Part shown: one piece after another, positions 1 through 60,849 of the stretch
How the letters are laid out: each line of letters opens with the position of its first letter
Position numbering within the stretch: the stretch's first letter is position 1
NCBI GenBank assembly: GCA_035536315.1
Contig: DATLOJ010000058.1
Coordinates: forward strand, 1 to 60,849
Length of the DNA stretch: 60,849 nucleotides
From: Actinomycetota bacterium
GTDB taxonomy: Bacteria > Actinomycetota > CADDZG01 > JAHWKV01
Reading direction: 5' to 3'
Position numbers and translations under genes: made by a program
The notes under the pieces: generated by a model
What the model was told of the DNA's origin: nothing
Database searches by the model: none
What the model saw: the letters and a program-made list of their open reading frames with translations, nothing else

Positions 1-708
1 GCGCCGCACTTCACTGAGGCGCTGTTCGATTTTGGCAGCGGCGACAAGGTCGTGGGCGTCTCGGCAGCAGACGCACGCCCCGCCGAAGCCACCGCAATCC
101 CCCGCCCAGTAACGGCCGACGGCTTCACCCCAGATCCGGCAGCCATCATTGCTCTAGATCCCCACGTCGTGATCACTTCACTCGAAGGCGGTGAGTGGAA
201 GCAGCCGGTTCGTCAGGCGGGGATCCACGTCGTCACCCTCAGGGCCTCAGGGCTGGAGGACGCTGCCAGAGACCTGCGGATTGTCGGAAGGATCTCTGGG
301 TTTGCACTGTCTGCCGACAAGCTGGCCGCACGCATGCACAGCCGCCTCAAGGAACTCGACCTGGCTACAGTCAAAACCAGGCCCAAAGTATTCGTCGAGA
401 CGGCTTACCCCCCTCCAGCTACGGCCGAGGACTCTTACATGACCGAGCTGATCACGGCGGCGGGAGGCGTGATGCTTGTACCCGGTCCGGGATACACCGT
501 GGTCTCGGGAGAACAGCTACAGGAAATGGCGCCCGAGGTAATCGTTATCGGAGCAGACCCTGATAGCCCACCGGAAAGGCCCGAGTACGCCCGCCTGACC
601 GCAGCGGGGACACGCCTGGTGTACGTACCGCCCGACACGCTCTTCCTGCCCGGCCCCCGTCTTCTGGAGGCCATAGAGCTGATCTCGAAGGGGATCCAGA
701 GCGGGTAA
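1..708 (+). CDS. Periplasmic substrate-binding protein, Fe3+-siderophore/cobalamin (BtuF/FhuD-like) class; 5' end cut by window edge
   Basis: Frame 1 is open from base 1 (APHFTEALFDFGSGDKVVGV...) to the stop at 706-708. The layout (VVGVS..., DPHVVITS, PKVFVE, PEVIVIG, LFLPGPRLLEAIELI) resembles type III periplasmic binding proteins. Confidence 0.6.
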   Translation, partial: APHFTEALFDFGSGDKVVGVSAADARPAEATAIPRPVTADGFTPDPAAIIALDPHVVITSLEGGEWKQPVRQAGIHVVTLRASGLEDAARDLRIVGRISGFALSADKLAARMHSRLKELDLATVKTRPKVFVETAYPPPATAEDSYMTELITAAGGVMLVPGPGYTVVSGEQLQEMAPEVIVIGADPDSPPERPEYARLTAAGTRLVYVPPDTLFLPGPRLLEAIELISKGIQSG

Positions 709-716
709 CCGGGCGG

Positions 717-1268
717 CTATTCCCCTTGTTCGACTCCCTTCGAAGGCTTGGCTGGCAGCCGACCTGTTCGGATGAACGCCTTGAGGCCCGGCCCCCGCAC
801 GACCCCGTGCCCAATCCCAAGGTAGAGAAGACAAACAAGCCCTGCCACCTCCTTCAATCCTTCAACCGGATGTTCCAACGGCCTCAGTAGCACCTCCAGC
901 CAGTAGCTATCCACCTGGTGGGGCGGGAACGTGCTCCCAAACAACGGCCAGAACAGCGTCACCGGGTCGTTCCACATTGCGTCCAGCCCAAGATGAAGAA
1001 GGCAGGCGACCGAAAGGATGAACCACCGCCGCAAGGTCTCGCCTCGCAGGACAAGCTGAGTCAGAACAAATAGCGCAAGAACAAGAGCCAGGGTGTGGCC
1101 AAAAAGGCGCGAGGTCCCGAATTGATCTTCGAAGAAGATCCGGCCCAAAGGCTTGTCGATGAGATCGGGCAAGATGGCCCCCAGCAGCACGATCCGGTAG
1201 TCGATCCTCTTCCGGCCGAGCGTGACGAAGACGATCGCCGCAGTCACACCAAGGTGCCAGAACAACAC
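717..1268 (-). CDS. Membrane-bound metal-dependent hydrolase, YdjM/DUF457-like
   Basis: Polytopic hydrophobic protein with ILPDLIDKPLG and GHTLALVLALF motifs. The GTG at 1268-1266 overlaps the RNase H stop by 1 nt (TAGTG). The longer 203-aa ORF would overlap the RNase H gene. Confidence 0.6.
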   Translation of the reverse strand: MLFWHLGVTAAIVFVTLGRKRIDYRIVLLGAILPDLIDKPLGRIFFEDQFGTSRLFGHTLALVLALFVLTQLVLRGETLRRWFILSVACLLHLGLDAMWNDPVTLFWPLFGSTFPPHQVDSYWLEVLLRPLEHPVEGLKEVAGLVCLLYLGIGHGVVRGPGLKAFIRTGRLPAKPSKGVEQGE

Positions 1269-1717
1269 TAGAAAAGAGTCTGTTCGTCCGGCTCCGGTGC
1301 GGTGGCGCCGGGGTTCTCGGCCAGCCACCGGTCTATCCCCTGGTTCATCAGCTCATCCGCACGTGAGTTTTGCTCCCTCGGGACCGCGGTGAACAGCACC
1401 TTTTGAAACTTCCGGGAGAGCTCAACCGCCCTGGCGTGCAAGGGCTTCAGTCCTGCGTGCTTGACACGCCAGCGGCCCCTCACCTGTTCCACCACGAGCT
1501 TCGAATCCATGTGAACGTGAATGTGCTCGACGCCTTCCTCAAGCGCGAGCTCCAACCCTTCGATTAGGCCCGTGTACTCCGCGACGTTGTTCGTCGCCCA
1601 GCCAATACCCTTGTCGATCTCCTTCACGACGTTGCCCTGCGGATCGAGAAGGACAACGCCTATGCCACCCGGACCGGGGTTGCCGCGCGCACCTCCATCC
1701 GTCCACAACTTGTGCAT
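1268..1717 (-). CDS. rnhA: Ribonuclease H (RNase HI fold)
   Basis: MHKLWTDGGARGNPGPGGIGVVL...NNVAEYTGLIEGLELA...HMDSKLVVEQ...NSRADELMN carries the RNase H acidic-residue pattern (D, E, D, D). It sits downstream of a COG1579 zinc-ribbon gene, as in mycobacterial Rv2229c-Rv2228c. Confidence 0.85.
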   Translation of the reverse strand: MHKLWTDGGARGNPGPGGIGVVLLDPQGNVVKEIDKGIGWATNNVAEYTGLIEGLELALEEGVEHIHVHMDSKLVVEQVRGRWRVKHAGLKPLHARAVELSRKFQKVLFTAVPREQNSRADELMNQGIDRWLAENPGATAPEPDEQTLF

Positions 1718-1730
1718 GTTTTCGTGGCCC

Positions 1731-2453
1731 TCAGACGACTACAAGGATTCGGCGGCAGTCGTCACAGCGGATGATGCCCTCGGCGCTTCGGATTCTCTGC
1801 ACTTCCTGGGCGGGAAGCTTCATGTGACACCCCTGACAGGTTCCGTCGACAAGTGCCGCTGCTCCCACTCCCCCTTTTGAGCTTCGAACATCGTCATAGA
1901 ACGCCAGAAGCTCCACATCGATCTTGGCTTGCCACTCTTCCCGCCCGGCCCGGGTTGTTCCGAGCTCTGAGTCGATTTCGACAACGGCAAGATCCCGCGC
2001 CTTAATTGCTTCTTCCATCTGTGACTTGAGGCCGGCCGCTGCCTCCTCCACCGACTGGAGCTGGTTCTCGGCCGCTTCCCTCTCCTCCATGATCTCGAGA
2101 TCTGAATCCTCGAGAACACCCTTTCTCTTCTTCAGCGACTCGATTTCGGCCTGAAGACCCGAAAGCTCCCGCGGGCTGGAGACCTTCCCATCGTAAAGCC
2201 GGGCCTCCTCACCCTTGATCTTCAACGAGAGCGTCTCGATATCCGTGTCCAGACGCTTCTGGCGGTTGGCCGCGTCGTCGACAAGAGTCTGCTGCTCTGC
2301 GACCGATCTCTCGAGCGTGCCAAGCTCTTCCTGCAATCGGTCGAGCTCCAGCTGCTCGGGGAGGTGCTTCTTTCTGTGCTCGAGCCTGTCGATGATCGAA
2401 TCCAGTTTCTGCACTTCGAGCAGGTCGAGGAGGTTTTGGTGCGAAGGGTTCAC
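1731..2453 (-). CDS. Coiled-coil protein with C-terminal C4 zinc ribbon (COG1579/DUF164-like)
   Basis: Long heptad-rich E/L/K/R region, then CQGCHMKLPAQE...IIRCDDCRRILV (CxxC...CxxC). GTG start chosen at 2453 because the upstream part of the 318-aa ORF overlaps the response-regulator gene. Confidence 0.75.
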   Translation of the reverse strand: MNPSHQNLLDLLEVQKLDSIIDRLEHRKKHLPEQLELDRLQEELGTLERSVAEQQTLVDDAANRQKRLDTDIETLSLKIKGEEARLYDGKVSSPRELSGLQAEIESLKKRKGVLEDSDLEIMEEREAAENQLQSVEEAAAGLKSQMEEAIKARDLAVVEIDSELGTTRAGREEWQAKIDVELLAFYDDVRSSKGGVGAAALVDGTCQGCHMKLPAQEVQRIRSAEGIIRCDDCRRILVVV

Positions 2454-2463
2454 GGCGCGCAGT

Positions 2464-3105
2464 TTACTCGCCGACCGAAACGATCCCCATCCGAATAGCG
2501 TTCCGTACTGCTTCGACCCTGTTAGTGACGCCCAGTTTCCGGTAGACGTTCGCCACGTGAGCGTTAACGGTTCTTTCCGAGAGCTGGAGCCGGCTGGCGA
2601 TCTGCCTTGCCGACAACCCCTGTGATAGGAGCTGAATGACCTGCTCCTCGCGTTGAGAGAAAGATACGTCGTTGCGTGACTTCTCATGCTCGGCCGCGCG
2701 CTTCATCATGATGTCCGCGCGCACGGGGTCGAGGTAGGTTCCCCCCGCTTTGATCACTCTCACCGCATCGTCGATGTCCTGAGGAGTCGCCTCATGAGTG
2801 ACGAAACCCGACGCTCCTTCGGCCAGCCCCATGGACAGGGCAGAAAGATCCTCATCGTCAAGAATTCCGATGACCGGAATCTTGGGGGAATGCTTCTTCA
2901 GTCGTTCGAGTCTTTGGTGGCCGCTCGCCCCGGGCATCTCGAAGTCGAGGAAGATGAGATCGGGAGGTTCGAGGTCGATGCTTGCGGATGCCTGTTCGGC
3001 GCTGCCAACGACTACGACCTCCGAAACAAGCTTGGCGTCGCCTGCCTTATCTGCGAACGTTTGTCTGCCTAGGACCAGAACGCGGACCTTCGGACTTTGG
3101 GGCAC
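2464..3105 (-). CDS. LuxR/NarL-family response regulator with atypical receiver domain
   Basis: C-terminal LuxR HTH (REEQVIQLLSQGLSARQIASRLQLSERTVNAHVANVYRKLGV). N-terminal receiver keeps the phospho-Asp context (LIFLDFEMPG) but lacks the acidic pair, the Thr/Ser and the Lys. Confidence 0.85.
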   Translation of the reverse strand: MPQSPKVRVLVLGRQTFADKAGDAKLVSEVVVVGSAEQASASIDLEPPDLIFLDFEMPGASGHQRLERLKKHSPKIPVIGILDDEDLSALSMGLAEGASGFVTHEATPQDIDDAVRVIKAGGTYLDPVRADIMMKRAAEHEKSRNDVSFSQREEQVIQLLSQGLSARQIASRLQLSERTVNAHVANVYRKLGVTNRVEAVRNAIRMGIVSVGE

Positions 3106-3174
3106 TGCGCGAGCCTAGAGCAAACCCCTGTCTAGAAGACAACCCGGCCGAGCCCCACATATCCTTCCTGCTCC

Positions 3175-3933
3175 GTGAGCGCATCCCTGGAGCAGGTTGC
3201 CGGTTGGATCTCCGAGGCAAGCACCGTGGTGTGCCTCACCGGAGCGGGGATCTCGACAGACTCTGGCATCCCCGACTTCCGAGGGCCAAACGGCCTGTGG
3301 ACGAAGGACCCCGAGGCAGAAAAGCTATCGAACATCCATTACTACGTGGCCGACAAGCAGATTCGCGAGAAAGCCTGGCGCGCAAGGCTCGAGCATCCTG
3401 CATTCACTGCGGCGCCAAATGCCGGGCACCGATCCCTTGCCCGGCTGGAGGCAAAGGGCAAGCTCCAAACGCTGATCACACAGAACATCGACGGTTTGCA
3501 TCAAGCAGCGGGGAATTCGGCCGGGATTGTGATCGAAATGCACGGGACACTTCACGAGGTCGCGTGCCTCCAATGCTTCGAGCGCTCGCCGATGAAAGTG
3601 GCGCTGTCGCGAGTCGAGGCCGGAGAAACAGATCCTGAATGCGGTTCCTGTGCCGGGATTCTGAAGTCTGCAACGGTCTCGTTCGGACAATCGCTCGACC
3701 CGGCGAAAATTGAGAGAGCCGTCGAAGCGGCGGAAGGCTCCGACGTATTCATCTGCGCCGGCACGAGCCTGGCCGTATACCCGGTAGCGGAGCTGCCAGC
3801 GTTAGCGATTAGGAGTGGAGCACGGCTGGTAATCCTCAACCAGGAGGAGACACCCTACGACGCGGCGGCAGACGCTCGCTTTGACGGCCACCTGTCGAAG
3901 CTCCTTCCTCGAATAGTCTCAATGGTGCAATGA
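3175..3933 (+). CDS. cobB: NAD-dependent protein deacylase, Sir2/CobB family
   Basis: GAGISTDSGIPDFRGPNGLW, TQNIDGLH and a Zn-ribbon cysteine pair (CLQC ... CGSC). Confidence 0.9.
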   Translation: MSASLEQVAGWISEASTVVCLTGAGISTDSGIPDFRGPNGLWTKDPEAEKLSNIHYYVADKQIREKAWRARLEHPAFTAAPNAGHRSLARLEAKGKLQTLITQNIDGLHQAAGNSAGIVIEMHGTLHEVACLQCFERSPMKVALSRVEAGETDPECGSCAGILKSATVSFGQSLDPAKIERAVEAAEGSDVFICAGTSLAVYPVAELPALAIRSGARLVILNQEETPYDAAADARFDGHLSKLLPRIVSMVQ

Positions 3934-4820
3934 CCTACTCGATCGTGGCGCGGGACCCCGAGACTGGTGACCTGGCCATCGGTGTTCAATCGCACTACTT
4001 CTCCGTGGGACCAATCGTTCCATGGGCGGAGGCCGGAGTCGGAGCCGTCGCGACGCAAGCGCATGTGGACGTGGCCTACGGGCCCCTCGGCATTGACATG
4101 ATGAAGAGTGGCCGGTCGGCCGGTGAGGCCCTCGCAGGCACCCTTGCCTCCGATCCAAACGCGCAAGTGAGACAGGTTGCCATGATCGACTCGTCCGGTT
4201 CGGTCGCGGCTCATACCGGCGAAAAATGCATCCGCGAAGCCGGCCACAGGCTCGGCGACAATTACTCTGTTCAGGCCAACATGATGCTCAAGGACACAGT
4301 CTGGGATGCAATGGCCAAGGCGTACGAAAGGTCGAAAGGCTCGCTCGCGTCACGCGTTGTCGACGCACTGGACGCGGCGGAAGCCGAAGGTGGAGACATC
4401 AGAGGCAAGCAGTCGGCCGCCATCGTCGTTGTTACAGGCAAAAGCTCGGGCAAGCCATGGGCGGATCGGATTCTCGAACTACGGGTTGAAGACAGTCCAG
4501 ACCCCCTGGCCGAGCTGAGAAGGCTCGTCAGGTTGAATGACGCATACCGGCAGCTTGGAAAGGCCGAGGAGCTTCTGTTAGAGGGCAAGGATGAGGAAGC
4601 CTTCGAGCTTTACGAAAATGCAGTCAAGGTCGGAGGCAACGTCGAGCTCGACTTTTGGTACGGCCTGACGCTGGCCGGGCGGGGCAAGGTGGACGAGGCA
4701 ATCAAGGTATTGGCTCCGGTCTTCGCAGCCAACTCGAACTGGGCTGAGCTTCTCCGCCGCCTTCCCAGCTCTGACCTTTTCCCCAACGACCAGGAATTGA
4801 TCGCGAAGCTAATCGGTTAG
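3930..4820 (+). CDS. DUF1028 family (Ntn-hydrolase-like) protein with helical C-terminal region
   Basis: MTYSIVARDPETGDLAIGVQSHYFSVG...AEAGVGAVATQA is the typical DUF1028 N-terminus (Thr2 after Met). The ATGA overlaps the sirtuin stop. Confidence 0.75.
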   Translation: MTYSIVARDPETGDLAIGVQSHYFSVGPIVPWAEAGVGAVATQAHVDVAYGPLGIDMMKSGRSAGEALAGTLASDPNAQVRQVAMIDSSGSVAAHTGEKCIREAGHRLGDNYSVQANMMLKDTVWDAMAKAYERSKGSLASRVVDALDAAEAEGGDIRGKQSAAIVVVTGKSSGKPWADRILELRVEDSPDPLAELRRLVRLNDAYRQLGKAEELLLEGKDEEAFELYENAVKVGGNVELDFWYGLTLAGRGKVDEAIKVLAPVFAANSNWAELLRRLPSSDLFPNDQELIAKLIG

Positions 4821-4826
4821 CCATCC

Positions 4827-4866
4827 AAAAGAAAAAGAGGGCCGGTTTCCCGGCCCTCTCTTTGTT
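4827..4866. terminator. Bidirectional rho-independent terminator between convergent genes
   Basis: AAAAGAAAAA-GAGGGCCGG-TTTC-CCGGCCCTC-TCTTTGTT: a perfect 9-bp GC-rich stem (4837-4845/4850-4858), A-run on the left, T-run on the right. Confidence 0.75.
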
Positions 4867-4879
4867 GCCTTTGAACGTT

Positions 4880-7297
4880 CTAGGCGGGTCGAGTTCCGTC
4901 GTTGTACCGGTTCTCGATTGCGACCATCGGGTCGAAGTCCGAACCGCCGCCGCCTCCGAAGTACCTGGCGTTTCCGTGGGAGAACACTCCACCGTCCTCA
5001 GCTACCAGGTTGTACCCGCCGCCATCCGGCGTAGCAGACATCCCGGAGACCGGCCTGAACAGGGCCGCATCGGCCATGCTTCCGAAGAAGCGCGCGCTGG
5101 GCCCGAAGGTGAAGACTCCACCGTCGGTAGCGACAAGCCAGTATCCGTTTCCACCCGGGGCATCGTCGGCACCCACGATGGGTTCATCGAGAGTGTATCC
5201 GCCCATGCTTCCGTGGAAAACAGCGCTTCCGAAGGTGAACACGCCTCCGTCGGCGGCGATTAGCCAGTAACCCGTGCCATCAGGCGTCGAAATGAGGGCC
5301 ACGATCGGCTCCACGAGATGTTGTCCGCCCCTGCTGCCGAAGAACCGGGCGTCACCGTGCGTGAATACGCCTCCGTCTGCTGCTACCTGCCAGTATCCGT
5401 TACCGGAAGGCGTCGCCTGCATCCCAACTATTGGGGCAAACAGATCCTGGCCGCTCATGTCTCCGAAGTGCGTTGCACCGAAGGCGTAAACCTTGCCGAA
5501 CTCGTCGTTCGTCCAGTAACCGTTGCCGTTGGGATGCGAATCGGCTCCGACGATGTCTCGGCCAACCAGTTGCCCGTCCGCATCTCCCCTATCCGGCGAG
5601 TCGCCGTAAGCATCTACGCGCCCGCCCGCATTGAACAGCCAGTAGCCGTCACCACTTGTGGGTGGCGGGGGTGGAGGAGTAGTTGGTGGAGGAGTAGTTG
5701 GTGGAGGAGTAGTTGGAGGAGGTGAGGTTGGAGGAGGCCCTCCCTGGCCCCACGAGACCTGCACGACATCGAGCTCGGACCTAACCGTCTCGCTTGGCCG
5801 CCCTTCACCGCTGCAGGTTCCGGTTGGAGATGTTCCGGCCATCGTTGGCGTAGCTGTGGGAACCCATGCGCACATGAGATCGGTTCCGGCTTCGCCATCG
5901 CTTACGTAAGTCACTGTGCAGGTCGTCCCGTTCCCATCTGGTTGGTTGACCATGTCGCAGGAACGGTCTGCGGTATTCGGGCTGTTCCCGTCGGGGTCGT
6001 TCGGCGAGCCCTGGAAGAACTCAACGAAGACCTCGCTCAATCCACGGAAGGGCTCGCTGAATTGGTCAAAGGCAGTGATTGTGACGGTGTGAGTCGTCCC
6101 TGCCGTACGACCCATGAGCTCGGGCTCGGCGTCCAGCGTTGTGAACAGCCGGGTCTGCCAGGTAGCGCGCTCTTTGTCGGTGGTACCGGTTTCGTCAACA
6201 AGAGTTTCCTCGTCACAAAGGCCTCCGTCGGCTGGGTCGGTCGCACTGAACCCGTTGTCAGGTCCCCCTGCATCCGAATCGTGCCAGAAGCAGATATCCG
6301 CGGTCCCGGCCTGACCCTCACTTGCCGTGAAGGTGCCCTCGCAACTGCCGCCGTCGCCGGTCGTGCAGAAAGGGTTTCGGTCGGCAGGATTGGCGGCCGC
6401 GTTGTCGCCATCGTTCACGCCGCCCATGTTCTCGGCGTCGATCTGCTGGCCGGACATACCCTGACCCTCGTCATCAATCAAACGGCAGATGAAGGAAATC
6501 GCGGTGTTGGATCCCGTCGCGGGAGCAACTCCATCCTCACCCTCACTGAACCTGCAGTCCAGGGTCGTGGGAACAGGCGTCCTGCTCCAGCTCACGGATA
6601 CGACGTCGGTCGAGTCCGCCTCCGCGTCCCGTCCTGGGACCGGAATGGCTGTAGGGGGACAGGAAAGAGTCGGCGGGACCTCTGGGTCCGCCTCAGCGAT
6701 TGGAGTCGGGGGGGTGGTGTCGGTGGCCGGGCTGAACTGGCAATCAGTCGGACCGGAGTAGCGGCCTTCGGTCGGATCTCCCTCGAAGGTAGCGTTGTTG
6801 TTGTCCTCGTCTATCCACGCCCTGATGATGTCGGTTCCCCCGCCGCCAAGAGACTCCAGTGTGACGTCACAAGTGCTGGACCCCGGAGAGATTGCACAAG
6901 ACGCATCGGGGCTCCTGTAATCGGAGTTCCCATCCCGGTTGCCGGGACCCTGAGTTACCTCGAAGTCGACGGTTATGGTCTGCCCCGCGTCCGCAGGAAA
7001 AGGATTGTGAATGGGAGCCGTGACCGTGTCGGTTGGGTTTGGGATATCAGTGTCTGGGTTGCTTCCGTCATAGACGCGAGCGTAAAGAACGTTGTCATCG
7101 CCCGCGGTCAGCTCGTCGGTTTCAGGGGAAACCTCCAGAACTCGAGTGCCATGATTTGCCTCGGCCTCGATAGGGGGCAGCGCAAGCGGGGCGGCGATTC
7201 CGAGAAACAGCCCTGCCAGGCAAACAGCAAGAAGCTTCACGTGGAGATTGCGAGAGCGATGCTCACGCGAGTCTTTGCTAATTATCGAGCTAATCAA
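4880..7297 (-). CDS. Large secreted multidomain protein: signal peptide, three Cys-containing Ig-like modules, Pro/Thr linker, six-fold about 40-aa repeat (propeller-like) C-terminus
   Basis: TTG start at 7297 preceded by GGAGG with a 6-nt spacer (7304-7308 on the minus strand). Hydrophobic segment KLLAVCLAGLFLGIAAPLALP. Linker PPPTSPPPTTPPPTTPPPTTPPPPPP. Repeats are of the form GNGYWLVATDGGVFTFG.A.FFGS. Confidence 0.8.
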   Translation of the reverse strand: MISSIISKDSREHRSRNLHVKLLAVCLAGLFLGIAAPLALPPIEAEANHGTRVLEVSPETDELTAGDDNVLYARVYDGSNPDTDIPNPTDTVTAPIHNPFPADAGQTITVDFEVTQGPGNRDGNSDYRSPDASCAISPGSSTCDVTLESLGGGGTDIIRAWIDEDNNNATFEGDPTEGRYSGPTDCQFSPATDTTPPTPIAEADPEVPPTLSCPPTAIPVPGRDAEADSTDVVSVSWSRTPVPTTLDCRFSEGEDGVAPATGSNTAISFICRLIDDEGQGMSGQQIDAENMGGVNDGDNAAANPADRNPFCTTGDGGSCEGTFTASEGQAGTADICFWHDSDAGGPDNGFSATDPADGGLCDEETLVDETGTTDKERATWQTRLFTTLDAEPELMGRTAGTTHTVTITAFDQFSEPFRGLSEVFVEFFQGSPNDPDGNSPNTADRSCDMVNQPDGNGTTCTVTYVSDGEAGTDLMCAWVPTATPTMAGTSPTGTCSGEGRPSETVRSELDVVQVSWGQGGPPPTSPPPTTPPPTTPPPTTPPPPPPTSGDGYWLFNAGGRVDAYGDSPDRGDADGQLVGRDIVGADSHPNGNGYWTNDEFGKVYAFGATHFGDMSGQDLFAPIVGMQATPSGNGYWQVAADGGVFTHGDARFFGSRGGQHLVEPIVALISTPDGTGYWLIAADGGVFTFGSAVFHGSMGGYTLDEPIVGADDAPGGNGYWLVATDGGVFTFGPSARFFGSMADAALFRPVSGMSATPDGGGYNLVAEDGGVFSHGNARYFGGGGGSDFDPMVAIENRYNDGTRPA
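5671..5715. repeat. Perfect 3 x 15-bp tandem repeat (GTGGAGGAGTAGTTG) inside the Pro/Thr linker coding region
   Basis: Identical units at 5671-5685, 5686-5700 and 5701-5715, flanked by degenerate copies. It encodes the TTPPP repeats on the minus strand. Confidence 0.9.
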
Positions 7298-7638
7298 GGT
7301 GTCCCTCCGATAAATAAGTAAATTCGTTGAATAAGGATAGCTGTTAATTCGGACTATGCGACCGACTTGGCCACCTACTTCTACCTTTTATATGTATCGG
7401 CCTCGCGGCCACTGGCTTGAACGATTCACAGAAGGAACATCGTATTGAGCTTTGCGCGCCCGGACGCGGATTGAAGACCCTGTTTTTGCCCCGATTGGGG
7501 TGTTAAGGACCGATTTTCGCTGCAGCGCGAGGCCTGACCCGCGAGTCGATTCGACCCCTCACGACAGCCAGGGGCCTCAGCACACGGACGACACTGAAGC
7601 AAGGATGCCGGCAATTAAGCAAATTATGTCGGCTCAGG

Positions 7639-8397
7639 TCACCTGCGCGAGAGTCCCATCATCGCCAGCGACGCCAGAAGTAACGTTAGAGAAAGCAATC
7701 CTGTAAGGGCGAGCAGACCGGGCCACGATCCCTCCCATGTCACCTCCCCTAAGAACCCCTGACGCGCGAGCGCGAGAATCTTTGTCACCGGGTTGAACTT
7801 CGCGACCGTATGAATCCATCCGGAGAGAAGGTGAAGCGGCATCTGAGCCGTCGAGAGAAAAACGCTCAAGAACACAGCGGTAGTCATAAGGGGGGCTGCC
7901 TGAACGGTTCTGAACTTGAGGGCGATTGCCATGGACCACAAGCTCGCAACCACCGAGAAGCCCATCGCTGCCGCGATCAGAGGCACAACCGTAAAGGCCC
8001 CTCCCTTGAAGTTTGCCTGCCCAATGTTGGCGACGAGGAGCATCAGAGAGATCGGGATCAATGAGCGCATCGCCGCGGCAAGGGCACCCCCTGCGATGAG
8101 AGAGGTACGCGGAATCGGACTCAACAGGAACCTGTCGTAGAAGCCGCTCTCGAAATCGCGGGCAACTCCAAGTCCAGTCGTAACTCCTGCGAACGCACCC
8201 CCCATCGTCGTTGTCATTGGGATGAACCAGTCGATGCTCTTCGTCGCGGGGAACATTGGAAGATTCACGAGACTGGACAACGCGCCGGAGAAGGCGACGG
8301 TCAGAATGACCGGCATCACCAGCGAAGGTATGAAAGTGGACGCCAGTCTTGGGATCAGGCGGATGCTCCTGCCTGCTATCGCGAATGCAGCGGTCAA
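7639..8397 (-). CDS. ABC-2 type exporter permease
   Basis: Six-TM-like hydrophobic profile. Overlaps the upstream permease by 4 nt and lies in an operon with a DrrA-like ATPase. Confidence 0.8.
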   Translation of the reverse strand: MTAAFAIAGRSIRLIPRLASTFIPSLVMPVILTVAFSGALSSLVNLPMFPATKSIDWFIPMTTTMGGAFAGVTTGLGVARDFESGFYDRFLLSPIPRTSLIAGGALAAAMRSLIPISLMLLVANIGQANFKGGAFTVVPLIAAAMGFSVVASLWSMAIALKFRTVQAAPLMTTAVFLSVFLSTAQMPLHLLSGWIHTVAKFNPVTKILALARQGFLGEVTWEGSWPGLLALTGLLSLTLLLASLAMMGLSRR

Positions 8398-9188
8398 CCT
8401 GCGAGTCTCTTTCTAAGCGCTAGCAGCGAAAGCCCCACGCCCAGAACGAAGGCGGCTGCAGCCACAGCAAGAGCGCGTGTCATTGCTCCCGCGTCAAAGG
8501 GGCCGATGATCTGAGCCCGCACTCCCTCGATCAGGTGTGAGATCGGGTTGATGGAGGTGACCGACTTGAACCAGCCCTCCATCAGGTTTCTCGGGAAGAA
8601 CGCGCTCGACATGAAGATGAGGACGAAGAACATCGGAAAGCTTCCCTCCACCGCTTCACGTGAGCCAGTCCAAAGAGCAAATGAACACATCACGCCCCCC
8701 ATCCCGGCGGCAAGCAAAGCAATTACCAGTGAGACGGCAAGGACTCCCTGAAGTCCCGACTCGGCCTCCAGCCCGAACATCGCCGTTACGCCGTAAAAGA
8801 ACCAGGTCATGAAGAAACCCAGAAGCGCAGCCCCCGACACCTGCCCGACGATGATCGCTGTTCGGCGAACCGGTGATGAGAGAAGACGCTCGAAGAAGCC
8901 TCCTTCTATGTCTGCCGCCAGTGCAGAGCCGGCAGCCGTCGACCCGAAGATGGCTCCCTGGATGATCGTGGTGGCGAAAGAGAATTGAACGAATGAGTCG
9001 ACCGCGGGGAACCCGCGAAGCCGCGTGGAGTTGCCCATGGCCGCTGCGGTCATCGTTTGAAACATCAACGGAAACAACAAAGCGGGAATGATTGCAGTCG
9101 GCTGCCTGATGATATTTCTGATTGCGCGCGCTGCAAGAGCCCCGTAATGCTTCATACCGCCTCCGGGAGACATCGCATGTGCGCTCAA
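8394..9188 (-). CDS. ABC-2 type exporter permease
   Basis: Polytopic membrane protein. Overlaps the ATPase gene by 4 nt and is a paralogue of the downstream permease. Confidence 0.8.
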   Translation of the reverse strand: MSAHAMSPGGGMKHYGALAARAIRNIIRQPTAIIPALLFPLMFQTMTAAAMGNSTRLRGFPAVDSFVQFSFATTIIQGAIFGSTAAGSALAADIEGGFFERLLSSPVRRTAIIVGQVSGAALLGFFMTWFFYGVTAMFGLEAESGLQGVLAVSLVIALLAAGMGGVMCSFALWTGSREAVEGSFPMFFVLIFMSSAFFPRNLMEGWFKSVTSINPISHLIEGVRAQIIGPFDAGAMTRALAVAAAAFVLGVGLSLLALRKRLAG

Positions 9189-10201
9189 CTAGATCTCCGC
9201 CGCCTGCCTCGCGGGGGTTTCGTCTGGTCATCCTCCGCGGGAGCGGCTGCTTCGCCCTCCAGCCTCCTTCCCGTGACTATCTGAAAGACGTCATCCAGGG
9301 TCGGTGAATGCAGTTCGATTCCATCGACTTTGACCTTTGCGGTCTCGAGAGCCCTTGCAACCGCCGCGATACGGCCCGCTCCCCCTTTCAGCTTTACGGC
9401 GATGTACTCATCAGATCCGGTAGCGCGCTCACCGAACTTGTCCAAAATCTTTTCGGCGGCCTTGCGCTTGGTAGGCGAGGTAACCGCAACCCGCAGGACT
9501 GGATCACCCGCTTGTTTCTTCAGTGCCGCCGGTGTCCCATCGGCAACTATCTTGCCAAGGTCGATGATCGCGATCCTTCCTGCCAGTTGGTCGGCTTCCT
9601 CCATGTACTGCGTTGTCAAGAAAACCGTCGTTCCGAAATCCTGGTTCAGCATTCGAACCTCATCCCAGATCGCTTGGCGTGAGTTGGGGTCGAGCCCGGT
9701 TGTTGGTTCGTCGAGAAAGAGCACAACCGGCTCATGCATCAAGGACAGTGCCATGTCCAAGCGACGCCGCATTCCGCCGGAGTAAGTGCCGACTCTGCGA
9801 TCGGCCGCGCCGACCAGGCCTACGGTATTGAGAAGTCTCTCCGAACGGCCGGCCCCCTCCTTCCGGCCAATGCCATGAAGGACTGCCTGAAGCTTCAGAA
9901 GCTCACGTCCCGTCATGAGGGGATCGATCGCAGCGTCCTGAAGAGCTACTCCAATCGAACGCCGAACCTGATCCGCCTGACCGACCACGTCGAACCCCGC
10001 AACACGCGCACTTCCTCCTGTTGGGCGCAGAAGGGTGGTCAGAATGCGAACCGTTGTCGACTTGCCCGCTCCGTTGGGCCCGAGGAAACCGAAGATCTCT
10101 CCCTGTTGAACCTCCAGGTCGATGCCGTCGACAGCTACAACGTCACCGAAATGCTTCTGGAGACCTTCCGCGATGACAGGGCTGGTGGAGGCGTTTGACA
10201 T
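9185..10201 (-). CDS. ABC transporter ATP-binding protein, DrrA/daunorubicin-resistance-like
   Basis: Walker A GPNGAGKST, signature YSGGMRRRLDMA, Walker B LFLDEPTTGLD, plus a DrrA-type C-terminal domain. The internal ATG at 10201 (MSNASTSPVIAEGL) is preferred over the 351-aa ORF start. Confidence 0.88.
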   Translation of the reverse strand: MSNASTSPVIAEGLQKHFGDVVAVDGIDLEVQQGEIFGFLGPNGAGKSTTVRILTTLLRPTGGSARVAGFDVVGQADQVRRSIGVALQDAAIDPLMTGRELLKLQAVLHGIGRKEGAGRSERLLNTVGLVGAADRRVGTYSGGMRRRLDMALSLMHEPVVLFLDEPTTGLDPNSRQAIWDEVRMLNQDFGTTVFLTTQYMEEADQLAGRIAIIDLGKIVADGTPAALKKQAGDPVLRVAVTSPTKRKAAEKILDKFGERATGSDEYIAVKLKGGAGRIAAVARALETAKVKVDGIELHSPTLDDVFQIVTGRRLEGEAAAPAEDDQTKPPRGRRRRSS

Positions 10202-10227
10202 GGGGATGACGATGATCCTCAAAAACA

Positions 10228-10243
10228 GTTGCATAGTCAACTA
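10228..10243. promoter_or_regulatory. Candidate MarR operator palindrome in the divergent promoter region
   Basis: AGTTGCATAGTCAACT (5-bp arms AGTTG/CAACT) lies between the ABC ATPase start (10201) and the likely MarR start (10259/10265). Confidence 0.35.
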
Positions 10244-10264
10244 ACCCGCCGGTACCATGTGGAT

Positions 10265-10750
10265 ATGGGAGCCGTCCGCAACGCCGACCCGATCGAGCAA
10301 ACTCACGCGCTCTGGCGGGCATTTCTCGAATGCCACGTCAGGTTGATGGAACTGATCGAGCGAGACATCCAGGAGAAGCAGAGCCTCCCCCTCAGCTGGT
10401 TCGAGGTCCTTCTCTTCTTGAACGAAGTTCCGGACGGGGCAATGCGAATGCAGGACCTGGCGTCACGTGTGCTGCTGTCCAAGAGCGGACTGACGCGTCT
10501 CGTCGACCGCCTCGAGGCTGCCGGGCTCATCGAGCGAAGGAGCTGTCCCGCGGATCGGCGAGGAACTTACGCCACAGTTACGGTAAAGGGACGCAGGGCT
10601 CTGCGAGAGTCTGAACCGCTTGTCATGGAGTCCATCAAGAGCCGCTTCCTCGAGCACCTGACTCCAGAAGAGGGACGGGTTTTGGAAAGCCTGTCGAGGC
10701 GCATCCTTGCCGCCAACGGGTATTCCCCCCAGGAACCCGAGGGCTGCTGA
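10265..10750 (+). CDS. MarR-family transcriptional regulator
   Basis: Winged-helix region LPLSWFEVLLFLNEVPDGAMRMQDLASRVLLSKSGLTRLVDRLEAAGLIERRSCPADRRGTYATVT. Start is uncertain (TTG 10229, GTG 10259 or ATG 10265). Confidence 0.85.
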   Translation: MGAVRNADPIEQTHALWRAFLECHVRLMELIERDIQEKQSLPLSWFEVLLFLNEVPDGAMRMQDLASRVLLSKSGLTRLVDRLEAAGLIERRSCPADRRGTYATVTVKGRRALRESEPLVMESIKSRFLEHLTPEEGRVLESLSRRILAANGYSPQEPEGC

Positions 10751-10791
10751 CCGTATAGATTGACCCGTCCGAAATTACACGGGAGCAGTCG

Positions 10792-12030
10792 ATGAAGAGA
10801 TTTATTTGCGTGGCCCTAACTCTTGTTGCCCTAGCCGGATGCACCTTCAATGCCAGTGTGTCCAAAAAGGACGTGGCGATGGATTCCCTCAACAAGCTGG
10901 GTAAGAGCGAAGAAAAGGGCACCGGGGGGATCGATGCCTTCGAGGAGGCCCCCGATCCCCAGCAGCAGGCTGATGATTTCCTAAAATTCGTGTTCGGGAA
11001 CGTCGACGAATTTTGGAAAGGAATGTTCGCCAAGTCAAAAGTTCCCTACGAAACTCCCGGCCTCAACCTCATCCAGGGTCCGCAGGAAACTCAGTGTGGC
11101 AAAGCCAATACATCAACCGATGGACCATTCTGGTGCTCGTTGGACAACACCATCTACTTCTCCTCCGACTTTCGCCAGGTCTTCACGCGTGCACTGAAGG
11201 TTCCGGGCGACTTCGTCCTTGCCTATGCCATGGCGCACGAGTTCGGCCACCACGTCCAGGGACAGCTCGGTTTCTTCGAGGACTATCTCCAGCAGACTCG
11301 GAGGGTAAGAGAAGAAGAGGCGAATGCACTGAGTGTTCGGATCGAGTTGCAGGCAGATTGTTTCGCAGGCGTCTGGGCCAACAGCACCTACGACCAGAAG
11401 ATCCTCGAGCCCGGCGACATAGACGAGGCACAGGCGGCGGCGGCCGCCATCGGTGACGACCGGCTCTCTCCCGGGAGTTCCCCTGAAGAGTGGGATCACG
11501 GTCCCGCTCGGCAGCGCCGGTCTTGGTTCACCTTCGGCTACATATCCGGAGACCCATCCCGATGCGACAGCTTTCCCGTTGAGCGGGGGGACGAGGTTGA
11601 GATCGAAGAGAGCATGGACGACAACCGTGCGAAGGCTGCGAAGCAGATTCAGGAAAAGTTTGCAGCGATCAACGACAAGGACTGCGAGGACAACACAAAC
11701 CGCTCACGCAAAGAGCCGGTTGCGACGATCACTTGCGAGTTGGAGTCAGGCGCCATCACTGCGGACTATGACCTGTGGTCGAGCAAGGCCGTATCGGAGG
11801 ACTTCAGCAACCACATAGTCAAGACATTCGGCGCGGAGTCGGAACAGCCGTGGGGAGGCGAAGGCCCTGCACTGGGACGAAGGTTTGAGTTCAAGAACGA
11901 GGACGGCGCGGCGTTCGTAGCGTGGACCTACAACGACGAGCCTTTCACCGGTATCGCAATAAGAGTTGACGGCAACGCTCAGGCGCTGTCCGACTGGTGG
12001 CTGTCGGGAGGAAGGGCTCTTAGAACTTAG
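10792..12030 (+). CDS. Lipoprotein, putative neutral zinc metallopeptidase (YpfJ/Rv2575-like) with about 150-aa C-terminal extension
   Basis: Lipobox LVALAGC. GPFWCSLDNTIYFSSDF, AMAHEFGHHVQ (HExxH) and ELQADCFAGVWA match the COG2321 family pattern. Confidence 0.8.
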   Translation: MKRFICVALTLVALAGCTFNASVSKKDVAMDSLNKLGKSEEKGTGGIDAFEEAPDPQQQADDFLKFVFGNVDEFWKGMFAKSKVPYETPGLNLIQGPQETQCGKANTSTDGPFWCSLDNTIYFSSDFRQVFTRALKVPGDFVLAYAMAHEFGHHVQGQLGFFEDYLQQTRRVREEEANALSVRIELQADCFAGVWANSTYDQKILEPGDIDEAQAAAAAIGDDRLSPGSSPEEWDHGPARQRRSWFTFGYISGDPSRCDSFPVERGDEVEIEESMDDNRAKAAKQIQEKFAAINDKDCEDNTNRSRKEPVATITCELESGAITADYDLWSSKAVSEDFSNHIVKTFGAESEQPWGGEGPALGRRFEFKNEDGAAFVAWTYNDEPFTGIAIRVDGNAQALSDWWLSGGRALRT

Positions 12031-13223
12031 GGAGCTGCTGCTGCAAGCTCGTACACCATTGCCGTCTTTTTTGCAGCCAGCGGCCACGTGAACCGTTCCA
12101 ATACTCTGGCCCGGCCCGCCTTCCCCATGCGAACAGCGCGGGCAGGATCTTCGAGAAGGGCGTTGATCTTTCCGGCCAGGTCGTTCTCGAAGTATTCAAA
12201 GTCGGGTCTTGACCTCTCCCCACCTGGGCCCACGTCGACAAGCAAGCCAGTCTCACCGTCGGCCACAACCTCTGGAATGCCGCCGGTTCTCGTCGCGACG
12301 ACGGGGGCCTCACACGCCATTGCCTCGAGGTTGACAATCCCAAAAGGCTCGTAAATCGAAGGGCATACGAAGACAGACGAGTGACTGAGGACCTGAATCG
12401 CCTCCCGACGCTCCATCATGCGGTCGGCCCAGACTACGTTTCCCCTGCTCTTTCCCAGCTCATCGACGAGCTTCTCCACCTCCGCCCCGATTTCAGGTGT
12501 GTCGGCCTCGCCGGCGCAGATGAGGACAGTTGCATTCGGGTCGACGTTGGAAGCCGCGCGGAGCAAATGCACGAGGCCCTTTTGCCGGGTGATCCGTCCA
12601 AGAAATGTGACCAGCGGAGCCCCTGGCTCGATGTGCAACGACTCGATGACATCCGTCTGTTTGTCCGGACGGTAAACAGCCGGATCGACGCCGTTGTGAA
12701 CCACATGAACGCGGGCCGAATCGATTGCGGGATAGACGGTCAGTACGTCTTTCTTCATCTGCTCAGAGACGGCTATCAAAGCGTCTGCATTTTCCAGCCC
12801 GGTCTTCTCGCAAAAGCAACTGAGCGCGTAACCGCCACCGAGCTGTTCCGCCTTCCACGGACGCAGTGGTTCGAGGCTGTGCGTCGTAACAACGTGGGCG
12901 ATCCCGTGCAGGAGTTTCGAGAGGTGGCCCGCGAAGTTCGTGTACCAGGTGTTGCTGTGGACAACATCCACTCCGCTCACAGATGCGGCCATCGCAAGGT
13001 CCACCGACATGGTGCGCAGTGCAGCGAAGTGATCCTCATCGCCGGTTAGCTCCTTCCAAGCCTTGTAACTTCGCTTCACCAGAGATGATTCGCGTTCCGC
13101 CCCGAAGGCATGGACTTCTAGATCGAGAATATTTTTGAGCTCGGCCGACAGATGTTCGACGTAAACGCCGGCCCCCCCGTACACCTCGGGTGGAAACTCC
13201 TTCGTCAGGAGCGCGACCCTCAT
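12027..13223 (-). CDS. glgA: GT4 glycogen synthase, Corynebacterium/Mycobacterium type (GlgA/GlgM-like ADP-glucose-dependent glucosyltransferase)
   Basis: [25 protein letters not shown]..., ...[34 protein letters not shown]. Overlaps glgC by 4 nt. Confidence 0.88.
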
Positions 13224-14458
13224 CCGGCTTCGATCTTCTGATTCTTCCCGATCACAACGATTCCACCATCGGAGACGGTGAACCGCTCCGAGTCCCTGTC
13301 GCGATCGACTCCAACCTCAAACCCGCCCGGGATGTGGACGTTCTTGTCGATGATGGCGTTTCTTACCACAGCCCTCTCCCCCACAGTCACACCGTCGAGC
13401 AGGACAGAGCTCTCTACTAAGGCACCCGCGTCGACGTGAACACGGGGGGAAAGCACAGACCGCCTCACGGTACCGCCAGAAACGATCACGCCGGCACTCA
13501 CCATCGAGTCGAAGGCTTGCCCGGTACGGCCGGCTTCTTCGAGGACGAATTTGGCAGGGGGAAGTGGATCGTGCCAGGAGTAGATGGGCCACTCCTCGTT
13601 GTACAGGTTGAAGATCGGATGGATCGAAACGAGATCCATGTGTCCTTCGTGATACGCATCAAGATTTCCTACGTCCCGCCAGTAGCCTTTTTCTCGGTCC
13701 TCCACACCAGGCACCTCGTTCGTCTGGAAGTCGTAGTAAGCCGCGTCACCGTTTCTCACCATCATCGGGATGATGTCTCCCCCGATGTCGTGGTTGCTCT
13801 GGTCGTTCTCCGAGTCCTTAGAGACTGCCTCGATCAACGCGTCGGTCGAAAAGACGTAGTTACCCATGGACGCAAGAGCCTGCCCGGGTGAGCCCGGAAA
13901 CTCGGGAACCTGGCTGGGCTTCTCGAGAAACTCGTCGATACAGAAACTCTCACCGGCTCGAATGATGCCGAACTCCGAGGCAGTTTCTACCGGGACGCGC
14001 AGACCTGCAACCGTTACGCCTGCGCCGGTGTCCAGATGGTGTTCGATCATCTGTTGAGGATCCATGCGGTAGATGTGGTCCGCTCCGAAGACGCAGATGA
14101 GGTCGGGTCTTTCATCGTGAACCAAATTCAGGTTCTGAAAGATCGCGTCGGCAGAACCTTCGAACCAGTACGGTCCCCTCCTCATCTGTGCGGGAACGGG
14201 GGTTACATATGCGCCAAGAAGCGGCGACAGTCTCCAGGTCAATGCAATGTGCCGGTCGAGACTGTGGCTCTTGTACTGAGTCAGAACAACGATCTTGCGG
14301 TTTCCCCCGTTGACAAGGTTGGAAAGGACGAAGTCAACGAGCCGGTAGTTGCCACCGTATGGCACTGCGGGCTTGGCCCTGTCCGCGGTAAGTGGGGCCA
14401 GACGCTTTCCCTGACCGCCGGCGAGAACAATGGACAGAACGTGCAGCGGCCTCAGCAT
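13220..14458 (-). CDS. glgC: Glucose-1-phosphate adenylyltransferase
   Basis: [37 protein letters not shown]... followed by a C-terminal left-handed beta-helix region. Confidence 0.92.
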
Positions 14459-14488
14459 CGGGCCCTAGTCTCTCACTCGTTGCGCGGC

Positions 14489-15514
14489 TTACTGCTGTGT
14501 CCGAACCATAACCAGCTTCGTCGGGGGGTCGGCCAGAGCCTCCGGTGCGTCTTCCCAGGACACCAGCTGCGTTGTGACCAGCTCAGGCTTGAGCGTCTTC
14601 TTCTCAACCAAATCGAGTATCTCGGGAATCGAGGTTCGCGCGTGAGGGCGCCCGGTATGAAAAGACACACCTGCGACGTACATGTCGAGCAGAGGTACTG
14701 GTGTCGTGTCCGAGTAGTAAATGCCGATGCTGGTACAGATGCCGTCCGGCTCCGTCGATCGAATGGCACAAGCAAGGCCCTCCGGGCTTGCACTTGCATC
14801 GACCGTTATCGGCGCACGGCCAAGCCTTCGCGGCGGCGGGCCTTCATGCACCGCTGCACCGAAGCTCTCTGCAAGCTGCAGCCGCACCTGGTCTGTGTCG
14901 AGATAGTGGATAGACGCTGCCCCCATTGCCGACGCGATCAAAACCGCGTACAGACCGATGCTCGGCGCGCCTCCCGCAATGATCACAACTGGGGACCCTG
15001 GCTGCCGAAGAAGCTGGGGGCCTACGGTCCTCCACGCGTCGGGAATGTTGTCGCTCATGCTCGCAATCGATCTCGGATCCACCGTTGAGGGCACCTTCAC
15101 GAGCATGGCATCGGCGAACGGAACTCTTACGAGGTCGGACATGAACCCGCCCCAGTCCCCTCCGATAACGCCGAAGCCGTACATGGGTCTCTTGAACCCG
15201 CGGCAGTTTCCAGTCGATCCGTGCATACACGCGTAACACTCTCCGCATGAGATCTGGAACGGCACGATCACCAGATCTCCGGGGGCGACAGTGGTGACCT
15301 CCTCGCCAACTTCGATTACTTCCGCAACTCCTTCGTGCCCGAATGGGTAGGGGCCCTGAAACAGCGGGACCATTCCTCGGATGATTGCCGAATCGAGGTC
15401 ACAGTTCGCAACGGCTACAGGCCTGACCAGCGCCTCTTTGGGTCCCTGGATCCGAGGATCGGGCGCCTCCTCCCACTCGAGCCGTCCCGGCTCGATGTAC
15501 ATCAGCTGCTGCAT
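14489..15514 (-). CDS. Zinc-dependent alcohol dehydrogenase family (MDR) oxidoreductase
   Basis: GHEGVAEVIEVG, structural-zinc cysteines CGECYACMHGSTGNC, and a Rossmann segment VVIIAGGAPSIGLYAV. Confidence 0.85.
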   Translation of the reverse strand: MQQLMYIEPGRLEWEEAPDPRIQGPKEALVRPVAVANCDLDSAIIRGMVPLFQGPYPFGHEGVAEVIEVGEEVTTVAPGDLVIVPFQISCGECYACMHGSTGNCRGFKRPMYGFGVIGGDWGGFMSDLVRVPFADAMLVKVPSTVDPRSIASMSDNIPDAWRTVGPQLLRQPGSPVVIIAGGAPSIGLYAVLIASAMGAASIHYLDTDQVRLQLAESFGAAVHEGPPPRRLGRAPITVDASASPEGLACAIRSTEPDGICTSIGIYYSDTTPVPLLDMYVAGVSFHTGRPHARTSIPEILDLVEKKTLKPELVTTQLVSWEDAPEALADPPTKLVMVRTQQ

Positions 15515-15526
15515 GTAGTGGGCCTC

Positions 15527-16285
15527 CTAGCGGGCAGGGACAGGCCGCGTTCTCAAGCTCCCAACCCCCAGGTACTCCGCAACAACCGCCTCATCGAGGT
15601 CCTTCACGTCAGCCTCGTAAACGACCACACCACCCTGCATGATGTGCGCCCGATCGGCAATCTTCAGAGCGGCGTTCACGTTTTGCTCGACCATGAGGAT
15701 CGTGACGCCTTGCTCATTCACTTGCTTCAGGACTTCGAAGACCTGACCGACCATCACGGGAGAGAGTCCGGCAGAGGCTTCATCGACCAGCACCATCTTT
15801 GGCTCTGCCATCAAAGCCCTGGCAACCGCGAGCGATGCTTGCTCTCCCCCAGACATCGATCCGGCCTGCTGCGTACGGCGAGTCTTCAAAACCGGGAACC
15901 TCTCGTAAATCGAATCCAGCACGGACTGGTACTTGGACCTGTCCCTTCTGCGCAGCGCGTACGCGCCGAGACGCAGATTCTGCTCAACACTCAGTTCGGG
16001 GAAGACCTGACGGCCCTGGGGAACGTGAGCCATTCCGTATGCGACACGGTCTTCGGCCTCCGCGTTCGTCACGTCCCGCCTTGCAAAGTGAACGGTCCCT
16101 GCCCTTGCTGGGACGATTCCTGCGATCGTTTTCATCGTCACGCTTTTGCCTGCACCGTTGAGGCCCAGGATGGCCGAGATTCCTCCCTCTTCTACATGCA
16201 ATGAAACGCCGTGAAGAACCACGTTCGAGCCAAAGCCGGCCTCGAGACCACGGACTTCCAAAAGGTGCTGATGCTGCGAGCTCAT
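15527..16285 (-). CDS. livF: Branched-chain amino-acid-type ABC transporter ATP-binding protein (LivF-like)
   Basis: Walker A GLNGAGKS, signature MSGGEQASLAVARAL, Walker B VLVDEASAGLSP. The internal ATG at 16285 overlaps the upstream stop (ATGA). Confidence 0.9.
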   Translation of the reverse strand: MSSQHQHLLEVRGLEAGFGSNVVLHGVSLHVEEGGISAILGLNGAGKSVTMKTIAGIVPARAGTVHFARRDVTNAEAEDRVAYGMAHVPQGRQVFPELSVEQNLRLGAYALRRRDRSKYQSVLDSIYERFPVLKTRRTQQAGSMSGGEQASLAVARALMAEPKMVLVDEASAGLSPVMVGQVFEVLKQVNEQGVTILMVEQNVNAALKIADRAHIMQGGVVVYEADVKDLDEAVVAEYLGVGSLRTRPVPAR

Positions 16286-18129
16286 GCGGGCACCGGCTGC
16301 GCTGCCTGGCCGAGGTAAGCGGTGATGACCTCTGGATGAGACGCAACCTCGTCGGGCGTGCCCTCTGCAAGCAAGCTCCCGAAGTTGAGAACGTATATGT
16401 AGTCGCAAACCGAAAGAACCATTGGGATGTTGTGTTCGATCAGCAGCACCGTGCGGCCAAGCTCGTCGCGAATCTCCTTCAACCTCTCCGCCAGGCTCTC
16501 GACAGCCGCCGGCGCAAAACCGGCGGAGGGCTCGTCGAGCATAAGAAGGGAGGGTGAAGTGATGAGCGCGCATGCGATTTCAACGAGCCTTTGCTGACCA
16601 TGCGACAGGTTCTTCACCGGTGTCTCTGCGTACCGTTCGAAACCGAGGGACTCGATCGCTTCTCGGGCCCGGTCGATCAATTCCGCTTCGATCCGGGCGG
16701 CTTTGGAAGTGAACAACAGTGCAGAACCATCTCCGTAAATTGCGGACGCGTGCTGCGCCATCAGGAAGTTCTCCTGCACGGAAAGGTTCTTCGCCAGCCC
16801 GATCAGCTGAAAGGTTCGTCCCATGCCAAGGGCCGCTCGCGCGTGAGGCGATAGCGCGGTTACGGACTCGCCCTGGAACTTGATGTCACCCGCATCGGGT
16901 TTGACCAGGCCGGAGATCGCGTTGAAAAGCGTTGTCTTTCCGGCGCCGTTCGGCCCGATGAGACCAATGATTTTCCCTGCCGGAACCTCCAGCGAGACTC
17001 CGTCCACGGCGACGAGTCCACCGAAAGAAACGCGGACGTCCGAGACTTCGAGAATCGGCCCCCCTCCTTCCGTGGGCGGAGGGGCCGCGCCTTTGGGGGC
17101 CGGAAGTTTTGGAAGACGCGTCGTCAGATCCTCCGGCGCGGGGTCGCGTTTCGCCTGCCTCTTCATGCGCACCTCATGGAACACCTCGGCAAACCCACCG
17201 GGGTGGTTCGCCATCGTGTACACCAAAAGAAACGCTCCGATGATCAGGTCCCAGCCTTCGATGCTCTGAAGGAGTCGCGGGGTGAGAGCGAAGAAGACGG
17301 CCGCAACAGCCACACCCTTCCGGTTTCCGAGCCCGCCCACAACCACAAGAACAACCAGGAACAGCGACCAGGCGTCGTAGCTAAAAGTGTCTGAGTTGAC
17401 GAAACCTATGAGGTGTCCGTACAGGGCTCCAGACAGGCCTGCGAGCGAACCGGAGAGGACGAACGCCGTCAGTTTGTAGCGAGTGATGTCGATCCCAAAC
17501 GACTGCGCGACAGCCTCGTCCTCTCTGATCGCATGGAAAGCACGTCCGAGCTTTGTCCGAACGACATTCACGTCGAGAAGCCAAACGAAGAGTGCAACGA
17601 CGAGGGCTAAGGCCAGGTAGTCGGCGTTTTCCGTAAGGACCCAGTTGCGGGAAAGTCTTCTGGGCAACTCGAGGCCGGCGGATCCCCGCGTGATCGGCTG
17701 CCATCGAAAGACGGATTCCTGCATCATGAAAGCGAAGCCGATCGTTGCGATAGCAAGATAGAGACCGCGCAGTCGCAAGGCGGGCAAACCGACCAGAAAC
17801 GCGAGGATGGCTCCGAATAAGACGGCTGCCAGCAACCCGGCATACAAGGGCAGTTCCGGGCCTCGAGTGGTGACGAGACCGCTCGCGAAGGCACCGGTCC
17901 CCAGCAAGGCCCCATGCCCCAGCGAGATCTGGCCTGCGTAACCCATGAGGAGGTTCAACGAGAGCGCCGCCGCTACATAGCACGTCGCGACGCCGAGCAT
18001 GAGCGCACGGTAGTCCGTGAAGATTCCGGGGATCGCTCTTGCAAGAAGCGGGGGCAGGATGATGAAGGACGCAGCGACAATCAAGATCTTGATCTGCCTC
18101 GGCGAGGGAGCAAACCCTTTTAGCGACAT
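16282..18129 (-). CDS. Fused LivM-like permease / LivG-like ATPase
   Basis: N-terminal about 330-aa polytopic permease (GQISLGHGALLGTGAF...), a Pro-rich linker, then an NBD (GPNGAGKTT, LSHGQQRLVEIACAL, LMLDEPSAGF). ATG at 18129 chosen because upstream ORF sequence overlaps livH. Confidence 0.85.
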   Translation of the reverse strand: MSLKGFAPSPRQIKILIVAASFIILPPLLARAIPGIFTDYRALMLGVATCYVAAALSLNLLMGYAGQISLGHGALLGTGAFASGLVTTRGPELPLYAGLLAAVLFGAILAFLVGLPALRLRGLYLAIATIGFAFMMQESVFRWQPITRGSAGLELPRRLSRNWVLTENADYLALALVVALFVWLLDVNVVRTKLGRAFHAIREDEAVAQSFGIDITRYKLTAFVLSGSLAGLSGALYGHLIGFVNSDTFSYDAWSLFLVVLVVVGGLGNRKGVAVAAVFFALTPRLLQSIEGWDLIIGAFLLVYTMANHPGGFAEVFHEVRMKRQAKRDPAPEDLTTRLPKLPAPKGAAPPPTEGGGPILEVSDVRVSFGGLVAVDGVSLEVPAGKIIGLIGPNGAGKTTLFNAISGLVKPDAGDIKFQGESVTALSPHARAALGMGRTFQLIGLAKNLSVQENFLMAQHASAIYGDGSALLFTSKAARIEAELIDRAREAIESLGFERYAETPVKNLSHGQQRLVEIACALITSPSLLMLDEPSAGFAPAAVESLAERLKEIRDELGRTVLLIEHNIPMVLSVCDYIYVLNFGSLLAEGTPDEVASHPEVITAYLGQAAQPVPA

Positions 18130-18152
18130 CCCCGCCTTTGTCCCAGTGGTGC

Positions 18153-19025
18153 TCAAGCCGGTGACTTTCCGAGGATGCCCTGGGGACGAAACAGCAGCAC
18201 CAGGATGATCACGAAGAACACTGCGATGGACTGGATTCCCGGGAACTGGTTTCCTATGAAAACCCGCCCGATGATGGACTCGATGAGTCCAATTCCCACT
18301 CCCCCGATGAAAGCTCCGGAGAGACTGCTCAGGCCCCCGAGCAGGGCAGCAGCGAGACCGCGGACGAAGAGCAAAGACATGAATCCGGGGCTGAATGCCC
18401 CGATGGCTGGTTCGATGAGAATTGCCCCGAGGCCGCTTACGAAGGCGGAGGCCCCCCACGTAAAAGCCGAAACCGTTGCAACACGTACTCCAACCAGTCG
18501 CACGGCGACGGGGTCCTGGGATGCTGCGAGCACTCCCAACCCGAAATCTGTTCTGGTGAGGAAGACGGTCAGAGCAATGCCGAGCCCCAGAACCGCCGCG
18601 AAAGCAAGCATGTAGGTGTAGGAGATGTTGAACCCAAAAACTTCCGGCCCGAGCCCTTGAATGGGGGCGCGCAAAACCCTCGGACTCAATCCCCACACCT
18701 TTAGCTCAATGGAAAACAGAAGCAGGAAGAGACCGACTGTGGACACGGCAACGGCCAGTCTTGTAGCGCCCGCCATTCTCCTGACGACGAGCCCTTCGAA
18801 GATCAGTCCGATGGCGACCGCTGCGACGAGGGCCATGGATGCTCCGGCCCACCAGGGCCAGGACTGCTGTTCGTTGAAGGCCCACGCGACGAACAACGTG
18901 AATGTCCCTATCTCCCCCAGACCAAAGTTCAGAACCCTCGAACCGCGATAAACAAGAACCAGCCCGAGGGCGATCAGCCCATAAATTCCACCGTTGGCCA
19001 AGCCGGAGACGATCACGCGACCCAA
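18153..19025 (-). CDS. livH: Branched-chain amino-acid-type ABC permease (LivH-like)
   Basis: GLANGGIYGLIALGLVLVYRGSRVLNFGLGE... is the typical LivH N-terminus. Confidence 0.9.
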   Translation of the reverse strand: MGRVIVSGLANGGIYGLIALGLVLVYRGSRVLNFGLGEIGTFTLFVAWAFNEQQSWPWWAGASMALVAAVAIGLIFEGLVVRRMAGATRLAVAVSTVGLFLLLFSIELKVWGLSPRVLRAPIQGLGPEVFGFNISYTYMLAFAAVLGLGIALTVFLTRTDFGLGVLAASQDPVAVRLVGVRVATVSAFTWGASAFVSGLGAILIEPAIGAFSPGFMSLLFVRGLAAALLGGLSSLSGAFIGGVGIGLIESIIGRVFIGNQFPGIQSIAVFFVIILVLLFRPQGILGKSPA

Positions 19026-19059
19026 GATTTATCCTCCTGTCTGAACGCGATTTTGGGTC

Positions 19060-20556
19060 TTAGAAGTGCTCCTTGCACCGCTCCAGCTCGCGCCACCCAC
19101 TCGTCCCGAGCGGATGCTCTTCTGTGCGCGTTCTCGACTTGACGTAGGTCTCCATGGCGATGAGCGTGTGTCCCCCCACGTGTCCGTTGCGTGTGAAGTC
19201 GAGAGGACAGTTGGGCTGGACTTCCTTGTGTCTCCCGGTAAGGAGAAGCCCGGCAATCTTGTTTCGGGTGCAGTCTCTGCCACAGTCGAGAAGAAGCTGG
19301 TGCATCTGTTTGGCTGCCATCCAGGTCATGAACAGAACGTCGTTTGGGGTGGAGTCGGGATGGCCGTACTTGGCTTGAGCTGCCTCGAACCGGCGCAGCT
19401 CGTCGGCATAGGCGGAGAACGGACCACCGTATTCCCCAAGGGAGTATGCGGGCCACGCAGAGATCCCCTCGATGTCCAGGTCGCCGGCCTCGGCTCCCAG
19501 GGTGTCCGTTGTTGTGTTGAAGGGGAACACCACCCATGTGGGGTTGAACTCCTGCTCTTTGGCTTGTTTGATCATGTCGGTCGCCATCAGCGCGTTCTCC
19601 CAGAAGAAGACGACCTCCGCCCCCTTGCGCTCGAGCTCGTCGATCTCATTCGAGTACACCGCTTGCTGGGCTCTCACGGGAAGTTCGGCAACCAGAGTCA
19701 CGGCGTTTCCGATCGTCTCCTTGAATCCGGTGTATCCGGGCTTCCAGTTGTCGCTGTTGCGCCAAACAACTCCGACCTTCTTCCCGGGATGTTTCTTGGC
19801 AATCCATTCTCCGAACATCTCGCCGGTTTTGTTGACGGTGGGGAAGAAGCTGAAGCTGTACTTCTTGCTCAGGTCTTCGGATGCCATGTGATGCATGTAA
19901 AGAACGTGGTTGTTCTCGGCCCACGCCCTCACCGCAGGTATCTGGTCGAACCCGATTCCCCCGCCAAGGATGAAGGGCCTTCCTTTATTGCATTCCTCCG
20001 CAGCCAGAACCGCTTTATCGGGGAGGTAAGTGTCGTCCTCAAATGTCGCTTGAACCTTCCTTCCGTGTACGCCGCCGTTATCGTTCAGATTCCTCCAGTA
20101 GATATCGAAGTCCTCGGGCCTTGCGTCGAACGCAGGGCCAAGTGAGAGGGCGGCGTGAGTGCAAAGCGTGATCTGCGAATTGGTTATGCCGATACGGTCT
20201 TCCGCCGGCGTGAATATGTCAGCGACCGGAACACCTTCGGCACTCGTGGTGATTTGCACCCCACCTTTTGTCTGGGTGGGTCCTGTTCGGCCGGAGCGTG
20301 GCGCACCCGGAGTTTCGACCGCGACGGCGGCTGTGTCGGTAACTTGTGGAGCCAGTTCCTCGACTGGAGCGGCCGTGACATCGGACTGCTCGGGCCTGAA
20401 CTCAGGACGGCGCGCAAGGGTCTCGGGGTTGCCAAGAAGCATCGAGCTCGTGACGAGCAGCAGAGCAATGGCACCGGCAACGCTCGATCGGTACTGAGTG
20501 CCGACGAAGAACTTGCCGATTCTTCCCGTTTCCCAGACTTGCTTTAGCCAGTTCAT
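19060..20556 (-). CDS. Membrane-anchored type I periplasmic binding protein (LivJ/K-like) for the first Liv-type importer
   Basis: GGAGG 5 nt upstream of the ATG. N-terminal TM segment (VAGAIALLLVTSSMLL), a low-complexity linker, then an about 380-aa PBP-like domain. Operon position is upstream of livH. Confidence 0.78.
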   Translation of the reverse strand: MNWLKQVWETGRIGKFFVGTQYRSSVAGAIALLLVTSSMLLGNPETLARRPEFRPEQSDVTAAPVEELAPQVTDTAAVAVETPGAPRSGRTGPTQTKGGVQITTSAEGVPVADIFTPAEDRIGITNSQITLCTHAALSLGPAFDARPEDFDIYWRNLNDNGGVHGRKVQATFEDDTYLPDKAVLAAEECNKGRPFILGGGIGFDQIPAVRAWAENNHVLYMHHMASEDLSKKYSFSFFPTVNKTGEMFGEWIAKKHPGKKVGVVWRNSDNWKPGYTGFKETIGNAVTLVAELPVRAQQAVYSNEIDELERKGAEVVFFWENALMATDMIKQAKEQEFNPTWVVFPFNTTTDTLGAEAGDLDIEGISAWPAYSLGEYGGPFSAYADELRRFEAAQAKYGHPDSTPNDVLFMTWMAAKQMHQLLLDCGRDCTRNKIAGLLLTGRHKEVQPNCPLDFTRNGHVGGHTLIAMETYVKSRTRTEEHPLGTSGWRELERCKEHF

Positions 20557-20569
20557 ATTCCCCTCCTGA

Positions 20570-22297
20570 TCAGGCCGGTATCACCGGAAGAAGCACATGT
20601 GATGGCCGGCTCGCGTCCATGAAGATTGTCTGACGAACCGGTTTCGTAGTTGATGCCTCGGTCGGAACCTCTCCCGTGTTGGGGTTTCGGTCGTACCGAG
20701 GAAAGTCGCTCGAGGTGATTATGACGGCGATGCGGTGCCCCGCCTTGAACAGGACTGAGGTGGCCCACATATCGACCGTGTACTCGAGCACGGCCCCGGC
20801 CTCGATCAACTTTCGCTCCCCCGTTCGATAGCTGGCGCGGAGAATCCCGTCACACATATTGATGATTCGGCCGTCCGGGTAGACGTCGCAAAGCTTCACG
20901 ACCCAGTCGGTGTCCTTCCCCTCTGTGGCCGCAAACAAGTTGGCTGAGACGGGGCCGGTCACCTCGAGATCCGAAATCAGAGCGTCGGTCTGGAAGAGCA
21001 GTACATCGCTGCGGCCGGTTATCGGCCTCTGGTCGACCGGCCCCCGCGTATAGGAAAGTGGAAGCAACAGGGTGCCCCCGCGGGTTGGGCATGGGTCTAA
21101 AGGGTCGTAAACGTAAGTCGCTTGTTCTGAGTCTCCGGAGGGAACGCCCCATGAAAGGCCACCTCCGGGTTGCATGTACAGCTTGCGCTGCTCGGCACGG
21201 GCGAGAGGCCATTCGCTTTCATCTCTCCAGCGGTTCAGCCCTTGAACGAAGATCTTGACGGGTGGCTCTTCATCGATCCCGTTGCGCTCGCCCTTCAGCC
21301 AGCGATCGAACCAACGCAACTGCAAAGCGGTGAGATCTTCCTTGAGGTCGAGAAGTGCGCCGGAAGCTCTCATTCCGAAATCGATGTCCCCCACGACCGG
21401 CATGAACGATGCGACGTTCGCGTGCGACCACGGCCCGATGATTAGCTTGGTGAACTTTCTCGAGTCCTCGTTGGCACCCGCATCCCGCGTCTGCGCGTAA
21501 TGGGCCAGGTCGTGGCCAATGGTTACATCGTGCCATCCCGACACGATGAGAGCCGGTACCTGGACCTGCGTATGCAACCGCTCCTTGAGAATCTGCTGGT
21601 TGAACTCGTCGACGGGAAGTCGGCTCATCCAGTCGAAGACGAAAGGAATGAACTCAGGGTCATCCGGCCGAAGTGAAGGCATCTTGTTGATTGGTAGATG
21701 CGTTACGACGTCCCGAAAGTTGTCGACATCCTCGAACAGCTGGATGAACTCTTCCATGAACTCCGGACGGCCTATCTTCTTTCGCGGAAGAACCGACGCG
21801 CCGATTCCCAGGGCCCAGCTAACTACGAGCCCGAGCATGAACGCGCCGCCACGCCACATGTGGTCTTCCCAGGCATGGGGGGCCGTCCATGGGGAGATTG
21901 CTCTTAGCGGCTGAGGCCTCGCGTACGCGGTATGCCAGGCAGTCGCTCCCATGTATGACACCCCGTACGCGCCCACGTTGCCGTCGGACCACGGAAGCTT
22001 TGCGGCCCAATCGACGGTGTCGGACCCGTCGTCCATCTCATTGACGTACGGAATGAACTCATCACCGTCCGACGCCCACCGCCCTCTCACATCCTGGATG
22101 ACAACCACGTAGCCACTCGAGGCCGCTTTTCGTGGATCGAGCATGGCAGCGGTAAAGGGCCAGAACTCCTTGTTGTAGGGAGTTCGCTGCACAAGGACTG
22201 GGTAGTTGCCCTCTTCCGAAGGGCGGTAGATATCGGCACGCAATACCGTGCCATCGCGCATCTTGGCGTCAACGTTCTGCTCGATCACAACCGTCAT
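20570..22297 (-). CDS. CocE/NonD family hydrolase (S15 X-Pro dipeptidyl-peptidase-like alpha/beta hydrolase)
   Basis: MRDGTVLRADIYRP...YPVLVQRTPYNK..., nucleophile elbow GVSYMGAT, C-terminal jelly-roll region. ATG at 22297 overlaps the upstream stop (TGATG). Confidence 0.85.
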   Translation of the reverse strand: MTVVIEQNVDAKMRDGTVLRADIYRPSEEGNYPVLVQRTPYNKEFWPFTAAMLDPRKAASSGYVVVIQDVRGRWASDGDEFIPYVNEMDDGSDTVDWAAKLPWSDGNVGAYGVSYMGATAWHTAYARPQPLRAISPWTAPHAWEDHMWRGGAFMLGLVVSWALGIGASVLPRKKIGRPEFMEEFIQLFEDVDNFRDVVTHLPINKMPSLRPDDPEFIPFVFDWMSRLPVDEFNQQILKERLHTQVQVPALIVSGWHDVTIGHDLAHYAQTRDAGANEDSRKFTKLIIGPWSHANVASFMPVVGDIDFGMRASGALLDLKEDLTALQLRWFDRWLKGERNGIDEEPPVKIFVQGLNRWRDESEWPLARAEQRKLYMQPGGGLSWGVPSGDSEQATYVYDPLDPCPTRGGTLLLPLSYTRGPVDQRPITGRSDVLLFQTDALISDLEVTGPVSANLFAATEGKDTDWVVKLCDVYPDGRIINMCDGILRASYRTGERKLIEAGAVLEYTVDMWATSVLFKAGHRIAVIITSSDFPRYDRNPNTGEVPTEASTTKPVRQTIFMDASRPSHVLLPVIPA

Positions 22298-23250
22298 CAG
22301 ACTGCTCCCCATCTGATGACCGTCGCGGCCCACGTATATCCCGTCCCCGCTGCAAGCAGAAGCGCAACGCTTCCTTCGGAGAGCTTCCCCTGCTCGCTGC
22401 ACTGCGCAAGGGACATGAGCGGATCTACAGCGCTCATGTGTCCATAGTGGTCTAGGTACCAGGCATTTCCTTGCTCGACCCCGAGCTCGACGAGGATCGA
22501 GTCGTGAAGAGAGCGCTTCATGTGAATCGGAAGCAGCAAATCGATGTCGTCGACTTCGAGGCCGCTGCGTTCCAGCGCCTCTGTCGAGACCTTGAGGAAG
22601 TTCTTGAGTGTTATTGGGTCGAGTTGCGACTTCATCTCCACACCGTCGACGAGTCCAAGCCTGTGCATCCCAGCACTCACGGTCTCCGCGGTCGCCGGAT
22701 GTTTGCTTCCGCCGCCCTGCATACGAACGTGCTCGGAGAAGGAGCCGTCGGTGAGGATGCTCGATCCCAACACTGCATTGCGGCGCAGGCCCCGCGCCAT
22801 AACGGCGGCCGCCGCCCCGTCGCCGAAGTTGAACATGAACCGCGACGCGGAATCGGAGTAGTCGAGCAGATGCGATTCCTTGGAGGCCCCCACCAGCAAG
22901 ATGGATCGCAGACTTGGATCGGACCTCAGCATGTCGCTCGCCAGCTTCAGTGCGATGGGCGCCCCAGCAGAGACATTTACGGCCTCGATGGAAAAGCCCT
23001 CGATTCCGAGGCGTTCCTGGATCATGGGAGCCGCCTGCCAGATCAAGTAATCCTTCCAGTGGGAGCCGAAGTACAAAACCGCATCAACCTCGGATGGATC
23101 GTTGCGCTCGAGAAGCGGTGCGGCTGCGGACACACACATGTCGGTTACATGCTCGTCCGTAGCGGCAATGTGCTTGCCGGCGATCCCGAATTTCTCCCGA
23201 AGGACGTCTTCGGGGATTCCGCTCTTGGCGCTTATCTCGGTAGCGCTCAT
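22297..23250 (-). CDS. KAS III (FabH)-like thiolase-fold protein with non-canonical catalytic residues. Coordinates run from the first ATG; the conserved N-terminus continues upstream to about 23316-23337.
   Basis: Colinear with the bona fide FabH in this window, but NVSAGAP aligns with NAACSGF and YGHMSAV with CGNTSSA. Upstream in-frame sequence KIVLESSSSAGIADLGWYAPEQF aligns with the FabH N-terminus. Confidence 0.8.
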   Translation of the reverse strand: MSATEISAKSGIPEDVLREKFGIAGKHIAATDEHVTDMCVSAAAPLLERNDPSEVDAVLYFGSHWKDYLIWQAAPMIQERLGIEGFSIEAVNVSAGAPIALKLASDMLRSDPSLRSILLVGASKESHLLDYSDSASRFMFNFGDGAAAAVMARGLRRNAVLGSSILTDGSFSEHVRMQGGGSKHPATAETVSAGMHRLGLVDGVEMKSQLDPITLKNFLKVSTEALERSGLEVDDIDLLLPIHMKRSLHDSILVELGVEQGNAWYLDHYGHMSAVDPLMSLAQCSEQGKLSEGSVALLLAAGTGYTWAATVIRWGAV

Positions 23251-23382
23251 GAACTGCTCCGGGGCATACCATCCGAGATCCGCGATGCCTGCCGATGAAG
23301 AAGATTCGAGGACTATCTTGCGCTCCGAGTCGTCAATAGGTTGTAATTAGTGAATCACCTGTCAGTTTTCTATAACGACTAG

Positions 23383-24039
23383 ATGGCGCAGTCAACCCAC
23401 CGGCGCCTGAGCCCGCCCTCCTCTGGGGGGAAAAATGGCCGCGGAGGTTCTCTCACCAAGAAGGGTGAATTGACGCGGCTGAAGCTTCTCGAGGTGGCCG
23501 AAGAGGTCTTTGGTGAAAAGGGCTACGACCTTGCATCGATCTCTGAGATAACCAGGAGGGCCGGCGTCGCCCAGGGAACCTTCTACTTGTACTTCGAAGG
23601 GAAGAGGCAGATCTTCTCGGAACTCGTACGATCGATCGGACGCACTCTGCGACACGAGCTCCAAACCGCAATTGTGGGCGCTACCACGCGAGCAGAAGTC
23701 GAACGGCTCGGATATCAGGCCTTCTTCGACTATGTGCGCCGCCATCCCAGCATCTACAGAATCGTTCGACAGGCAGAGTTTGTAGACCGCAAAGCGTTCA
23801 GCGATTACTACAGGACGTTCGCCGAGGGATATCAAAAAGGCCTGGAGGCATCAGCGGCTTCCGGCCAGGTTAGAGACCTCGACCCCGAGGTCGTCGCCTG
23901 GTGCTTGATGGGAATGGGGGACCTGGTGGGAGTCAGATGGATTCTTTTGGACGGCGGGGGCCGCGTTCCAAAGAAGGTCCTCGACACGATGCTCGACCTG
24001 ATCGCCAACGGCTTGAACGGGGCCGGCAACGCCAAGTAA
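23383..24039 (+). CDS. TetR-family transcriptional regulator
   Basis: HTH region RLKLLEVAEEVFGEKGYDLASISEITRRAGVAQGTFYLYF. Divergent from the KAS III-like gene. Confidence 0.85.
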   Translation: MAQSTHRRLSPPSSGGKNGRGGSLTKKGELTRLKLLEVAEEVFGEKGYDLASISEITRRAGVAQGTFYLYFEGKRQIFSELVRSIGRTLRHELQTAIVGATTRAEVERLGYQAFFDYVRRHPSIYRIVRQAEFVDRKAFSDYYRTFAEGYQKGLEASAASGQVRDLDPEVVAWCLMGMGDLVGVRWILLDGGGRVPKKVLDTMLDLIANGLNGAGNAK

Positions 24040-24109
24040 CGGCTTCAACCCGAACTCGATCGGCTTTTGGATAAGCCGGCGCGCTTACCTCACGCCGAAC
24101 CGAACGGCG

Positions 24110-25543
24110 GTGGAGTTCGAGGACGAACTGATCAGCTATTCCCAGCTGAACGACCGCTCGAATGCCTTCGCATCGGTTCTCGAGTCTGAAGGCCTCGAGA
24201 AGGGCGACCGGGTTGCAGTCCTTTCTGAGAATCGTCCCGAGTATCTGGGGCTGTTCTTCGCCTGCGCAAAGCTGGGGCTCGTGCTGGCCCCCGTCTCCTG
24301 GAGGCTTTCGCCAGAAGAGATGGCCTGGCAGCTGAATGACTCCTCACCTTCGGTGCTGTTCGCTTCAGACGAATACCTGGAGGCCGCGAAGGTTCTGTTC
24401 TCCCAAAGAGTCATCGAACTTCAGTCGGAAGGGGCGACCGGTGATCGGCCGGCGGAACCTTCAGATCGAAGCAGCTTCGACGATCCGCTCATGATCCTGT
24501 ACACGAGCGGCACGACCGGAAGGCCCAAGGGTGCGGTTCTGACCCATGGCAACTTCTTCTGGGCAAATCTCAACATGATCGTTGCGTCACAGTTTTCCTC
24601 CGACGATGTGAGTCTCGTTTTCCTCCCGATGTTCCACATCGGCGGGTGGAACATCAACACGCTTACGGTGCTGCTCAAGGGCGGCAAGGTCCTGCTCGAA
24701 AAGTCGTTCGATTCGAAGAGAGCCCTCGACCTCATAGAGCGAAAACACGTTACGTGGATGATGGGCGTCCCGGCTACGTATCTGTTTCTGAGTCAGGCCG
24801 AGGGGTTCGAGAGCCGCGATCTTTCATCTGTCCGGCAGATGGTCGTTGGGGGTGCACCCATGCCAGAGGCGCTCCTAAAAACGTACTCGGACCGGGGTAT
24901 CGAGATCGTGCAGGGTTATGGCTCTACCGAGCTGGCCCCCAACGCGCTCTTATTGCCTATGGATGAAGCCGGGGCTCGGCAGGGGTCTGCAGGTCAGCCT
25001 TACTTCTTTACAGATACGCGGCTGATGAACGACGAGGGAGATCTGCTCGAGCCCCCAGCCACCGGCGAGATAGTTGCGCGGGGGCCGATTGTCATGAAGG
25101 GGTACTGGCAGAGAGAAGATGCGACCGCCGATGCCATTAAAGAGGGCTGGCTTCATACCGGCGATGTCGCCCGCACCGACGAGGATGGCTACTTCTACGT
25201 CATAGACCGAAAGACCGACATGATCATCTCCGGGGGGGAGAACATCTATCCGGCCGAGGTTGAGAATGCGCTTTACCAGCACCCCCACATAGCGGAGGCG
25301 GCCGTATTTGGGATTCCCGACGACCGGTGGGGCGAGGCGGTGCACGCCGTCATCGTTCCCAAGGAAGGCTCGGAACTTAGCGGGGAAGATGTCATCGCCC
25401 ATTGCAAAGGCATTCTGGCCAAGTTCAAGACTCCGCGTTCGGTCGAAATTACAGCCGATCCTCTGCCCCGAACTCCGGCCGGCAAGGTCCGCAAACACGA
25501 TTTGCGCGTGGAGCATTGGCGGGGAAGGGACAGGAACATATGA
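24110..25543 (+). CDS. AMP-dependent acyl-CoA synthetase/ligase (FadD-like)
   Basis: LYTSGTTGRPKG, GYGSTE, GDV.R.DEDGYFYV.DR..D.I..GGENI.P.E.E. The GTG at 24110 is the first canonical start. Confidence 0.9.
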   Translation: MEFEDELISYSQLNDRSNAFASVLESEGLEKGDRVAVLSENRPEYLGLFFACAKLGLVLAPVSWRLSPEEMAWQLNDSSPSVLFASDEYLEAAKVLFSQRVIELQSEGATGDRPAEPSDRSSFDDPLMILYTSGTTGRPKGAVLTHGNFFWANLNMIVASQFSSDDVSLVFLPMFHIGGWNINTLTVLLKGGKVLLEKSFDSKRALDLIERKHVTWMMGVPATYLFLSQAEGFESRDLSSVRQMVVGGAPMPEALLKTYSDRGIEIVQGYGSTELAPNALLLPMDEAGARQGSAGQPYFFTDTRLMNDEGDLLEPPATGEIVARGPIVMKGYWQREDATADAIKEGWLHTGDVARTDEDGYFYVIDRKTDMIISGGENIYPAEVENALYQHPHIAEAAVFGIPDDRWGEAVHAVIVPKEGSELSGEDVIAHCKGILAKFKTPRSVEITADPLPRTPAGKVRKHDLRVEHWRGRDRNI

Positions 25544-26592
25544 GACGCCTTTTCATAGGGATTGTCGCCGCCGCACTGATGGGCTTCACGGTCCCAGCCG
25601 GTGCAGACCATCAGTTCGCCCACCGCAAGCCCTCGGGGCCTGCTCCCAAACAGTTCGCGGCCGACTTCGCTCCCCCGCTCGACTCGGAGTGGAAGTGGGA
25701 GATTGGTGGCTTTGGTGGAACCGCAAGAGGTACGCCGCTCAATTACAACCCGGTCATCCTCGTGCACGGTCAGGCGTACGACCACGCCTTCTGGAGTGCG
25801 GGGGCCGAAGTTCCTCCGAGCATCATGAACGTGCGCAATTACCTGAAGTCCCAGGGATATTCGGACCAGGAGGTATGGGCCTTCTCCTATAACGGGGCCG
25901 GCTGCATGAACACCTCTGGATGCGGTACTAACAACGAAACCAACGTTCCGGACTTCTTTGCGTTCATGCAAGCGGTCATGGAGTACACGGGATCGGCGAA
26001 GGTCGACGTCGTCGCGCACTCGCTTGGAGTCACGATTGTCCGCAAGTCCATCCAGACTCATCCAGAACTGCTCGGCCAGATCGAAGACCTCGTGCTTGCT
26101 GCGGGAGCCAACCACGGCACTTCGTCATGCAGAGGGAACGAAACTTTTTGGTTTGGATGCGACGAGATCGTGCCAGGCTCTCAATGGCTCGCCGACCTGA
26201 ACTCCTGGGATCCGGCCGGGGAAGGCGACGAGACTCCGGGACCAATCCGCTACATGACCATCTACGACCCGGTTGCTGACAACTTCTTCGTGAATGCGGG
26301 AATCTACGACGATACGAAGAGCCCCCGCTTGACCGGCGCAAACAACAACGAGCTGCCGGGCGCGCTGCATCTTCCGCTTGCAAGGGGGCAAGCCGCACTT
26401 CGCCTCTGGGTTCCGTTCATCAAGTCGAACAACAACGTCGTTCAATCCTCGACTGCCACTTCCGAGGAAGGTCGCGCTTCCATCGGCTCTCTTGCCGTAG
26501 GGGGTCCTCCGTTTCTGCCCACACTCGGTCTGGTCCTCGTAGCTATCGCGATCGCAATCTTGGTACCGAACAGAAGAGTGATTCGACAGTAG
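25540..26592 (+). CDS. Secreted class-2 (Bacillus LipA-like) lipase/esterase with C-terminal membrane anchor
   Basis: Signal peptide MRRLFIGIVAAALMGFTVPAGA. PVILVHGQ, nucleophile elbow VVAHSLGV, AAGANHG. C-terminal hydrophobic helix plus basic tail NRRVIRQ. The ATGA overlaps the ligase stop. Confidence 0.8.
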   Translation: MRRLFIGIVAAALMGFTVPAGADHQFAHRKPSGPAPKQFAADFAPPLDSEWKWEIGGFGGTARGTPLNYNPVILVHGQAYDHAFWSAGAEVPPSIMNVRNYLKSQGYSDQEVWAFSYNGAGCMNTSGCGTNNETNVPDFFAFMQAVMEYTGSAKVDVVAHSLGVTIVRKSIQTHPELLGQIEDLVLAAGANHGTSSCRGNETFWFGCDEIVPGSQWLADLNSWDPAGEGDETPGPIRYMTIYDPVADNFFVNAGIYDDTKSPRLTGANNNELPGALHLPLARGQAALRLWVPFIKSNNNVVQSSTATSEEGRASIGSLAVGGPPFLPTLGLVLVAIAIAILVPNRRVIRQ

Positions 26593-26603
26593 GTAGCGGC
26601 ACC

Positions 26604-27803
26604 TCACTCGCCCTTCTTGAGCTCCTCTCGAGCGATCACCATCTTGTGAACCTCGTCTGCCCCGTCGACGATGTGGAGGGTCCGCGCGTGCGCGTACATG
26701 ACGGCGAGCGGAAAGTCGTCGGACAGTCCGGCCCCCCCGTGCACCTGAATGGCCCGGTCGACCACCCAGGTCGCGGTCTCGGCAGCCGCGACTTTTATCG
26801 CGGAGATCTCGGTCCTTGCAGAACCCTTTCCGTGAACATCCATGGCCCACGCTGCTTTCAATGTCAGCAGGCGGACCTGCTCGATCCTTATCCGTGACTC
26901 GGCAATCCATTCCCGAATGACCCCCTGCTTGGCCAAAGGGATTCCAAACGCAACACGGGTCTTTGCCCTCGCACACATCATGTCGAGAGCGCGCTCGGCC
27001 ATCCCGACCGCGCGCATGCAGTGATGAATACGGCCGGGGCCGAGCCTTGCCTGTCCGATCATGAACCCGGCCCCCTCGCCGCCGAGAAAATTGTCAACCG
27101 GGACGCGGACATCCTTGAACTCGATCTCGCAGTGACCGTGCCCTTCGTCGTAACCAAAGACGGGGAGCGTCCTCACTACATTCACACCCGGCGTGTCCAT
27201 TGGAATTAGAACGAGGCTGTGTTGCATGTACTTCTCGGCTTCTGGATTGCTGCGGCCTAGAAACAGGATGACCTTGCATCGTGGGTCTGCTGCCCCGGTC
27301 GTCCACCACTTCCGGCCGTTGATGATCAGTTCGTCACCTTCACGCTCGATCGTGCTCTCGAGATTGGTGGGGTCGGAGCTGGCAACCTGCGGTTCCGTCA
27401 TCGCGAAGCACGATCGGATGGTGCCGTTGAGTAGCGGCCGAAGCCACTCTTGCTGCTGCTCGGGTGTCCCGAACTCGGCAAGGATCTCCATGTTTCCCGT
27501 ATCCGGGGCCGCGCAGTTCAGGGCCTCTGGAGCGATGTAGCTGCGCCCCGTGATCTCGGCAAGCGGCGCGTACTCGAGATTCTTAAGGCCCGGCCCCCAT
27601 TTCTCGTCGGCCATAAACAGATTCCAGAGGCCGAACTGTTGTGCCTTCTCCTTAAGCTCCTCCATGACTCCAGGAGCGGCGCGCGATTCAGAGATCCGAA
27701 GCTGATCCGCGTAGACCGCCTCGTTCGGGTAGACGTGGGTGTCCATGAAATCGAGAAGCCGGCCTTGGAGCTCCTGCACGCGCTCGCTGTGCTCGAAGTC
27801 CAT
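26604..27803 (-). CDS. Acyl-CoA dehydrogenase (ACAD10/11- or FadE2-like)
   Basis: CFAMTEP..ASSD, RKWWTTGA, IHHCMRAVG, and a C-terminal IVDGADEVH catalytic-base region. Confidence 0.9.
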   Translation of the reverse strand: MDFEHSERVQELQGRLLDFMDTHVYPNEAVYADQLRISESRAAPGVMEELKEKAQQFGLWNLFMADEKWGPGLKNLEYAPLAEITGRSYIAPEALNCAAPDTGNMEILAEFGTPEQQQEWLRPLLNGTIRSCFAMTEPQVASSDPTNLESTIEREGDELIINGRKWWTTGAADPRCKVILFLGRSNPEAEKYMQHSLVLIPMDTPGVNVVRTLPVFGYDEGHGHCEIEFKDVRVPVDNFLGGEGAGFMIGQARLGPGRIHHCMRAVGMAERALDMMCARAKTRVAFGIPLAKQGVIREWIAESRIRIEQVRLLTLKAAWAMDVHGKGSARTEISAIKVAAAETATWVVDRAIQVHGGAGLSDDFPLAVMYAHARTLHIVDGADEVHKMVIAREELKKGE

Positions 27804-27805
27804 AC

Positions 27806-28315
27806 CTACCAGTCCTCGAATAGTTCGATGGGAGACTCCCCTTCGCCGATCTCACGCAAGGCACCGTTGTAGAAGACGAGCGGCTTTGTGCTGTTGTCCA
27901 TTCTGGCTGTGACCTCGACTCTCCCAACTATCAACATGTGATCTGCAACGTCGAACTTCTGCTCGACCCTGCACGCAAACGCCGCGCCCGAGGCATTCGC
28001 GATTGGAATCTTCTCCAAATCGACAAAGTCGGAGAACTCACGGCTCTCGGAATCCCGTGCGAACGACCAGCAGAGTTCGTTGCTGCCAGAGGAGAGAATG
28101 CTTACGGCAAACATGCCGCTATCTTCCACCGCCGCCAGGGTTCTGCTGGGTTTCGCAAGGCTCACCAACACGAGCGGAGGCTCGAGTGAAATCGAAATAA
28201 GCGAATTGACAGTCATTCCCTCCGCGTTCCCCAATGAATCCGTGCTGGTCACGATGGCGACTCCAGTAGGCCATAACCTCATCGCTGCACGAAACTCCTC
28301 CCTTGTCACCCCCAA
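27806..28315 (-). CDS. Flavin reductase-like FMN-binding split-barrel protein
   Basis: FRAAMRLWPTGVAIVTS...GMTVNSLISISLEPPLVLVSL is typical of HpaC/flavin reductase domains. It ends 2 nt before the ACAD start. Confidence 0.85.
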   Translation of the reverse strand: MGVTREEFRAAMRLWPTGVAIVTSTDSLGNAEGMTVNSLISISLEPPLVLVSLAKPSRTLAAVEDSGMFAVSILSSGSNELCWSFARDSESREFSDFVDLEKIPIANASGAAFACRVEQKFDVADHMLIVGRVEVTARMDNSTKPLVFYNGALREIGEGESPIELFEDW

Positions 28316-28356
28316 GGCTCACTCCGATTTCCACAAATGTCGGGGGACCTTTCCAT

Positions 28357-30354
28357 TCACGCAGGAGTCGCTGTCTGCTCGGCGATCTCGGATCGAAATG
28401 TCGAGACGTCTACTTTTCGAAGGAGCAGCATCGTGAACGCAAGGCCTACGGCTTCTATAAGAAACACACCGGAGTACGCCCACACGCTCGAGCTGGTAAC
28501 GCCAAGGACAAGTCCATGGATCGCCCCCCCACCGGCTGTGGCAAGCCCTTCTGCAACGGCTCGGGCCAGGGTCCAGAAACCCATGAACATCCCAACCGCG
28601 CCGGGTGTTGACATATCCATCATCAAAGAAAGGGCACCGACTGTAAGTATCCCAAGCCCGATCCCCATTAGAAGGATGGAACCTCGCAGGAGAGGCTGAT
28701 TCAGCAAGGGCCCGGACAGAGCGAGAAGAAGGAATGCCACCGAGCTGATCACCAGGCCGTAACCCGCGACCGTCTTCTTCGACTTCGTTCGGGACGCTCG
28801 CCCGCCAACAGCCATTCCGGCGAGCACCCCTGCAATTTGTATCGAGTTGAACATCGTGGTCTGCCTCACCGACAAGGAGAAGACCTCGCCTCCGAAAGGC
28901 TCGAGTACTGCTTGCTGGAGAAAGGCAAACGAAATAGCCAGAACCATGAAAGCGAAGAAGATGCGAGCCTGTTTGGAAGCGAGGGGTTTTAGCAAGCTCT
29001 CGATCGACCGATCGGGCGATTTCGGCTGCACGCCCCGCCGCTCAACTCCCGAGACCGCGACGTAGGTAAGAACCAGCAAGACTCCCGCCCCGGCCGCAAA
29101 AAGCAACTTTAGCCGTGACGCCGTGTACTCACTGAGAAAGCCGATGCTCATAGCGACCCCTGCCAAAATTCCGAGCATCAGCATCGAATACACGACTGAA
29201 GTGGTCCGCCCTCGTTCCTTTGCGTCCGTGAGATCGGCGAGCAGTGCAAAGTACGCTGCACCGGACGCGTACATGCCTGCGCCCATCAAACAAAGAACTG
29301 CTGTTGCGGCGATACCGGCCCGCACACCGCCCGCGCTTGCCATGTAAAGGGCGGCAAATGGCGTCAGGACAGTCGCCGCGGCAGTGGCAAGAGTGCCGCC
29401 GAGGATGTAGGGCGTTCGATGTTTGCCAAACACGGGCCTGCGGTCGCTCAGCCGGCCGACATAAATCGCCAGTGGGGCGGTCAGGTTGAAAGTCGCGAGG
29501 ACGGCCGCAGTCAGCCACAGCTCGATTCCGAGCTCCACCTTCATGATCCTGTTGAGAACGCCAAGAACGAGCACAGAAAGCATGCCCGCCGCGAACTCTC
29601 GAAGACCGATGCGCAATAGCCGGCGCAGCGGAATCGTAGGAGGTTGCATTGGGATCGCCAGCCTCTCCGCCTCGTCGAGCATGGTCGTTACCTGGTTCGG
29701 CTGAAGGCTCTCCCCCCTCCTGAGATCCTTGTCCGCTACTGCTGTCTCGCCTTTGTAGGGGGCAAGTTTCCCGCTTTCCAGGACGTAGATGGTGTCGCAG
29801 ACACTCTCCAGGAAAGCCCGGTCGTGCTCGACGACAACAATCCCCTTGCCTCGAGCCCGCCACTGAATGATCAACTGAGCCACTCTTGCACGCTCGGCCC
29901 CCGAAAGACCGGCCGTCGGCTCGTCTAAAAGGATCACCGAAGCTTCACCCTGAGCGGCGATGCTCAGCTCGAGCATTCTCCTCATACCGGTAGAGAGCTC
30001 ATCAACTCGCGCCTGCGATGGAACGTTTCCGCCGTTGGCACCGGCACGCAGGACCTTCCTGACCTCAGCCGCCGTGAGCGAGGGAAACATGGGGGATCCT
30101 TGAAATGTCCGATGCACCCCAAGCTCGATGCGCCGTCTCGCCGGCACCCTGAAAGTATTTGTGCCCGCTAGACGAACTTCGCCCTGGGCCGGGACAAGGC
30201 CCCCTATAGCGTCAAGCAGGGTGGTCTTTCCGCTACCGTTCGAGCCAACAACTCCAATTACCTCACCAGCAGACAGGCAAAGGTTCACCCCGTCCAGGAT
30301 CTTTCTCTCCCCGCGCGTTGCGGCCAGCCCGGCGACTTCCAGCACAACCGTCAT
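28357..30354 (-). CDS. Fusion protein: LivG-like ABC nucleotide-binding domain + PucC/BCD-family MFS-type membrane domain
   Basis: NBD motifs GSNGSGKT, LSTGMRRMLEL, ILLDEPTAGL, VVEHD (aa 1 to about 205). Then about 430 aa of multi-TM sequence with LNRIMKVELGI...APLAIYVGRLSDRRPVFGKHRTPYILGG. The ATGA overlaps the upstream gene. Confidence 0.8.
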   Translation of the reverse strand: MTVVLEVAGLAATRGERKILDGVNLCLSAGEVIGVVGSNGSGKTTLLDAIGGLVPAQGEVRLAGTNTFRVPARRRIELGVHRTFQGSPMFPSLTAAEVRKVLRAGANGGNVPSQARVDELSTGMRRMLELSIAAQGEASVILLDEPTAGLSGAERARVAQLIIQWRARGKGIVVVEHDRAFLESVCDTIYVLESGKLAPYKGETAVADKDLRRGESLQPNQVTTMLDEAERLAIPMQPPTIPLRRLLRIGLREFAAGMLSVLVLGVLNRIMKVELGIELWLTAAVLATFNLTAPLAIYVGRLSDRRPVFGKHRTPYILGGTLATAAATVLTPFAALYMASAGGVRAGIAATAVLCLMGAGMYASGAAYFALLADLTDAKERGRTTSVVYSMLMLGILAGVAMSIGFLSEYTASRLKLLFAAGAGVLLVLTYVAVSGVERRGVQPKSPDRSIESLLKPLASKQARIFFAFMVLAISFAFLQQAVLEPFGGEVFSLSVRQTTMFNSIQIAGVLAGMAVGGRASRTKSKKTVAGYGLVISSVAFLLLALSGPLLNQPLLRGSILLMGIGLGILTVGALSLMMDMSTPGAVGMFMGFWTLARAVAEGLATAGGGAIHGLVLGVTSSSVWAYSGVFLIEAVGLAFTMLLLRKVDVSTFRSEIAEQTATPA

Positions 30355-32933
30355 CTGAGCTGAACCTCGCGGGACCTTTCGCGAACGGCCCCGTCTTTGA
30401 TTTCGAACTCTCTGTGACTGCCCTCGTTCGACGAGTGGGCAACTCTGATCACCGCAGTTCCTCTGGACGCGAAGGACCTTTCGAGCTCACGCGATACCTC
30501 ATCCAAGGTGGAGTCGAGTCCCGCGTCGAGCTCGTCGAGCATCAGGACGCGTGGTCGCTGGAACATTGTTTGGCAAAGTGCCACGAACCGCTGCTCGCCT
30601 CCTGAAAGACTCCCCGCCTTTCTATCAAGCATCGGAGTGGTCCGAGGAAACGACCCGATGCACACCTGGAGCATTTTGCGGAACTGAATCAGGTCTGGGT
30701 GGGAGTTAAAGGATGCGACCCTAAGGTTTTCTCTGACCGTAAGTTCTTCGAACACCGGGTTGTCGCCATCCACGAGAACCACGCCTGCCCTGGAAACCTC
30801 ATCGGGGTAGAGGGTCCCAAGATCCATCTGTCCCGCTCGAATCGATCCACGCGAAGGAACCAGCCCGGCAATCGCCTTCAAGAAAGTTGACTTACCCGAT
30901 CCGTTCGCGCCGGTCAGGGACACAACCTCTCCAGCGTCTAGCGTCAGCGACGCTCGCACAACGTCAGCGCCACCCGGATAAGAAACCTGCAGGTCACTCA
31001 CTTCGAGAACACCGCCGAAATCCTTGCGGCCCAAAGGCGCGAGGTCACCCCCTTCTCGACTGAACATCCTTGAAACGGCGGAGGCTGAAGCAAACCCGCC
31101 CGGAAGTAAAAGCAGCAGAAGCAAGATTCCGCCCCCCGTCCCCAGCAGTTCCCATGGCCCGTTCAGAAACAATGTCGCGCCCGACACCGCTGCGGCCCCC
31201 ATCGCTCCCCCCCAAACGCTTCCGGCACCTCCAACCACAACCATCGCGGTCAGCAGAATTGAGCGGTCGGCGCCCAGCGCTGCCGGATGAAGATCGAGTT
31301 GGTTAAAGAGGTACAGGAATCCCGCGACTCCGGCAACTGCTCCCGAGAGCACGTAAGCACAGACGCGAGCAAATCCTGCATTCAATCCATAAGCAGTGGC
31401 GACCCTCTCCGAATCCCTTACGGCGAGCATCTCCAAACCAAGCCGGCTCGCTCGCATCCATCTGGCAAGCCACAGGGATCCAGCCAGGGCAAAACAAATC
31501 AATAGCGAATTCCCAGCCGACCGTCCAAGAAGAGGCCACTCGGGTCCCAGTCCAACATCAGTCCGGCGCAGGACAGACGTGAGGGTGAACAGGCCCTGTG
31601 CCGCAACCGCGAATCCGATGGTGGCAACCGCGTACGGGAAGGGGCCCTTCGACTGAGCAGGCAAGGCGGCGACAACAGAAGCGGCCGCACCTGCCACTAC
31701 GCCCGCCGCTGCGGCCGCTGGATACCCCAACGGGACTGCTGCCGCTGCCGCAAAGGATCCTGCGCCCACGACAGCCCAGTGCCCCAGCGACAGCGTCCCG
31801 GTGAACACCGCGGCGATGGAAACCGCCGCTCCGGCGAGTGCAAAAACTCCCACAGATCCGATTCGCTGCGAGGTGCTCGACCCAACGCTGACAAGCACGA
31901 AGGTGGCGAGCGAGAGAGCGGCAACCGTCAGGGCAGCCATAGCCAAAGGCCGGCCTCTTATGCGTGCCACGTCGGCAAGAGCCTTCGACCTGACCCGGAG
32001 GGCCGCCGATGCCTCTCGGTCGAGTGCCAGAACTAAGAGGGCCAGGAGGAACAAGGCAACATCTGCAACTGCCGCCCTGTCCGTCACCCAAAGCACGCAC
32101 TGGTGTGCGACGCCGGTGAACATGGAAACCGCGGTAGCGGACAGGACTCCAGCCATTCTGGCCGCGACCGCTGGCAGTAATGCGAAAAGGATGAGGCTCG
32201 CGCCAGGGCCGGTATCGAGGGCGGGTCCGGAGAGAGTGAAGGTCATCGCCCCGGCCGCCGCTGCGAGCAACCCGGCGGTCAACCATGTCAGGGCCGAGAC
32301 CCTCCGCGCAGGAATACCGAGACACGCCGAGCGCTCGAAGTTGCTTCCGACCGCACGGGCCGCAACCCCGTGAAGGCTGCGCGAGTAGAACCACTTCCCG
32401 AATGCCACTCCCAGGACGGCTAGAGCTGCCGCGAGGACATGCTGGCTTTTGAACAAGACCGGAAACACGTCAATCGATAGTTCGAAAGGTGTGATCGGTT
32501 TAGGAAGACCTCCCGAAAACAAGATTCCGGCCCGCGCTGCTCCAAACAAGTAGGCGATCCCAACGCTCGCTGCGACAAGCGTCAGAGCCGGACGCGAGCG
32601 GAAGCGCCAGAGAACGAAGTGCGAGAAGAGCCCTGCCGCCGCCCCCACCACGCATCCGGTGAGTAGCGCTCCCCAAAACCCGAATCGGGATTCGGCCACA
32701 CGCGCGACGGTAACGCCGGTCAGCAAGGCCATCGAGGGTTGGGCGAGGTTCAGAAATCCATGCGTTCTGTAAATGAGAATCAGAGCCACCGAGCTGGCTG
32801 CAGTCACCAAACCGCCAAGGGCTCCCAGTAGAACTACGCCCGGAGGAACTCCACCGAGCACCGCGAAAGCTAGGAGCAATCCTCCTGCGATGATCCAGAG
32901 AAGAAGTGGCCGGCTGCTGTTATCTGAATTCAT
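30351..32933 (-). CDS. Triple fusion: LivH-like permease + LivM-like permease + LivF-like ATPase in one polypeptide
   Basis: Two successive polytopic Liv-type permease regions, then an NBD (GANGSGKST, LSGGEQRFVALCQ, LMLDELDAGL, VAHS). ATG at 32933 chosen; the upstream part of the 929-aa ORF overlaps the binding-protein gene. Confidence 0.8.
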   Translation of the reverse strand: MNSDNSSRPLLLWIIAGGLLLAFAVLGGVPPGVVLLGALGGLVTAASSVALILIYRTHGFLNLAQPSMALLTGVTVARVAESRFGFWGALLTGCVVGAAAGLFSHFVLWRFRSRPALTLVAASVGIAYLFGAARAGILFSGGLPKPITPFELSIDVFPVLFKSQHVLAAALAVLGVAFGKWFYSRSLHGVAARAVGSNFERSACLGIPARRVSALTWLTAGLLAAAAGAMTFTLSGPALDTGPGASLILFALLPAVAARMAGVLSATAVSMFTGVAHQCVLWVTDRAAVADVALFLLALLVLALDREASAALRVRSKALADVARIRGRPLAMAALTVAALSLATFVLVSVGSSTSQRIGSVGVFALAGAAVSIAAVFTGTLSLGHWAVVGAGSFAAAAAVPLGYPAAAAAGVVAGAAASVVAALPAQSKGPFPYAVATIGFAVAAQGLFTLTSVLRRTDVGLGPEWPLLGRSAGNSLLICFALAGSLWLARWMRASRLGLEMLAVRDSERVATAYGLNAGFARVCAYVLSGAVAGVAGFLYLFNQLDLHPAALGADRSILLTAMVVVGGAGSVWGGAMGAAAVSGATLFLNGPWELLGTGGGILLLLLLLPGGFASASAVSRMFSREGGDLAPLGRKDFGGVLEVSDLQVSYPGGADVVRASLTLDAGEVVSLTGANGSGKSTFLKAIAGLVPSRGSIRAGQMDLGTLYPDEVSRAGVVLVDGDNPVFEELTVRENLRVASFNSHPDLIQFRKMLQVCIGSFPRTTPMLDRKAGSLSGGEQRFVALCQTMFQRPRVLMLDELDAGLDSTLDEVSRELERSFASRGTAVIRVAHSSNEGSHREFEIKDGAVRERSREVQLR

Positions 32934-34497
32934 CGCGGCCGTACCGACGGCCGTTTTCGGGAAATACATAGGCGCCTGCAAGGCTGCCCCCGCCTCGATG
33001 CGCCGTGTTCGACCATTGCAGCACCGTAAAGTCCCCGACGATATTTCGCTCGGCCCGGTCCATGCTGAGCAACATGTTGGAGGAGGCAGGCGCTCCGAGA
33101 CCGCTGTATCGATATGGGGAGAACGCATCGAGTCCGGCACCGAAGGTCTTCGGATTCAAATTCGGACCAGCGTTCGTGATTCCCGTCACCAGCGGAAGAA
33201 GAGCCGAGTAGATATAGGGAGCCTGGGCAGGGGGCTCACCTCGACTCATGCTCATGTACTTGGTGTACCACTCACTTTGCCGTGACTGGTCGTCAATGAC
33301 GATGTCATGCATGAACTGCGGGTCGTAACAAGTAAGACCTTTGGCCCTGCCCCACTGATTGGCGTTGTAGAGCCTCACCATCGCGTGAGAGTCCTGCCCG
33401 GAACATGGCCAGATGAAGTAGTCCGGATGGTAGTCGTGACTCTCGGCAGCCGGGGTGAATGACATCGGAGTTCCAGCGTCCGGAATGATCACGGTATTCA
33501 CCCCGGCACCGACGAATTTGGCGATCACATTCGACGACTCCCCCTGGGCATCGGTAAGGCTGGCCGAAACGGAGGCGACCTCTACAACGTTGACACCCGA
33601 AGACCGGAGCCTGGCGACTACCTCGGGGATTGCTTCGACGAGCCCTGGATACTCCGCGTAAACAAGACCAAACCTTCGCGGTTCTTGATTCACAGTTCCA
33701 CGGTATGGGTCGTCTGCGACGCGCTCGGATAGATAACCCTGGACGGCGTCGAGCTGCGCGTCGAATGAAGCTGCGGAAGGTATGCAGTACCCGTTGGTCT
33801 TGCCATACATGCCGAAGTCCACGTTGAAAGTAGCGAGGCTGAAGACGCCGGCCCTTGCGAGCCGGGGACAGGTGTAGGCCGACAAGGATCCGTGGGCAGC
33901 GACTGCCGCGAACGGTTTCAGATCGCTCGCGATGTACTCGGCGGTCGCGCTCGCGTCTTCCGGACTGCTTCCCACATCTATGACTCTTCCCACAAGCTTT
34001 CGCCCATGAAGGTTGAACGGGAAGCCCATGATCGAGCCGCCACCTGCGGCATGCTTGTTTATGTACTCGATCCAGGTCTGGAATCCAACACCCTCGTCAA
34101 CGTTGGACTCGACTCCCGTCCCTTTCAGAAAGGCGCTCGTCCTGGTCTGGTCGCCTTTCCAGTAATAGACGACCTCAATATGGGTGTCGGTGATCCCATT
34201 GATGACCGTTCCGGCTTCGACGTCCTCGCGACTAGCCTCGGCTTTGGTTCGTCTAGCCTTTTTCGCCGTGTCCGTAGCAGATGATGGTGAGCCCGGCTGC
34301 TCTTGGGGAACGGCTTCGCCCGGACCCACGAACGGGCCGGAATCCTTAAACGACGCCTTCTTATTGCCCGGCTTTCCGTCGCTTCCGCATGCCGCTGCGA
34401 ATAGCAGCAGAGCCATCACCAACGCGAGCACCCTGAAAAGCGATTTCAGCTTGATGACCCTTCCACTCCTTGGGTTGATGGGGGCGAGGCGGCGCAA
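32920..34497 (-). CDS. Lipoprotein, type I periplasmic binding protein for the second Liv-type importer
   Basis: Lipobox LLFAAAC followed by a low-complexity linker and an about 450-aa PBP-like domain. Start uncertain (TTG at 34497, 34569 or 34578). Confidence 0.72.
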   Translation of the reverse strand: MRRLAPINPRSGRVIKLKSLFRVLALVMALLLFAAACGSDGKPGNKKASFKDSGPFVGPGEAVPQEQPGSPSSATDTAKKARRTKAEASREDVEAGTVINGITDTHIEVVYYWKGDQTRTSAFLKGTGVESNVDEGVGFQTWIEYINKHAAGGGSIMGFPFNLHGRKLVGRVIDVGSSPEDASATAEYIASDLKPFAAVAAHGSLSAYTCPRLARAGVFSLATFNVDFGMYGKTNGYCIPSAASFDAQLDAVQGYLSERVADDPYRGTVNQEPRRFGLVYAEYPGLVEAIPEVVARLRSSGVNVVEVASVSASLTDAQGESSNVIAKFVGAGVNTVIIPDAGTPMSFTPAAESHDYHPDYFIWPCSGQDSHAMVRLYNANQWGRAKGLTCYDPQFMHDIVIDDQSRQSEWYTKYMSMSRGEPPAQAPYIYSALLPLVTGITNAGPNLNPKTFGAGLDAFSPYRYSGLGAPASSNMLLSMDRAERNIVGDFTVLQWSNTAHRGGGSLAGAYVFPENGRRYGRDEFR

Positions 34498-34672
34498 TCC
34501 TACCGTTAGAAGAGTTGACCGGCAGGGGCCCCGGGGCCCCCTGCGAAGAGATTTGGGCCCGGCCCCCAACTCGAGCAAATGTGACTTGGCACCCGGGGAG
34601 GTTGCAAAGGGAAAGCGGGGGCCCGGCTTACCCCTTAGTCACGAGGTTGCCTGGGGGGACAAAATGAGTGGC

Positions 34673-34999
34673 CTACTCGGTGGTCGTTGCCTTGCGCGTG
34701 GAAGTTCTCTTCTTGGCCGTCCCCGCCGCCCCTTCTGCCTTTGCCTTCGTAACTCTTCTGACGGGAACGTCGTGGTCGTGAATGTGTGCCTCATGCACGT
34801 GCTCGTTCTCGAAGTTTTGATGTGGATAGTGCGAATGCGTTACTTCAGGGTGATCGTGCTCATGGGAGTGCTGTGAGCTCAGATGATCGAACCCGCCGGT
34901 CATGTCGTTGAAGTTATGAGTGACGTGATAATGAGAGTGGGTGTGGACAATGGCCTGGTGGTGATGACTCTCCCACTGATCTTCTTCTGAGTGGCTCAT
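34673..34999 (-). CDS. Histidine-rich small protein with basic Lys/Thr-rich tail
   Basis: ATG at 34999 preceded by GGAAAGGACGAGAG. 22 His in the first 76 aa (HHHQAIVHTHSHYHVTH, HSHEHDHPEVTHSHYPH, HVHEAHIHDHD). Tail is KAKAEGAAGTAKKRTSTRKATTTE. Confidence 0.65.
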   Translation of the reverse strand: MSHSEEDQWESHHHQAIVHTHSHYHVTHNFNDMTGGFDHLSSQHSHEHDHPEVTHSHYPHQNFENEHVHEAHIHDHDVPVRRVTKAKAEGAAGTAKKRTSTRKATTTE

Positions 35000-35081
35000 C
35001 TCTCGTCCTTTCCGTTCTTGAACGAAGACTCTGCTAGCAGACCTTAAGGGCTGAGACGTGAAATCCCCTAATCGTGCTCTC

Positions 35082-35393
35082 TCAGTCCCCCTGCACCCCA
35101 GGCTCATGTGGGCCCTCCGCACTCTGCGTGACCTTTCGAAGCGTTTTCAGAAGCCGCTCCGAGAGTTCATCCGACCCTTTCATCTGCCTGAACCTGATAC
35201 CTCCGCGCTGACGGTCCGCCTTTGAGATCGCATATTCGAGAAGCGAGCGATGCATTTCAGAAAGTGGGGACCGAGTTTCCCGATCAGCAAGCTGGAGCCT
35301 CAACGCATCTGAGTCCAGATGCAGTCGGTTGTAATAAATGCGCTCTACTGCCGACGCAAACTCGGGTTCGTAGTTACCTGATTCCTCGGTCAA
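35082..35393 (-). CDS. Hypothetical small helical protein, possibly translationally coupled to the aldo/keto reductase
   Basis: The TTG at 35393 overlaps the AKR stop (TTGA). No recognisable family. The longer 152-aa ORF overlaps the AKR gene. Confidence 0.35.
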   Translation of the reverse strand: MTEESGNYEPEFASAVERIYYNRLHLDSDALRLQLADRETRSPLSEMHRSLLEYAISKADRQRGGIRFRQMKGSDELSERLLKTLRKVTQSAEGPHEPGVQGD

Positions 35394-36358
35394 GATCGTG
35401 CGGCGAGAAACACAACGCTCTCGATCTCGTGCATCTGTTCTGTCGAAAGAGGTCCGTTCTGCATAGCGGTCGCGTTCTCCTCGACCTGAGATACCGACTT
35501 GAAGCCTGGAATTGGAAGTGTCTTCTCGCTTTTGGCCCACAACCAGGCCAGAGCACCCTGCGCGAGAGTCCGTCCGTTGCTGGTGAGGATCTCGCGCACC
35601 GCCTCGAGTTTTGTCAGCTCCTCTGCCCTCTGCCCTTCGTCAAACTTCCACGAGCGTCGAACGTCGTCCTCAGGAAGGGTCGTGTTTCTGTTGAACTTTC
35701 CCGTTAGGACTCCCATGCCGAGGGGGCCTCGATTAAGGCTTGCAAGGTTTAACTCCTCACAGACCTGAAGAGTTTCGAGGTTTCCACCGAAGACGTTCAG
35801 GTGTTGCTGAACGGCCGTGCAGTTTGGTCCCTCTGCAAACAGCCGGGTCCTTTCCGGATCGTCCGTGCTCCATCCATAGGTTCGGATTTTGCCCTCTTCA
35901 ACCAGTTCCTCCAGGGTCTCCCTGACGGTCACGGCCTCCTTCAAGTCGTGACCGGCGGAATGAAACTGATACAGATCGATGGAATCGATCCCAAGCCTTT
36001 GAAGACTCTCCTCGCAAGCCTTTTTGATGCCGGCCGGTGAGACGTCGGCGCCGGTGACTTTTCGGCTTGTCTCATCGAATGTTGCTGTGAACTTAGTAGC
36101 GACGACAATCCCGTTTCTTTTGCCCTTGAGTGCCCTCCCGAGAATCCGCTCGCTGTGTCCGCACCCGTAGACGTTGGCGGTGTCGAACAGGTTTACTCCC
36201 AGATCAATCGCGCGATGGATCCCCTTGATCGACTCTTGATCGTCGACTTCCCCCCATCCAATCGGATCGTCACCGCGCCAAGCAGGTCCGCCAATGGCCC
36301 AGCACCCCATCCCAACCGCGCTCACTTCGATCCCACTTCGTCCAAGAGTTCTATTCAA
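35390..36358 (-). CDS. Aldo/keto reductase
   Basis: LGRSGIEVSAVGMGCWAIGG, NLFDTANVYG.GHSE..LG, DLYQFH, and the C-terminal IPG.KS..Q.EEN pattern. Confidence 0.9.
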   Translation of the reverse strand: MNRTLGRSGIEVSAVGMGCWAIGGPAWRGDDPIGWGEVDDQESIKGIHRAIDLGVNLFDTANVYGCGHSERILGRALKGKRNGIVVATKFTATFDETSRKVTGADVSPAGIKKACEESLQRLGIDSIDLYQFHSAGHDLKEAVTVRETLEELVEEGKIRTYGWSTDDPERTRLFAEGPNCTAVQQHLNVFGGNLETLQVCEELNLASLNRGPLGMGVLTGKFNRNTTLPEDDVRRSWKFDEGQRAEELTKLEAVREILTSNGRTLAQGALAWLWAKSEKTLPIPGFKSVSQVEENATAMQNGPLSTEQMHEIESVVFLAARS

Positions 36359-36474
36359 GGTCTTCTCCTATACCGCCCATTGATTGCACGGCGATCCACG
36401 AAGGATTGACTCACGCCTGCGGGGCAAATCTCTCTCCACCAACCTACCCAGTTCAGGCGGTTAGCATCGGCCCC

Positions 36475-37413
36475 GTGGAGATCTCTCTCATGATCGAAGG
36501 GCAGATGGGACTCAATTGGCCTCGGTGGAAAGTCATCGTCGATCTGGTTGAGAGTTCGGGTTTTGCGGGGCTGTTTCGATCTGACCACTTCACGAATCCC
36601 ACCCCACCCGATTACGACTCTCTCGAGCTCATCGTCTCCCTCGTTTACGTAGCCGATCACACGCAGAGGATTCACTTTGGTCAGCTCGTATCGCCTATCT
36701 CCTTTCGCAACCCGGTATTTCTTGCGCGGCAGGCGGCTGCGATTTCAGACCTTAGTGGCGGCCGCATGGTCCTCGGGGTCGGGGCGGGCTGGCAGGAAAG
36801 GGAACATGAAACGTTCGGCTTCGATCTTGGCTCCGTCAAGGAACGTTTTCAACGTCTCGGCGAAGCTCTCGAGATCATCACGAAGCTCCTTCGAAGCGAC
36901 GAGCCGGTCGTTTTCCGCGGGAAGCACTTCAGCGTGAACGGAGCAAGGGTTTCGCCTAAACCTACAGAGCCCGTTCCGGTGCTGCTCGGGGGAAATGGGC
37001 CCAAGAGATCTCTTCCTCTTGCCGCGCGCTACGCGGACTGGTGGAACGGCAGCTGGGGTGACGCGGAAACATTCAAAGGAAAGTCCGACTTGCTCGACGA
37101 GCTACTTGAAACCGAAAATAGAAAGGCCTCAGATCTCAAGAGAACGGTCATGGTTCCATTGTTTTTTGGAAGGGACGATGCGGCCGCGCATGAGCGGATG
37201 GGCCCGCTAAAGAATCATCCGATGATGCAAGGAGAATCGCCGTCAAGGGCTGTACAAATCGCCGCGAAACACGGAATGGTTGCCGGCTCTGGGGAGCGGG
37301 TGAAGGAACAGCTCGACGCGCTCGAGAGTTCGGGGGTTCAGGAAGTGATGCTGCAATGGTTCCAGCTCGATGACCTGGAGGGACTAAAGGAGTTCGCCGA
37401 GCTCCTCGGATGA
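36475..37413 (+). CDS. Luciferase-like monooxygenase (LLM) class, probably F420-dependent oxidoreductase
   Basis: GFAGLFRSDHF, RMVLGVGAGWQEREHETFG, PVLLGGNGPKRSLPLAARYADWWN. GTG at 36475 preferred; the ORF opens at 36406. Confidence 0.8.
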   Translation: MEISLMIEGQMGLNWPRWKVIVDLVESSGFAGLFRSDHFTNPTPPDYDSLELIVSLVYVADHTQRIHFGQLVSPISFRNPVFLARQAAAISDLSGGRMVLGVGAGWQEREHETFGFDLGSVKERFQRLGEALEIITKLLRSDEPVVFRGKHFSVNGARVSPKPTEPVPVLLGGNGPKRSLPLAARYADWWNGSWGDAETFKGKSDLLDELLETENRKASDLKRTVMVPLFFGRDDAAAHERMGPLKNHPMMQGESPSRAVQIAAKHGMVAGSGERVKEQLDALESSGVQEVMLQWFQLDDLEGLKEFAELLG

Positions 37414-37715
37414 CGAAAACGGCTCGGGAATCTGGATTTCTTGTAGCTGCACTGAGTCCTTCAGCCGCCCGATAAAGGTCTTCTCAGCGCTCATCTTGTC
37501 ATCCGCGATTTGCCATTCGACGCAGTAAAGCTCGCTGCCGACCACCCCGATGTCGTCATCGACTCCTGAAACATCGACTGTGCTTTTGGGCATGCTCCAA
37601 TGGTGAGGCAAACCGGGCGAATCGACAAGCCTTTTTTTGAGCTTTTGCTCGGTCAGGCGGTCTTATGATCCCAGCGGTTGCAACAGCAAGGCTCTGTCCA
37701 GCGTGGAGAGCGAGG

Positions 37716-38957
37716 TCAACGGCGGCGGCGGCCTCTGCCTCTCGTTCCTCCGCCTCTGCTCCTAAAGACAACTCTGGGCGAGACGATGGGAATGTCGGAC
37801 TCCCCCAGTTCCGTCTCCAATTTGAGCCTTTGCGCAAGCCGAGAGAAGTCGGAAACCTGATCGGGTAGCAGCAAAGTGATGACTTCTCCCGCGCGGCCGG
37901 CACGTGCCGTACGACCGGCTCGGTGTACATAAGCCTTGTCGTCCTCCGGAGGGTCGAAGTTGACCACGTGTGTGATGTGATCGAGGTCCAAACCGCGCGC
38001 GGCTACCTCTGTCGCAACGAGGACGTCCGCTTTCCCCGATTCGAACCTGGCGAGCGTTCTTTCGCGCGCGGGCTGGGTCATGTCTCCGTGCAACGCCTGC
38101 GCCTTGAACCCCTGGTTTTTCAAGGTGCGCGCTACCCGGTCCGCCGCCCTCTTTGTACGCGTGAAGATAAGGACAAGGCCTCTTTCCCCGGCAGCCAGCT
38201 CCCTGACGAGCAGATCCGTCTTCGAATCTCTGTCTGTCGTGAGAAACCGATGCGTGGCTTCTGCCACCACCGGCCGGGCTTCGATGACCTCATGAAGAAC
38301 AGGATCCTTTGTATATCTGGACGCCAGACGCCCCACCTCGCCATCGAGCGTTGCGGAAAACATCATCGACTGTCGCTTTGTAGGCAGCATTCCGAGGATT
38401 CGGGATACATCTGGCAGAAAACCCATATCAAGCATGCGGTCGGCTTCGTCGAGGACGCAGACGGAAACCGCATCCAATCGAAGAAGCTTGCGGCCCACCA
38501 GATCAATCAGCCGGCCGGGAGTTGCGACGATGATTTGAGACTTCGAGGCTTTTTTGGCCTGCTCGTTGATTCCGACCCCGCCGTAAACGGTGGCTACCTT
38601 CAATCTCTTGACGTCTGCAATTCCTCTGAACTCCAGAGCAACCTGAGTAGCAAGTTCCCGGGTGGGCGTCAGTATCAATGCGGACGGCCCTCGCTCCGAT
38701 CCGGTCAGCCCTTGAACGATCGGGATCGCGAAGGCGAGTGTCTTCCCCGAGCCGGTGCGGGACTTTGCGAGGACATCCTTGCCCGCCAGGGCATCCTTTA
38801 GAACCATTGCTTGAATTGGAAATGTGCCGTTTATGTTTCTCATCGCGAGAGCATCAACAATCTCCTCCGCAACCCCAAACTGACCGAACTCGGTTTTGGT
38901 CGCGGGAATCTCCAGAGGCGTCTCGATAACAGGTTCAGATCGCGATGTTTGGGTCAT
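37716..38957 (-). CDS. rhlE: DEAD-box ATP-dependent RNA helicase (RhlE-like) with RGG-rich tail
   Basis: Q-motif F..FG, AKSRTGSGKT, PTRELA, DEAD (VLDEADRMLD), SAT, ARGLD, HRAGRTARAGR. Tail is RSRGGGTRGRGRRRR. Confidence 0.92.
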   Translation of the reverse strand: MTQTSRSEPVIETPLEIPATKTEFGQFGVAEEIVDALAMRNINGTFPIQAMVLKDALAGKDVLAKSRTGSGKTLAFAIPIVQGLTGSERGPSALILTPTRELATQVALEFRGIADVKRLKVATVYGGVGINEQAKKASKSQIIVATPGRLIDLVGRKLLRLDAVSVCVLDEADRMLDMGFLPDVSRILGMLPTKRQSMMFSATLDGEVGRLASRYTKDPVLHEVIEARPVVAEATHRFLTTDRDSKTDLLVRELAAGERGLVLIFTRTKRAADRVARTLKNQGFKAQALHGDMTQPARERTLARFESGKADVLVATEVAARGLDLDHITHVVNFDPPEDDKAYVHRAGRTARAGRAGEVITLLLPDQVSDFSRLAQRLKLETELGESDIPIVSPRVVFRSRGGGTRGRGRRRR

Positions 38958-39016
38958 ATATGTGTCTTGAATAATTGCCGGGCCTTCCAGGCGGACGTAT
39001 TGTGAACTCCCTCATT

Positions 39017-41326
39017 ATGGCCCTCAAAGTGGACGCCGTGGCTTCATCCGACGAAAGTCCATTTATTCCCCGAGGAATCGGCGGTCAGCTTACCGATCTC
39101 CGCAGCATGCTTCCTAAGGGGCAGATGCTGCCCGCCCGCACCTGGGAGGCCCGCCATCGCGGCATCCTCGTGCTTCTGTGGTTTCACGTTGTGCTGGTGC
39201 CCATCTTCGCGACTGTCAGGGGATTTTCGGTTCTTCATGCGGTCCTGGAGGGGTCGGCTGTGGGAATTCCCGCGGCGATAGCGACCGCTCCAAGACTTGG
39301 GCGGAGATTGAGAACCGTCGCTGCAAGCATTGGAATCCTGTCGGCCTCGGGCGTTCTGGTGCACCTGTCCGGAGGTTTGATCGAGATGCACTTTCACTTT
39401 TTCGTGATGGTGACGGTCGTCGCCCTCTATCAGGACTGGATCCCTTTTTTGGTCGCGATTGGCTACGTTCTTGTCCACCATGGCCTGGTCGGAGTAATCG
39501 ACCCCCGGTCGGTGTTCAACCACCAGGCCGCGATTGACAAACCCTGGACCTGGGCCGGCATCCATGCGTTCTTCATCGCCGGAATCAGCGTTGTATGCCT
39601 TGTTACCTGGAGATTGAACGAAAGCCTCTTATCGAGCAGAACTCGCGCTGAAAAGGAAAGAGCGGAGCTGTACGAATCGGAAAAAGTCGCCCGGGGACAA
39701 GCCGAGCGGGCCCAGCAACGATTGACTCTTCTTGCTGAGGCAAGCCAGCGAATGATCTCCAGCCTGGACTCGAACAAGACCCTTCAGGACGTTGCCGAGC
39801 TCACCGTTCCGGCTTTGGCCGACATCTGCCTCGTAGACGTAATCGAAGAGGACTCAACCATTCGCAGGTGGGCCGCGGTGGACGGGATAGACCGAAACGG
39901 AGCAATCGCCGGTTCGATGAGAGATGAGGCCCTCGATCTATCCGATTCCATGAACCCCATAGTGGAGGTATTGAGGACGGGTGTCTCCCGCGTCATGGAA
40001 GAGATGCCTACGCCTGAGATTGCGCACGCTCTTGTGGGGGTGGTTGCGTCCGCGGGGGTTGTTCCGACCTCGGCCATCATCGTCCCCCTCGAAGGACACA
40101 AGGGAATACTGGGGAGCATTTCATTCTTTACCGTGGCGGAATCGGGCCGGGCACTCGAGCCCGAGGACCTTCCGCTTGCGAGTGAGCTTGGCAGAAGGGC
40201 GGGAACGGCCCTCGAGAATTCCCGGTTATACGCCAGGGAAAGAACGGTCGCGGAAACCCTTCAGAGGAGCCTGTTGCCCGTTCATCTTCCGGAGATCCCT
40301 GGCCTCGAATCGGGAGCCCGCTACCTGCCCGGCGGCCCGGGCGTAGAGGTGGGCGGCGATTGGTACGACGTGTTTCTTCTTCCGGGGGGATCAGTTGGAA
40401 TTGCCATGGGAGACGTGATGGGCCGGGGGATTCCTGCAGCTTCTTTGATGGGACAGCTGCGAAATGCCTTGCGCGCCTTCGCCTACGACAACCTCCCGCC
40501 GGCAGAAATACTCCAAAAGCTGCACAGGCTGGTTCAGGCGGATGAGTCCGAATACCTTGCAACGGCGGTGTACGCGACATGGGATCCGGATGATGGGACT
40601 CTACGTATGGCAAATGCGGCTCACCCCCCTCCCCTGTTGGTTACAGGAAGTGGCAATAGATTCGTGAAAGAAGCAACGTCGGCCCCCCTCGGCGCCATCC
40701 CACACATCACATTCGAGGAGACGGCCTTTGCGCTCATCGAAGGCGACACGCTCATTCTCTATACGGACGGGCTCGTTGAAGATCGCAATACGGCCCTCGA
40801 CGCCGGGTTGGGGCATCTCATGAAGGCTGTTGAGAGCGGGCCGTCGAACGTGGACCAGTTGAGTGGGTGGATCGTCTCGGAAACGTTGAGAGACCGGGTT
40901 ACGGATGACGATGTTGCCGTGCTGGTCATCCGTCCCTCGCAGTCGACAACCCGGATCTCGCTGAACGTTCCTGCAGACCCTCGAATGCTCGCGCCGCTAC
41001 GTTCGACCCTTCGCAGATGGCTAACGCGAAATGGCATCGGCCCCGACGCCACTTACGGCATCCTTCTTGCGTGTGGTGAGGCGTGCGCGAATGCAATCGA
41101 ACATGGATCCAAGCCCTACACGGGACACTTCCAACTAGAAGCACTGGCAGAAGAGGGTGAGCTAAGAATCGCAGTCAAGGATGAGGGGACCTGGCGTCCC
41201 AACCGCCCCACCGAAGGGGGCCGGGGCATTGGGATCATGGAGTCCTTCGCCAAACATCTGGACTTAACCAAGACACCGGAGGGCACGACCGTAACTCTCA
41301 GTTGGTCGGATGAGGTATTCCGGTGA
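39017..41326 (+). CDS. Membrane sensor: His-rich multi-TM module + coiled coil + GAF + PP2C (SpoIIE-type) phosphatase + RsbW-like HATPase domain
   Basis: The TM region has HFHFF and VLVHHG. PP2C motifs are GGDWYDV ... GDVMGRGIPAA ... LYTDGLVE. The C-terminal ...ACGEACANAIEHG...GGRGIGIM is anti-sigma-kinase-like. Start is uncertain (TTG 38975 or ATG 39017). Confidence 0.82.
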   Translation: MALKVDAVASSDESPFIPRGIGGQLTDLRSMLPKGQMLPARTWEARHRGILVLLWFHVVLVPIFATVRGFSVLHAVLEGSAVGIPAAIATAPRLGRRLRTVAASIGILSASGVLVHLSGGLIEMHFHFFVMVTVVALYQDWIPFLVAIGYVLVHHGLVGVIDPRSVFNHQAAIDKPWTWAGIHAFFIAGISVVCLVTWRLNESLLSSRTRAEKERAELYESEKVARGQAERAQQRLTLLAEASQRMISSLDSNKTLQDVAELTVPALADICLVDVIEEDSTIRRWAAVDGIDRNGAIAGSMRDEALDLSDSMNPIVEVLRTGVSRVMEEMPTPEIAHALVGVVASAGVVPTSAIIVPLEGHKGILGSISFFTVAESGRALEPEDLPLASELGRRAGTALENSRLYARERTVAETLQRSLLPVHLPEIPGLESGARYLPGGPGVEVGGDWYDVFLLPGGSVGIAMGDVMGRGIPAASLMGQLRNALRAFAYDNLPPAEILQKLHRLVQADESEYLATAVYATWDPDDGTLRMANAAHPPPLLVTGSGNRFVKEATSAPLGAIPHITFEETAFALIEGDTLILYTDGLVEDRNTALDAGLGHLMKAVESGPSNVDQLSGWIVSETLRDRVTDDDVAVLVIRPSQSTTRISLNVPADPRMLAPLRSTLRRWLTRNGIGPDATYGILLACGEACANAIEHGSKPYTGHFQLEALAEEGELRIAVKDEGTWRPNRPTEGGRGIGIMESFAKHLDLTKTPEGTTVTLSWSDEVFR

Positions 41327-41679
41327 CCGCCCATGCGCACTTCGACGTGGTTAACACGAAAGACCTGACCACGGTGTCGATCACGGGTGAAGTGGACCTT
41401 TCCAATGCTGAAGAAGTAGCCGGAAAGCTCTTCGACACAGTCAAACCGGAGTCGCTTGGCCTCGTGTTGGACATTTCAGAGGTTCGCTACATGGATTCCA
41501 GCGGTATCAGTGTCCTGTTCGAGATGAGCAGGACGCTTTCAGCCCGCCGCCAATCAATGTCGCTCGTAGTACCGGAGGCTTCACCCCTGCGACCGCTTAT
41601 TGATCTAACAAGAATCCAGCTCGCGGTCAACGTGAGCGAGACAGTCGAAGAGGCGAAGGAGGCGGCCACCCGCCCCTAA
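41323..41679 (+). CDS. STAS-domain anti-sigma-factor antagonist (RsbV/SpoIIAA-like)
   Basis: LDISEVRYMDSSGISVLF contains the phosphorylatable Ser context. The GTGA overlaps the sensor gene stop. Confidence 0.85.
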   Translation: MTAHAHFDVVNTKDLTTVSITGEVDLSNAEEVAGKLFDTVKPESLGLVLDISEVRYMDSSGISVLFEMSRTLSARRQSMSLVVPEASPLRPLIDLTRIQLAVNVSETVEEAKEAATRP

Positions 41680-41717
41680 ATGAGTTGCCCCTGCAGCCTT
41701 AGAGTCCATATTCCGCC

Positions 41718-42578
41718 ATGCGAGGTCTAACTAAAGAAAACCTAAGGCACCTGTCGGTCATGCTGCGCCGGGGAAAGCGGTCCGCCCCGGCCATCTACGA
41801 GAGCATCGGACCGGACAATTTTCTCGCGCCGGCCCCCGGCTGGCTGAACATCGGCTTGTGGGAGTCAGAGCCGAATTTTCAGGATGCAGAGGGCGCCTGC
41901 CGGGCCCTGGTTCAAGAACTTTGCGGACCCCTTCCGTCGTCGGCCACTTTGCTCGACGTTGGCAATGGATTGGGGGCACAAGACCCAGTGATCAAGGAAG
42001 CACTCCATCCGGTTCAGTTGATTGCCGTCAACATCACTCATAGCCAACTAACCGCCGGCAGAAGCAGACTTGCCGAGGCCAACGCAGAGCCGGTCGTCGC
42101 TGATGCCGTCGAGCTCCCGTTCCGGAGTAATGCAGTGAACGGAATCATCAGCGTCGAGGCCGCATTTCACTTCAGCTCACGGCGTGAATTTTTCAGGGAA
42201 GCGTTTCGGGTCCTCACTCCGGGCGGAGCCATTTCTCTGTCCGACATCACTGTAGAGAGGCGTCCCACGAATTTGAGGCTGAAACTCATCGCTCTCGCGG
42301 AGCTGCGTGTTTGGGGCGTTCGATTCGATGCAGCAGTTCCCGGTGCGACGATATGCAAATGGCTCGAAGAAGCCGGCTTCACAGAAGTACAGCTGAGTTT
42401 CGTGACGAAGCGAACGATCGATCCCGCCGTCGAGTTTTTCAGGCAGAAGTTGAATCGTTCCGAAGACGTCCCCGCCATGCACAGATTCGCCGGAAGCCAC
42501 GTTGTGGAAGGGTGGGCATCATTGCGTGAGGCCGGAGTAATCGAATATGCATTGATCAGCGCGCGAAAGGCTCAATAA
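41718..42578 (+). CDS. Class I SAM-dependent methyltransferase
   Basis: Motif I LLDVGNGLGAQ and post-I/II motifs (DAVELPF, ISVEAAFHF, VLTPGGAISLSD). Confidence 0.8.
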   Translation: MRGLTKENLRHLSVMLRRGKRSAPAIYESIGPDNFLAPAPGWLNIGLWESEPNFQDAEGACRALVQELCGPLPSSATLLDVGNGLGAQDPVIKEALHPVQLIAVNITHSQLTAGRSRLAEANAEPVVADAVELPFRSNAVNGIISVEAAFHFSSRREFFREAFRVLTPGGAISLSDITVERRPTNLRLKLIALAELRVWGVRFDAAVPGATICKWLEEAGFTEVQLSFVTKRTIDPAVEFFRQKLNRSEDVPAMHRFAGSHVVEGWASLREAGVIEYALISARKAQ

Positions 42579-42637
42579 CCCACCGCCGAGTTGAGTAGCT
42601 GCTACACTGTTTGCGGTTGTAGAGGTCGGTTTCAATG

Positions 42638-42675
42638 AACGCCGCGGAGCTACGAGGCCGTGGCGTTTTTGTTTA
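42638..42675 (+). terminator. Rho-independent terminator after the methyltransferase gene
   Basis: AACGCCGCGG-agctacgag-CCGTGGCGTT (10-bp stem with one G-U) followed by TTTTTGTTT. Confidence 0.6.
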
Positions 42676-42734
42676 TCTGGACCCAATCTGCAGCACTTTT
42701 CGCCGCATTGCGGCAAAGGAAGGAGGGAACAGAT

Positions 42735-42932
42735 ATGCGTGGAACCGTTAAGTGGTTCAGCGATGAGAAAGGCTTCGGCTTCATTTCGCAAGAAGGTGGC
42801 GAGGACGTATTCGTCCATCACAGCGGAATCGTTGGCATGGGCTTCAAGTCGCTGTCCGAAGGACAGATCGTCGAATTCGAGGTCAATACGGGCCCTAAGG
42901 GCCTGCAGGCAACCAACGTTCGACCGGTCTAA
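42735..42932 (+). CDS. cspA: Cold-shock protein (CspA family)
   Basis: [30 protein letters not shown] carries RNP1/RNP2 motifs. AAGGAAGGAGGG lies upstream of the ATG at 42735. Confidence 0.95.
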
Positions 42933-42950
42933 GACCATTCATTGATGAAT

Positions 42951-42984
42951 AAGGGAGCTCCGAAAGGGGCTCCCTTATTTCTTT
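42951..42984. terminator. Rho-independent terminator after cspA (convergent gene on the other side)
   Basis: AAGGGAGC-tccgaaaggg-GCTCCCTT followed by ATTTCTTTCC. Confidence 0.6.
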
Positions 42985-43003
42985 CCAAATTCGCTCAAAA
43001 GCT

Positions 43004-43753
43004 TTACGGAGACTTGACCTTAGGGCGATACTGCCTGCCTTCATTCTCCGCGTAGGGTCTTCCGCTTGCCAGCGCACCTTCCTCGAGCAGGTCCACATCA
43101 AACGGCACCTGCCTGAACTCGATACGAGCGCTCTCGGTCCCAACGTGAAGAACCGCGTACTGCGCGATGGGGTAGATGTAAAAGTCCTCCATCTCGAAAT
43201 ACCGGTTATAGGCCACGCCGGCGCTCCCGGGATTCAGGAAGATAGAGCCGCCCACCTCGCGGGTGTATTGGATATGCGTATGGCCCCCGGCGAGATAGGG
43301 GGCCGGTGGATCGCCAAGCACCTCTCGAAATTCCTCATCGGTCAGCTCCGGGAGAAGCACCGCATCAAACGACGAAGGGCACCCGTGGAATGCGAGCAGG
43401 CGGCGGCCGCCGCCAAGCTGGATCTCGACCGTCAAGGGAAATCCGCGTATGAAATCGAGGCCGTCTTCCCCCAACTGCTTTCTTGTCCAGTCCCCCACTT
43501 GCCGTGTTGGTTCCGCCACCGGCTCATTTGCTTCATCGGTGGCGATCCAGCTGTCGGAGTTGCCCATCACCACCGGGCAGTCGAGCTCGCGTAACATCTC
43601 AACAACTTGGCGGGGCTGGGTCCCCCCCTGGACCGCGTCTCCCACGCAGACCAGGCGCTCTATTTCCTGTCGCTTGAAATCCTCGACAACCGCGGCCAGC
43701 GCTACCGCGTTCCCATGCATGTCCCCAAAAACTGCAATCATCTCGTCGGCCAT
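43004..43753 (-). CDS. Metallophosphoesterase (YfcE/MJ0936-like)
   Basis: IAVFGDMHGN, VCVGDAVQGG, GNSD, GGHTH motifs in canonical order. Confidence 0.85.
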   Translation of the reverse strand: MADEMIAVFGDMHGNAVALAAVVEDFKRQEIERLVCVGDAVQGGTQPRQVVEMLRELDCPVVMGNSDSWIATDEANEPVAEPTRQVGDWTRKQLGEDGLDFIRGFPLTVEIQLGGGRRLLAFHGCPSSFDAVLLPELTDEEFREVLGDPPAPYLAGGHTHIQYTREVGGSIFLNPGSAGVAYNRYFEMEDFYIYPIAQYAVLHVGTESARIEFRQVPFDVDLLEEGALASGRPYAENEGRQYRPKVKSP

Positions 43754-43788
43754 GAAACAGGGATTCTAATGAGGGAAGTGAGTGCGAC

Positions 43789-44487
43789 GTGACCGACTTT
43801 CCAATCATTGCGTCCGGCAGAGACTCGATCGTCCTCGATATGGGGGACGGCAGAGTCCTTCGCCGTTTCGTGGGCCATGCGGGCGCTGAGGACGACGCCG
43901 ACATCATGGAGTACGTCCGGGCTTACGGATACCCAGTCCCCGCCGTGCACGATGCGGGAGGGTGCGACCTGATCATGGACAAGATCGAAGGGCCAACCAT
44001 GTCTGCCGACTTGAGGCGAAGGCCCTGGATGTTGAAGAAGCACGCAAGGGCTTTGGGCCTCCTCCATAAGGAGCTCCACCGAATCCCGGCCCCCACCGAG
44101 CTGAAAAACCCAACGGGAAGGGGCGGTTCACTTCTTCATATGGACCTTCACCCTGAAAACGTGATCATGTCGCCAGACGGGCCGGCAGTGATCGATTGGA
44201 CCAACGCATGCGGAGGGGAAGCCGGCCTGGACGTCGCGATGACGTGGATCATCCTTTCGACCTCCGCGATGCCCGCCAGAGGGCCCAAGCGGACCTTGGA
44301 AGCTACGGGAAGAGCCCTCTTCCTTCGGCACTTCCTGAAAGCTGCTGACCCAGAGTCATGGTTGCATCTCGGAGACGCGGCGAGACTTCGCCTAGGTGAC
44401 GGAAACCTCACAAGTGAAGAAAAGAAAGTCGTAGCGAAAGTCCTCGAACACAAAGAGGTGCAGGCGCTCCGAGATCTGCACGACTAA
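43789..44487 (+). CDS. Aminoglycoside-phosphotransferase-like (APH/choline-kinase fold) kinase
   Basis: LLHMDLHPENVIMSPDGPAVIDWTNA is the Brenner/HxDxxxxN catalytic loop followed by the IDW(DFG-like) motif. Confidence 0.75.
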   Translation: MTDFPIIASGRDSIVLDMGDGRVLRRFVGHAGAEDDADIMEYVRAYGYPVPAVHDAGGCDLIMDKIEGPTMSADLRRRPWMLKKHARALGLLHKELHRIPAPTELKNPTGRGGSLLHMDLHPENVIMSPDGPAVIDWTNACGGEAGLDVAMTWIILSTSAMPARGPKRTLEATGRALFLRHFLKAADPESWLHLGDAARLRLGDGNLTSEEKKVVAKVLEHKEVQALRDLHD

Positions 44488-44966
44488 CTGAGGGCCTTAC
44501 CCACCTTTTCCGCCGCTGCGGACACCTCTGAGTAGGTCTTTTCTTCTTCGGAAAGTGTGGCCTTCAGCAGGTCTGCTGCTTCGCTGAGACCCAGCTTGGT
44601 TGCAAGGTCGACCATTGAGCTGTAGGCCTGAATCTCGTACTGCTCGACTTTCTTGGCGGCCGATGCAGCAAATACATCGAGAACTTCTGGGCTGGGGCTT
44701 TCATCACTCACGAACTTCGAGAACTCCTCGGTCAGGCCGGTTATTCCTGCACACGGCTCTCGCCTAGGCTTCCGATCGACCAACTCGAAGACCTTCTCCA
44801 GCCTGGCTATCTGCTGCTCGGTCATTTTCTTATGCGTTTTGAATCCATCTACCAGCTGCTGGTCCGAGCACTTCGATGCCATGCTTTCCAGAGCAAGCAC
44901 GAGTTTGTGCTCTGCGTCGTACAGGTCCCGCAACTCGTGTTCGAAGAGATCCTTTGCCGTTTCCAT
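44484..44966 (-). CDS. Ferritin-like DUF892 (YciE/YciF) family protein
   Basis: DLFEHELRDLYDAEHKLVLALESMA ... EQYEIQAY is typical of DUF892 stress proteins. Confidence 0.8.
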   Translation of the reverse strand: METAKDLFEHELRDLYDAEHKLVLALESMASKCSDQQLVDGFKTHKKMTEQQIARLEKVFELVDRKPRREPCAGITGLTEEFSKFVSDESPSPEVLDVFAASAAKKVEQYEIQAYSSMVDLATKLGLSEAADLLKATLSEEEKTYSEVSAAAEKVGKALS

Positions 44967-45043
44967 TCAATCCTCCATCCGATCTGTTGTTCCGCCTTTT
45001 TGCCCAAACCTGGGATGGAATAACCAAAAGTTCAGAACTCGTT

Positions 45044-45676
45044 CTAATTCTCAGCCTTATGGAATCGTGAAGGATCTCGGGGCAATCCGTCGAATCCTCT
45101 CCAGGTGAATGCCAGGAGGTAGTCGGTGACGGTCTCGCGATCCGGCTTTCCTTCTGCAAGCCACCATCCGACAACCGACTCGACGGCGCCGAGTAACGCA
45201 TGCGCGTAGATAGGGGCGCCTGTCGGGTCGATGCTTCTTGCGCGCATCACATCGCCGATTGTCGAAGCCAGTCCCTGAACAATCACATTCCTTGCGTCGT
45301 GCAGATGCAGCCACACGCTGTGATCGACCTCCGCTGCGGATTGCATCAGAAGGCGGAACCCTTCCGGGTTCTCATCCGCAAACTTCACATACGCGCCCAG
45401 TCCGTCATGGAGGCGCTGCCTTGGATCCTCCGATGAGCTCATTGCTTCCCACAGAACCTTGAGGAGCCTCTGCACGTGTTCATCGAGAACGGCGATGAAC
45501 ACCTCGGTCTTGCCGTTGGGAAAGTGGTCGTAAAGGATGGGCTTGGTCACGCCGGCCCGCCTGGCGAGCTCGCCAACCTCAGTCTTCAGGTACCCCCGCT
45601 CGCCGAAGAGCTGCCGGCCTGCCGCCAGGAGTCGAAGCCTGCGCTCCTGCCTCGTCAGGCGTGGACGGTCCTTCAT
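45044..45676 (-). CDS. TetR-family transcriptional regulator, divergent from the FAS II operon (possible FasR-like role)
   Basis: HTH LLAAGRQLFGERGYLKTEVGELARRAGVTKPILYDHF. The FasR-like role is inferred from position only. Confidence 0.85.
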   Translation of the reverse strand: MKDRPRLTRQERRLRLLAAGRQLFGERGYLKTEVGELARRAGVTKPILYDHFPNGKTEVFIAVLDEHVQRLLKVLWEAMSSSEDPRQRLHDGLGAYVKFADENPEGFRLLMQSAAEVDHSVWLHLHDARNVIVQGLASTIGDVMRARSIDPTGAPIYAHALLGAVESVVGWWLAEGKPDRETVTDYLLAFTWRGFDGLPRDPSRFHKAEN

Positions 45677-45765
45677 CTCGTAACTTACCTCCAGTAGGTT
45701 TCGCGAACGGCAAAGCTACTTCAGGTAACTAGTAACACTAGGCCATCAACCGTGTCTTACCTTAC

Positions 45766-46311
45766 GTGACGCATCCACTTTCGAGCCAATCCTCCAAAAA
45801 GGAGCTTGTTTCACGCTGGAGTGAACAAGCCTTCGAAAAGGTTTACTCACGGTATATCAAGCCGGTCCACGCATACATTCTTCGCCGCGTTCGCAACCAC
45901 CACGACGCAGAGGACATCTGCGCGCATGTCTTTGTACAGGCGTTCGACCATCTAGATCAGCAGGACGTGGAGTCACCCAGGCTCGCCTCATGGTTGTTCA
46001 CAACCGCTCGCAACGCCAGCTCTAACCACTCCAGGAGGCAACGAAAGTTCAAGGCCACGATCTCCCTCGAAGAAATACCAGATGCAGCTGGAGACTCTGA
46101 CCCTGGCGAGTTGTTTCTCAGCGGCGAGCAGCTGAGAGAGGTGCTCGCCGCCTTGGCACGCCTTCCCGAGGAGCGTCAGCGGGCCTTGATACTTCGCCTC
46201 GTCGACCAGCTCCCCTACTCGGAAGTCGCGGAACTGCTCGGTAGAAGCGAAGAGTCCTCGCGCGTCATTACCCACCGAGCGCTCGAGACACTGAAAAGGA
46301 ATGTTTCATGA
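45766..46311 (+). CDS. ECF-type RNA polymerase sigma-70 family factor
   Basis: Region 2 (YIKPVHAYILRRVRNHHDAEDICAHVFVQAF) and region 4 (LPEERQRALILRLVDQLPYSEVAELLGRSEESSRVITHRALETLK). The stop overlaps the fabD ATG. Confidence 0.85.
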   Translation: MTHPLSSQSSKKELVSRWSEQAFEKVYSRYIKPVHAYILRRVRNHHDAEDICAHVFVQAFDHLDQQDVESPRLASWLFTTARNASSNHSRRQRKFKATISLEEIPDAAGDSDPGELFLSGEQLREVLAALARLPEERQRALILRLVDQLPYSEVAELLGRSEESSRVITHRALETLKRNVS

Positions 46312-47252
46312 GCAACACCTCCACTTCCGGAACTGCGTGGATGTTTCCCGGACAGGGTTCGCAGACAGAGGGAATGCTAAGTGGCCTGTCGGCCGCCCAG
46401 CCACTTCTTAAGGAAGCTGTACGCATTCTGGGACCCTCGGCCCAAAGACTCACGGAACCCCGTCAGATGACCTGGTCTACGGACCTTGTTCAAACGGCTG
46501 TCTACATAGCCGGAGCCGGAGCCGCCAACGCCCTTAAGTCACGCGGTGTCACCCCCTCCGCGGTCCTCGGCCACAGCCTGGGTGAGGTCTCAGCGCTGGT
46601 GGCCGCCGATGTGGTCGATCCGTTGGACGGACTTCGTCTGGTCTTCGAGCGAGGTAAGGCGATGACCATAGCCGGCAAGAAAACCCCGGGAGGCATGGCT
46701 GCCGTAATAGGACTCGACTCCGAAGTCGTCGCCGGAATATGCGAATCGATCGGCCAGGTATGGGTGGTCAACTACAACTCGCCGGATCAGCTCGTAATCG
46801 CGGGCTCCGAAAAGTCCCTCGCCGCCGCGGCGGAGAAGTGTCTGCATCTGGGGGCCGTCAAAGTCAAACGGCTTGCTGTTCCGGTCGCCGCACACACGCC
46901 TTTGATGGAGCCCGCGGTCGAATCGTTTGCCAAGGTTGTAGAACAGGTTGAGTTCAGCCCTCCCGCATGCACCCTTTACTCTGCGGTGCACGCTGCTCCC
47001 AATGCGGACCCTGATGAGATCAAGCAGAACATCGTCACGGCCATTACCTCCCCTGTTCGTTTCCACCAGACCGCCGAGTCGGTCATCTCCAGCGGCATAA
47101 ACAACTTCATTGAAGTTGGGCCTGGACGAGCTCTCACCCGGATTATCGGACGCACGTTTACCGACACAACCGTCACAACAGCCGGCACCGATTCCGATGC
47201 TGAACGCATTGCTAACGAACAAACCGATCGCCCACTGGAGGTTGCTAGATGA
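46308..47252 (+). CDS. fabD: Malonyl-CoA:ACP transacylase
   Basis: FPGQGSQTEGM, GHSLGE nucleophile, VNYNSPDQLVIAG, ...AHTPLM. Confidence 0.92.
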   Translation: MSNTSTSGTAWMFPGQGSQTEGMLSGLSAAQPLLKEAVRILGPSAQRLTEPRQMTWSTDLVQTAVYIAGAGAANALKSRGVTPSAVLGHSLGEVSALVAADVVDPLDGLRLVFERGKAMTIAGKKTPGGMAAVIGLDSEVVAGICESIGQVWVVNYNSPDQLVIAGSEKSLAAAAEKCLHLGAVKVKRLAVPVAAHTPLMEPAVESFAKVVEQVEFSPPACTLYSAVHAAPNADPDEIKQNIVTAITSPVRFHQTAESVISSGINNFIEVGPGRALTRIIGRTFTDTTVTTAGTDSDAERIANEQTDRPLEVAR

Positions 47253-47566
47253 GCCAGACCATGGCAGACCCTGCCGTCGCCGAAATGGTGACGACCCGCG
47301 ACCACATGCTTTCCGAAGCAGCAACCATCGATGAGCGGATCGTTGTCGCTCCGTGTGAAGGCAGATTCAGGTTTCTGCCAGCCGAGCACTTCACAGCGGA
47401 AGGTGAGTACGTCATCGAAGGACAGGTGATCGGAGTTGTCGTCTCGACAAACGGGAAGGAAGTCGACGTCGTCACCCCATTTTCCGGCTGGGTTATGGAT
47501 TTCATGATCAAAGACGGATGGCCGGTTGTACCTTCCGAGCCGATCCTTTGGCTTAGGCCTCTTTAG
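47249..47566 (+). CDS. Small biotinyl/lipoyl-like hybrid-barrel domain protein without canonical AMKM/DKA modification motif
   Basis: IVVAPCEGRFRF...EGEYVIEGQVIGVVVSTNGKEVDVVTPFSGWVMDFMIKDGWPVVPSEPILWL follows the BCCP C-domain pattern (v.aP..G.f ... G..V..Gq.l ... G.v....v..G..V..g..L). The ATGA overlaps fabD and the gene abuts the fabH GTG. Confidence 0.6.
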   Translation: MSQTMADPAVAEMVTTRDHMLSEAATIDERIVVAPCEGRFRFLPAEHFTAEGEYVIEGQVIGVVVSTNGKEVDVVTPFSGWVMDFMIKDGWPVVPSEPILWLRPL

Positions 47567-48586
47567 GTGCCAAGAGCAGCAACGATCACTGGCCTCGGGA
47601 AGTATCTGCCGAGCCGCGTTGTCTCCAACAAAGAGGTGGCGGCCTCGGCCGGCGTTGACGAAGACTGGATCGAGGTTCGGACTGGAATCCGTGAACGGCG
47701 CATGGCTCTTCCCAGTGAATCCTCGGCATCCCTTGGGGTGATTGCCGCGGCCGAGGCACTTGCGTCCTCACCAATCGAAGCCGCCGACCTTGATCTGATC
47801 ATCGCTGCGACCTGCACACCCGATCACGTCTTCCCATCCACCGCCTCTCTCATCCAGGCAGAAGTCGGTGCAAACGCAGCGGGAGCATTCGACCTCAACG
47901 CTGCGTGTTCCGGATTCGTTTACGCGCTGGCCCTGGCTTCAGCTCACATAAACGCTGGACTAGCCAACAACGTAATGGTGGTCGGCACCGAAGTCCTCTC
48001 GCGAATAACAAACCCCACCGACCCCGTGACTGCCCCCCTGTTTGGCGATGGCGCGGGTGCTGCCGTTCTCCAGGCAGGTGCGGCGTCGCCCATTAGCTTT
48101 GTCCTGGGATCCGACGGCAAAGGTGCAGATCATCTGATCGTTCCCGCCGGAGGATCCCGGCTCCCGGCTTCGGCAAGCACCTTGGACCGTGGACAGCATT
48201 TCATTCGAATGTCAGGCAGGGAGGTCTATAGAAGCGCAGTAAGGACGATGACGATGCTCGGCCAGGAGCTCGATGCCGCTGGCTGCGATCTTTTGATCGG
48301 ACACCAGGCCAACAGCAGGATCCTCGAAGAGTGCGCCACGCAGCTCGGACTTCCTGCGGACAAGGTTTTCATGAACATCGACCACTGCGGTAACACGTCC
48401 AGCGCGTCCATCCCAATTGCGATGCACGAAGCTTGGACGGCGGGAAGGCTTAGAGAGGGGAACAAGCTGGTCCTGGTTGCCTTCGGAGCGGGATACAGCT
48501 GGGCGGGGGCGTCTCTGACCTGGACGATGCAGGACTCGCAGCAGCCAGCCATCGAAAGCCTGGATCTCGCCGGAGTTTCGTCGTGA
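47567..48586 (+). CDS. fabH: 3-oxoacyl-ACP synthase III
   Basis: EDWIEVRTGIRERR, NAACSGFVYAL (Cys), GHQANSRI (His), CGNTSSASIP (Asn). Confidence 0.92.
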   Translation: MPRAATITGLGKYLPSRVVSNKEVAASAGVDEDWIEVRTGIRERRMALPSESSASLGVIAAAEALASSPIEAADLDLIIAATCTPDHVFPSTASLIQAEVGANAAGAFDLNAACSGFVYALALASAHINAGLANNVMVVGTEVLSRITNPTDPVTAPLFGDGAGAAVLQAGAASPISFVLGSDGKGADHLIVPAGGSRLPASASTLDRGQHFIRMSGREVYRSAVRTMTMLGQELDAAGCDLLIGHQANSRILEECATQLGLPADKVFMNIDHCGNTSSASIPIAMHEAWTAGRLREGNKLVLVAFGAGYSWAGASLTWTMQDSQQPAIESLDLAGVSS

Positions 48587-49308
48587 CCATTCCCGAACAG
48601 GCGGCCGCCCTCGTGACCGGCGCAAGCAGAGGCATTGGAGCCGAGTGCGCCAAGGCGCTGGCCAACAAGGGGCTCCCCGTCGCTATCGGTTACCTGAGCG
48701 ATAAAGACGGAGCACTGGAGACGCAGGCACAGTGTCCCGGCTCCATCGTCGTAAATATCGACGTACGGGACTCCGAAAGCGTGAGCGCAGCCTTCGATGA
48801 AGTCGTTCACGAATTGGGACCGGTTCTCATCCTCGTAAACAACGCGGGCATAACGCGCGACCGGGTGCTGATCCGAATGAAGCTTCAAGATTGGGATGAC
48901 GTCATCAACACTGATCTCACCGGAGTCTTCCGATGCACTCACATCGCCCTTCCGGGGATGCTGGCGGCGCGGTGGGGCCGGGTGGTTTCGACCGGGTCGA
49001 TCGTAGGAAGCACCGGAAACCCCGGGCAAACCAACTATGCCGCCGCCAAAGCCGGGCTCATCGGATTCTCAAAATCGCTCGCGCGTGAAGTGGGGCGTCA
49101 CGGCGTAACCGTGAACGTCGTTGCGCCGGGACTTGTCGAGACCGAACTGACGTTGTCACTTTCAGAGGCTGCGAAGGGAGAGATGCTGAAGAAGACATCG
49201 ACGGGAAGAGCTTCGAGTCCGAGTGAAGTCGCAGAAGCGGTCGGATTCTGTGTCGAGTCTGCAAATCTGACTGGACAGGTAATTCACGTAGATGGAGGCA
49301 TGAACTAG
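48583..49308 (+). CDS. fabG: 3-oxoacyl-ACP reductase
   Basis: TGASRGIGAECA, NNAGIT, and YAAAKAG (Y-x3-K). The GTGA overlaps fabH. Confidence 0.9.
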   Translation: MTIPEQAAALVTGASRGIGAECAKALANKGLPVAIGYLSDKDGALETQAQCPGSIVVNIDVRDSESVSAAFDEVVHELGPVLILVNNAGITRDRVLIRMKLQDWDDVINTDLTGVFRCTHIALPGMLAARWGRVVSTGSIVGSTGNPGQTNYAAAKAGLIGFSKSLAREVGRHGVTVNVVAPGLVETELTLSLSEAAKGEMLKKTSTGRASSPSEVAEAVGFCVESANLTGQVIHVDGGMN

Positions 49309-49361
49309 CGCGGAGAGTCTTGCAGTCAACCAAAAAGGAAAGAAAACAGGAGGAAAACAAA

Positions 49362-49613
49362 ATGGCAAAGGAACAGATTTTCGAAGCGTTGAAAGAGGTA
49401 CTGAGCGTGAGGCTTCGCGTTCAGGAGGACCTGATCAAGCCAGAAGCGACGCTCGCAGAGGATCTTGGGCTCGACTCAATCGACATGATGACCGCGGTTA
49501 TGGCCATCGAGGAGAAGTTCGGCATCGAGGTATCCGACTCCGAGGTAGAAACGATCGTGACTTTGAACGACGCTGTTGAGCTCCTTGCTGCAAAGGCGCC
49601 TGCCGGTGTCTGA
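49362..49613 (+). CDS. acpP: Acyl carrier protein
   Basis: LAEDLGLDSIDMMTAVMAIEEKFG carries the DSxD phosphopantetheine Ser. AGGAGG lies upstream of the ATG at 49362. Confidence 0.92.
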   Translation: MAKEQIFEALKEVLSVRLRVQEDLIKPEATLAEDLGLDSIDMMTAVMAIEEKFGIEVSDSEVETIVTLNDAVELLAAKAPAGV

Positions 49614-50844
49614 CAAAAAACGCATCGCAGTCACCGGCATTGGCCCCGTCACTCCGATTGGAACCGGGGTCGAAGCGTTCTGGGAGTCACTGGAGTCGGG
49701 CCGCTCGGGGGTCGGGAAGCTAACGAGGTTCGACTCTTCGGACTTCCCGGTCAAGGTCGCGGCCGAACTCGACTCGTTCGACATCCACGATTACCTGGAT
49801 CCGCGCAGGGCCAGGCGGCTCGAGAGATTCTCCCAGTACGCCTTTGCGGCGGCGAAGCTCGCTCTCGACGATGCGGGAATGAAGGTTTCAGACCCGGATC
49901 CGGCACGAGTTGGGATCGTCGTTGGAACCGGCATCGGGGGCATCGCGCTGTTCGAAGAAGAGCACCGGCTGATGATGGAACGCGGGCCTCGCTTCGTTAG
50001 CCCAGAGTTGATCGCAATGATGATTCCTAACGCAGCAGCGGGTGCGCTTGCGATCGAGCTCGGCTTCACCGGCCCGAACGAATGCACCGTGACGGCCTGT
50101 GCTTCCAGCGGAAACGCGATTGCCCGTGCCGTCGACCTCATTCGGTCGGGGGCCGCCGACGTGGTCCTTGCAGGTGGAGCGGAAGCTGCAATCACTCCCC
50201 TGTCGCTTGCATCCTTCTGCTCGGCCCGCGCGCTCTCGACCCATTTCAACGATGAGCCGGAACGTGCATCGAGGCCGTTCGACTCCGAGCGCGACGGATT
50301 CGTCTTCGGCGAGGGTGCCACCATTCTCGTCATGGAGTCCTTCGAGCATGCGCAGGCCAGGGGCGCCACAGTCATCGCCGAAGTGCTGGGGTATGGACTT
50401 TCGTCCGATGCGTACCACGTGGTAGCCCCGCACCCTGAGGGGGCCGGAGCTACCGCAGCAATGACGTCGGCCCTGCGTGACTCAGATCTGATGGCTTCAG
50501 AGATCGGCTACATCAACGCGCACGGAACCTCGACACCCCTCGGCGACATCTCGGAGACGAAAGCCATCCGAAAGGTCTTCGGAGACACTCCCCCACCGGT
50601 CTCGTCTACGAAGTCCATGACCGGCCATCTTCTTGGAGCGGCCGGGTCAACGGAGGTGGCCGCAACAGTGCTCGCCATGAACCATCAGGTGTTGCCCCCG
50701 ACTATCAACTACGAGACCCCCGACCCCGACTGCGATCTTGATGTCGTGCCCAACCAATCCCGGCCCGGCAAGTTCAACATCGCCCTTTCCAACTCCTTTG
50801 GGTTCGGTGGGCATAACGCATCGATAGTCGTCGCGGCCGTTTGA
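49606..50844 (+). CDS. fabF: 3-oxoacyl-ACP synthase II
   Basis: RIAVTGIGPVTPIG, active-site TVTACASSG (Cys), INAHGTSTP and GHLLGAAG (His, His). The GTG at 49606 overlaps the acpP end. Confidence 0.92.
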   Translation: MSDKKRIAVTGIGPVTPIGTGVEAFWESLESGRSGVGKLTRFDSSDFPVKVAAELDSFDIHDYLDPRRARRLERFSQYAFAAAKLALDDAGMKVSDPDPARVGIVVGTGIGGIALFEEEHRLMMERGPRFVSPELIAMMIPNAAAGALAIELGFTGPNECTVTACASSGNAIARAVDLIRSGAADVVLAGGAEAAITPLSLASFCSARALSTHFNDEPERASRPFDSERDGFVFGEGATILVMESFEHAQARGATVIAEVLGYGLSSDAYHVVAPHPEGAGATAAMTSALRDSDLMASEIGYINAHGTSTPLGDISETKAIRKVFGDTPPPVSSTKSMTGHLLGAAGSTEVAATVLAMNHQVLPPTINYETPDPDCDLDVVPNQSRPGKFNIALSNSFGFGGHNASIVVAAV

Positions 50845-51581
50845 TGGGCCGCTTCGAGGGCAAGGTCGTTGCAATCACCGGAGGATCGAAGGGGATCGGC
50901 CGGGCAATAGCCCTCCGCCTTTCGTCAGAGGGGGCCTCCATCGCATTCTCCTGGTTCCGAGATGGAAAAGCCGCGGAGAAGATGCAGATCGAGCTGGAGG
51001 AGCGGGGAGTGCGGGCCGTCGCAGTTCAGGCGTTTCTGGGTGATGAGGATGCTCCGGCAAGGTTCATCGACTCGGCGCGGGCCGAGCTCGGTGAGCCGTC
51101 CATTCTCGTTTCAAATGCCGCCACGGGAGTCCAACGACCGCTCATGAAAATCAAGAAATCCCATTTGGACTGGACGATGGAAACCAATGTCAACGCACTG
51201 CTTCGCTTGGTCCAGGCGGGAGCGGCGTGGGAGTCCATCCTTGCCCTCTCCAGCATGGGTTCTTCCCGAGTGATTCCCAACTACGGTGTTGTCGGAGCCT
51301 CGAAGAGTGCCATCGAAACCTTGATCCGCTACCTGGCCTTCGAGCTTGCTCCGGGCTGCAGAGCGAACACGATTGTTGCAGGGGCAGTCGACACCGACTC
51401 ACTTCGGAAGTTCCCGGCGGCAGAAGCCATCCTCTCAGAAGCCAAAGTAAAAACTCCCGCTGGCCGCGTTGTGCAGCCCGAAGACGTCGCGTCGGTTGCC
51501 GCTTTCCTTCTCTCTGAGGACGCGAGCATGATCACGGGTCAGACGGTAGTGGTCGACGGCGGTTACTCGCTCGTCAGTTAG
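50844..51581 (+). CDS. fabL: SDR, FabL-type enoyl-ACP reductase candidate
   Basis: ITGGSKGIGRAIA and SSMGSSRVIPNYGVVGASKSAIETLIRYLAFEL with Y-x6-K spacing (fabG has Y-x3-K). Last gene of the fab operon; TGATG overlap with fabF. Confidence 0.68.
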   Translation: MGRFEGKVVAITGGSKGIGRAIALRLSSEGASIAFSWFRDGKAAEKMQIELEERGVRAVAVQAFLGDEDAPARFIDSARAELGEPSILVSNAATGVQRPLMKIKKSHLDWTMETNVNALLRLVQAGAAWESILALSSMGSSRVIPNYGVVGASKSAIETLIRYLAFELAPGCRANTIVAGAVDTDSLRKFPAAEAILSEAKVKTPAGRVVQPEDVASVAAFLLSEDASMITGQTVVVDGGYSLVS

Positions 51582-51600
51582 CCGTTAACTCTTCAGAAGA

Positions 51601-53058
51601 TTAGCGGCGGTGCTGGGGCCCCCGGCGTGCCGGCCTTCGCCCAGATCGCCGAGATGAGCTGTGCCGCGGCTTGTAAGAGACGACTCTGAAGGCAACCTCG
51701 GTTAGAGGGTCCCGCAGGAAAACGCCTAGAGCAATCAAGACCAGGGCCGTAAAGGCCGTGGGCCAGACCGGTACGGGACCCGTGGCCGGCATCGTCCTAC
51801 CGGCAAGGCGAGCCGGCCGCGTGACGGCGGGGGCGACTACCGTGACGGGTGCAGTCGGGCCACCGGCAACCGGGTAACCGCCCTGGGCAGTGCCTCCGAC
51901 ATTGTTCAGGTACTCGCCGGGAACGCCCGAGACATTTACGTCGAAATGAAGGCTCACGCTCCCGCCACCGGGCACATCAAAAGGTCCGTTCCAAACATGC
52001 TGTTGCCCGGTGATTACCGGATCTGCAGTCGTTACCCCCGTGGTGGTTCCAGCCCTGTAGACGAACCCGTCGGGAAGAGCGTCCTCGATGGTGTTCAAAG
52101 TCACGGTTTCGCCATTGGGATTCGAGATCGTGATCGTGTATCCGTTGATCGCGCTCGGAGAAGACGTGGCGCTGTCCGCGGTCTTGGTGGCAGGCAGTGC
52201 CATCCGGCCGATGGGCGAGAAACGTGTGAGGTGCGAGAAAGTTCGAGTCGCCGAGGGATCGATGCTAGCCGACCAGCTGATACCGGCCCCATTGTCCTGC
52301 TCCTGCTCGCACTCACAGGTGTTGGGGAATGCAGTGTGTCCCCCGATCCACTGCCACACCTCGGAGTAGCGAGCCTGGTAGAAGGACGAGCCTGAAGTTA
52401 GGGGCACCCACTCCTCGATGCGGCTATCCGGGACGTTATTGGGGTTGACCGAGCATCCGATGGAGTCTTCCGCAGCATTTCGGAAGCCGAACCCAACATC
52501 AGACCCGGCCAGGAAGCAGTCTCCCGCTCTGTACATGATCAAGTCGGTGACCGTCGTGGTCGTGTTCTCCATGGCGACGTCGGTACGGTAGACCTCCTGC
52601 CCGACAATGTAGCTGTCGGTCTCGGTGATTCGGATTCCCGTCGTTCCGACGTCGACCACAGTCACTACACGGAATGGATTGGCCGCGGTTCCGGCCCCCG
52701 TCACACCTGACTGGCTGACGGGGGTGAAGACGGTTCGGGCACCGAGGCTCCCAGTAGCCGTTGAATCCAGGTTCGCGAAGTCCGGTGAGTACAGCTGGTC
52801 GGCTATGACGACGAAGGTTCCGCAGTCGGCGGGTTCCGTTCCGGGAGAGTAGAACTGGTGCGTCGAGTCCTGGACGTGGTGAACCTGGCATCCGAGAGAG
52901 TTGCCGATGTAAATATGGGACAACGGCCCCGACGATTCGATGATCGCGTGCGGGACGGCAGCGCCGACGAGGGACGGGTTGGCGACTACCAGTAGGAGGG
53001 TAACCGCCAGCAGGGCAGCAGTCCTCACGAAGACGGCAGCCGGCAGTTTCTTAACCAT
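51601..53058 (-). CDS. Secreted surface protein with DUF11-like fold and C-terminal anchor-like segment
   Basis: Signal peptide MVKKLPAAVFVRTAALLAVTLLLVVA. TITISNPNGETVTLNTIEDALPDGFVY...VSLHFDVNV resembles the DUF11 'conserved repeat domain'. C-terminus is MPATG + hydrophobic helix + an Arg-rich tail of about 40 aa. Confidence 0.7.
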   Translation of the reverse strand: MVKKLPAAVFVRTAALLAVTLLLVVANPSLVGAAVPHAIIESSGPLSHIYIGNSLGCQVHHVQDSTHQFYSPGTEPADCGTFVVIADQLYSPDFANLDSTATGSLGARTVFTPVSQSGVTGAGTAANPFRVVTVVDVGTTGIRITETDSYIVGQEVYRTDVAMENTTTTVTDLIMYRAGDCFLAGSDVGFGFRNAAEDSIGCSVNPNNVPDSRIEEWVPLTSGSSFYQARYSEVWQWIGGHTAFPNTCECEQEQDNGAGISWSASIDPSATRTFSHLTRFSPIGRMALPATKTADSATSSPSAINGYTITISNPNGETVTLNTIEDALPDGFVYRAGTTTGVTTADPVITGQQHVWNGPFDVPGGGSVSLHFDVNVSGVPGEYLNNVGGTAQGGYPVAGGPTAPVTVVAPAVTRPARLAGRTMPATGPVPVWPTAFTALVLIALGVFLRDPLTEVAFRVVSYKPRHSSSRRSGRRPARRGPQHRR

Positions 53059-53143
53059 TGAATGGATCCCTTCGCTCCCCGGGCTTGGACCGCAGGAGAA
53101 TACTCGAAAACTCTGCCGACGCGGCGAATTGTCTCGAATTCTC

Positions 53144-53306
53144 AGTGCTCCGTCAGGTGACGTTGGTGATGTTAGGGCGGATGCAGGGGTTTCGTCAGGC
53201 AAGCCGCAGGGAGCCCGCATACCAAAAGGTATGTGGGCGACCGAGAACGCAGCATGGCGGAAGCCTGCGCCGCACCAACGCGGCGAACGTCGCCTGACGG
53301 AGCACT
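53144..53306 (+). repeat. 21-bp inverted repeat enclosing about 120 nt in the typA upstream region (structured leader RNA or MITE-like element)
   Basis: AGTGCTCCGTCAGGTGACGTT (53144-53164) pairs with AACGTCGCCTGACGGAGCACT (53286-53306). 20 Watson-Crick pairs plus one U-G, which is a wobble only in the plus-strand transcript. An internal hairpin CCGCATACC-AAAA-GGTATGTGG is present. Confidence 0.6.
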
Positions 53307-53328
53307 AGCCAGCGGCTAACCTGCCTGT

Positions 53329-55161
53329 ATGACAGGTAACCGCAGGGCCAGAAACGACGTCAGGAACGTGGCGATCATCGCCCACGTGGACCATGGGAAA
53401 ACGACCCTGGTCGACGCGATGCTCCGCCAGTCCGGGGTCTACCGGGAAAACCAGCAAGTTGTCGACAGGGTCATGGATTCCATGGATCAGGAGCGCGAAC
53501 GAGGCATAACGATCCTTGCCAAGCAGACCGCGGTCCGATTCGACGACATTCAGATAAACATCTGCGACACCCCCGGGCATGCCGATTTCGGAGGAGAGGT
53601 GGAGCGAACACTTCTGATGGTGGATTCGGCCCTCCTTCTGGTCGACGCCAGCGAAGGTCCCCTCCCACAGACCCGCTATGTGCTTCGCAAGGCCCTTGCC
53701 CGGAACCTGCCCGTCATCCCAGTTATCAACAAGATCGACCGGCCCGACGCGCGCATCTCGGAGGTGCTCAACGAGGTCTACGACCTTCTCATCGACCTCG
53801 ATGCAAACGAGGCCCAGATCGAGCTGCCGGTTGTCTATACGAATGCGAGGCTGGGGACCGCGACGCTCGACATCGACGCGCCGGGATCCGACCTTCGTCC
53901 GCTATTCGAGGTCATCTCGCAGGTGACTCCACCACCTGTCTACGAAGTGGACACCCCTTTTCAGTTTCTCGTGACTAACCTCGCAGCGGACTCCTATGTG
54001 GGAAGGCTGGCCGTCGGTCGCGTTTGGAACGGCTCAGCGAAGACCGGCGATACAGTCACAATCTGCAAGCGTGACGGCACTCTCGAGAGCGCGCGCATTA
54101 CGAAGATGCTTGCTCACACAGGGCTTGCCTACGACGAGATCGAGTCGGTGGGTCCCGGAGACATCTGCTCCATCGCGGGCCTCGGCGACGTAACGATCGG
54201 CGAGACGGTAGCCGACGCCGCAGACCCTCGGGCCCTTCCGGTCATGGAGATCGACGAGCCCACCCTGCGCATGACATTCGGAGTCAACACCTCTCCGTTG
54301 TCGGGCCGCGAAGGGAAGTTCGTGACCAGCAGGCACCTTCAGGCAAGACTCGACCGCGAAATCCTCGGCAACGTATCGATAAGGGTGATTCCTACCGACT
54401 CACCCGAGGTCATCGAAGTTAGGGGAAGAGGTGAGCTTCAGCTCGCGATCCTGATCGAGTCGATGCGACGCGAGGGGTACGAGCTGGAAGTGTCGAAGCC
54501 AGAGGTGATTACAAAGACAATCGATGGCAAGTTGCACGAGCCGATGGAGGACGTGGTTTTAGATCTGCCCGAACAGTTTTTTGGGGTGGTAAGTCAGTCC
54601 TTGGCACTGCGGAAGGGCAGGCTCACCAACATGGTCAATCACGGAAGTGGCTGGCTGCGAGCGGAGTTTCGCATCCCCGCCCGGGGTCTGATCGGATTCC
54701 GATCGGAGATGCTCACAGAAACTCGTGGGACCGCAATCATCCATAGCGTCTTTGCAGGGTATGCCCCGTGGGCCGGAGATGTCACCCACAGGATCACCGG
54801 AGTGCTGGTTGCCGACCGGCTGGGGAAAACGACCTCTTACGCTTTGTATGACCTGCAAGAGCGCGGGGAGCTCTTCGTTGGCCCCGGCGTCGAGGTTTAC
54901 GAGGGGATGATCGTCGGTGAGAACGCCCGAACGGAAGACATGAACGTCAACCCCACTAAAGAGAAGAAAAAGACGAACATTCGAACGCACGCGGCCGACG
55001 AAGCTTTGAGACTCGTCCCGTTTCGAATCATGTCCCTCGAGCAGTCCCTCGAGTTCATAGCAGCGGATGAGCTCGTCGAGATAACGCCCCAGAACATTCG
55101 ACTGAGAAAGAGGGAGCTCGACCAGCGAAAGAGATTAAGAGCTGCTCATCGATCTGGATAG
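53329..55161 (+). CDS. typA: Translational GTPase TypA/BipA
   Basis: [37 protein letters not shown], and a BipA-specific C-terminal region. Confidence 0.95.
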
Positions 55162-55611
55162 CTGAGCTCTTGCCTGGCTCTGCACCTTCGACCTGACAAT
55201 GGGCGTCCACCCGAGCAGGATGCCAACCGGCCCCAGTGCCATCCTCGACCACTTGTAAAAGTCGAAGGTGTCGGTGTGCTTGATGATCTTTCCATCCTCG
55301 AACTCGAACGCCGACCGGATTCGGTTGTGGACGTTGCGCCCTCCGGGGGGGAATGAGTAGCGAGCCTCCCAGCTTGCCGAACCGGAACTCTCCGTTGTTT
55401 CTAGCTCGCCGTACTCAACCTGCAGGTCCGAGCCCGGCCGGCAGAACATCTTCCACATCGCCCCGGCTTCGTCCGCGCTCAGTTTCGGAAATACCGGATC
55501 GCTGAAGACGGCGTCGGGGTGATAGCAGCTCGCCATCGCATCCCCGTCCCCCTTTTTGAAGGATGAGAAAAACGTCTCGATCAGGTCCTTGTTTTGCTCA
55601 GCCTGTGACAT
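55135..55611 (-). CDS. SnoaL-like / NTF2-fold (ketosteroid-isomerase-like) protein
   Basis: [35 protein letters not shown] is a typical SnoaL_2 N-terminus. Confidence 0.75.
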
Positions 55612-57085
55612 CTTTGAGTACCGAGGTCAGGTGACGTTTATTTTCGGGGGTGGCGAAGTCCAGCATCAGGTCGGACTCACCTATTACTTCATCCACTCTA
55701 CTGCCCGACCGCACGTAAAAGACCGGACTCGGCACCCCCTCGACGGACGTGACTGCAACGGCCACGCCGTCAGGACGGTCGTAGTCCACAAAGTGCGCAA
55801 GAGGGTGGATGCCCTCGTCCACGAGTCCTTGCTTCTTGTCGAAGCCAACGACTCGCGCCAGATACATCTTTTGATTCCACAGTTCCGGCCCCCGTGTGGC
55901 CTCGTCCAGAAGGAAGTCGACCAGGTCGGAACCTTTGACTGGAGTGCGCTTAGGGGTCTGTCCGAACTGTCTCTGAGCAATATGCGAGGCAAGGATGCGG
56001 GTGCAGTAGCGGAACGCATGCACGGCCGCGCCGCCAGGCCCGCGCATACCCACCGCGCCCTGGGTTATCGACCCCGTGAAGTAGATCCCGGGGACTGACG
56101 CACTCTCCCAGTAGGGAGTTTGGCCGGGAAGCCGCCCCCCTGAAAATGTGGCTACTCCAATATCAGGCAGGTCCTGCAGAGGAGCAGATACTCCGGTGGT
56201 TGCCACCGCCGCGTCGAAATCGAGAGACAGCTCCCAGTTAGCCATCGAGCCCCTTAGAGATACGCGAAACCCCTCATGCATTTTTTCGATGCGTTCCGTC
56301 GATGCATCGAGAATCGTGACCGTCCTCCCGCCGATGGCGTAGTCCTCGAGCGGCTGGGTGTACCTGGCGCGCAAACCCGCGAGGGATCTCTCAACAACGG
56401 AGAGCTTTACCTCACTTGGGGACGACAGGACCATGCTCTTGGCCCATGGAAGGAGCCCGTCCGCAACTTCGAAGGCAGAGGTCGCTTTGCCGAGAATGTA
56501 GAGACTTTTACCTGCGTAGGTCTTTGGGGGGCCCATCTCGATGTAATGAGGAATGTCTTCTATTCCCGGGATGTTCGGAGGCTTCCACGGCTCGGCAACA
56601 CCGACTCCGAAAACGGCCACTCTGCAGGAGTAATCACCCTCCGAGGTTTTGATTACGAATCCGTTTTCGTTTCGCTCGGTCCCCTCCCAAGTGCATCCGT
56701 ACCGGACCTGGATCTTGTTCTTTTCTGCGTATGTCGTTATCGCTTTGTGCATCTCTTCGCGTGATGGGAACTCCGAGGTGCCATCCATGAACTGCCCTAC
56801 CCCCACCCAGTCGGCGGGGTCGTCGGCCAGGAGGCTGTTCCAATCGAACCACTCGTACTCTCGAGTTCCCTCTTTTACGGGTGCGTACGGCTTGGTCCAG
56901 CTGACGAGCCGGTCGAACAAAGGAAATTGGCGGAACATTCCGCCCGGTTCCTCATCCTTGGAGATGACGGCATGTTCGATGCCGTGGCGGCGGAGAAAGT
57001 AGCTGGTCTGTAATCCGCCCGGCCCGCTGCCCACAACCACAACCGGATAGTCCCCCGGCGGAAAGGGGCGGTCTACGGGCGCCAC
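55598..57085 (-). CDS. FAD/NAD(P)-binding oxidoreductase (flavin-monooxygenase / YpdA-like two-dinucleotide-binding fold) with about 130-aa C-terminal extension
   Basis: VVVVGSGPGGLQTSYFL (GxGxxG), a second site SLYILGKATSAFEVA, and late FTGSITQG. Confidence 0.8.
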   Translation of the reverse strand: MAPVDRPFPPGDYPVVVVGSGPGGLQTSYFLRRHGIEHAVISKDEEPGGMFRQFPLFDRLVSWTKPYAPVKEGTREYEWFDWNSLLADDPADWVGVGQFMDGTSEFPSREEMHKAITTYAEKNKIQVRYGCTWEGTERNENGFVIKTSEGDYSCRVAVFGVGVAEPWKPPNIPGIEDIPHYIEMGPPKTYAGKSLYILGKATSAFEVADGLLPWAKSMVLSSPSEVKLSVVERSLAGLRARYTQPLEDYAIGGRTVTILDASTERIEKMHEGFRVSLRGSMANWELSLDFDAAVATTGVSAPLQDLPDIGVATFSGGRLPGQTPYWESASVPGIYFTGSITQGAVGMRGPGGAAVHAFRYCTRILASHIAQRQFGQTPKRTPVKGSDLVDFLLDEATRGPELWNQKMYLARVVGFDKKQGLVDEGIHPLAHFVDYDRPDGVAVAVTSVEGVPSPVFYVRSGSRVDEVIGESDLMLDFATPENKRHLTSVLKDVTG

Positions 57086-57495
57086 TCGAGGGTCTGCCGG
57101 AGCCGCCCAGTCTCAACTTTAAGCATCCGAAACATCAGTTCCGGAAACGAGACGAGAAGCTGGTGAAGGTCCGAACCCGGCAGCGTCATGCACCGCAGGA
57201 ACGTGAGTGAGACCACGTCCGCGGTTGCGGGTTCGTCGAGGAGAACCGCTACTTCTCCAAAGAAGTCTCCGCGTCCAAGCTTCGTCCGCGATACGCCGTC
57301 GATTCGCACCTCGGCCTCGCCCTCGACTATCAGGTAAAAGTCGGGATGAGAGAATCCTTGCCTCAGAACTCTTTGTCCCTGAGGAAAAGAGACCTCCTCG
57401 CATGTGTGCGCTACCGCCTCGATTTGAGGACGCGAAAGGTCGGCAAAGAGCGCTAGAGACGCGAGCACGTCAGTCAGGTCCTGATCCGCCTTCAT
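57073..57495 (-). CDS. Stand-alone cyclic-nucleotide-binding (CAP-effector-like) domain protein, degenerate phosphate-binding cassette
   Basis: LFADLS...GDFFGEVAVLLDEPATADVVS. The ATG at 57495 overlaps the upstream stop (ATGA). Confidence 0.8.
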   Translation of the reverse strand: MKADQDLTDVLASLALFADLSRPQIEAVAHTCEEVSFPQGQRVLRQGFSHPDFYLIVEGEAEVRIDGVSRTKLGRGDFFGEVAVLLDEPATADVVSLTFLRCMTLPGSDLHQLLVSFPELMFRMLKVETGRLRQTLEWRP

Positions 57496-57926
57496 TCGCT
57501 TCCTTTCTCGAGAACCGAATACCAAAGCTCATCATCCGCGCCGCGCACGAATAGATCGAGCCGGCCCGCGCTCCATGTGCAGGCCACCGACTTAGGATCG
57601 ACTGGAGCACCCGCGACGGGGTGCCATTTGCCCCACGAGCCGTCGTAAACCAAGTGGCGCAGGACACCATCGCTGCCAATGCCAAAAACGTCTATTTGAT
57701 TCGCATCAAGGGCGGCCGCCGCCGGATCGCCTCGAAAGTCGCTCCCGTGCGAGTACCACGGATGCCAGGCCTTGCCGTCCCAGTAGGTGCTTCCGAGCTC
57801 GCCCGTGCCTTTTACGCCAAATACCTGTACTTCTCCCTTGGTACCCCACGACGCAGCGGATGGACGCGAGCCGAGGTCGCTGGTGAGCGAGCTCCATCCG
57901 TCTTCCTGAGGTGACTCAGAGTTCAT
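57492..57926 (-). CDS. Three-repeat Trp-rich propeller-blade protein (DUF346/PLL-lectin-like repeats), no signal peptide
   Basis: Three units of about 45 aa: W..L...LGS.P.A.SW....V.VF..G..G.L....WDG. Examples are IDVFGIGSDGVLRHLVYDGSWGKW and LDLFVRGADDELWYSV. Confidence 0.62.
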   Translation of the reverse strand: MNSESPQEDGWSSLTSDLGSRPSAASWGTKGEVQVFGVKGTGELGSTYWDGKAWHPWYSHGSDFRGDPAAAALDANQIDVFGIGSDGVLRHLVYDGSWGKWHPVAGAPVDPKSVACTWSAGRLDLFVRGADDELWYSVLEKGSE

Positions 57927-57943
57927 ATATCGCAGCCTAATAC

Positions 57944-59521
57944 GTGGCCTCAGGCGAGAATTGCGCCGTGAGCCAGCGGACGGGAGGATCGACTCTGCGA
58001 AAGTTGGCGGAGGCTACTCCCCCATCACGGGATCGGTACGTTGATTTGCTTCGGGCCTTCAGCATCTGCGTAGTTGTTTTGGGCCACTGGCTGATCGCGA
58101 TTATCTACATCGCCGACGGGAAGGTCACCGGCGAAAACGCGCTCCACGTCGTTCCGGGCCTCTGGCTCGCGACCTGGGTGCTTCAGGTCATGCCGTTGTT
58201 TTTCTTCGTCGGCGGGTTTTCGAATCTTGTGACTATCGATGCGACCAAAAGACGCGGTGGGGCGTACGCCGACTTCATTCATGGACGCGTTTTGAGGCTG
58301 ATGAAGCCAACGGCGGTGATGCTCGCTTTTTGGATACCGATAAGCATCGGCGTTGATTTACTTTCGCGAGTCGGCGACCGGACACTCGAGCTCGCTACCG
58401 GGGTTCTCACCCGGCCCCTTTGGTTCATCGGGATCTACCTGATCATGATTGCTCTGGCCCCTCCGATGCTCTCGATGCACAGGCGCTTCGGCTGGAAAGT
58501 TCTTGCGGTAATGGTGGGCGGTGCCGCGCTGGTCGACGTACTTGCCATTGGAGTCGGTCTGGACTCGGTCGCTTACGTCAACTTTGCCTTCGTCTGGCTC
58601 TTCGTTCATCAGCTCGGATTTTTCTATGCAGACGGAACTCTATTGAGACTCGGACGTCCGGTTCTATGGATCATGGCGGCCGGTGGACTCGTAGCTTTGA
58701 TCGTCCTGACGACATCGGGAATCTACTCGCCCTCGATGGTTGGCCTGCGCGCCGAGCGCTCCAACACAAACCCTCCGACCATTGTCATCATCGCCCTGAC
58801 CGTTTGGCAGGCGGGCCTTGCGATGCTTCTGCGGCCCGCGCTTTCCCGTTGGCTCGAAAACATCGGAGTTTGGTCGAAAGTCATCGGCCTCAACGTGGTC
58901 ATCATGACGATGTTCCTGTGGCATCAGACCGCGATGCTCCTTGCGGTCGCCGTCCTTTATCCGTTGGGGTTTCCGCAGCCCATTGCTGGAACCGCCGAAT
59001 GGTGGGCGGTCCGTCCGATGTGGGTCGCGGCCCTCGCCGTCTTTCTTGCAGTCCTTGTCGCGATTTGGGGCCGCTTCGAACGCGGGGGCCGGTCGGAGAT
59101 GGTCAAGTACGGAGGCGGGCATGGACTTGCCCGAAATACTTCTTCCGTAGTTGGGACGACTCTGATCCTTATCGGCATCCTTGGATTCGCCGTCTCGGGC
59201 TTCGAGGCTTTCGCCTCACCCAACGGAGATCAGCTTGTATTTCTCGAGGTCAATCCGCTTCAGAACGTCGTCCACTTGATAATCGGGTGGTTGCTGGTTA
59301 GAGAGTCGCTCGAGGATCCCGCCGCCGGCGCGATCGCCGGAGCACTTCGCATCATGTCAATAGCCGCCGCAGCCCTGCTGTTTCCGGGAAGGGCCATCGC
59401 CTCCGCCCTCGCGCTCGAGATGCCCGGTGTCCTTCTATATCTGTTCCTTGCAGCTGCCTTGCTGGTGGCAGTGGTCCTAAGTGGTCGCAGCCGCTCCCAA
59501 GCCGCGGCCGGACTCAGCTGA
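57944..59521 (+). CDS. Membrane acyltransferase family 3 (OafA/YrhL-like) fused to a DUF4383-like C-terminal membrane module
   Basis: RYVDLLRAFSICVVVLGHW and about 10 TM segments. The C-terminal segment is VVGTTLILIGILGFAVSGF...NPLQNVVHLIIGWLLV. Confidence 0.78.
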   Translation: MASGENCAVSQRTGGSTLRKLAEATPPSRDRYVDLLRAFSICVVVLGHWLIAIIYIADGKVTGENALHVVPGLWLATWVLQVMPLFFFVGGFSNLVTIDATKRRGGAYADFIHGRVLRLMKPTAVMLAFWIPISIGVDLLSRVGDRTLELATGVLTRPLWFIGIYLIMIALAPPMLSMHRRFGWKVLAVMVGGAALVDVLAIGVGLDSVAYVNFAFVWLFVHQLGFFYADGTLLRLGRPVLWIMAAGGLVALIVLTTSGIYSPSMVGLRAERSNTNPPTIVIIALTVWQAGLAMLLRPALSRWLENIGVWSKVIGLNVVIMTMFLWHQTAMLLAVAVLYPLGFPQPIAGTAEWWAVRPMWVAALAVFLAVLVAIWGRFERGGRSEMVKYGGGHGLARNTSSVVGTTLILIGILGFAVSGFEAFASPNGDQLVFLEVNPLQNVVHLIIGWLLVRESLEDPAAGAIAGALRIMSIAAAALLFPGRAIASALALEMPGVLLYLFLAAALLVAVVLSGRSRSQAAAGLS

Positions 59522-59525
59522 GGCT

Positions 59526-59930
59526 TCAGGGAAGAGTAGCTAGAAGGTCGCTTACCCGGCGACGGATGTCATCGCGAATTGCAGCCACCTGGTCTGGGGG
59601 GTTGCCTTTTGGGTCATCCAGGTCCCAATCTTCGAGGGGGAGGCGAAGGGCAGGGCAAGCCTCTTGCACGTTGCACCCCATTCCGATGATTCGAAACGCC
59701 TCACTGGCAAGTTGCTGATCGAGCAGCCTGCCCGGCCCCCGATCAATCTCGATGCCGGCATCCCTCATTGCAGCGACAACCTCCGGATGCGGTTCGGGGG
59801 CCGGATCCGTCCCAGCCGAGGCTACCCGGTAGCGATCCGTTGCCTCCGCTCGAAAAAACGCCTCGGCCATTCGGGACCGCCCGGCATTGTGAACGCAGAC
59901 GAACAGAATCAGGGGCCGGGAGTCCTTCAT
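59526..59930 (-). CDS. arsC: Arsenate reductase, LMW-PTPase (thioredoxin-coupled) type
   Basis: ILFVCVHNAGRSRMAEAFF (Cx5R P-loop). Adjacent to arsM. Confidence 0.88.
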   Translation of the reverse strand: MKDSRPLILFVCVHNAGRSRMAEAFFRAEATDRYRVASAGTDPAPEPHPEVVAAMRDAGIEIDRGPGRLLDQQLASEAFRIIGMGCNVQEACPALRLPLEDWDLDDPKGNPPDQVAAIRDDIRRRVSDLLATLP

Positions 59931-60680
59931 CTAATGACCCCTTGTGGCTTTTACGATCGCGGAGAACATTCCGCCCGCCACTTCGTGCGTGGGAGTGACG
60001 ACCACATCCGAGAAGCCTGCCGCGCGGAGGCCCCTCTCGTATTCGCAGAAGGACAATGCCCCGGCTATACAACCGACGTAGCTGCCGCGCTCCGCCCTTT
60101 GTTCGGCAGTCAAGGAGTCTGCTGCAACGATGTCGCTGATTCCGATCCGGCCACCGGGCCGAAGGACACGGTGCATCTCTTCAAACACGCGATTCTTGTC
60201 GGTCGACAAGTTGATGACACAGTTGGATATGACCACATCGACCGAGTGGTCGGGCAATGGAATGTCTTCGATATGACCCCTTAGGAACTCCACGTTCGCC
60301 GCACCGGCCTCTTGCTGATTGCGGCGGGCCAGCGTCAGCATCTCGTCGGTCATATCGAGTCCGTAAGCGAATCCTTCCGGCCCGACTCTCTTGGCCGAAA
60401 GCAAAACGTCGATGCCACCTCCCGATCCAAGGTCGAGAACGACCTCACCCGGATTGAGATCGGCCACGGCCGTTGGGTTCCCGCACCCGAGGCTCGCCAG
60501 AACCGCCGCATCGGGCAGGCCCTTCGTTTCACTCGCCTCATACAGAGACGAGCCAAACGATGAATCTCCGCAACACGATGCCTCTGGGCCACAGCAGCTT
60601 GATGGGCCGGTTTGATCTATGACGTTCAAAGCGGCGCGTGCATATCCCTGCCTGACTTCCTCCCTGATGTCCTGCGCCAT
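59931..60680 (-). CDS. arsM: Arsenite S-adenosylmethionine methyltransferase
   Basis: Conserved Cys clusters ([24 protein letters not shown]), SAM motif [12 protein letters not shown], and ISNCVINL. Confidence 0.9.
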
Positions 60681-60681
60681 T

Positions 60682-60849
60682 TCAAATCCCTTTCGTGTCG
60701 AAGAGCTTCTTGACTTGGTTGAGTGCCTTCTTGTTGATCGAGTAGTAAGCCCAGGTGCCTCGCTGCTGCCGGGAAAGGAGGCCGGCGGCCACGAGCTTCT
60801 TCAAGTGAAAGCTGGTCGTTGGCTGCGAAAGATCCAGGTTGCCGGTGAG
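60682..60849 (-). CDS. arsR: ArsR/SmtB-family metalloregulator, C-terminal part only (5' end beyond window)
   Basis: The minus-strand frame reads LTGNLDLSQPTTSFHLKKLVAAGLLSRQQRGTWAYYSINKKAL...KGI, with a stop at 60682-60684. Confidence 0.85.
   Translation of the reverse strand, partial: LTGNLDLSQPTTSFHLKKLVAAGLLSRQQRGTWAYYSINKKALNQVKKLFDTKGI

Follow-up and report, generated by a model that had tools for sequence, protein, structure and literature searches.

A LivG-like ABC ATPase fused to a PucC-family MFS domain in a conserved importer cassette of uncultured actinobacteria

ABC transporters and the major facilitator superfamily (MFS) are the two largest transporter superfamilies, the former driven by ATP and the latter by gradients, and they are taught as mechanistically separate. 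Among ABC importers, the LivFGHMJ and UrtABCDE systems (HAAT, TC 3.A.1.4) combine a Peripla_BP_6 binding protein, two BPD_transp_2 permease halves and a pair of ATPases, one LivG-like and one LivF-like, in the gene order binding protein, permeases and then ATPases; Peripla_BP_6 proteins are known binders of aromatic and aliphatic acids, and we know of none that binds haem. The haem importers HmuTUV and ChuTUV belong to the type II ABC systems and use Peripla_BP_2 binding proteins together with FecCD permeases; the haem is degraded by HmuO or HugZ. The C-terminal modules that some importer NBDs carry (MalK, MetN, and ModC) are small soluble regulatory domains, and in ABCG half transporters the NBD comes first on the chain, followed by an ABC-type transmembrane domain with coupling elements. 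An ATPase and a secondary-carrier-type membrane protein are paired in the arsenite pump ArsA-ArsB, as two separate polypeptides; ArsA falls outside the ABC NBDs and ArsB outside the MFS. Within the PucC family, a studied role is, to our knowledge, confined to PucC and LhaA, which are light-harvesting assembly factors, and tetrapyrrole handling is the only role that we know of for relatives of these two. Many non-phototrophs also encode PucC relatives, of unknown function.

In the 60,849-nucleotide stretch of Actinomycetota DNA analyzed here (the window), we observe a single frame of 665 aa (28357..30354, minus strand, ATG start) that joins a LivG-like ABC ATPase (NBD2), a tether and a PucC-family MFS domain (Table 1). 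The first-pass annotation had proposed this union from the letters alone, and its reading is partly borne out: the frame is uninterrupted, the ATPase motifs and the two PucC-type helices that it quoted are all found in the translation, Pfam places ABC_tran at residues 20 to 148 (3.7e-21) and PUCC (PF03209) at residues 266 to 651 (3.1e-71) with an additional match to MFS_1 (1.4e-18), and the start codon overlaps the TGA stop of the upstream permease-permease-NBD ORF (ATGA, 30351-30354). GC content is uniform across the junction between NBD2 and the MFS domain.

Table 1. Features of the fusion, its cassette and the neighbouring genes, in window coordinates
Feature	Position	Strand	Evidence
Substrate-binding lipoprotein, divergent Peripla_BP_6	32920..34497	-	Pfam 2.5e-16, lipobox
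Fused LivH-like and LivM-like permease (two BPD_transp_2 halves)	31017..32933	-	Pfam 6.7e-32, two stretches
NBD1, LivF-like ABC ATPase at permease C-terminus	30351..31016	-	Pfam ABC_tran 1.2e-22
NBD2, LivG-like ABC ATPase, fusion residues 1-200	29755..30354	-	Pfam, NCBIfam, AF2
Flexible tether (predicted), fusion residues 201-247	29614..29754	-	AF2 pLDDT and alignment
PucC/BCD-family MFS domain, 12 TM helices, fusion residues 248-665	28360..29613	-	Pfam, AF2, Foldseek
Flavin reductase (StyB/HpaC-like)	27806..28315	-	Pfam Flavin_Reduct 1.7e-34
Acyl-CoA-dehydrogenase-fold protein, directly after flavin reductase	26604..27803	-	Pfam Acyl-CoA_dh_N/M/1
Secreted class-2 lipase	25540-26592	+	Pfam; signal peptide seen
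Long-chain fatty-acid-CoA ligase	24110-25543	+	Pfam; NCBIfam PRK06187, 490.7 bits vs cut-off 476
TetR regulator	23383-24039	+	Pfam

NBD2 matches ABC_tran with 76.6 bits against a cut-off of 25 and contains the Walker A (GSNGSGKT), signature (LSTGMRRMLEL), Walker B (ILLDEPTAGL), and H-loop (VVEHD) motifs, with G37-N39-G42-K43-T44, Q85, LSTG (120-123), DEP (144-146), and H177 invariant in 32 homologues. By motif content it is thus a complete ABC ATPase, predicted to be catalytically intact. The signature reads LSTGM instead of LSGGQ, a variant of the LivG/UrtD kind, and the best NCBIfam match is likewise UrtD/LivG-type (UrtD, 7.7e-32, versus UrtE, 1.6e-24). Against the window's own second Liv system, NBD2 scores 99.8 bits with LivG and 70.5 bits with LivF. 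It misses the NCBIfam equivalog cut-offs of both UrtD (110.9 bits versus 304) and LivG (85.4 versus 362) and is therefore a distant relative, not an orthologue. Pfam detects the LivG C-terminal motif PF12399 (BCA_ABC_TP_C) in the window's canonical LivM::LivG and not in the fusion, where the tether takes its place. In AlphaFold2 (AF2) models NBD2 has a pLDDT of approximately 90, and its best Foldseek matches are LptB and TM1139-type NBDs; the alignment shows its helical subdomain to be 13 residues shorter than those of the relatives.

The membrane half was claimed to be of the PucC type, and we find a complete PucC/BCD-family MFS fold: PF03209 is matched over profile positions 1 to 399 of 401 with 241 bits against a cut-off of 21. 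Since NBD matches dominated the Foldseek search with the full-length model, the MFS half was modelled and searched separately, giving a canonical MFS model of 12 long helices (pLDDT 88.5, pTM 0.86) with TM-scores of 0.75 to 0.81 to the 12-TM MFS structures of YajR (3wdo) and MelB (7l16). A PDB sequence search with the MFS profile returned no informative relative. Between TM2 and TM3 lies MFS motif A (G300-R-L-S303-D304-R-R-P...R313; consensus used, G-x-x-x-D-R/K-x-G-R-R/K). Fused MFS domains form essentially one clade, and the stand-alone PucC sisters, at 46 to 52% identity, have no ABC genes nearby. This stand-alone sister clade adjoins cysteine-biosynthesis genes (MoeZ/CysO/CysM/Mec) and a ferritin-like gene; taken as a clue to the MFS substrate, these neighbours run counter to haem in not pointing to tetrapyrroles, and they were judged to be lineage synteny and uninformative.

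Between the two halves lies a tether of approximately 45 residues, rather than the 30 or so first estimated, with low AF2 confidence across residues 203 to 236 (pLDDT <50 at 203-218 and 228-236) and TM1 beginning near residue 250. It is predicted to be disordered and flexible, and the single-chain model of the full fusion (pTM 0.66) packs the NBD against the MFS domain without confidence. Among homologues the tether varies in length and sequence, always through in-frame indels in the alignment, except for its final residues, of which S242, W244, and R248-R252 are conserved in the fused clade. PhoA-fusion work cited in PMC4949548 places both termini of PucC and LhaA, which have 12 TM helices, in the cytoplasm; the fused MFS domain is predicted to share this topology, which is compatible with an N-terminal cytoplasmic NBD.

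The fusion is the last gene of a four-part cassette that encodes a lipoprotein binding protein, a fused LivH/LivM permease, a LivF-like NBD1, and NBD2::MFS. The binding protein has a signal peptide ending in LLLFAAAC, followed by a low-complexity linker; its start is uncertain, with TTG at 34497 as a candidate. The binding proteins of the related cassettes are all 40 to 54% identical to it, and it bears no resemblance to the other Liv binding protein of the window. The permease forms the N-terminal part of an 861-aa permease-NBD1 protein, which most likely starts at ATG 32933, since a start at GTG 33140 would overlap the binding-protein gene by 220 nt. PDB sequence searches gave no relative for the binding protein and no informative one for the permease. 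NBD1 carries the motifs GANGSGKST, LSGGEQR, LMLDELD, and VAHS, has its best NCBIfam match in the UrtE/LivF type, and scores 85.9 bits with the window's LivF versus 63.9 bits with its LivG. There is no further ATPase gene in the cassette, and the window's second Liv system has its own LivG and LivF. From its last position and the usual 4-nt stop/start overlap we conclude that the fusion is the second ATPase of a divergent Liv-type importer, the place that the first-pass annotation had assigned to it. A scan of the operon for promoters and terminators found nothing above shuffled expectation.

At least 76 clusters (90% identity), drawn from NCBI, JGI, ENA, and Logan assemblies of independent metagenomes, hold both domains, with 39 to 47% identity over 97 to 99% of the query, and their sources are mostly Actinomycetota or Acidimicrobiales MAGs. 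The ABC ATPase-PucC MFS fusion is therefore real and conserved, not an assembly artefact. It is also rare: clustering at 50% identity leaves five full-length clusters in a set of 1.84 billion representatives. The expected conservation of the neighbourhood is seen in 12 related loci that have the permease-NBD1 partner, with the four parts in the same order as in the window (L001, L002, L085, L086, L096, L098, L099/L168, L170, L171, L172, and L173) and a 4-nt overlap of the NBD1 stop and NBD2 start in most; some of the family's binding proteins and permeases fall below Pfam thresholds. Only one odd locus (L125) has the fusion without the permease-NBD1 cassette. The fusion proteins thus constitute a small family, conserved in uncultured actinobacteria, whose four-part cassette is fixed. 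Family-wide, NBD1 is fused to the permease or bears its own N-terminal region of 5 to 6 TM helices; six of six aligned relatives have a hydrophobic insert of 180 to 240 residues before NBD1 that the window permease lacks, and the extra hydrophobic region on the relatives' NBD1 has no Pfam match even at E ≤10. The window protein branches deeply and is divergent, no relative exceeding 47% identity, and this divergence, the shorter NBD2 subdomain and the permease without the insert mean that its function may differ from that of the family. Databases name the fusion proteins only “MFS transporter,” so the ATPase half and with it the whole system have been overlooked. As the first-pass annotation had supposed, the architecture appears to be uncharacterized: the searchable literature gave no description of an ABC-PucC or ABC-MFS fusion, nor of PucC together with haem. 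A Walker A-based scan of genome contigs yielded, among the matches listed, 80 loci that were all generic ABC ATPases, with no MFS match.

With moderate confidence, we read the 665-aa protein as the LivG-type ATPase of a divergent, Actinomycetota-specific Liv/HAAT-like importer that has a PucC-family carrier tethered to it. The binding protein would hand its substrate to the LivH/M permease, beneath which NBD1 and NBD2 would act as an ATP-hydrolysing heterodimer, and the 45-residue tether would keep a single MFS unit next to every importer complex in the membrane. The topology fits, as NBD2 and the MFS N-terminus would both be cytoplasmic. Most likely, the MFS unit would handle a molecule connected with the imported substrate, either as a second uptake leg or hand-over of an amphipathic substrate or as an exporter of a breakdown product; we infer this role and think a passive anchor unlikely. 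Of the roles raised in the first-pass annotation, ATP hydrolysis coupled to the MFS pathway and a sensing function of the MFS domain are hypotheses.

As to the substrate, 7 of 16 related loci have the cassette next to either a pair of haem oxygenase genes or a HugZ-like gene, together with ferritin or VIT1. Canonical haem oxygenase pairs, matching HO-1 and HmuO at E ~1e-30, lie next to the cassette in six loci (L001, L096, L098, L170, L172, and L173) in three different arrangements, and in L171 the fusion shows translational coupling to a PNPOx/CREG+DUF2470 (HugZ-like) gene, behind which lies ferritin. VIT1, Bfd, or ferritin genes are present in L001 and L173. By tblastn, haem-oxygenase homologues occur in five fused loci, with a sixth pair in L173, and none occur in 1.44 Mb of generic ABC loci, taken from the contig scan as the background set for enrichment, or in 0.72 Mb of stand-alone PucC loci. 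These recurrent haem-degradation neighbours point to haem uptake for the family, and haem, an iron tetrapyrrole, is the best candidate for the family substrate on the grounds of gene neighbourhood; it would fit the tetrapyrrole handling by PucC/LhaA relatives. The binding proteins form one orthologous group (40 to 56% identity) whatever the gene context, that of the window being 54% identical to that of L171.

For the window copy, assignment of a substrate is uncertain. No haem gene was found among the Pfam-scanned ORFs of the 60-kb window, nor any iron gene near the cassette. Partial palindromes were found by an IdeR/DtxR box search in two relatives and none upstream of the window cassette, where the only matches have at least 6 mismatches and lie inside the SBP gene; the operator-like palindromes of haem-context relatives are also absent from the window. 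The neighbours seen here are instead flavin-reductase/oxygenase and fatty-acid genes. A flavin reductase gene (NCBIfam StyB-like, 8e-37, under the family cut-off) lies 41 nt downstream of the fusion on the same strand and is probably part of the same operon. The next gene product has the acyl-CoA dehydrogenase (ACAD) fold with every NCBIfam match far under cut-off and may be an ACAD or, alternatively, the oxygenase partner in a two-component flavin monooxygenase. Beyond it, the three genes at 23383..26592 (plus strand) are convergent to the cassette and are its neighbours by position.

A small but appreciable probability goes to an organic acid as the substrate, in which case the cassette would import a fatty, aromatic, or other carboxylic acid and not haem. 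The MFS domain would then offer the same class of compound a second, proton-driven path or act as its overflow exporter, and the haem neighbours would be functionally unlinked. The ligand range of Peripla_BP_6 proteins suits this, as do the window's CoA ligase above cut-off, FadR/FasR-like TetR, secreted lipase, ACAD-fold gene, and flavin reductase, together with five related loci in which the fusion is immediately followed by CoA ligase, SDR, and TetR genes, with ACAD, ChsH2, thiolase, and HpcH genes on the upstream side. The CoA ligase and ACAD were considered as a context shared by the window and these relatives and rejected: at 31 to 37% identity they are not orthologues of the relatives' genes, so that the association comes down to one clade and the window. 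The binding proteins, moreover, do not group by context, and the haem oxygenases are specifically enriched, in several arrangements and with a non-homologous haem-degrading type in their stead at one locus.

Unlikely in our estimate is a bolder version of the haem reading, in which the ABC ATPase would power the importer and also drive or gate the tethered MFS domain, making a Liv-type haem system whose PucC-like domain receives the pigment from the importer or expels the bilin product.

It is quite unlikely that the MFS domain no longer transports anything and serves only as an anchor or scaffold, holding NBD2 at the membrane or stabilizing the complex. Both NBDs are membrane-tethered in the family, which suggests selection for tethering as such; however, a 12-helix anchor needs neither motif A nor the MFS core, and both are kept as strictly as in the free-standing relatives. 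G300, S303, D304, and R313 are invariant in the fused clade, the stand-alone clade, and the outgroup, and at 83 core positions the two clades have the same residue with at least 90% conservation. Mean within-clade MFS identity is 0.60 in the fused clade versus 0.61 in the stand-alone clade, so that divergence is equal and there is no relaxed selection on the fused MFS. Both halves, NBD2 and MFS, are by these sequence patterns under purifying selection, and the MFS domain is apparently a working carrier, as far as conservation predicts.

This joint conservation of ATPase motifs and MFS core, the conserved end of the tether, and an NBD that precedes its membrane domain in the same polypeptide, the order known from ABCG-type half transporters, would also suit a true primary/secondary hybrid, in which NBD2::MFS would work alone, as a homodimer like an NBD-TMD half-transporter or as a carrier gated directly by ATP binding. 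ATP would then drive or gate passage through the MFS pore, and an NBD1 homodimer would serve the LivH/M permease. We regard this as distinctly improbable: the fusion always accompanies the permease-NBD1 cassette except in L125, its translation is coupled to that of NBD1, and NBD1 and NBD2 complement each other, one LivF-like and the other LivG-like, in the manner of every Liv system. In addition, the tether between the halves is long, varies among homologues and is predicted to be disordered, and we know of no MFS fold with a coupling helix for the NBD groove. An artefact, in which a frameshift, a misassembly, or a lost stop codon would have merged adjacent livG and pucC genes, is virtually ruled out and was dismissed, given the same single ORF in all of the clusters from independent assemblies with in-frame variation in tether length, the uniform junction composition, and the finding that the sole “unfused” sequence in the clade is a protein truncated at its N-terminus, with the fused-type tether still present.

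Taken as the second ATPase of a Liv-like importer with a tethered carrier, the fusion can be compared with each of the systems introduced above. Like Liv/Urt, the cassette has a Peripla_BP_6 protein, two BPD_transp_2 halves, and a LivG-like and LivF-like pair, in the same general order. Unlike in Liv/Urt, the F-like ATPase comes before the G-like one and is joined to the permease or to an additional TM region, PF12399 is missing from the G-like NBD, which bears a 12-TM MFS domain instead, and neither the binding protein nor the permease is similar enough to any solved structure to match it by sequence. HmuTUV and ChuTUV resemble the relatives' cassettes in the clustering with a haem oxygenase or HugZ-like enzyme and iron-storage genes, whereas the cassette is Liv-type with an MFS domain, and haem transport is suggested by gene neighbourhood for the relatives, not for the window. 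If true, the haem link would mean that uncultured Actinomycetota, abundant in soil and water, acquire haem by a system of a new kind.

Compared with PucC and LhaA, the fused MFS domain matches PF03209 over its full length with a high score and has 12 TM helices, but it is found in Actinomycetota/Acidimicrobiales hosts, outside any photosynthesis gene cluster and fused to an ABC ATPase. We found no photosynthesis genes among the Pfam-scanned window ORFs of at least 200 aa (all but a few) or in the related loci, and a role in light-harvesting assembly is impossible for the fused MFS domain. Among the PucC-like proteins compared, those of cyanobacteria and Chloroflexales are only 33 to 37% identical to the fusion. 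The links with haem oxygenase, HugZ-like, ferritin, and VIT1 genes give a testable idea for what PucC relatives do in non-phototrophs, namely, tetrapyrrole handling.

Like MalK and MetN, the fusion adds a module to the C-terminus of an importer NBD, the difference being that this module is an MFS membrane domain, and like ABCG transporters it places the NBD before the membrane domain on one chain, which again differs in being of the MFS type. With ArsA-ArsB it shares the combination of primary and secondary transport elements in one system; in the fusion, a conventional ABC permease depends on the NBD as well. If true, the bolder reading, in which the importer's ATPase also drives or gates the carrier, would make this the first MFS fold working within an ATP-driven complex. 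The conserved covalent union of ABC and MFS, with both halves apparently under selection, suggests that the two can work as one unit.

The fusion gene is one uninterrupted frame of 665 aa with an ATG start, in which all motifs quoted in the first-pass annotation were located. Pfam places ABC_tran at residues 20-148 (3.7e-21) and PUCC (PF03209) at residues 266-651 (3.1e-71), the latter profile being covered whole (positions 1-399 of 401; 241 bits against a cut-off of 21), and MFS_1 also matches (1.4e-18). The proposed single-frame joining of an ATPase (NBD2) to a PucC-family MFS domain is thus borne out by translation and profiles alike, whereas the linker, put at about 30 aa, is a tether of about 45 residues in the AlphaFold2 model. 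The ATGA overlap with the stop of the permease-permease-NBD gene is present in the sequence at 30351-30354. The product of that gene joins two BPD_transp_2 (LivH/LivM-type) permease halves to a C-terminal ABC ATPase (NBD1). Its probable start is ATG 32933 (861 aa), since the longest possible frame would run 220 nt into the binding-protein gene. The latter (Peripla_BP_6), further upstream, probably starts at TTG 34497 and carries a lipoprotein signal (…LLLFAAAC).

In every relative locus with enough flanking DNA, L125 excepted, the fusion gene is the last member of a cassette comprising, in order, a lipoprotein binding protein (510-570 aa), a fused LivH/LivM permease (~630 aa), NBD1, and NBD2::PUCC. 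NBD1 is either a separate protein of 441-478 aa or joined to the permease, and its stop usually overlaps the NBD2 start by 4 nt. This order, which shows neighbourhood conservation with the permease partner, is seen in the window, L001, L002/L003, L085, L086, L096, L098, L099/L168, L170, L171, L172, and L173, and as far as sequence reaches in the truncated contigs L100, L102, L105, and L169. L125 contains NBD1 and NBD2::MFS homologues, with only a partial match to the window MFS domain; permease and binding protein were not found in the 8 kb upstream, and the locus may be a decaying or rearranged cassette copy.

Sequence comparison indicates that NBD2 is LivG-like and NBD1 LivF-like. Among NCBIfam models NBD2 fits UrtD better than UrtE, and NBD1 the reverse; against the window's canonical Liv ATPases, NBD2 scores 99.8 bits with LivG and 70.5 with LivF, and NBD1 85.9 bits with LivF and 63.9 with LivG. 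Since the second, conventional Liv system of the window owns both a LivG and a LivF, the fusion is the only possible G-type partner for the cassette. From gene order, translational coupling, and G/F complementarity we infer, as the parsimonious reading, an NBD1/NBD2 heterodimer under the LivH/M permease. The suggestion that the fusion stands in place of the importer's second ATPase accords with its LivG-like scores, its LivF-like partner, and the cassette order. All six aligned relatives also carry, between the LivM-like permease and NBD1, a hydrophobic insert of 180-240 residues (~4-6 TM helices) that matches no Pfam family up to E=10 and that makes up the N-terminus of NBD1 if this is separate. 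The window protein is entirely without it, the gap falling after residue 642 (~nt 31008).

Coordinates of features in the window and in loci from relatives (handles beginning with L)
Feature	Coordinates	Strand	Remark
NBD2::PUCC fusion	window 28357-30354	-	
Permease-NBD1	window 30351-32933		
Second, conventional Liv-type ABC system	window 15527-20556	-	8 kb from cassette
Second system, binding protein	window 19060-20556	-	
Second system, LivH	window 18153-19025	-	
Second system, LivM::LivG fusion	window 16282-18696	-	804 aa, PF12399 motif
Second system, LivF	window 15527-16573	-	
Secreted class-2 lipase	window 25540-26592	+	
805-aa ORF	window 4880-7297	-	
NBD1 and NBD2::MFS homologues	L125:8336-11557		
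Insert comparison loci	L171:4057-7227; L002:6619-7284		
Haem oxygenase pair	L001:791-2298; L096:2033-3480; L098:3087-3812; L170:2615-4017; L172:11551-12985; L173:12871-14207		tandem
HugZ-like PNPOx/CREG+DUF2470 gene plus ferritin	L171:9266-10628		
Small secreted histidine-rich protein	L002:10205-10795; L086:11149-11631; L168:3465-3968 (=L099:2393-2893); L172:10435-10890; L173:11034-11558		
CGACA-N3-TGTCG	L001:2413-2470; L098:3915-4043; L172:3213-3225; L173:4106-4118		
TTAGG-N4-CCTAA	L096:3511-3524; L170:4038-4051		
Stand-alone sister synteny examples	L088:743-1921; L090:6510-7622; L089:908-1360; L091:997-1902; L091:6233-6748		

Cassette flanks vary by lineage, and two patterns recur, one of haem/iron genes and one of CoA-dependent catabolism. 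Canonical haem oxygenase pairs, matching HO-1 and HmuO structures at ~1e-30, adjoin the cassette divergently upstream (L001, L096, L098, L170), convergently downstream (L172), or co-directionally downstream (L173). L171 has, translationally coupled to the fusion, a gene of CREG/PNPOx_N+DUF2470 architecture, the layout of HugZ-type haem-degrading proteins, with ferritin after it; L001 additionally contains VIT1, DUF2470, a Bfd-type ferredoxin, and ferritin, and L173 contains VIT1. By tblastn, haem-oxygenase homologues occur in five fused loci, besides the L173 pair; two control sets, generic ABC loci (1.44 Mb) and stand-alone PucC loci (0.72 Mb), yielded none. In the second pattern CoA ligase, SDR, and TetR genes converge on the fusion (L002, L086, L099/L168, L102, L169), with ACAD, ChsH2-like, thiolase, and HpcH genes upstream in the loci whose sequence extends that far (L002, L086, L099/L168). 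In haem-context relatives, operator-like palindromes closely precede the binding-protein gene: CGACA-N3-TGTCG in four loci, mostly beside a TetR gene, and TTAGG-N4-CCTAA, resembling IdeR/DtxR half-sites, in two. Neither occurs in the window.

Whichever the flank pattern, pairwise identity among the binding proteins is 40-56% (54% between the window and L171), and none is related to the other Liv binding protein of the window; as one orthologous group, they suggest a single substrate class. A small secreted histidine-rich protein (151-196 aa) accompanies the cassette in both patterns and in five lineages (L002, L086, L099/L168, L172, L173), its gene either directly following the fusion or preceding that of the binding protein. 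It combines a signal peptide with the conserved motifs C-x-T-W/Y-Y-R…H and H-x-H-x-G-H-Y-V-V-R…Y-V/I-E-V/I-V/I-G-G-G, matches no Pfam or NCBIfam model, and is missing from the window; it may be a fifth cassette component and perhaps an extracellular ligand-binding protein.

The window operon goes on past the fusion with a flavin reductase and an ACAD-fold protein. Converging on it are genes for a TetR, a secreted lipase, and a long-chain fatty-acid-CoA ligase, the last scoring 490.7 bits with NCBIfam PRK06187 (cut-off 476). The CoA ligase and ACAD were rejected as orthologues of the CoA-pattern relatives' genes, being only 31-37% identical. The class-2 lipase, with signal peptide and C-terminal hydrophobic anchor, directly follows the ligase and the FadR/FasR-like TetR and converges on the operon ending in the ACAD-fold gene. 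Elsewhere, no Pfam family matches an ORF of 805 aa at E<=1e-4.

Haem or a related iron tetrapyrrole is the best substrate candidate at family level, held at about even confidence with a slight lean in favour; it agrees with tetrapyrrole handling, to our knowledge the only functional association of PucC/LhaA relatives. For the window copy haem is a tentative and rather less probable substrate, since no haem-related gene is among the window ORFs scanned and the CoA ligase and ACAD are non-orthologous. The earlier statement that a PucC-like module has no known role in a non-phototroph holds in that none is established, but the haem/iron neighbours in relatives offer a candidate. Beside haem handling, import of an organic acid, with the MFS domain as a parallel or overflow route, is unlikely, though the best placed of the alternatives.

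Closest to the MFS half are stand-alone PucC-like proteins (~430 aa, 46-52% identity) that start exactly at the tether end (M…LRLGLRQFAAGM) and have no ABC genes within 8 kb. In a neighbour-joining tree, of rough topology only, 75 of the 76 fused MFS domains form one clade, sister to the stand-alone clade, with the window domain near its base. The two clades share the same residue at 83 positions conserved at at least 90%, including motif A (G300, S303, D304, R313), R269, D374, R381, and the LQQxxLEPFGG segment, and many of these are also kept in cyanobacterial and Chloroflexales PucC-like outgroups. A few residues set the fused clade apart: N290, L291, Y389, and H598 (R in the window). Identity within each clade averages 0.60 (fused) and 0.61 (stand-alone), and neither measure gives any sign of relaxed selection on the fused MFS domain, which makes a non-transporting anchor improbable. 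The stand-alone loci (L088-L095, L097) show conserved synteny with a sulfur-carrier cysteine pathway (MoeZ-like ThiF-rhodanese, CysM-like PALP enzyme, JAB/Mec, ThiS/CysO-DUF4395), a ferritin/Dps-like gene, and an unannotated 441-aa protein.

The AlphaFold2 model of the fusion, built with the family alignment, has a mean pLDDT of 87, with both domains confident and residues 203-236 disordered; its NBD resembles LptB and the Thermotoga LivF-like TM1139 (Foldseek). The NBD helical subdomain normally contacts the permease coupling helix; in the window NBD2 (Q-loop to signature motif; residues 86-119, nt 29997-30099) it has 13 residues fewer than in any other fused homologue and a pLDDT of ~57. Modelled alone (pLDDT 88.5, pTM 0.86), the MFS half aligns structurally with 12-TM MFS proteins, among them YajR (3wdo) and MelB (7l16), the TM-scores being 0.75-0.81 and the sequence identity 13-19%, and a PDB sequence search with the MFS profile found no related solved structure. 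PucC and LhaA have been mapped with 12 TM helices and cytoplasmic N- and C-termini (PMC4949548), so that an N-terminal cytoplasmic ATPase is topologically consistent.

We propose that the lipoprotein would capture the substrate and dock on LivH/M, that NBD1 and NBD2 would hydrolyse ATP as a heterodimer, and that the tether would keep one MFS unit beside each importer. This unit would carry a molecule related to the imported substrate, either taking over an amphipathic substrate (e.g., haem) for the final step into the cytoplasm or exporting a degradation product (biliverdin); under both options, 1:1 stoichiometric tethering would make sense. An MFS domain truly driven or gated by ATP appears a shade less probable even than the anchor. 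The architecture is surprising and well supported, and the mechanism and haem link are offered as testable hypotheses.

Among 5.8 billion clustered proteins, PF00005 and PF03209 occur together in at least 76 clusters from NCBI, JGI, ENA, and Logan assemblies (e.g., HVL90794.1, MEX2658352.1, MFP5224802.1, HVL80557.1), at 39-47% identity across 97-99% of the query; source names, where given, read 'MFS transporter [Actinomycetota / Acidimicrobiales bacterium]' or 'BCD family chlorophyll transporter-like'. When 1.84 billion representatives (50% identity) were searched exhaustively with HMMER, full-length fusions came up in only five clusters (P0055, P0002, P0020, P0121, and that of the window), along with two fragments. 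The window protein, at most 47% identical to anything else found, is by this measure a separate deep lineage. An alignment of 32 of the 76-cluster set shows no variation at the Walker A residues, Q85, L120-S-T-G123, D144-E145-P146, or H177, and the tether varies in length with the frame always kept. The seemingly unfused clade member P0107 is an N-terminally truncated sequence retaining a fused-type tether. Given this conservation, the in-frame tether, and a base composition flat over the NBD/MFS junction, an assembly error or frameshift can be set aside for practical purposes. The claim that no such system has been characterised agrees with the searchable literature, which spans few subscription papers and holds no description of the fusion; an InterPro or TCDB entry may exist.

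The fusion shows the features that define an active ABC NBD and those that define the PF03209/MFS fold. It falls below the NCBIfam equivalog thresholds of both LivG and UrtD, lacks the LivG C-terminal motif, and fails the biological definition of PucC/LhaA, namely a photosynthesis cluster and a role in light-harvesting assembly. C-terminal appendages known on importer NBDs (MalK, MetN, ModC) are small, soluble regulatory domains, whereas here the appendage is a 12-TM MFS domain. ArsAB, a known pairing of an ATPase with a secondary-type carrier, uses other folds on separate chains, in contrast to the one chain of the fusion, which would work like a Liv-type importer subunit with an unprecedented appendage.

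Follow-up and report, generated by a model that had tools for sequence, protein, structure and literature searches.

The locus examined here raises the question of what a short open reading frame, referred to as X, is doing between fabD and fabH in the genome of an Actinomycetota bacterium. Type II fatty-acid synthesis is commonly portrayed as the work of freely diffusing enzymes, with FabD as a single-domain enzyme. An earlier interpretation made from the letters alone, referred to as the sequence-only reading, saw in X a barrel similar to the biotin carboxyl carrier protein (BCCP) but lacking the biotinylation motif, and considered either an unmodified scaffolding or regulatory subunit or a new swinging-arm protein. 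The window, i.e., the whole stretch of DNA that was analysed, comprises 60,849 nt, and the operon around X consists of the following genes, preceded by a divergent regulator:

45044..45676, minus strand: TetR-family regulator, divergent and upstream of the operon (TetR_N and TetR_C_46), in the same position in L009
45766..46311, plus strand: ECF-type sigma factor, the first gene of the operon (Sigma70_r2 and Sigma70_r4_2)
46308..47252, plus strand: fabD, malonyl-CoA:ACP transacylase, 314 aa (Pfam Acyl_transf_1, E 1e-37; TIGR00128 fabD, E 1.4e-67)
47249..47566, plus strand: ORF X, 105 aa (ORF list and sequence), of the lysine-free BCCP-like type, read as the split C-terminal domain of an Acidimicrobiales-type FabD
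47567..48586, plus strand: fabH (KAS III), 339 aa (NF006829, E 1.8e-107; ACP_syn_III and ACP_syn_III_C)
48583..51581, plus strand: rest of the FAS II operon, four genes (Pfam matches, ORFs), namely
48583-49308, plus strand: fabG
49320-49613, plus strand: acpP
49576-50844, plus strand: fabF
50841-51581, plus strand: enoyl-ACP-reductase-like SDR

The stop codon of the ECF sigma factor overlaps the start of fabD as ATGA, an arrangement that recurs in the loci L009 and L016, and such tight start/stop overlaps are a feature of the entire operon, beyond the X-fabH junction alone. The ATG of X (47249-47251) overlaps the TGA of fabD (47250-47252), again as ATGA and in a reading frame different from that of fabD, while the TAG of X (47564-47566) is followed directly by the GTG of fabH at 47567. 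The coupling of X on both sides, as described in the sequence-only reading, therefore agrees with the coordinates. Two minus-strand ORFs (47245-47511 and 46976-47389) overlap the region of X and were treated as by-products of the high G+C content. The parts of X and its surroundings that are needed below are:

47237..47241, plus strand: GGAGG, Shine-Dalgarno-like, 7 nt before the start of X and within the 3' end of fabD, read from the sequence
47249..47335, plus strand: N-terminal tail of X, aa 1-29, poorly conserved (AF2 pLDDT 52-72 for residues 1-30)
47336..47557, plus strand: barrel-sandwich hybrid (biotinyl-type) domain, aa 30-103 (AF2, Foldseek, profile against PDB, hhalign)
47447..47458, plus strand: hairpin turn T67-N68-G69-K70, between strands 60-66 and 71-75 in the AF2 model
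47453-47455, plus strand: Gly69, the canonical position of the biotin or lipoyl lysine (three independent alignments)
47456-47458, plus strand: Lys70, one position after the canonical site (three independent alignments)

The AF2 prediction for X with an alignment of 83 sequences reached a pLDDT of 87.8 overall and of about 97-99 for residues 31-100 (in blocks of ten), with seven strands between residues 30 and 103, while the single-sequence prediction was uninformative (pLDDT 46). The best Foldseek matches of this model are BCCP domains with a probability of 1.00, such as the Pyrococcus horikoshii BCCP 5gua (target-normalised TM 0.84, rmsd 2.2) and the E. coli BCCP 1bdo (0.77). X alone matches the Pfam profile Biotin_lipoyl (PF00364) only weakly, with E 0.003 and 17.8 bits against a gathering score of 22.1; the same profile is matched by 70 of 83 family members at E<=0.01. 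A profile of 50 family members finds BCCP-type biotinyl domains among the PDB sequences at E 1.2e-11 and lipoyl domains at E 2e-9, with MexA and AcrA matched weakly, and it aligns with residues 76-155 of E. coli AccB with an hhalign probability of 93.7% (E 1.9e-7). As a single sequence, X has the E2o lipoyl domain 9rca as its best PDB match. The small "acetyl-CoA carboxylase" barrel proteins of NCBIfam NF005457 (PRK07051) do not include X, which scores 20.8 bits (E 3.2e-4) and thus falls below the cut-off of 87 bits. By predicted fold and by profile, X belongs to the biotinyl/lipoyl barrel-sandwich hybrid superfamily (PF00364 and its clan), whose fold is a flattened beta-barrel built from two quasi-symmetric halves with four strands each; modelling and sequence comparison confirm the biotinyl-domain fold and with it the BCCP-like barrel without biotinylation motif that had been proposed.

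In functional BCCPs the biotinyl lysine lies in an (A/V)-M-K-M motif at the tip of a hairpin, and in lipoyl domains and GcvH the lysine of a D-K-A/T motif takes this place; X contains neither. Both K122 of E. coli AccB (hhalign) and the lipoyl lysine of 9rca align with Gly69, with Lys70 following, so that the shift of the lysine by one position noted before holds in all three alignments. The description of this residue as a single lysine is true of the hairpin, but the whole of X has two, K70 and K88. Lys70 is at the hairpin tip in the model because the turn 67-70 joins strands 60-66 and 71-75, as the sequence-only reading had suggested checking. This position, one residue from the canonical one, is what speaks for a new carrier, in which Lys70 (or Lys88) would be biotinylated, lipoylated or otherwise acylated and X would swing the group between FabD and FabH. 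Biotin protein ligase and the lipoyl ligases, however, depend on where the lysine lies as well as on the residues around it, and in the AccB alignment X has neither M-K-M nor D-K-A as flanking context. Within the family, lysine occurs in <=1% of sequences in the Gly69 column and in about 2-4% in the Lys70 column. Among 339 aligned domains, its frequency is <=7% in every column and <=2% in the hairpin columns, lysine is missing altogether from 65% of the free and 80% of the fused domains, and the hairpin is shortened from eight to four residues in 86, i.e., a quarter of the domains are without the tip. In the alignments, the family has neither a conserved lysine nor any other motif recognisable as an attachment site. 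As no lysine column is conserved, most domains are lysine-free and hairpins are shortened, a swinging-arm carrier is ruled out, and we give modification of X in this genome next to no chance.

A word-indexed homologue search with X alone returned only the query itself, and the family appeared with exhaustive HMMER searches. With X as the only query, and thus independently of the family profile, phmmer found 143 representatives at E<=1e-3; 24 of them reached E<=1e-10, with family members down to E 3.8e-23. The profile search yielded 1419 clusters, and those with an organism name are Acidimicrobiales/Actinomycetota MAGs. X matches the 50-member profile with E 4.3e-30, a value that is partly circular because X is one of the 50 sequences. 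Its identity to P0186, P0219, P0222, P0229 and P0247 is 57-59%, and P0219 lies in the same sigma-fabD-X-fabH operon arrangement. The family is characterised by the consensus GE..(V)PER(V/L)VV(A/S)P..G.F...P....EGE.V..GQ..G.V......V.(S)PF.G..MG.L...G..V..(G)QP..WLR, without lysine and in or beside fabD/fabH. As defined in this analysis, it is a family of C-terminal barrel domains of FabD, and X falls within it.

The connection to FabD follows from the fused relatives. The canonical FabD of about 300 aa encountered in this analysis, such as the 303-aa FabD of L001, ends after the transacylase fold, and the window FabD, in whose translation the GHSLGE and HTPLM motifs are visible, is a normal MCAT of this kind. 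What sets the Acidimicrobiales FabD apart is an additional C-terminal barrel, which is either fused to the enzyme or encoded by a separate, coupled gene. At least 120 clusters are C-terminal fusions of FabD with the domain, and their annotation is plainly "ACP S-malonyltransferase". With a FabD-X profile, the best 120 matches all measure 389-459 aa at 99-100% coverage, and each of them contains the domain, starting near residue 317, while the fused relatives keep the same FabD catalytic domain. The tail of X, which varies in length and sequence in the family alignment, corresponds to the linker between FabD and the domain in the fused proteins, and it is in this linker that the fused form is split. 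Judged by these alignments, X is a FabD domain that has become detached; of the earlier view of an insert at the fabD-fabH junction, the conserved component stands and the independent insert does not.

It may be asked whether a recent frameshift separated X from fabD and left it as a decaying, non-functional remnant. The different frames of X and fabD and the position of the split in the linker would fit such an event. However, at least four further lineages (L008, L009, L014 and L016, with X overlapping fabD by 4-8 nt) show this ATGA-type split although their X is only 40-59% identical to that of the window, a good Shine-Dalgarno motif precedes the ATG, and the barrel is predicted to fold with very high confidence. 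In the source soil metagenome, the X sequence has a depth of 39x without indels, and a variant strain has two substitutions within the barrel, both synonymous. A frameshift artefact is ruled out by the depth without indels together with the same split in other lineages, and a decaying remnant is considered very improbable. RNA evidence for the X sequence was not found, as only DNA metagenome runs contain it. X is a real, conserved protein.

The gene neighbourhood was compared in 13 loci. In 10 of them (the window, L008, L009, L012, L014, L016, L018, L020, L021 and L023) the domain, whether free, fused to FabD or fused to a PPTase, lies directly upstream of the KAS III (fabH) gene, whereas L011, L025 and L026 have no adjacent fabH. 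In L012 and L018, KAS III adjoins X without fabD upstream, and in L023 an Sfp-type PPTase takes the place of FabD as the fusion partner, with KAS III following. X thus accompanies fabD as a fused domain and fabH as a neighbouring gene. A carrier-like barrel as a fixed component of the fabD-fabH junction, as highlighted in the sequence-only reading, is borne out: the arrangement recurs in independent contigs, FabD-fused in most relatives, and X is found in related fab operons (e.g., L008, L009, L014 and L016). Adjacency of fabD and fabH is common in Actinobacteria, for example in the fabD-fabH-acpP-fabF operon of Streptomyces, so that a C-terminal domain of FabD would adjoin fabH automatically. 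An alignment of FabH from loci with and without X revealed no feature specific to the X-linked FabH. When GTDB genomes were scanned with FabH, the best relative (45% identical) came from an Actinomycetota MAG with the gene order fabZ-fabH-fabD and without X.

Since the domain is the C-terminal part of FabD in most related bacteria, X is probably a cofactor-free barrel derived from BCCP that has an accessory role, as a domain or subunit, in initiating type II fatty-acid synthesis (the FabD/FabH step), and here it is split from FabD. In most Acidimicrobiales the barrel would be carried by FabD on a flexible linker, and in this genome, where the gene is split in the linker, the two halves would be made by translational coupling through the ATGA. 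X may act as a protein-protein docking module rather than as a carrier, and the data agree with the earlier option of an unmodified subunit for scaffolding or regulation. The preferred partner would be KAS III, with the domain holding FabD, the maker of malonyl-ACP, beside FabH, its first consumer. Within this docking module reading, FabH is named tentatively as the partner; acetyl/acyl-CoA carboxylase, the ACP-docking surfaces (with X as an acidic look-alike of ACP or BCCP) and FabD itself are each unlikely partners, and other proteins make up the remainder. It is conceivable, but rather doubtful, that the barrel acts as a transferable tag that targets proteins to KAS III and so keeps FabD, and in other lineages a PPTase or a cyclic-nucleotide sensor, physically attached to FabH. 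Because the hairpin is variable and sometimes truncated, the working surface is suggested to lie away from it. The family-specific conserved residues E29-R30 and W101-L102-R103 are on the first and last strands, which in biotinyl domains are at the end opposite the hairpin, beside the linker. X itself lacks several family-typical arginines (ERVR is replaced by WPVV) and is unusually acidic, with a pI of 4.4 against a family median of 5.2, and its subgroup may therefore behave differently.

This acidity also bears on the nature of the possible partners. Besides FabD, the domain is fused to cNMP-binding proteins (cNMP-binding-X, two clusters), to an AMP-binding enzyme (X-AMP-binding, one cluster) and to the Sfp-type PPTase (one cluster), and the first two of these fusions suggest a portable interaction module. 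All enzymatic fusion and neighbour partners (FabD, Sfp-type PPTase, AMP-binding enzyme and KAS III) use ACP or CoA as substrate. Together with the acidic character of the domain and the cNMP-binding fusion, which suggests a regulated output domain, this is consistent with X docking, as an acidic look-alike of ACP or BCCP, on the basic patches with which FabD, FabH, PPTase or acyl-AMP ligases bind ACP and acting as a pseudo-substrate gate or regulator of ACP access. However, this argument is purely inferential, the fusions amount to one or two clusters each, and the AMP-binding example stems from a contig with fragmented genes. We know of no barrel-sandwich domain that mimics ACP and regard such a role as quite improbable.

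A parallel to a BCCP relative without cofactor comes from plants, where BADC proteins, BCCP homologues without the biotin attachment site, regulate the heteromeric ACCase (10.1101/634550; PMC12706156). Like BADC as portrayed there, X is a BCCP homologue without the biotinyl lysine that is tied to fatty-acid synthesis, a resemblance in kind that is not evidence of common descent. By analogy, X could be a decoy that binds the biotin carboxylase or carboxyltransferase of an acyl-CoA carboxylase at the docking place of the true BCCP. The outcome would be either that malonyl-CoA synthesis is throttled or that FabD is docked on the carboxylase and malonyl-CoA passes straight to ACP. In sequence and fold X is nearest to BCCP domains, including the ACC-type AccB (PF00364), with which it shares the barrel-sandwich hybrid fold, the symmetric xPxxGxx and EGxxVxxGQ strand motifs and part of the "thumb" segment, and in L008 and L014 a carboxyltransferase gene (PF01039) is present in the operon. 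These are, however, only 2 of the 13 loci, no biotin carboxylase gene adjoins X at the loci examined, and the 60-kb window contains no ACC, BirA or PII genes. In addition, plant BADC proteins belong to the plastid BC/BCCP subcomplex as full-length, BCCP-like subunits, while X is a bare bacterial barrel with a short tail, usually fused to FabD, and lacks the N-terminal part of full-length BCCP and BADC. BCCP reaches the BC and CT active sites with its hairpin, yet in X no part is less conserved than the hairpin, which is often truncated, and it is hard to see why a competitive ACC inhibitor would be permanently fused to FabD. A decoy of this kind is an unlikely explanation of X.

The users of the fold differ in context. 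BCCP is encoded beside accC and has the biotinyl lysine and MKM motif where X has a glycine, whereas X is encoded in or fused to fabD. The lipoyl domains of E2 (2-oxo-acid dehydrogenases) and GcvH share the fold, but have the lipoyl lysine (DKA/DKT) opposite Gly69 and belong to an E2 or glycine-cleavage context that is absent here. The membrane-fusion proteins HlyD, AcrA and MexA use the same fold, as X does, without lysine and cofactor, and in them the barrel-sandwich domain is purely a protein-packing module. A weak HlyD_3 Pfam match is found in 14 of 83 family members, and BesA is a weak Foldseek match of X. However, in these periplasmic transport adaptors the barrel is split by a coiled-coil hairpin, while the barrel of X is uninterrupted and X, which lies in a FAS II operon, shows no recognisable signal peptide or membrane segment.

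No relevant publication on a barrel domain of FabD, or on a lysine-free BCCP in bacterial fab operons, came up in the literature searched, nor did any description of a function. A large, mostly uncultured actinobacterial lineage known from soil and beach-sand metagenomes has an additional conserved FabD domain or coupled subunit, in which the fold of a biotin carrier is stripped of its cofactor site. If X does dock FabD to FabH or to a carboxylase, this would be direct genomic evidence for an organised hand-over of substrate at the start of the pathway and would make X a bacterial counterpart in kind to plant BADC. Family members, hundreds of proteins in total, are annotated as "biotin carboxyl carrier protein", "AcrA", "hypothetical protein" or "ACP S-malonyltransferase". 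Current annotations thus mislabel X-type proteins, which would inflate the counts of biotin-dependent enzymes in metagenomes.

Some search results were set apart from the family. Among the long phmmer results with multiple matches, P0047, P0084 and P0092 were scanned and found to be Ig/cadherin-type repeat proteins, i.e., artefacts of composition or strand repeats, and P0004 (3658 aa, 29 matched stretches) was set aside by its match pattern alone, while P0101 is a genuine biotinyl protein. A metagenome pattern scan with X gave a single match, L007, a membrane-fusion protein of the HlyD type that shares the word GEYVIEGQ and is a superfamily relative rather than an orthologue.

The gene between fabD and fabH, referred to here as ORF X or X, was listed with the surrounding operon as follows.

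45044-45676, minus strand: divergent TetR regulator gene (TetR_C_46)
45766-46311, plus strand: ECF-type sigma factor gene, opening the fab operon
47249-47566, plus strand: ORF X, 105 aa (ORF list)
49320-49613, plus strand: acpP as listed, TTG start
49576-50844, plus strand: fabF as listed, TTG start

The ATG of X has three bases in common with the fabD stop codon (ATGA, 47249-47252) and is preceded by GGAGG 7 nt upstream, and its TAG is directly abutted by the fabH GTG at 47567. The upstream gene matches Acyl_transf_1 (E 1e-37) and TIGR00128 (E 1.4e-67) and the downstream gene NF006829 (E 1.8e-107), which confirms them as the FabD and FabH genes named in the sequence-only reading. The operon order is ECF-type sigma factor, fabD, X, fabH, fabG, acpP, fabF and an enoyl-reductase-like SDR. 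In the source soil metagenome, the X stretch is covered at 39x depth with no indels, and a variant strain found in beach sand by metagenomics has three substitutions in X, of which one (V14M) falls in the tail and two, both synonymous, in the barrel. As for the other genes, the listed acpP has a 13-residue K/E-rich extension and appears more likely to start at the ATG at 49359 (MAKEQIF...); fabF as listed begins within acpP, with a 38-nt overlap, and this start is probably too early as well.

Taken alone, the X sequence gave a PF00364 match with an E-value of 0.003 and 17.8 bits, under the 22.1 cut-off, a weak NCBIfam match under the score cut-off of PRK07051, and a poor AF2 model. The barrel proposed from the sequence became clear once relatives were used. 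A profile of 50 X-family sequences matches the transcarboxylase 1.3S and P. horikoshii BCCP domains (E 1e-11 to 1e-10) and E. coli BCCP (7e-9), and in hhalign the family covers residues 76-155 of E. coli AccB with a probability of 93.7%. With 83 sequences, AF2 produced a model with seven strands within residues 30-103 and a pLDDT of about 97-99 at residues 31-100, for which Foldseek ranked BCCP domains first (target-normalised TM 0.84 for 5gua and 0.77 for 1bdo). By fold and profile, X belongs to the biotinyl/lipoyl barrel superfamily.

The modified lysine that defines BCCP and lipoyl domains is absent from X. In all three alignments the canonical position falls on Gly69, and Lys70, one position on, closes the turn 67-70 at the hairpin tip of the AF2 model. 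The barrel without a biotinylation motif and the lysine shifted by one were thus described correctly, but this lysine is not the only one, as X also contains K88. Among 339 aligned domains, lysine reaches at most 7% in any column, the highest being an R/K position in the first strand, and at most 2% in the hairpin columns. No part of the domain is less conserved than the hairpin, and the segment between its two strands is shortened from eight to four residues in 86 of the 339. No lysine at all is present in 65% of the free domains (X as a separate gene) and 80% of the fused ones (X within a larger protein). Because there is no lysine-rich column and there are lysine-free members and shortened hairpins, a conserved lysine-linked prosthetic group is excluded for the family. 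The suggestion of a new swinging-arm protein was therefore rejected, and Lys70 is best seen as incidental.

A word-indexed homologue search with X returned the query alone. When 1.84 billion representatives were searched exhaustively with phmmer, 143 proteins scored E<=1e-3, 24 of them E<=1e-10; most are 80-150 aa long. The profile search then yielded 1419 clusters. Their consensus is GE..VPER(V/L)VV(A/S)P..G.F.P.P....EGE.V..GQ..G.V...g...V.SPF.G..MG.L...GE.V..GQP.AWLR. Members are labelled 'biotin carboxyl carrier protein' or 'AcrA' by JGI and 'hypothetical protein' of Acidimicrobiales or Actinomycetota MAGs by NCBI. Pfam holds no model dedicated to the family, whose members match PF00364 and other hybrid-barrel families weakly. 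The family is large, unnamed and often mis-annotated.

Several relatives of about 400 aa consist of an N-terminal FabD and a C-terminal X domain. The best 120 clusters retrieved with a profile built from four of these fused proteins are all 389-459 aa long with 99-100% coverage, those with names being 'ACP S-malonyltransferase [Acidimicrobiales bacterium]', and hmmsearch with the X profile located the domain in 120 of 120, starting near residue 317. ORF X is this C-terminal domain of an Acidimicrobiales-type FabD in detached form: fabD and X of the window are parted within the FabD-X linker and are read in different frames. An error as the origin of the split was rejected, since the overlap of 4-8 nt recurs in four other loci (L008, L009, L014, L016) whose X is 40-59% identical to that of the window; the fission of the gene is stable. 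Free and fused domains form largely separate clusters. A few free ones share 60-67% identity with a fused one, a hint that fission or fusion occurred more than once.

Thirteen distinct loci encoding the domain, including the window, were compared.

Gene order around the X domain (L numbers denote the other loci)
Window, L009, L016: sigma-fabD-X-fabH...
L008, L014: fabD-X-fabH-fabG-acpP-fabF-carboxyltransferase-SDR
L012, L018: divergent MerR-type gene, then X-fabH-acpP-fabF-SDR; no fabD
L020, L021: (FabD-X)-fabH-fabG-acpP...
L023: Sfp-type PPTase-X fusion (458-1582), KAS III gene directly 3'; upstream gene end resembles an NRPS module
L011: X, then a TPR protein
L025: cNMP-binding-X fusion (866-1612), then another cNMP-binding protein
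L026: X-AMP-binding fusion within a cluster for lipid metabolism; genes on this contig are fragmented

In 10 of the 13, a KAS III gene lies directly 3' of the domain, regardless of the upstream gene. X combines a conserved, BCCP-derived fold without an attachment site, a covalent or translational link to FabD and persistently adjacent KAS III genes, and it occasionally occurs fused to a cyclic-nucleotide sensor or to other enzymes that handle ACP or CoA. The evidence favours the unmodified scaffolding or regulatory subunit among the options raised from the sequence, and we infer that X acts in the initiation step as a module for protein-protein docking. On a flexible linker of 20-40 residues, the domain would keep the producer of malonyl-ACP beside its first consumer. 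FabH is the favoured partner, as the adjacency persists where the upstream or fused partner differs (L012, L018, L023). A comparison of FabH sequences revealed no discriminating feature. The family-specific conserved residues E29-R30 and W101-L102-R103 are located on the first and last strands, which, judging from established biotinyl-domain structures, should sit together at the opposite end from the hairpin. Alternatively, X might act intramolecularly on FabD itself, or, as an acidic ACP look-alike, gate ACP-docking sites, with which the median pI of the domain of 5.2 (4.4 for the window X) is consistent.

Plant BADC proteins are described as BCCP homologues without an attachment site that regulate ACCase (10.1101/634550; PMC12706156). 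X is alike in kind but differs in architecture, taxon and context, and a BADC-like interaction of X with acyl-CoA carboxylase (ACC) is a rival reading. Such an interaction would agree with the BCCP ancestry, the partly kept thumb and the carboxyltransferase gene in two operons; however, the hairpin is degenerate and ACC neighbours are absent.

A further resemblance of X is to membrane-fusion proteins, whose lysine-free barrels are likewise a cofactor-free use of this fold and serve as packing modules. The literature searched contained no account of a barrel linked to FabD, or of a BCCP without lysine in bacterial fab operons.

The cNMP-binding fusion suggests a regulated version of the barrel's role. 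The stop of the sigma factor gene overlaps the fabD start (ATGA); the sigma-fabD order is shared by L009 and L016, the latter with a 57-aa ORF between the two genes, and co-translation of a sigma factor with FAS II genes is unusual. The divergent regulator is also TetR in L009 and is replaced by a MerR/Rv1828_C-like protein in L008, L011, L012 and L018, and both types may regulate the fab genes in these organisms. L009, whose operon is the nearest relative of that in the window, has an acpS gene within the operon and a BioY biotin-transporter gene (8254-8844) just 3' of the fab genes, neither of which is present at the equivalent position of the window's operon.

Elsewhere in the window, the 804-aa ORF at 4880-7297 (minus strand) matched no Pfam family at E<=1e-5. 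Two unusual transporter fusions on the minus strand adjoin with a 4-nt overlap, an ABC ATPase domain fused to a PUCC/MFS-type permease (28357-30354) and a branched-chain-type permease (BPD_transp_2) fused to an ABC ATPase (30351-33140). Immediately after the fab operon, on the opposite strand (51601-53220, minus), lies a 539-aa DUF11-type protein with an N-terminal hydrophobic stretch and a hydrophobic segment near the C-terminus followed by an Arg-rich tail, possibly a surface protein.
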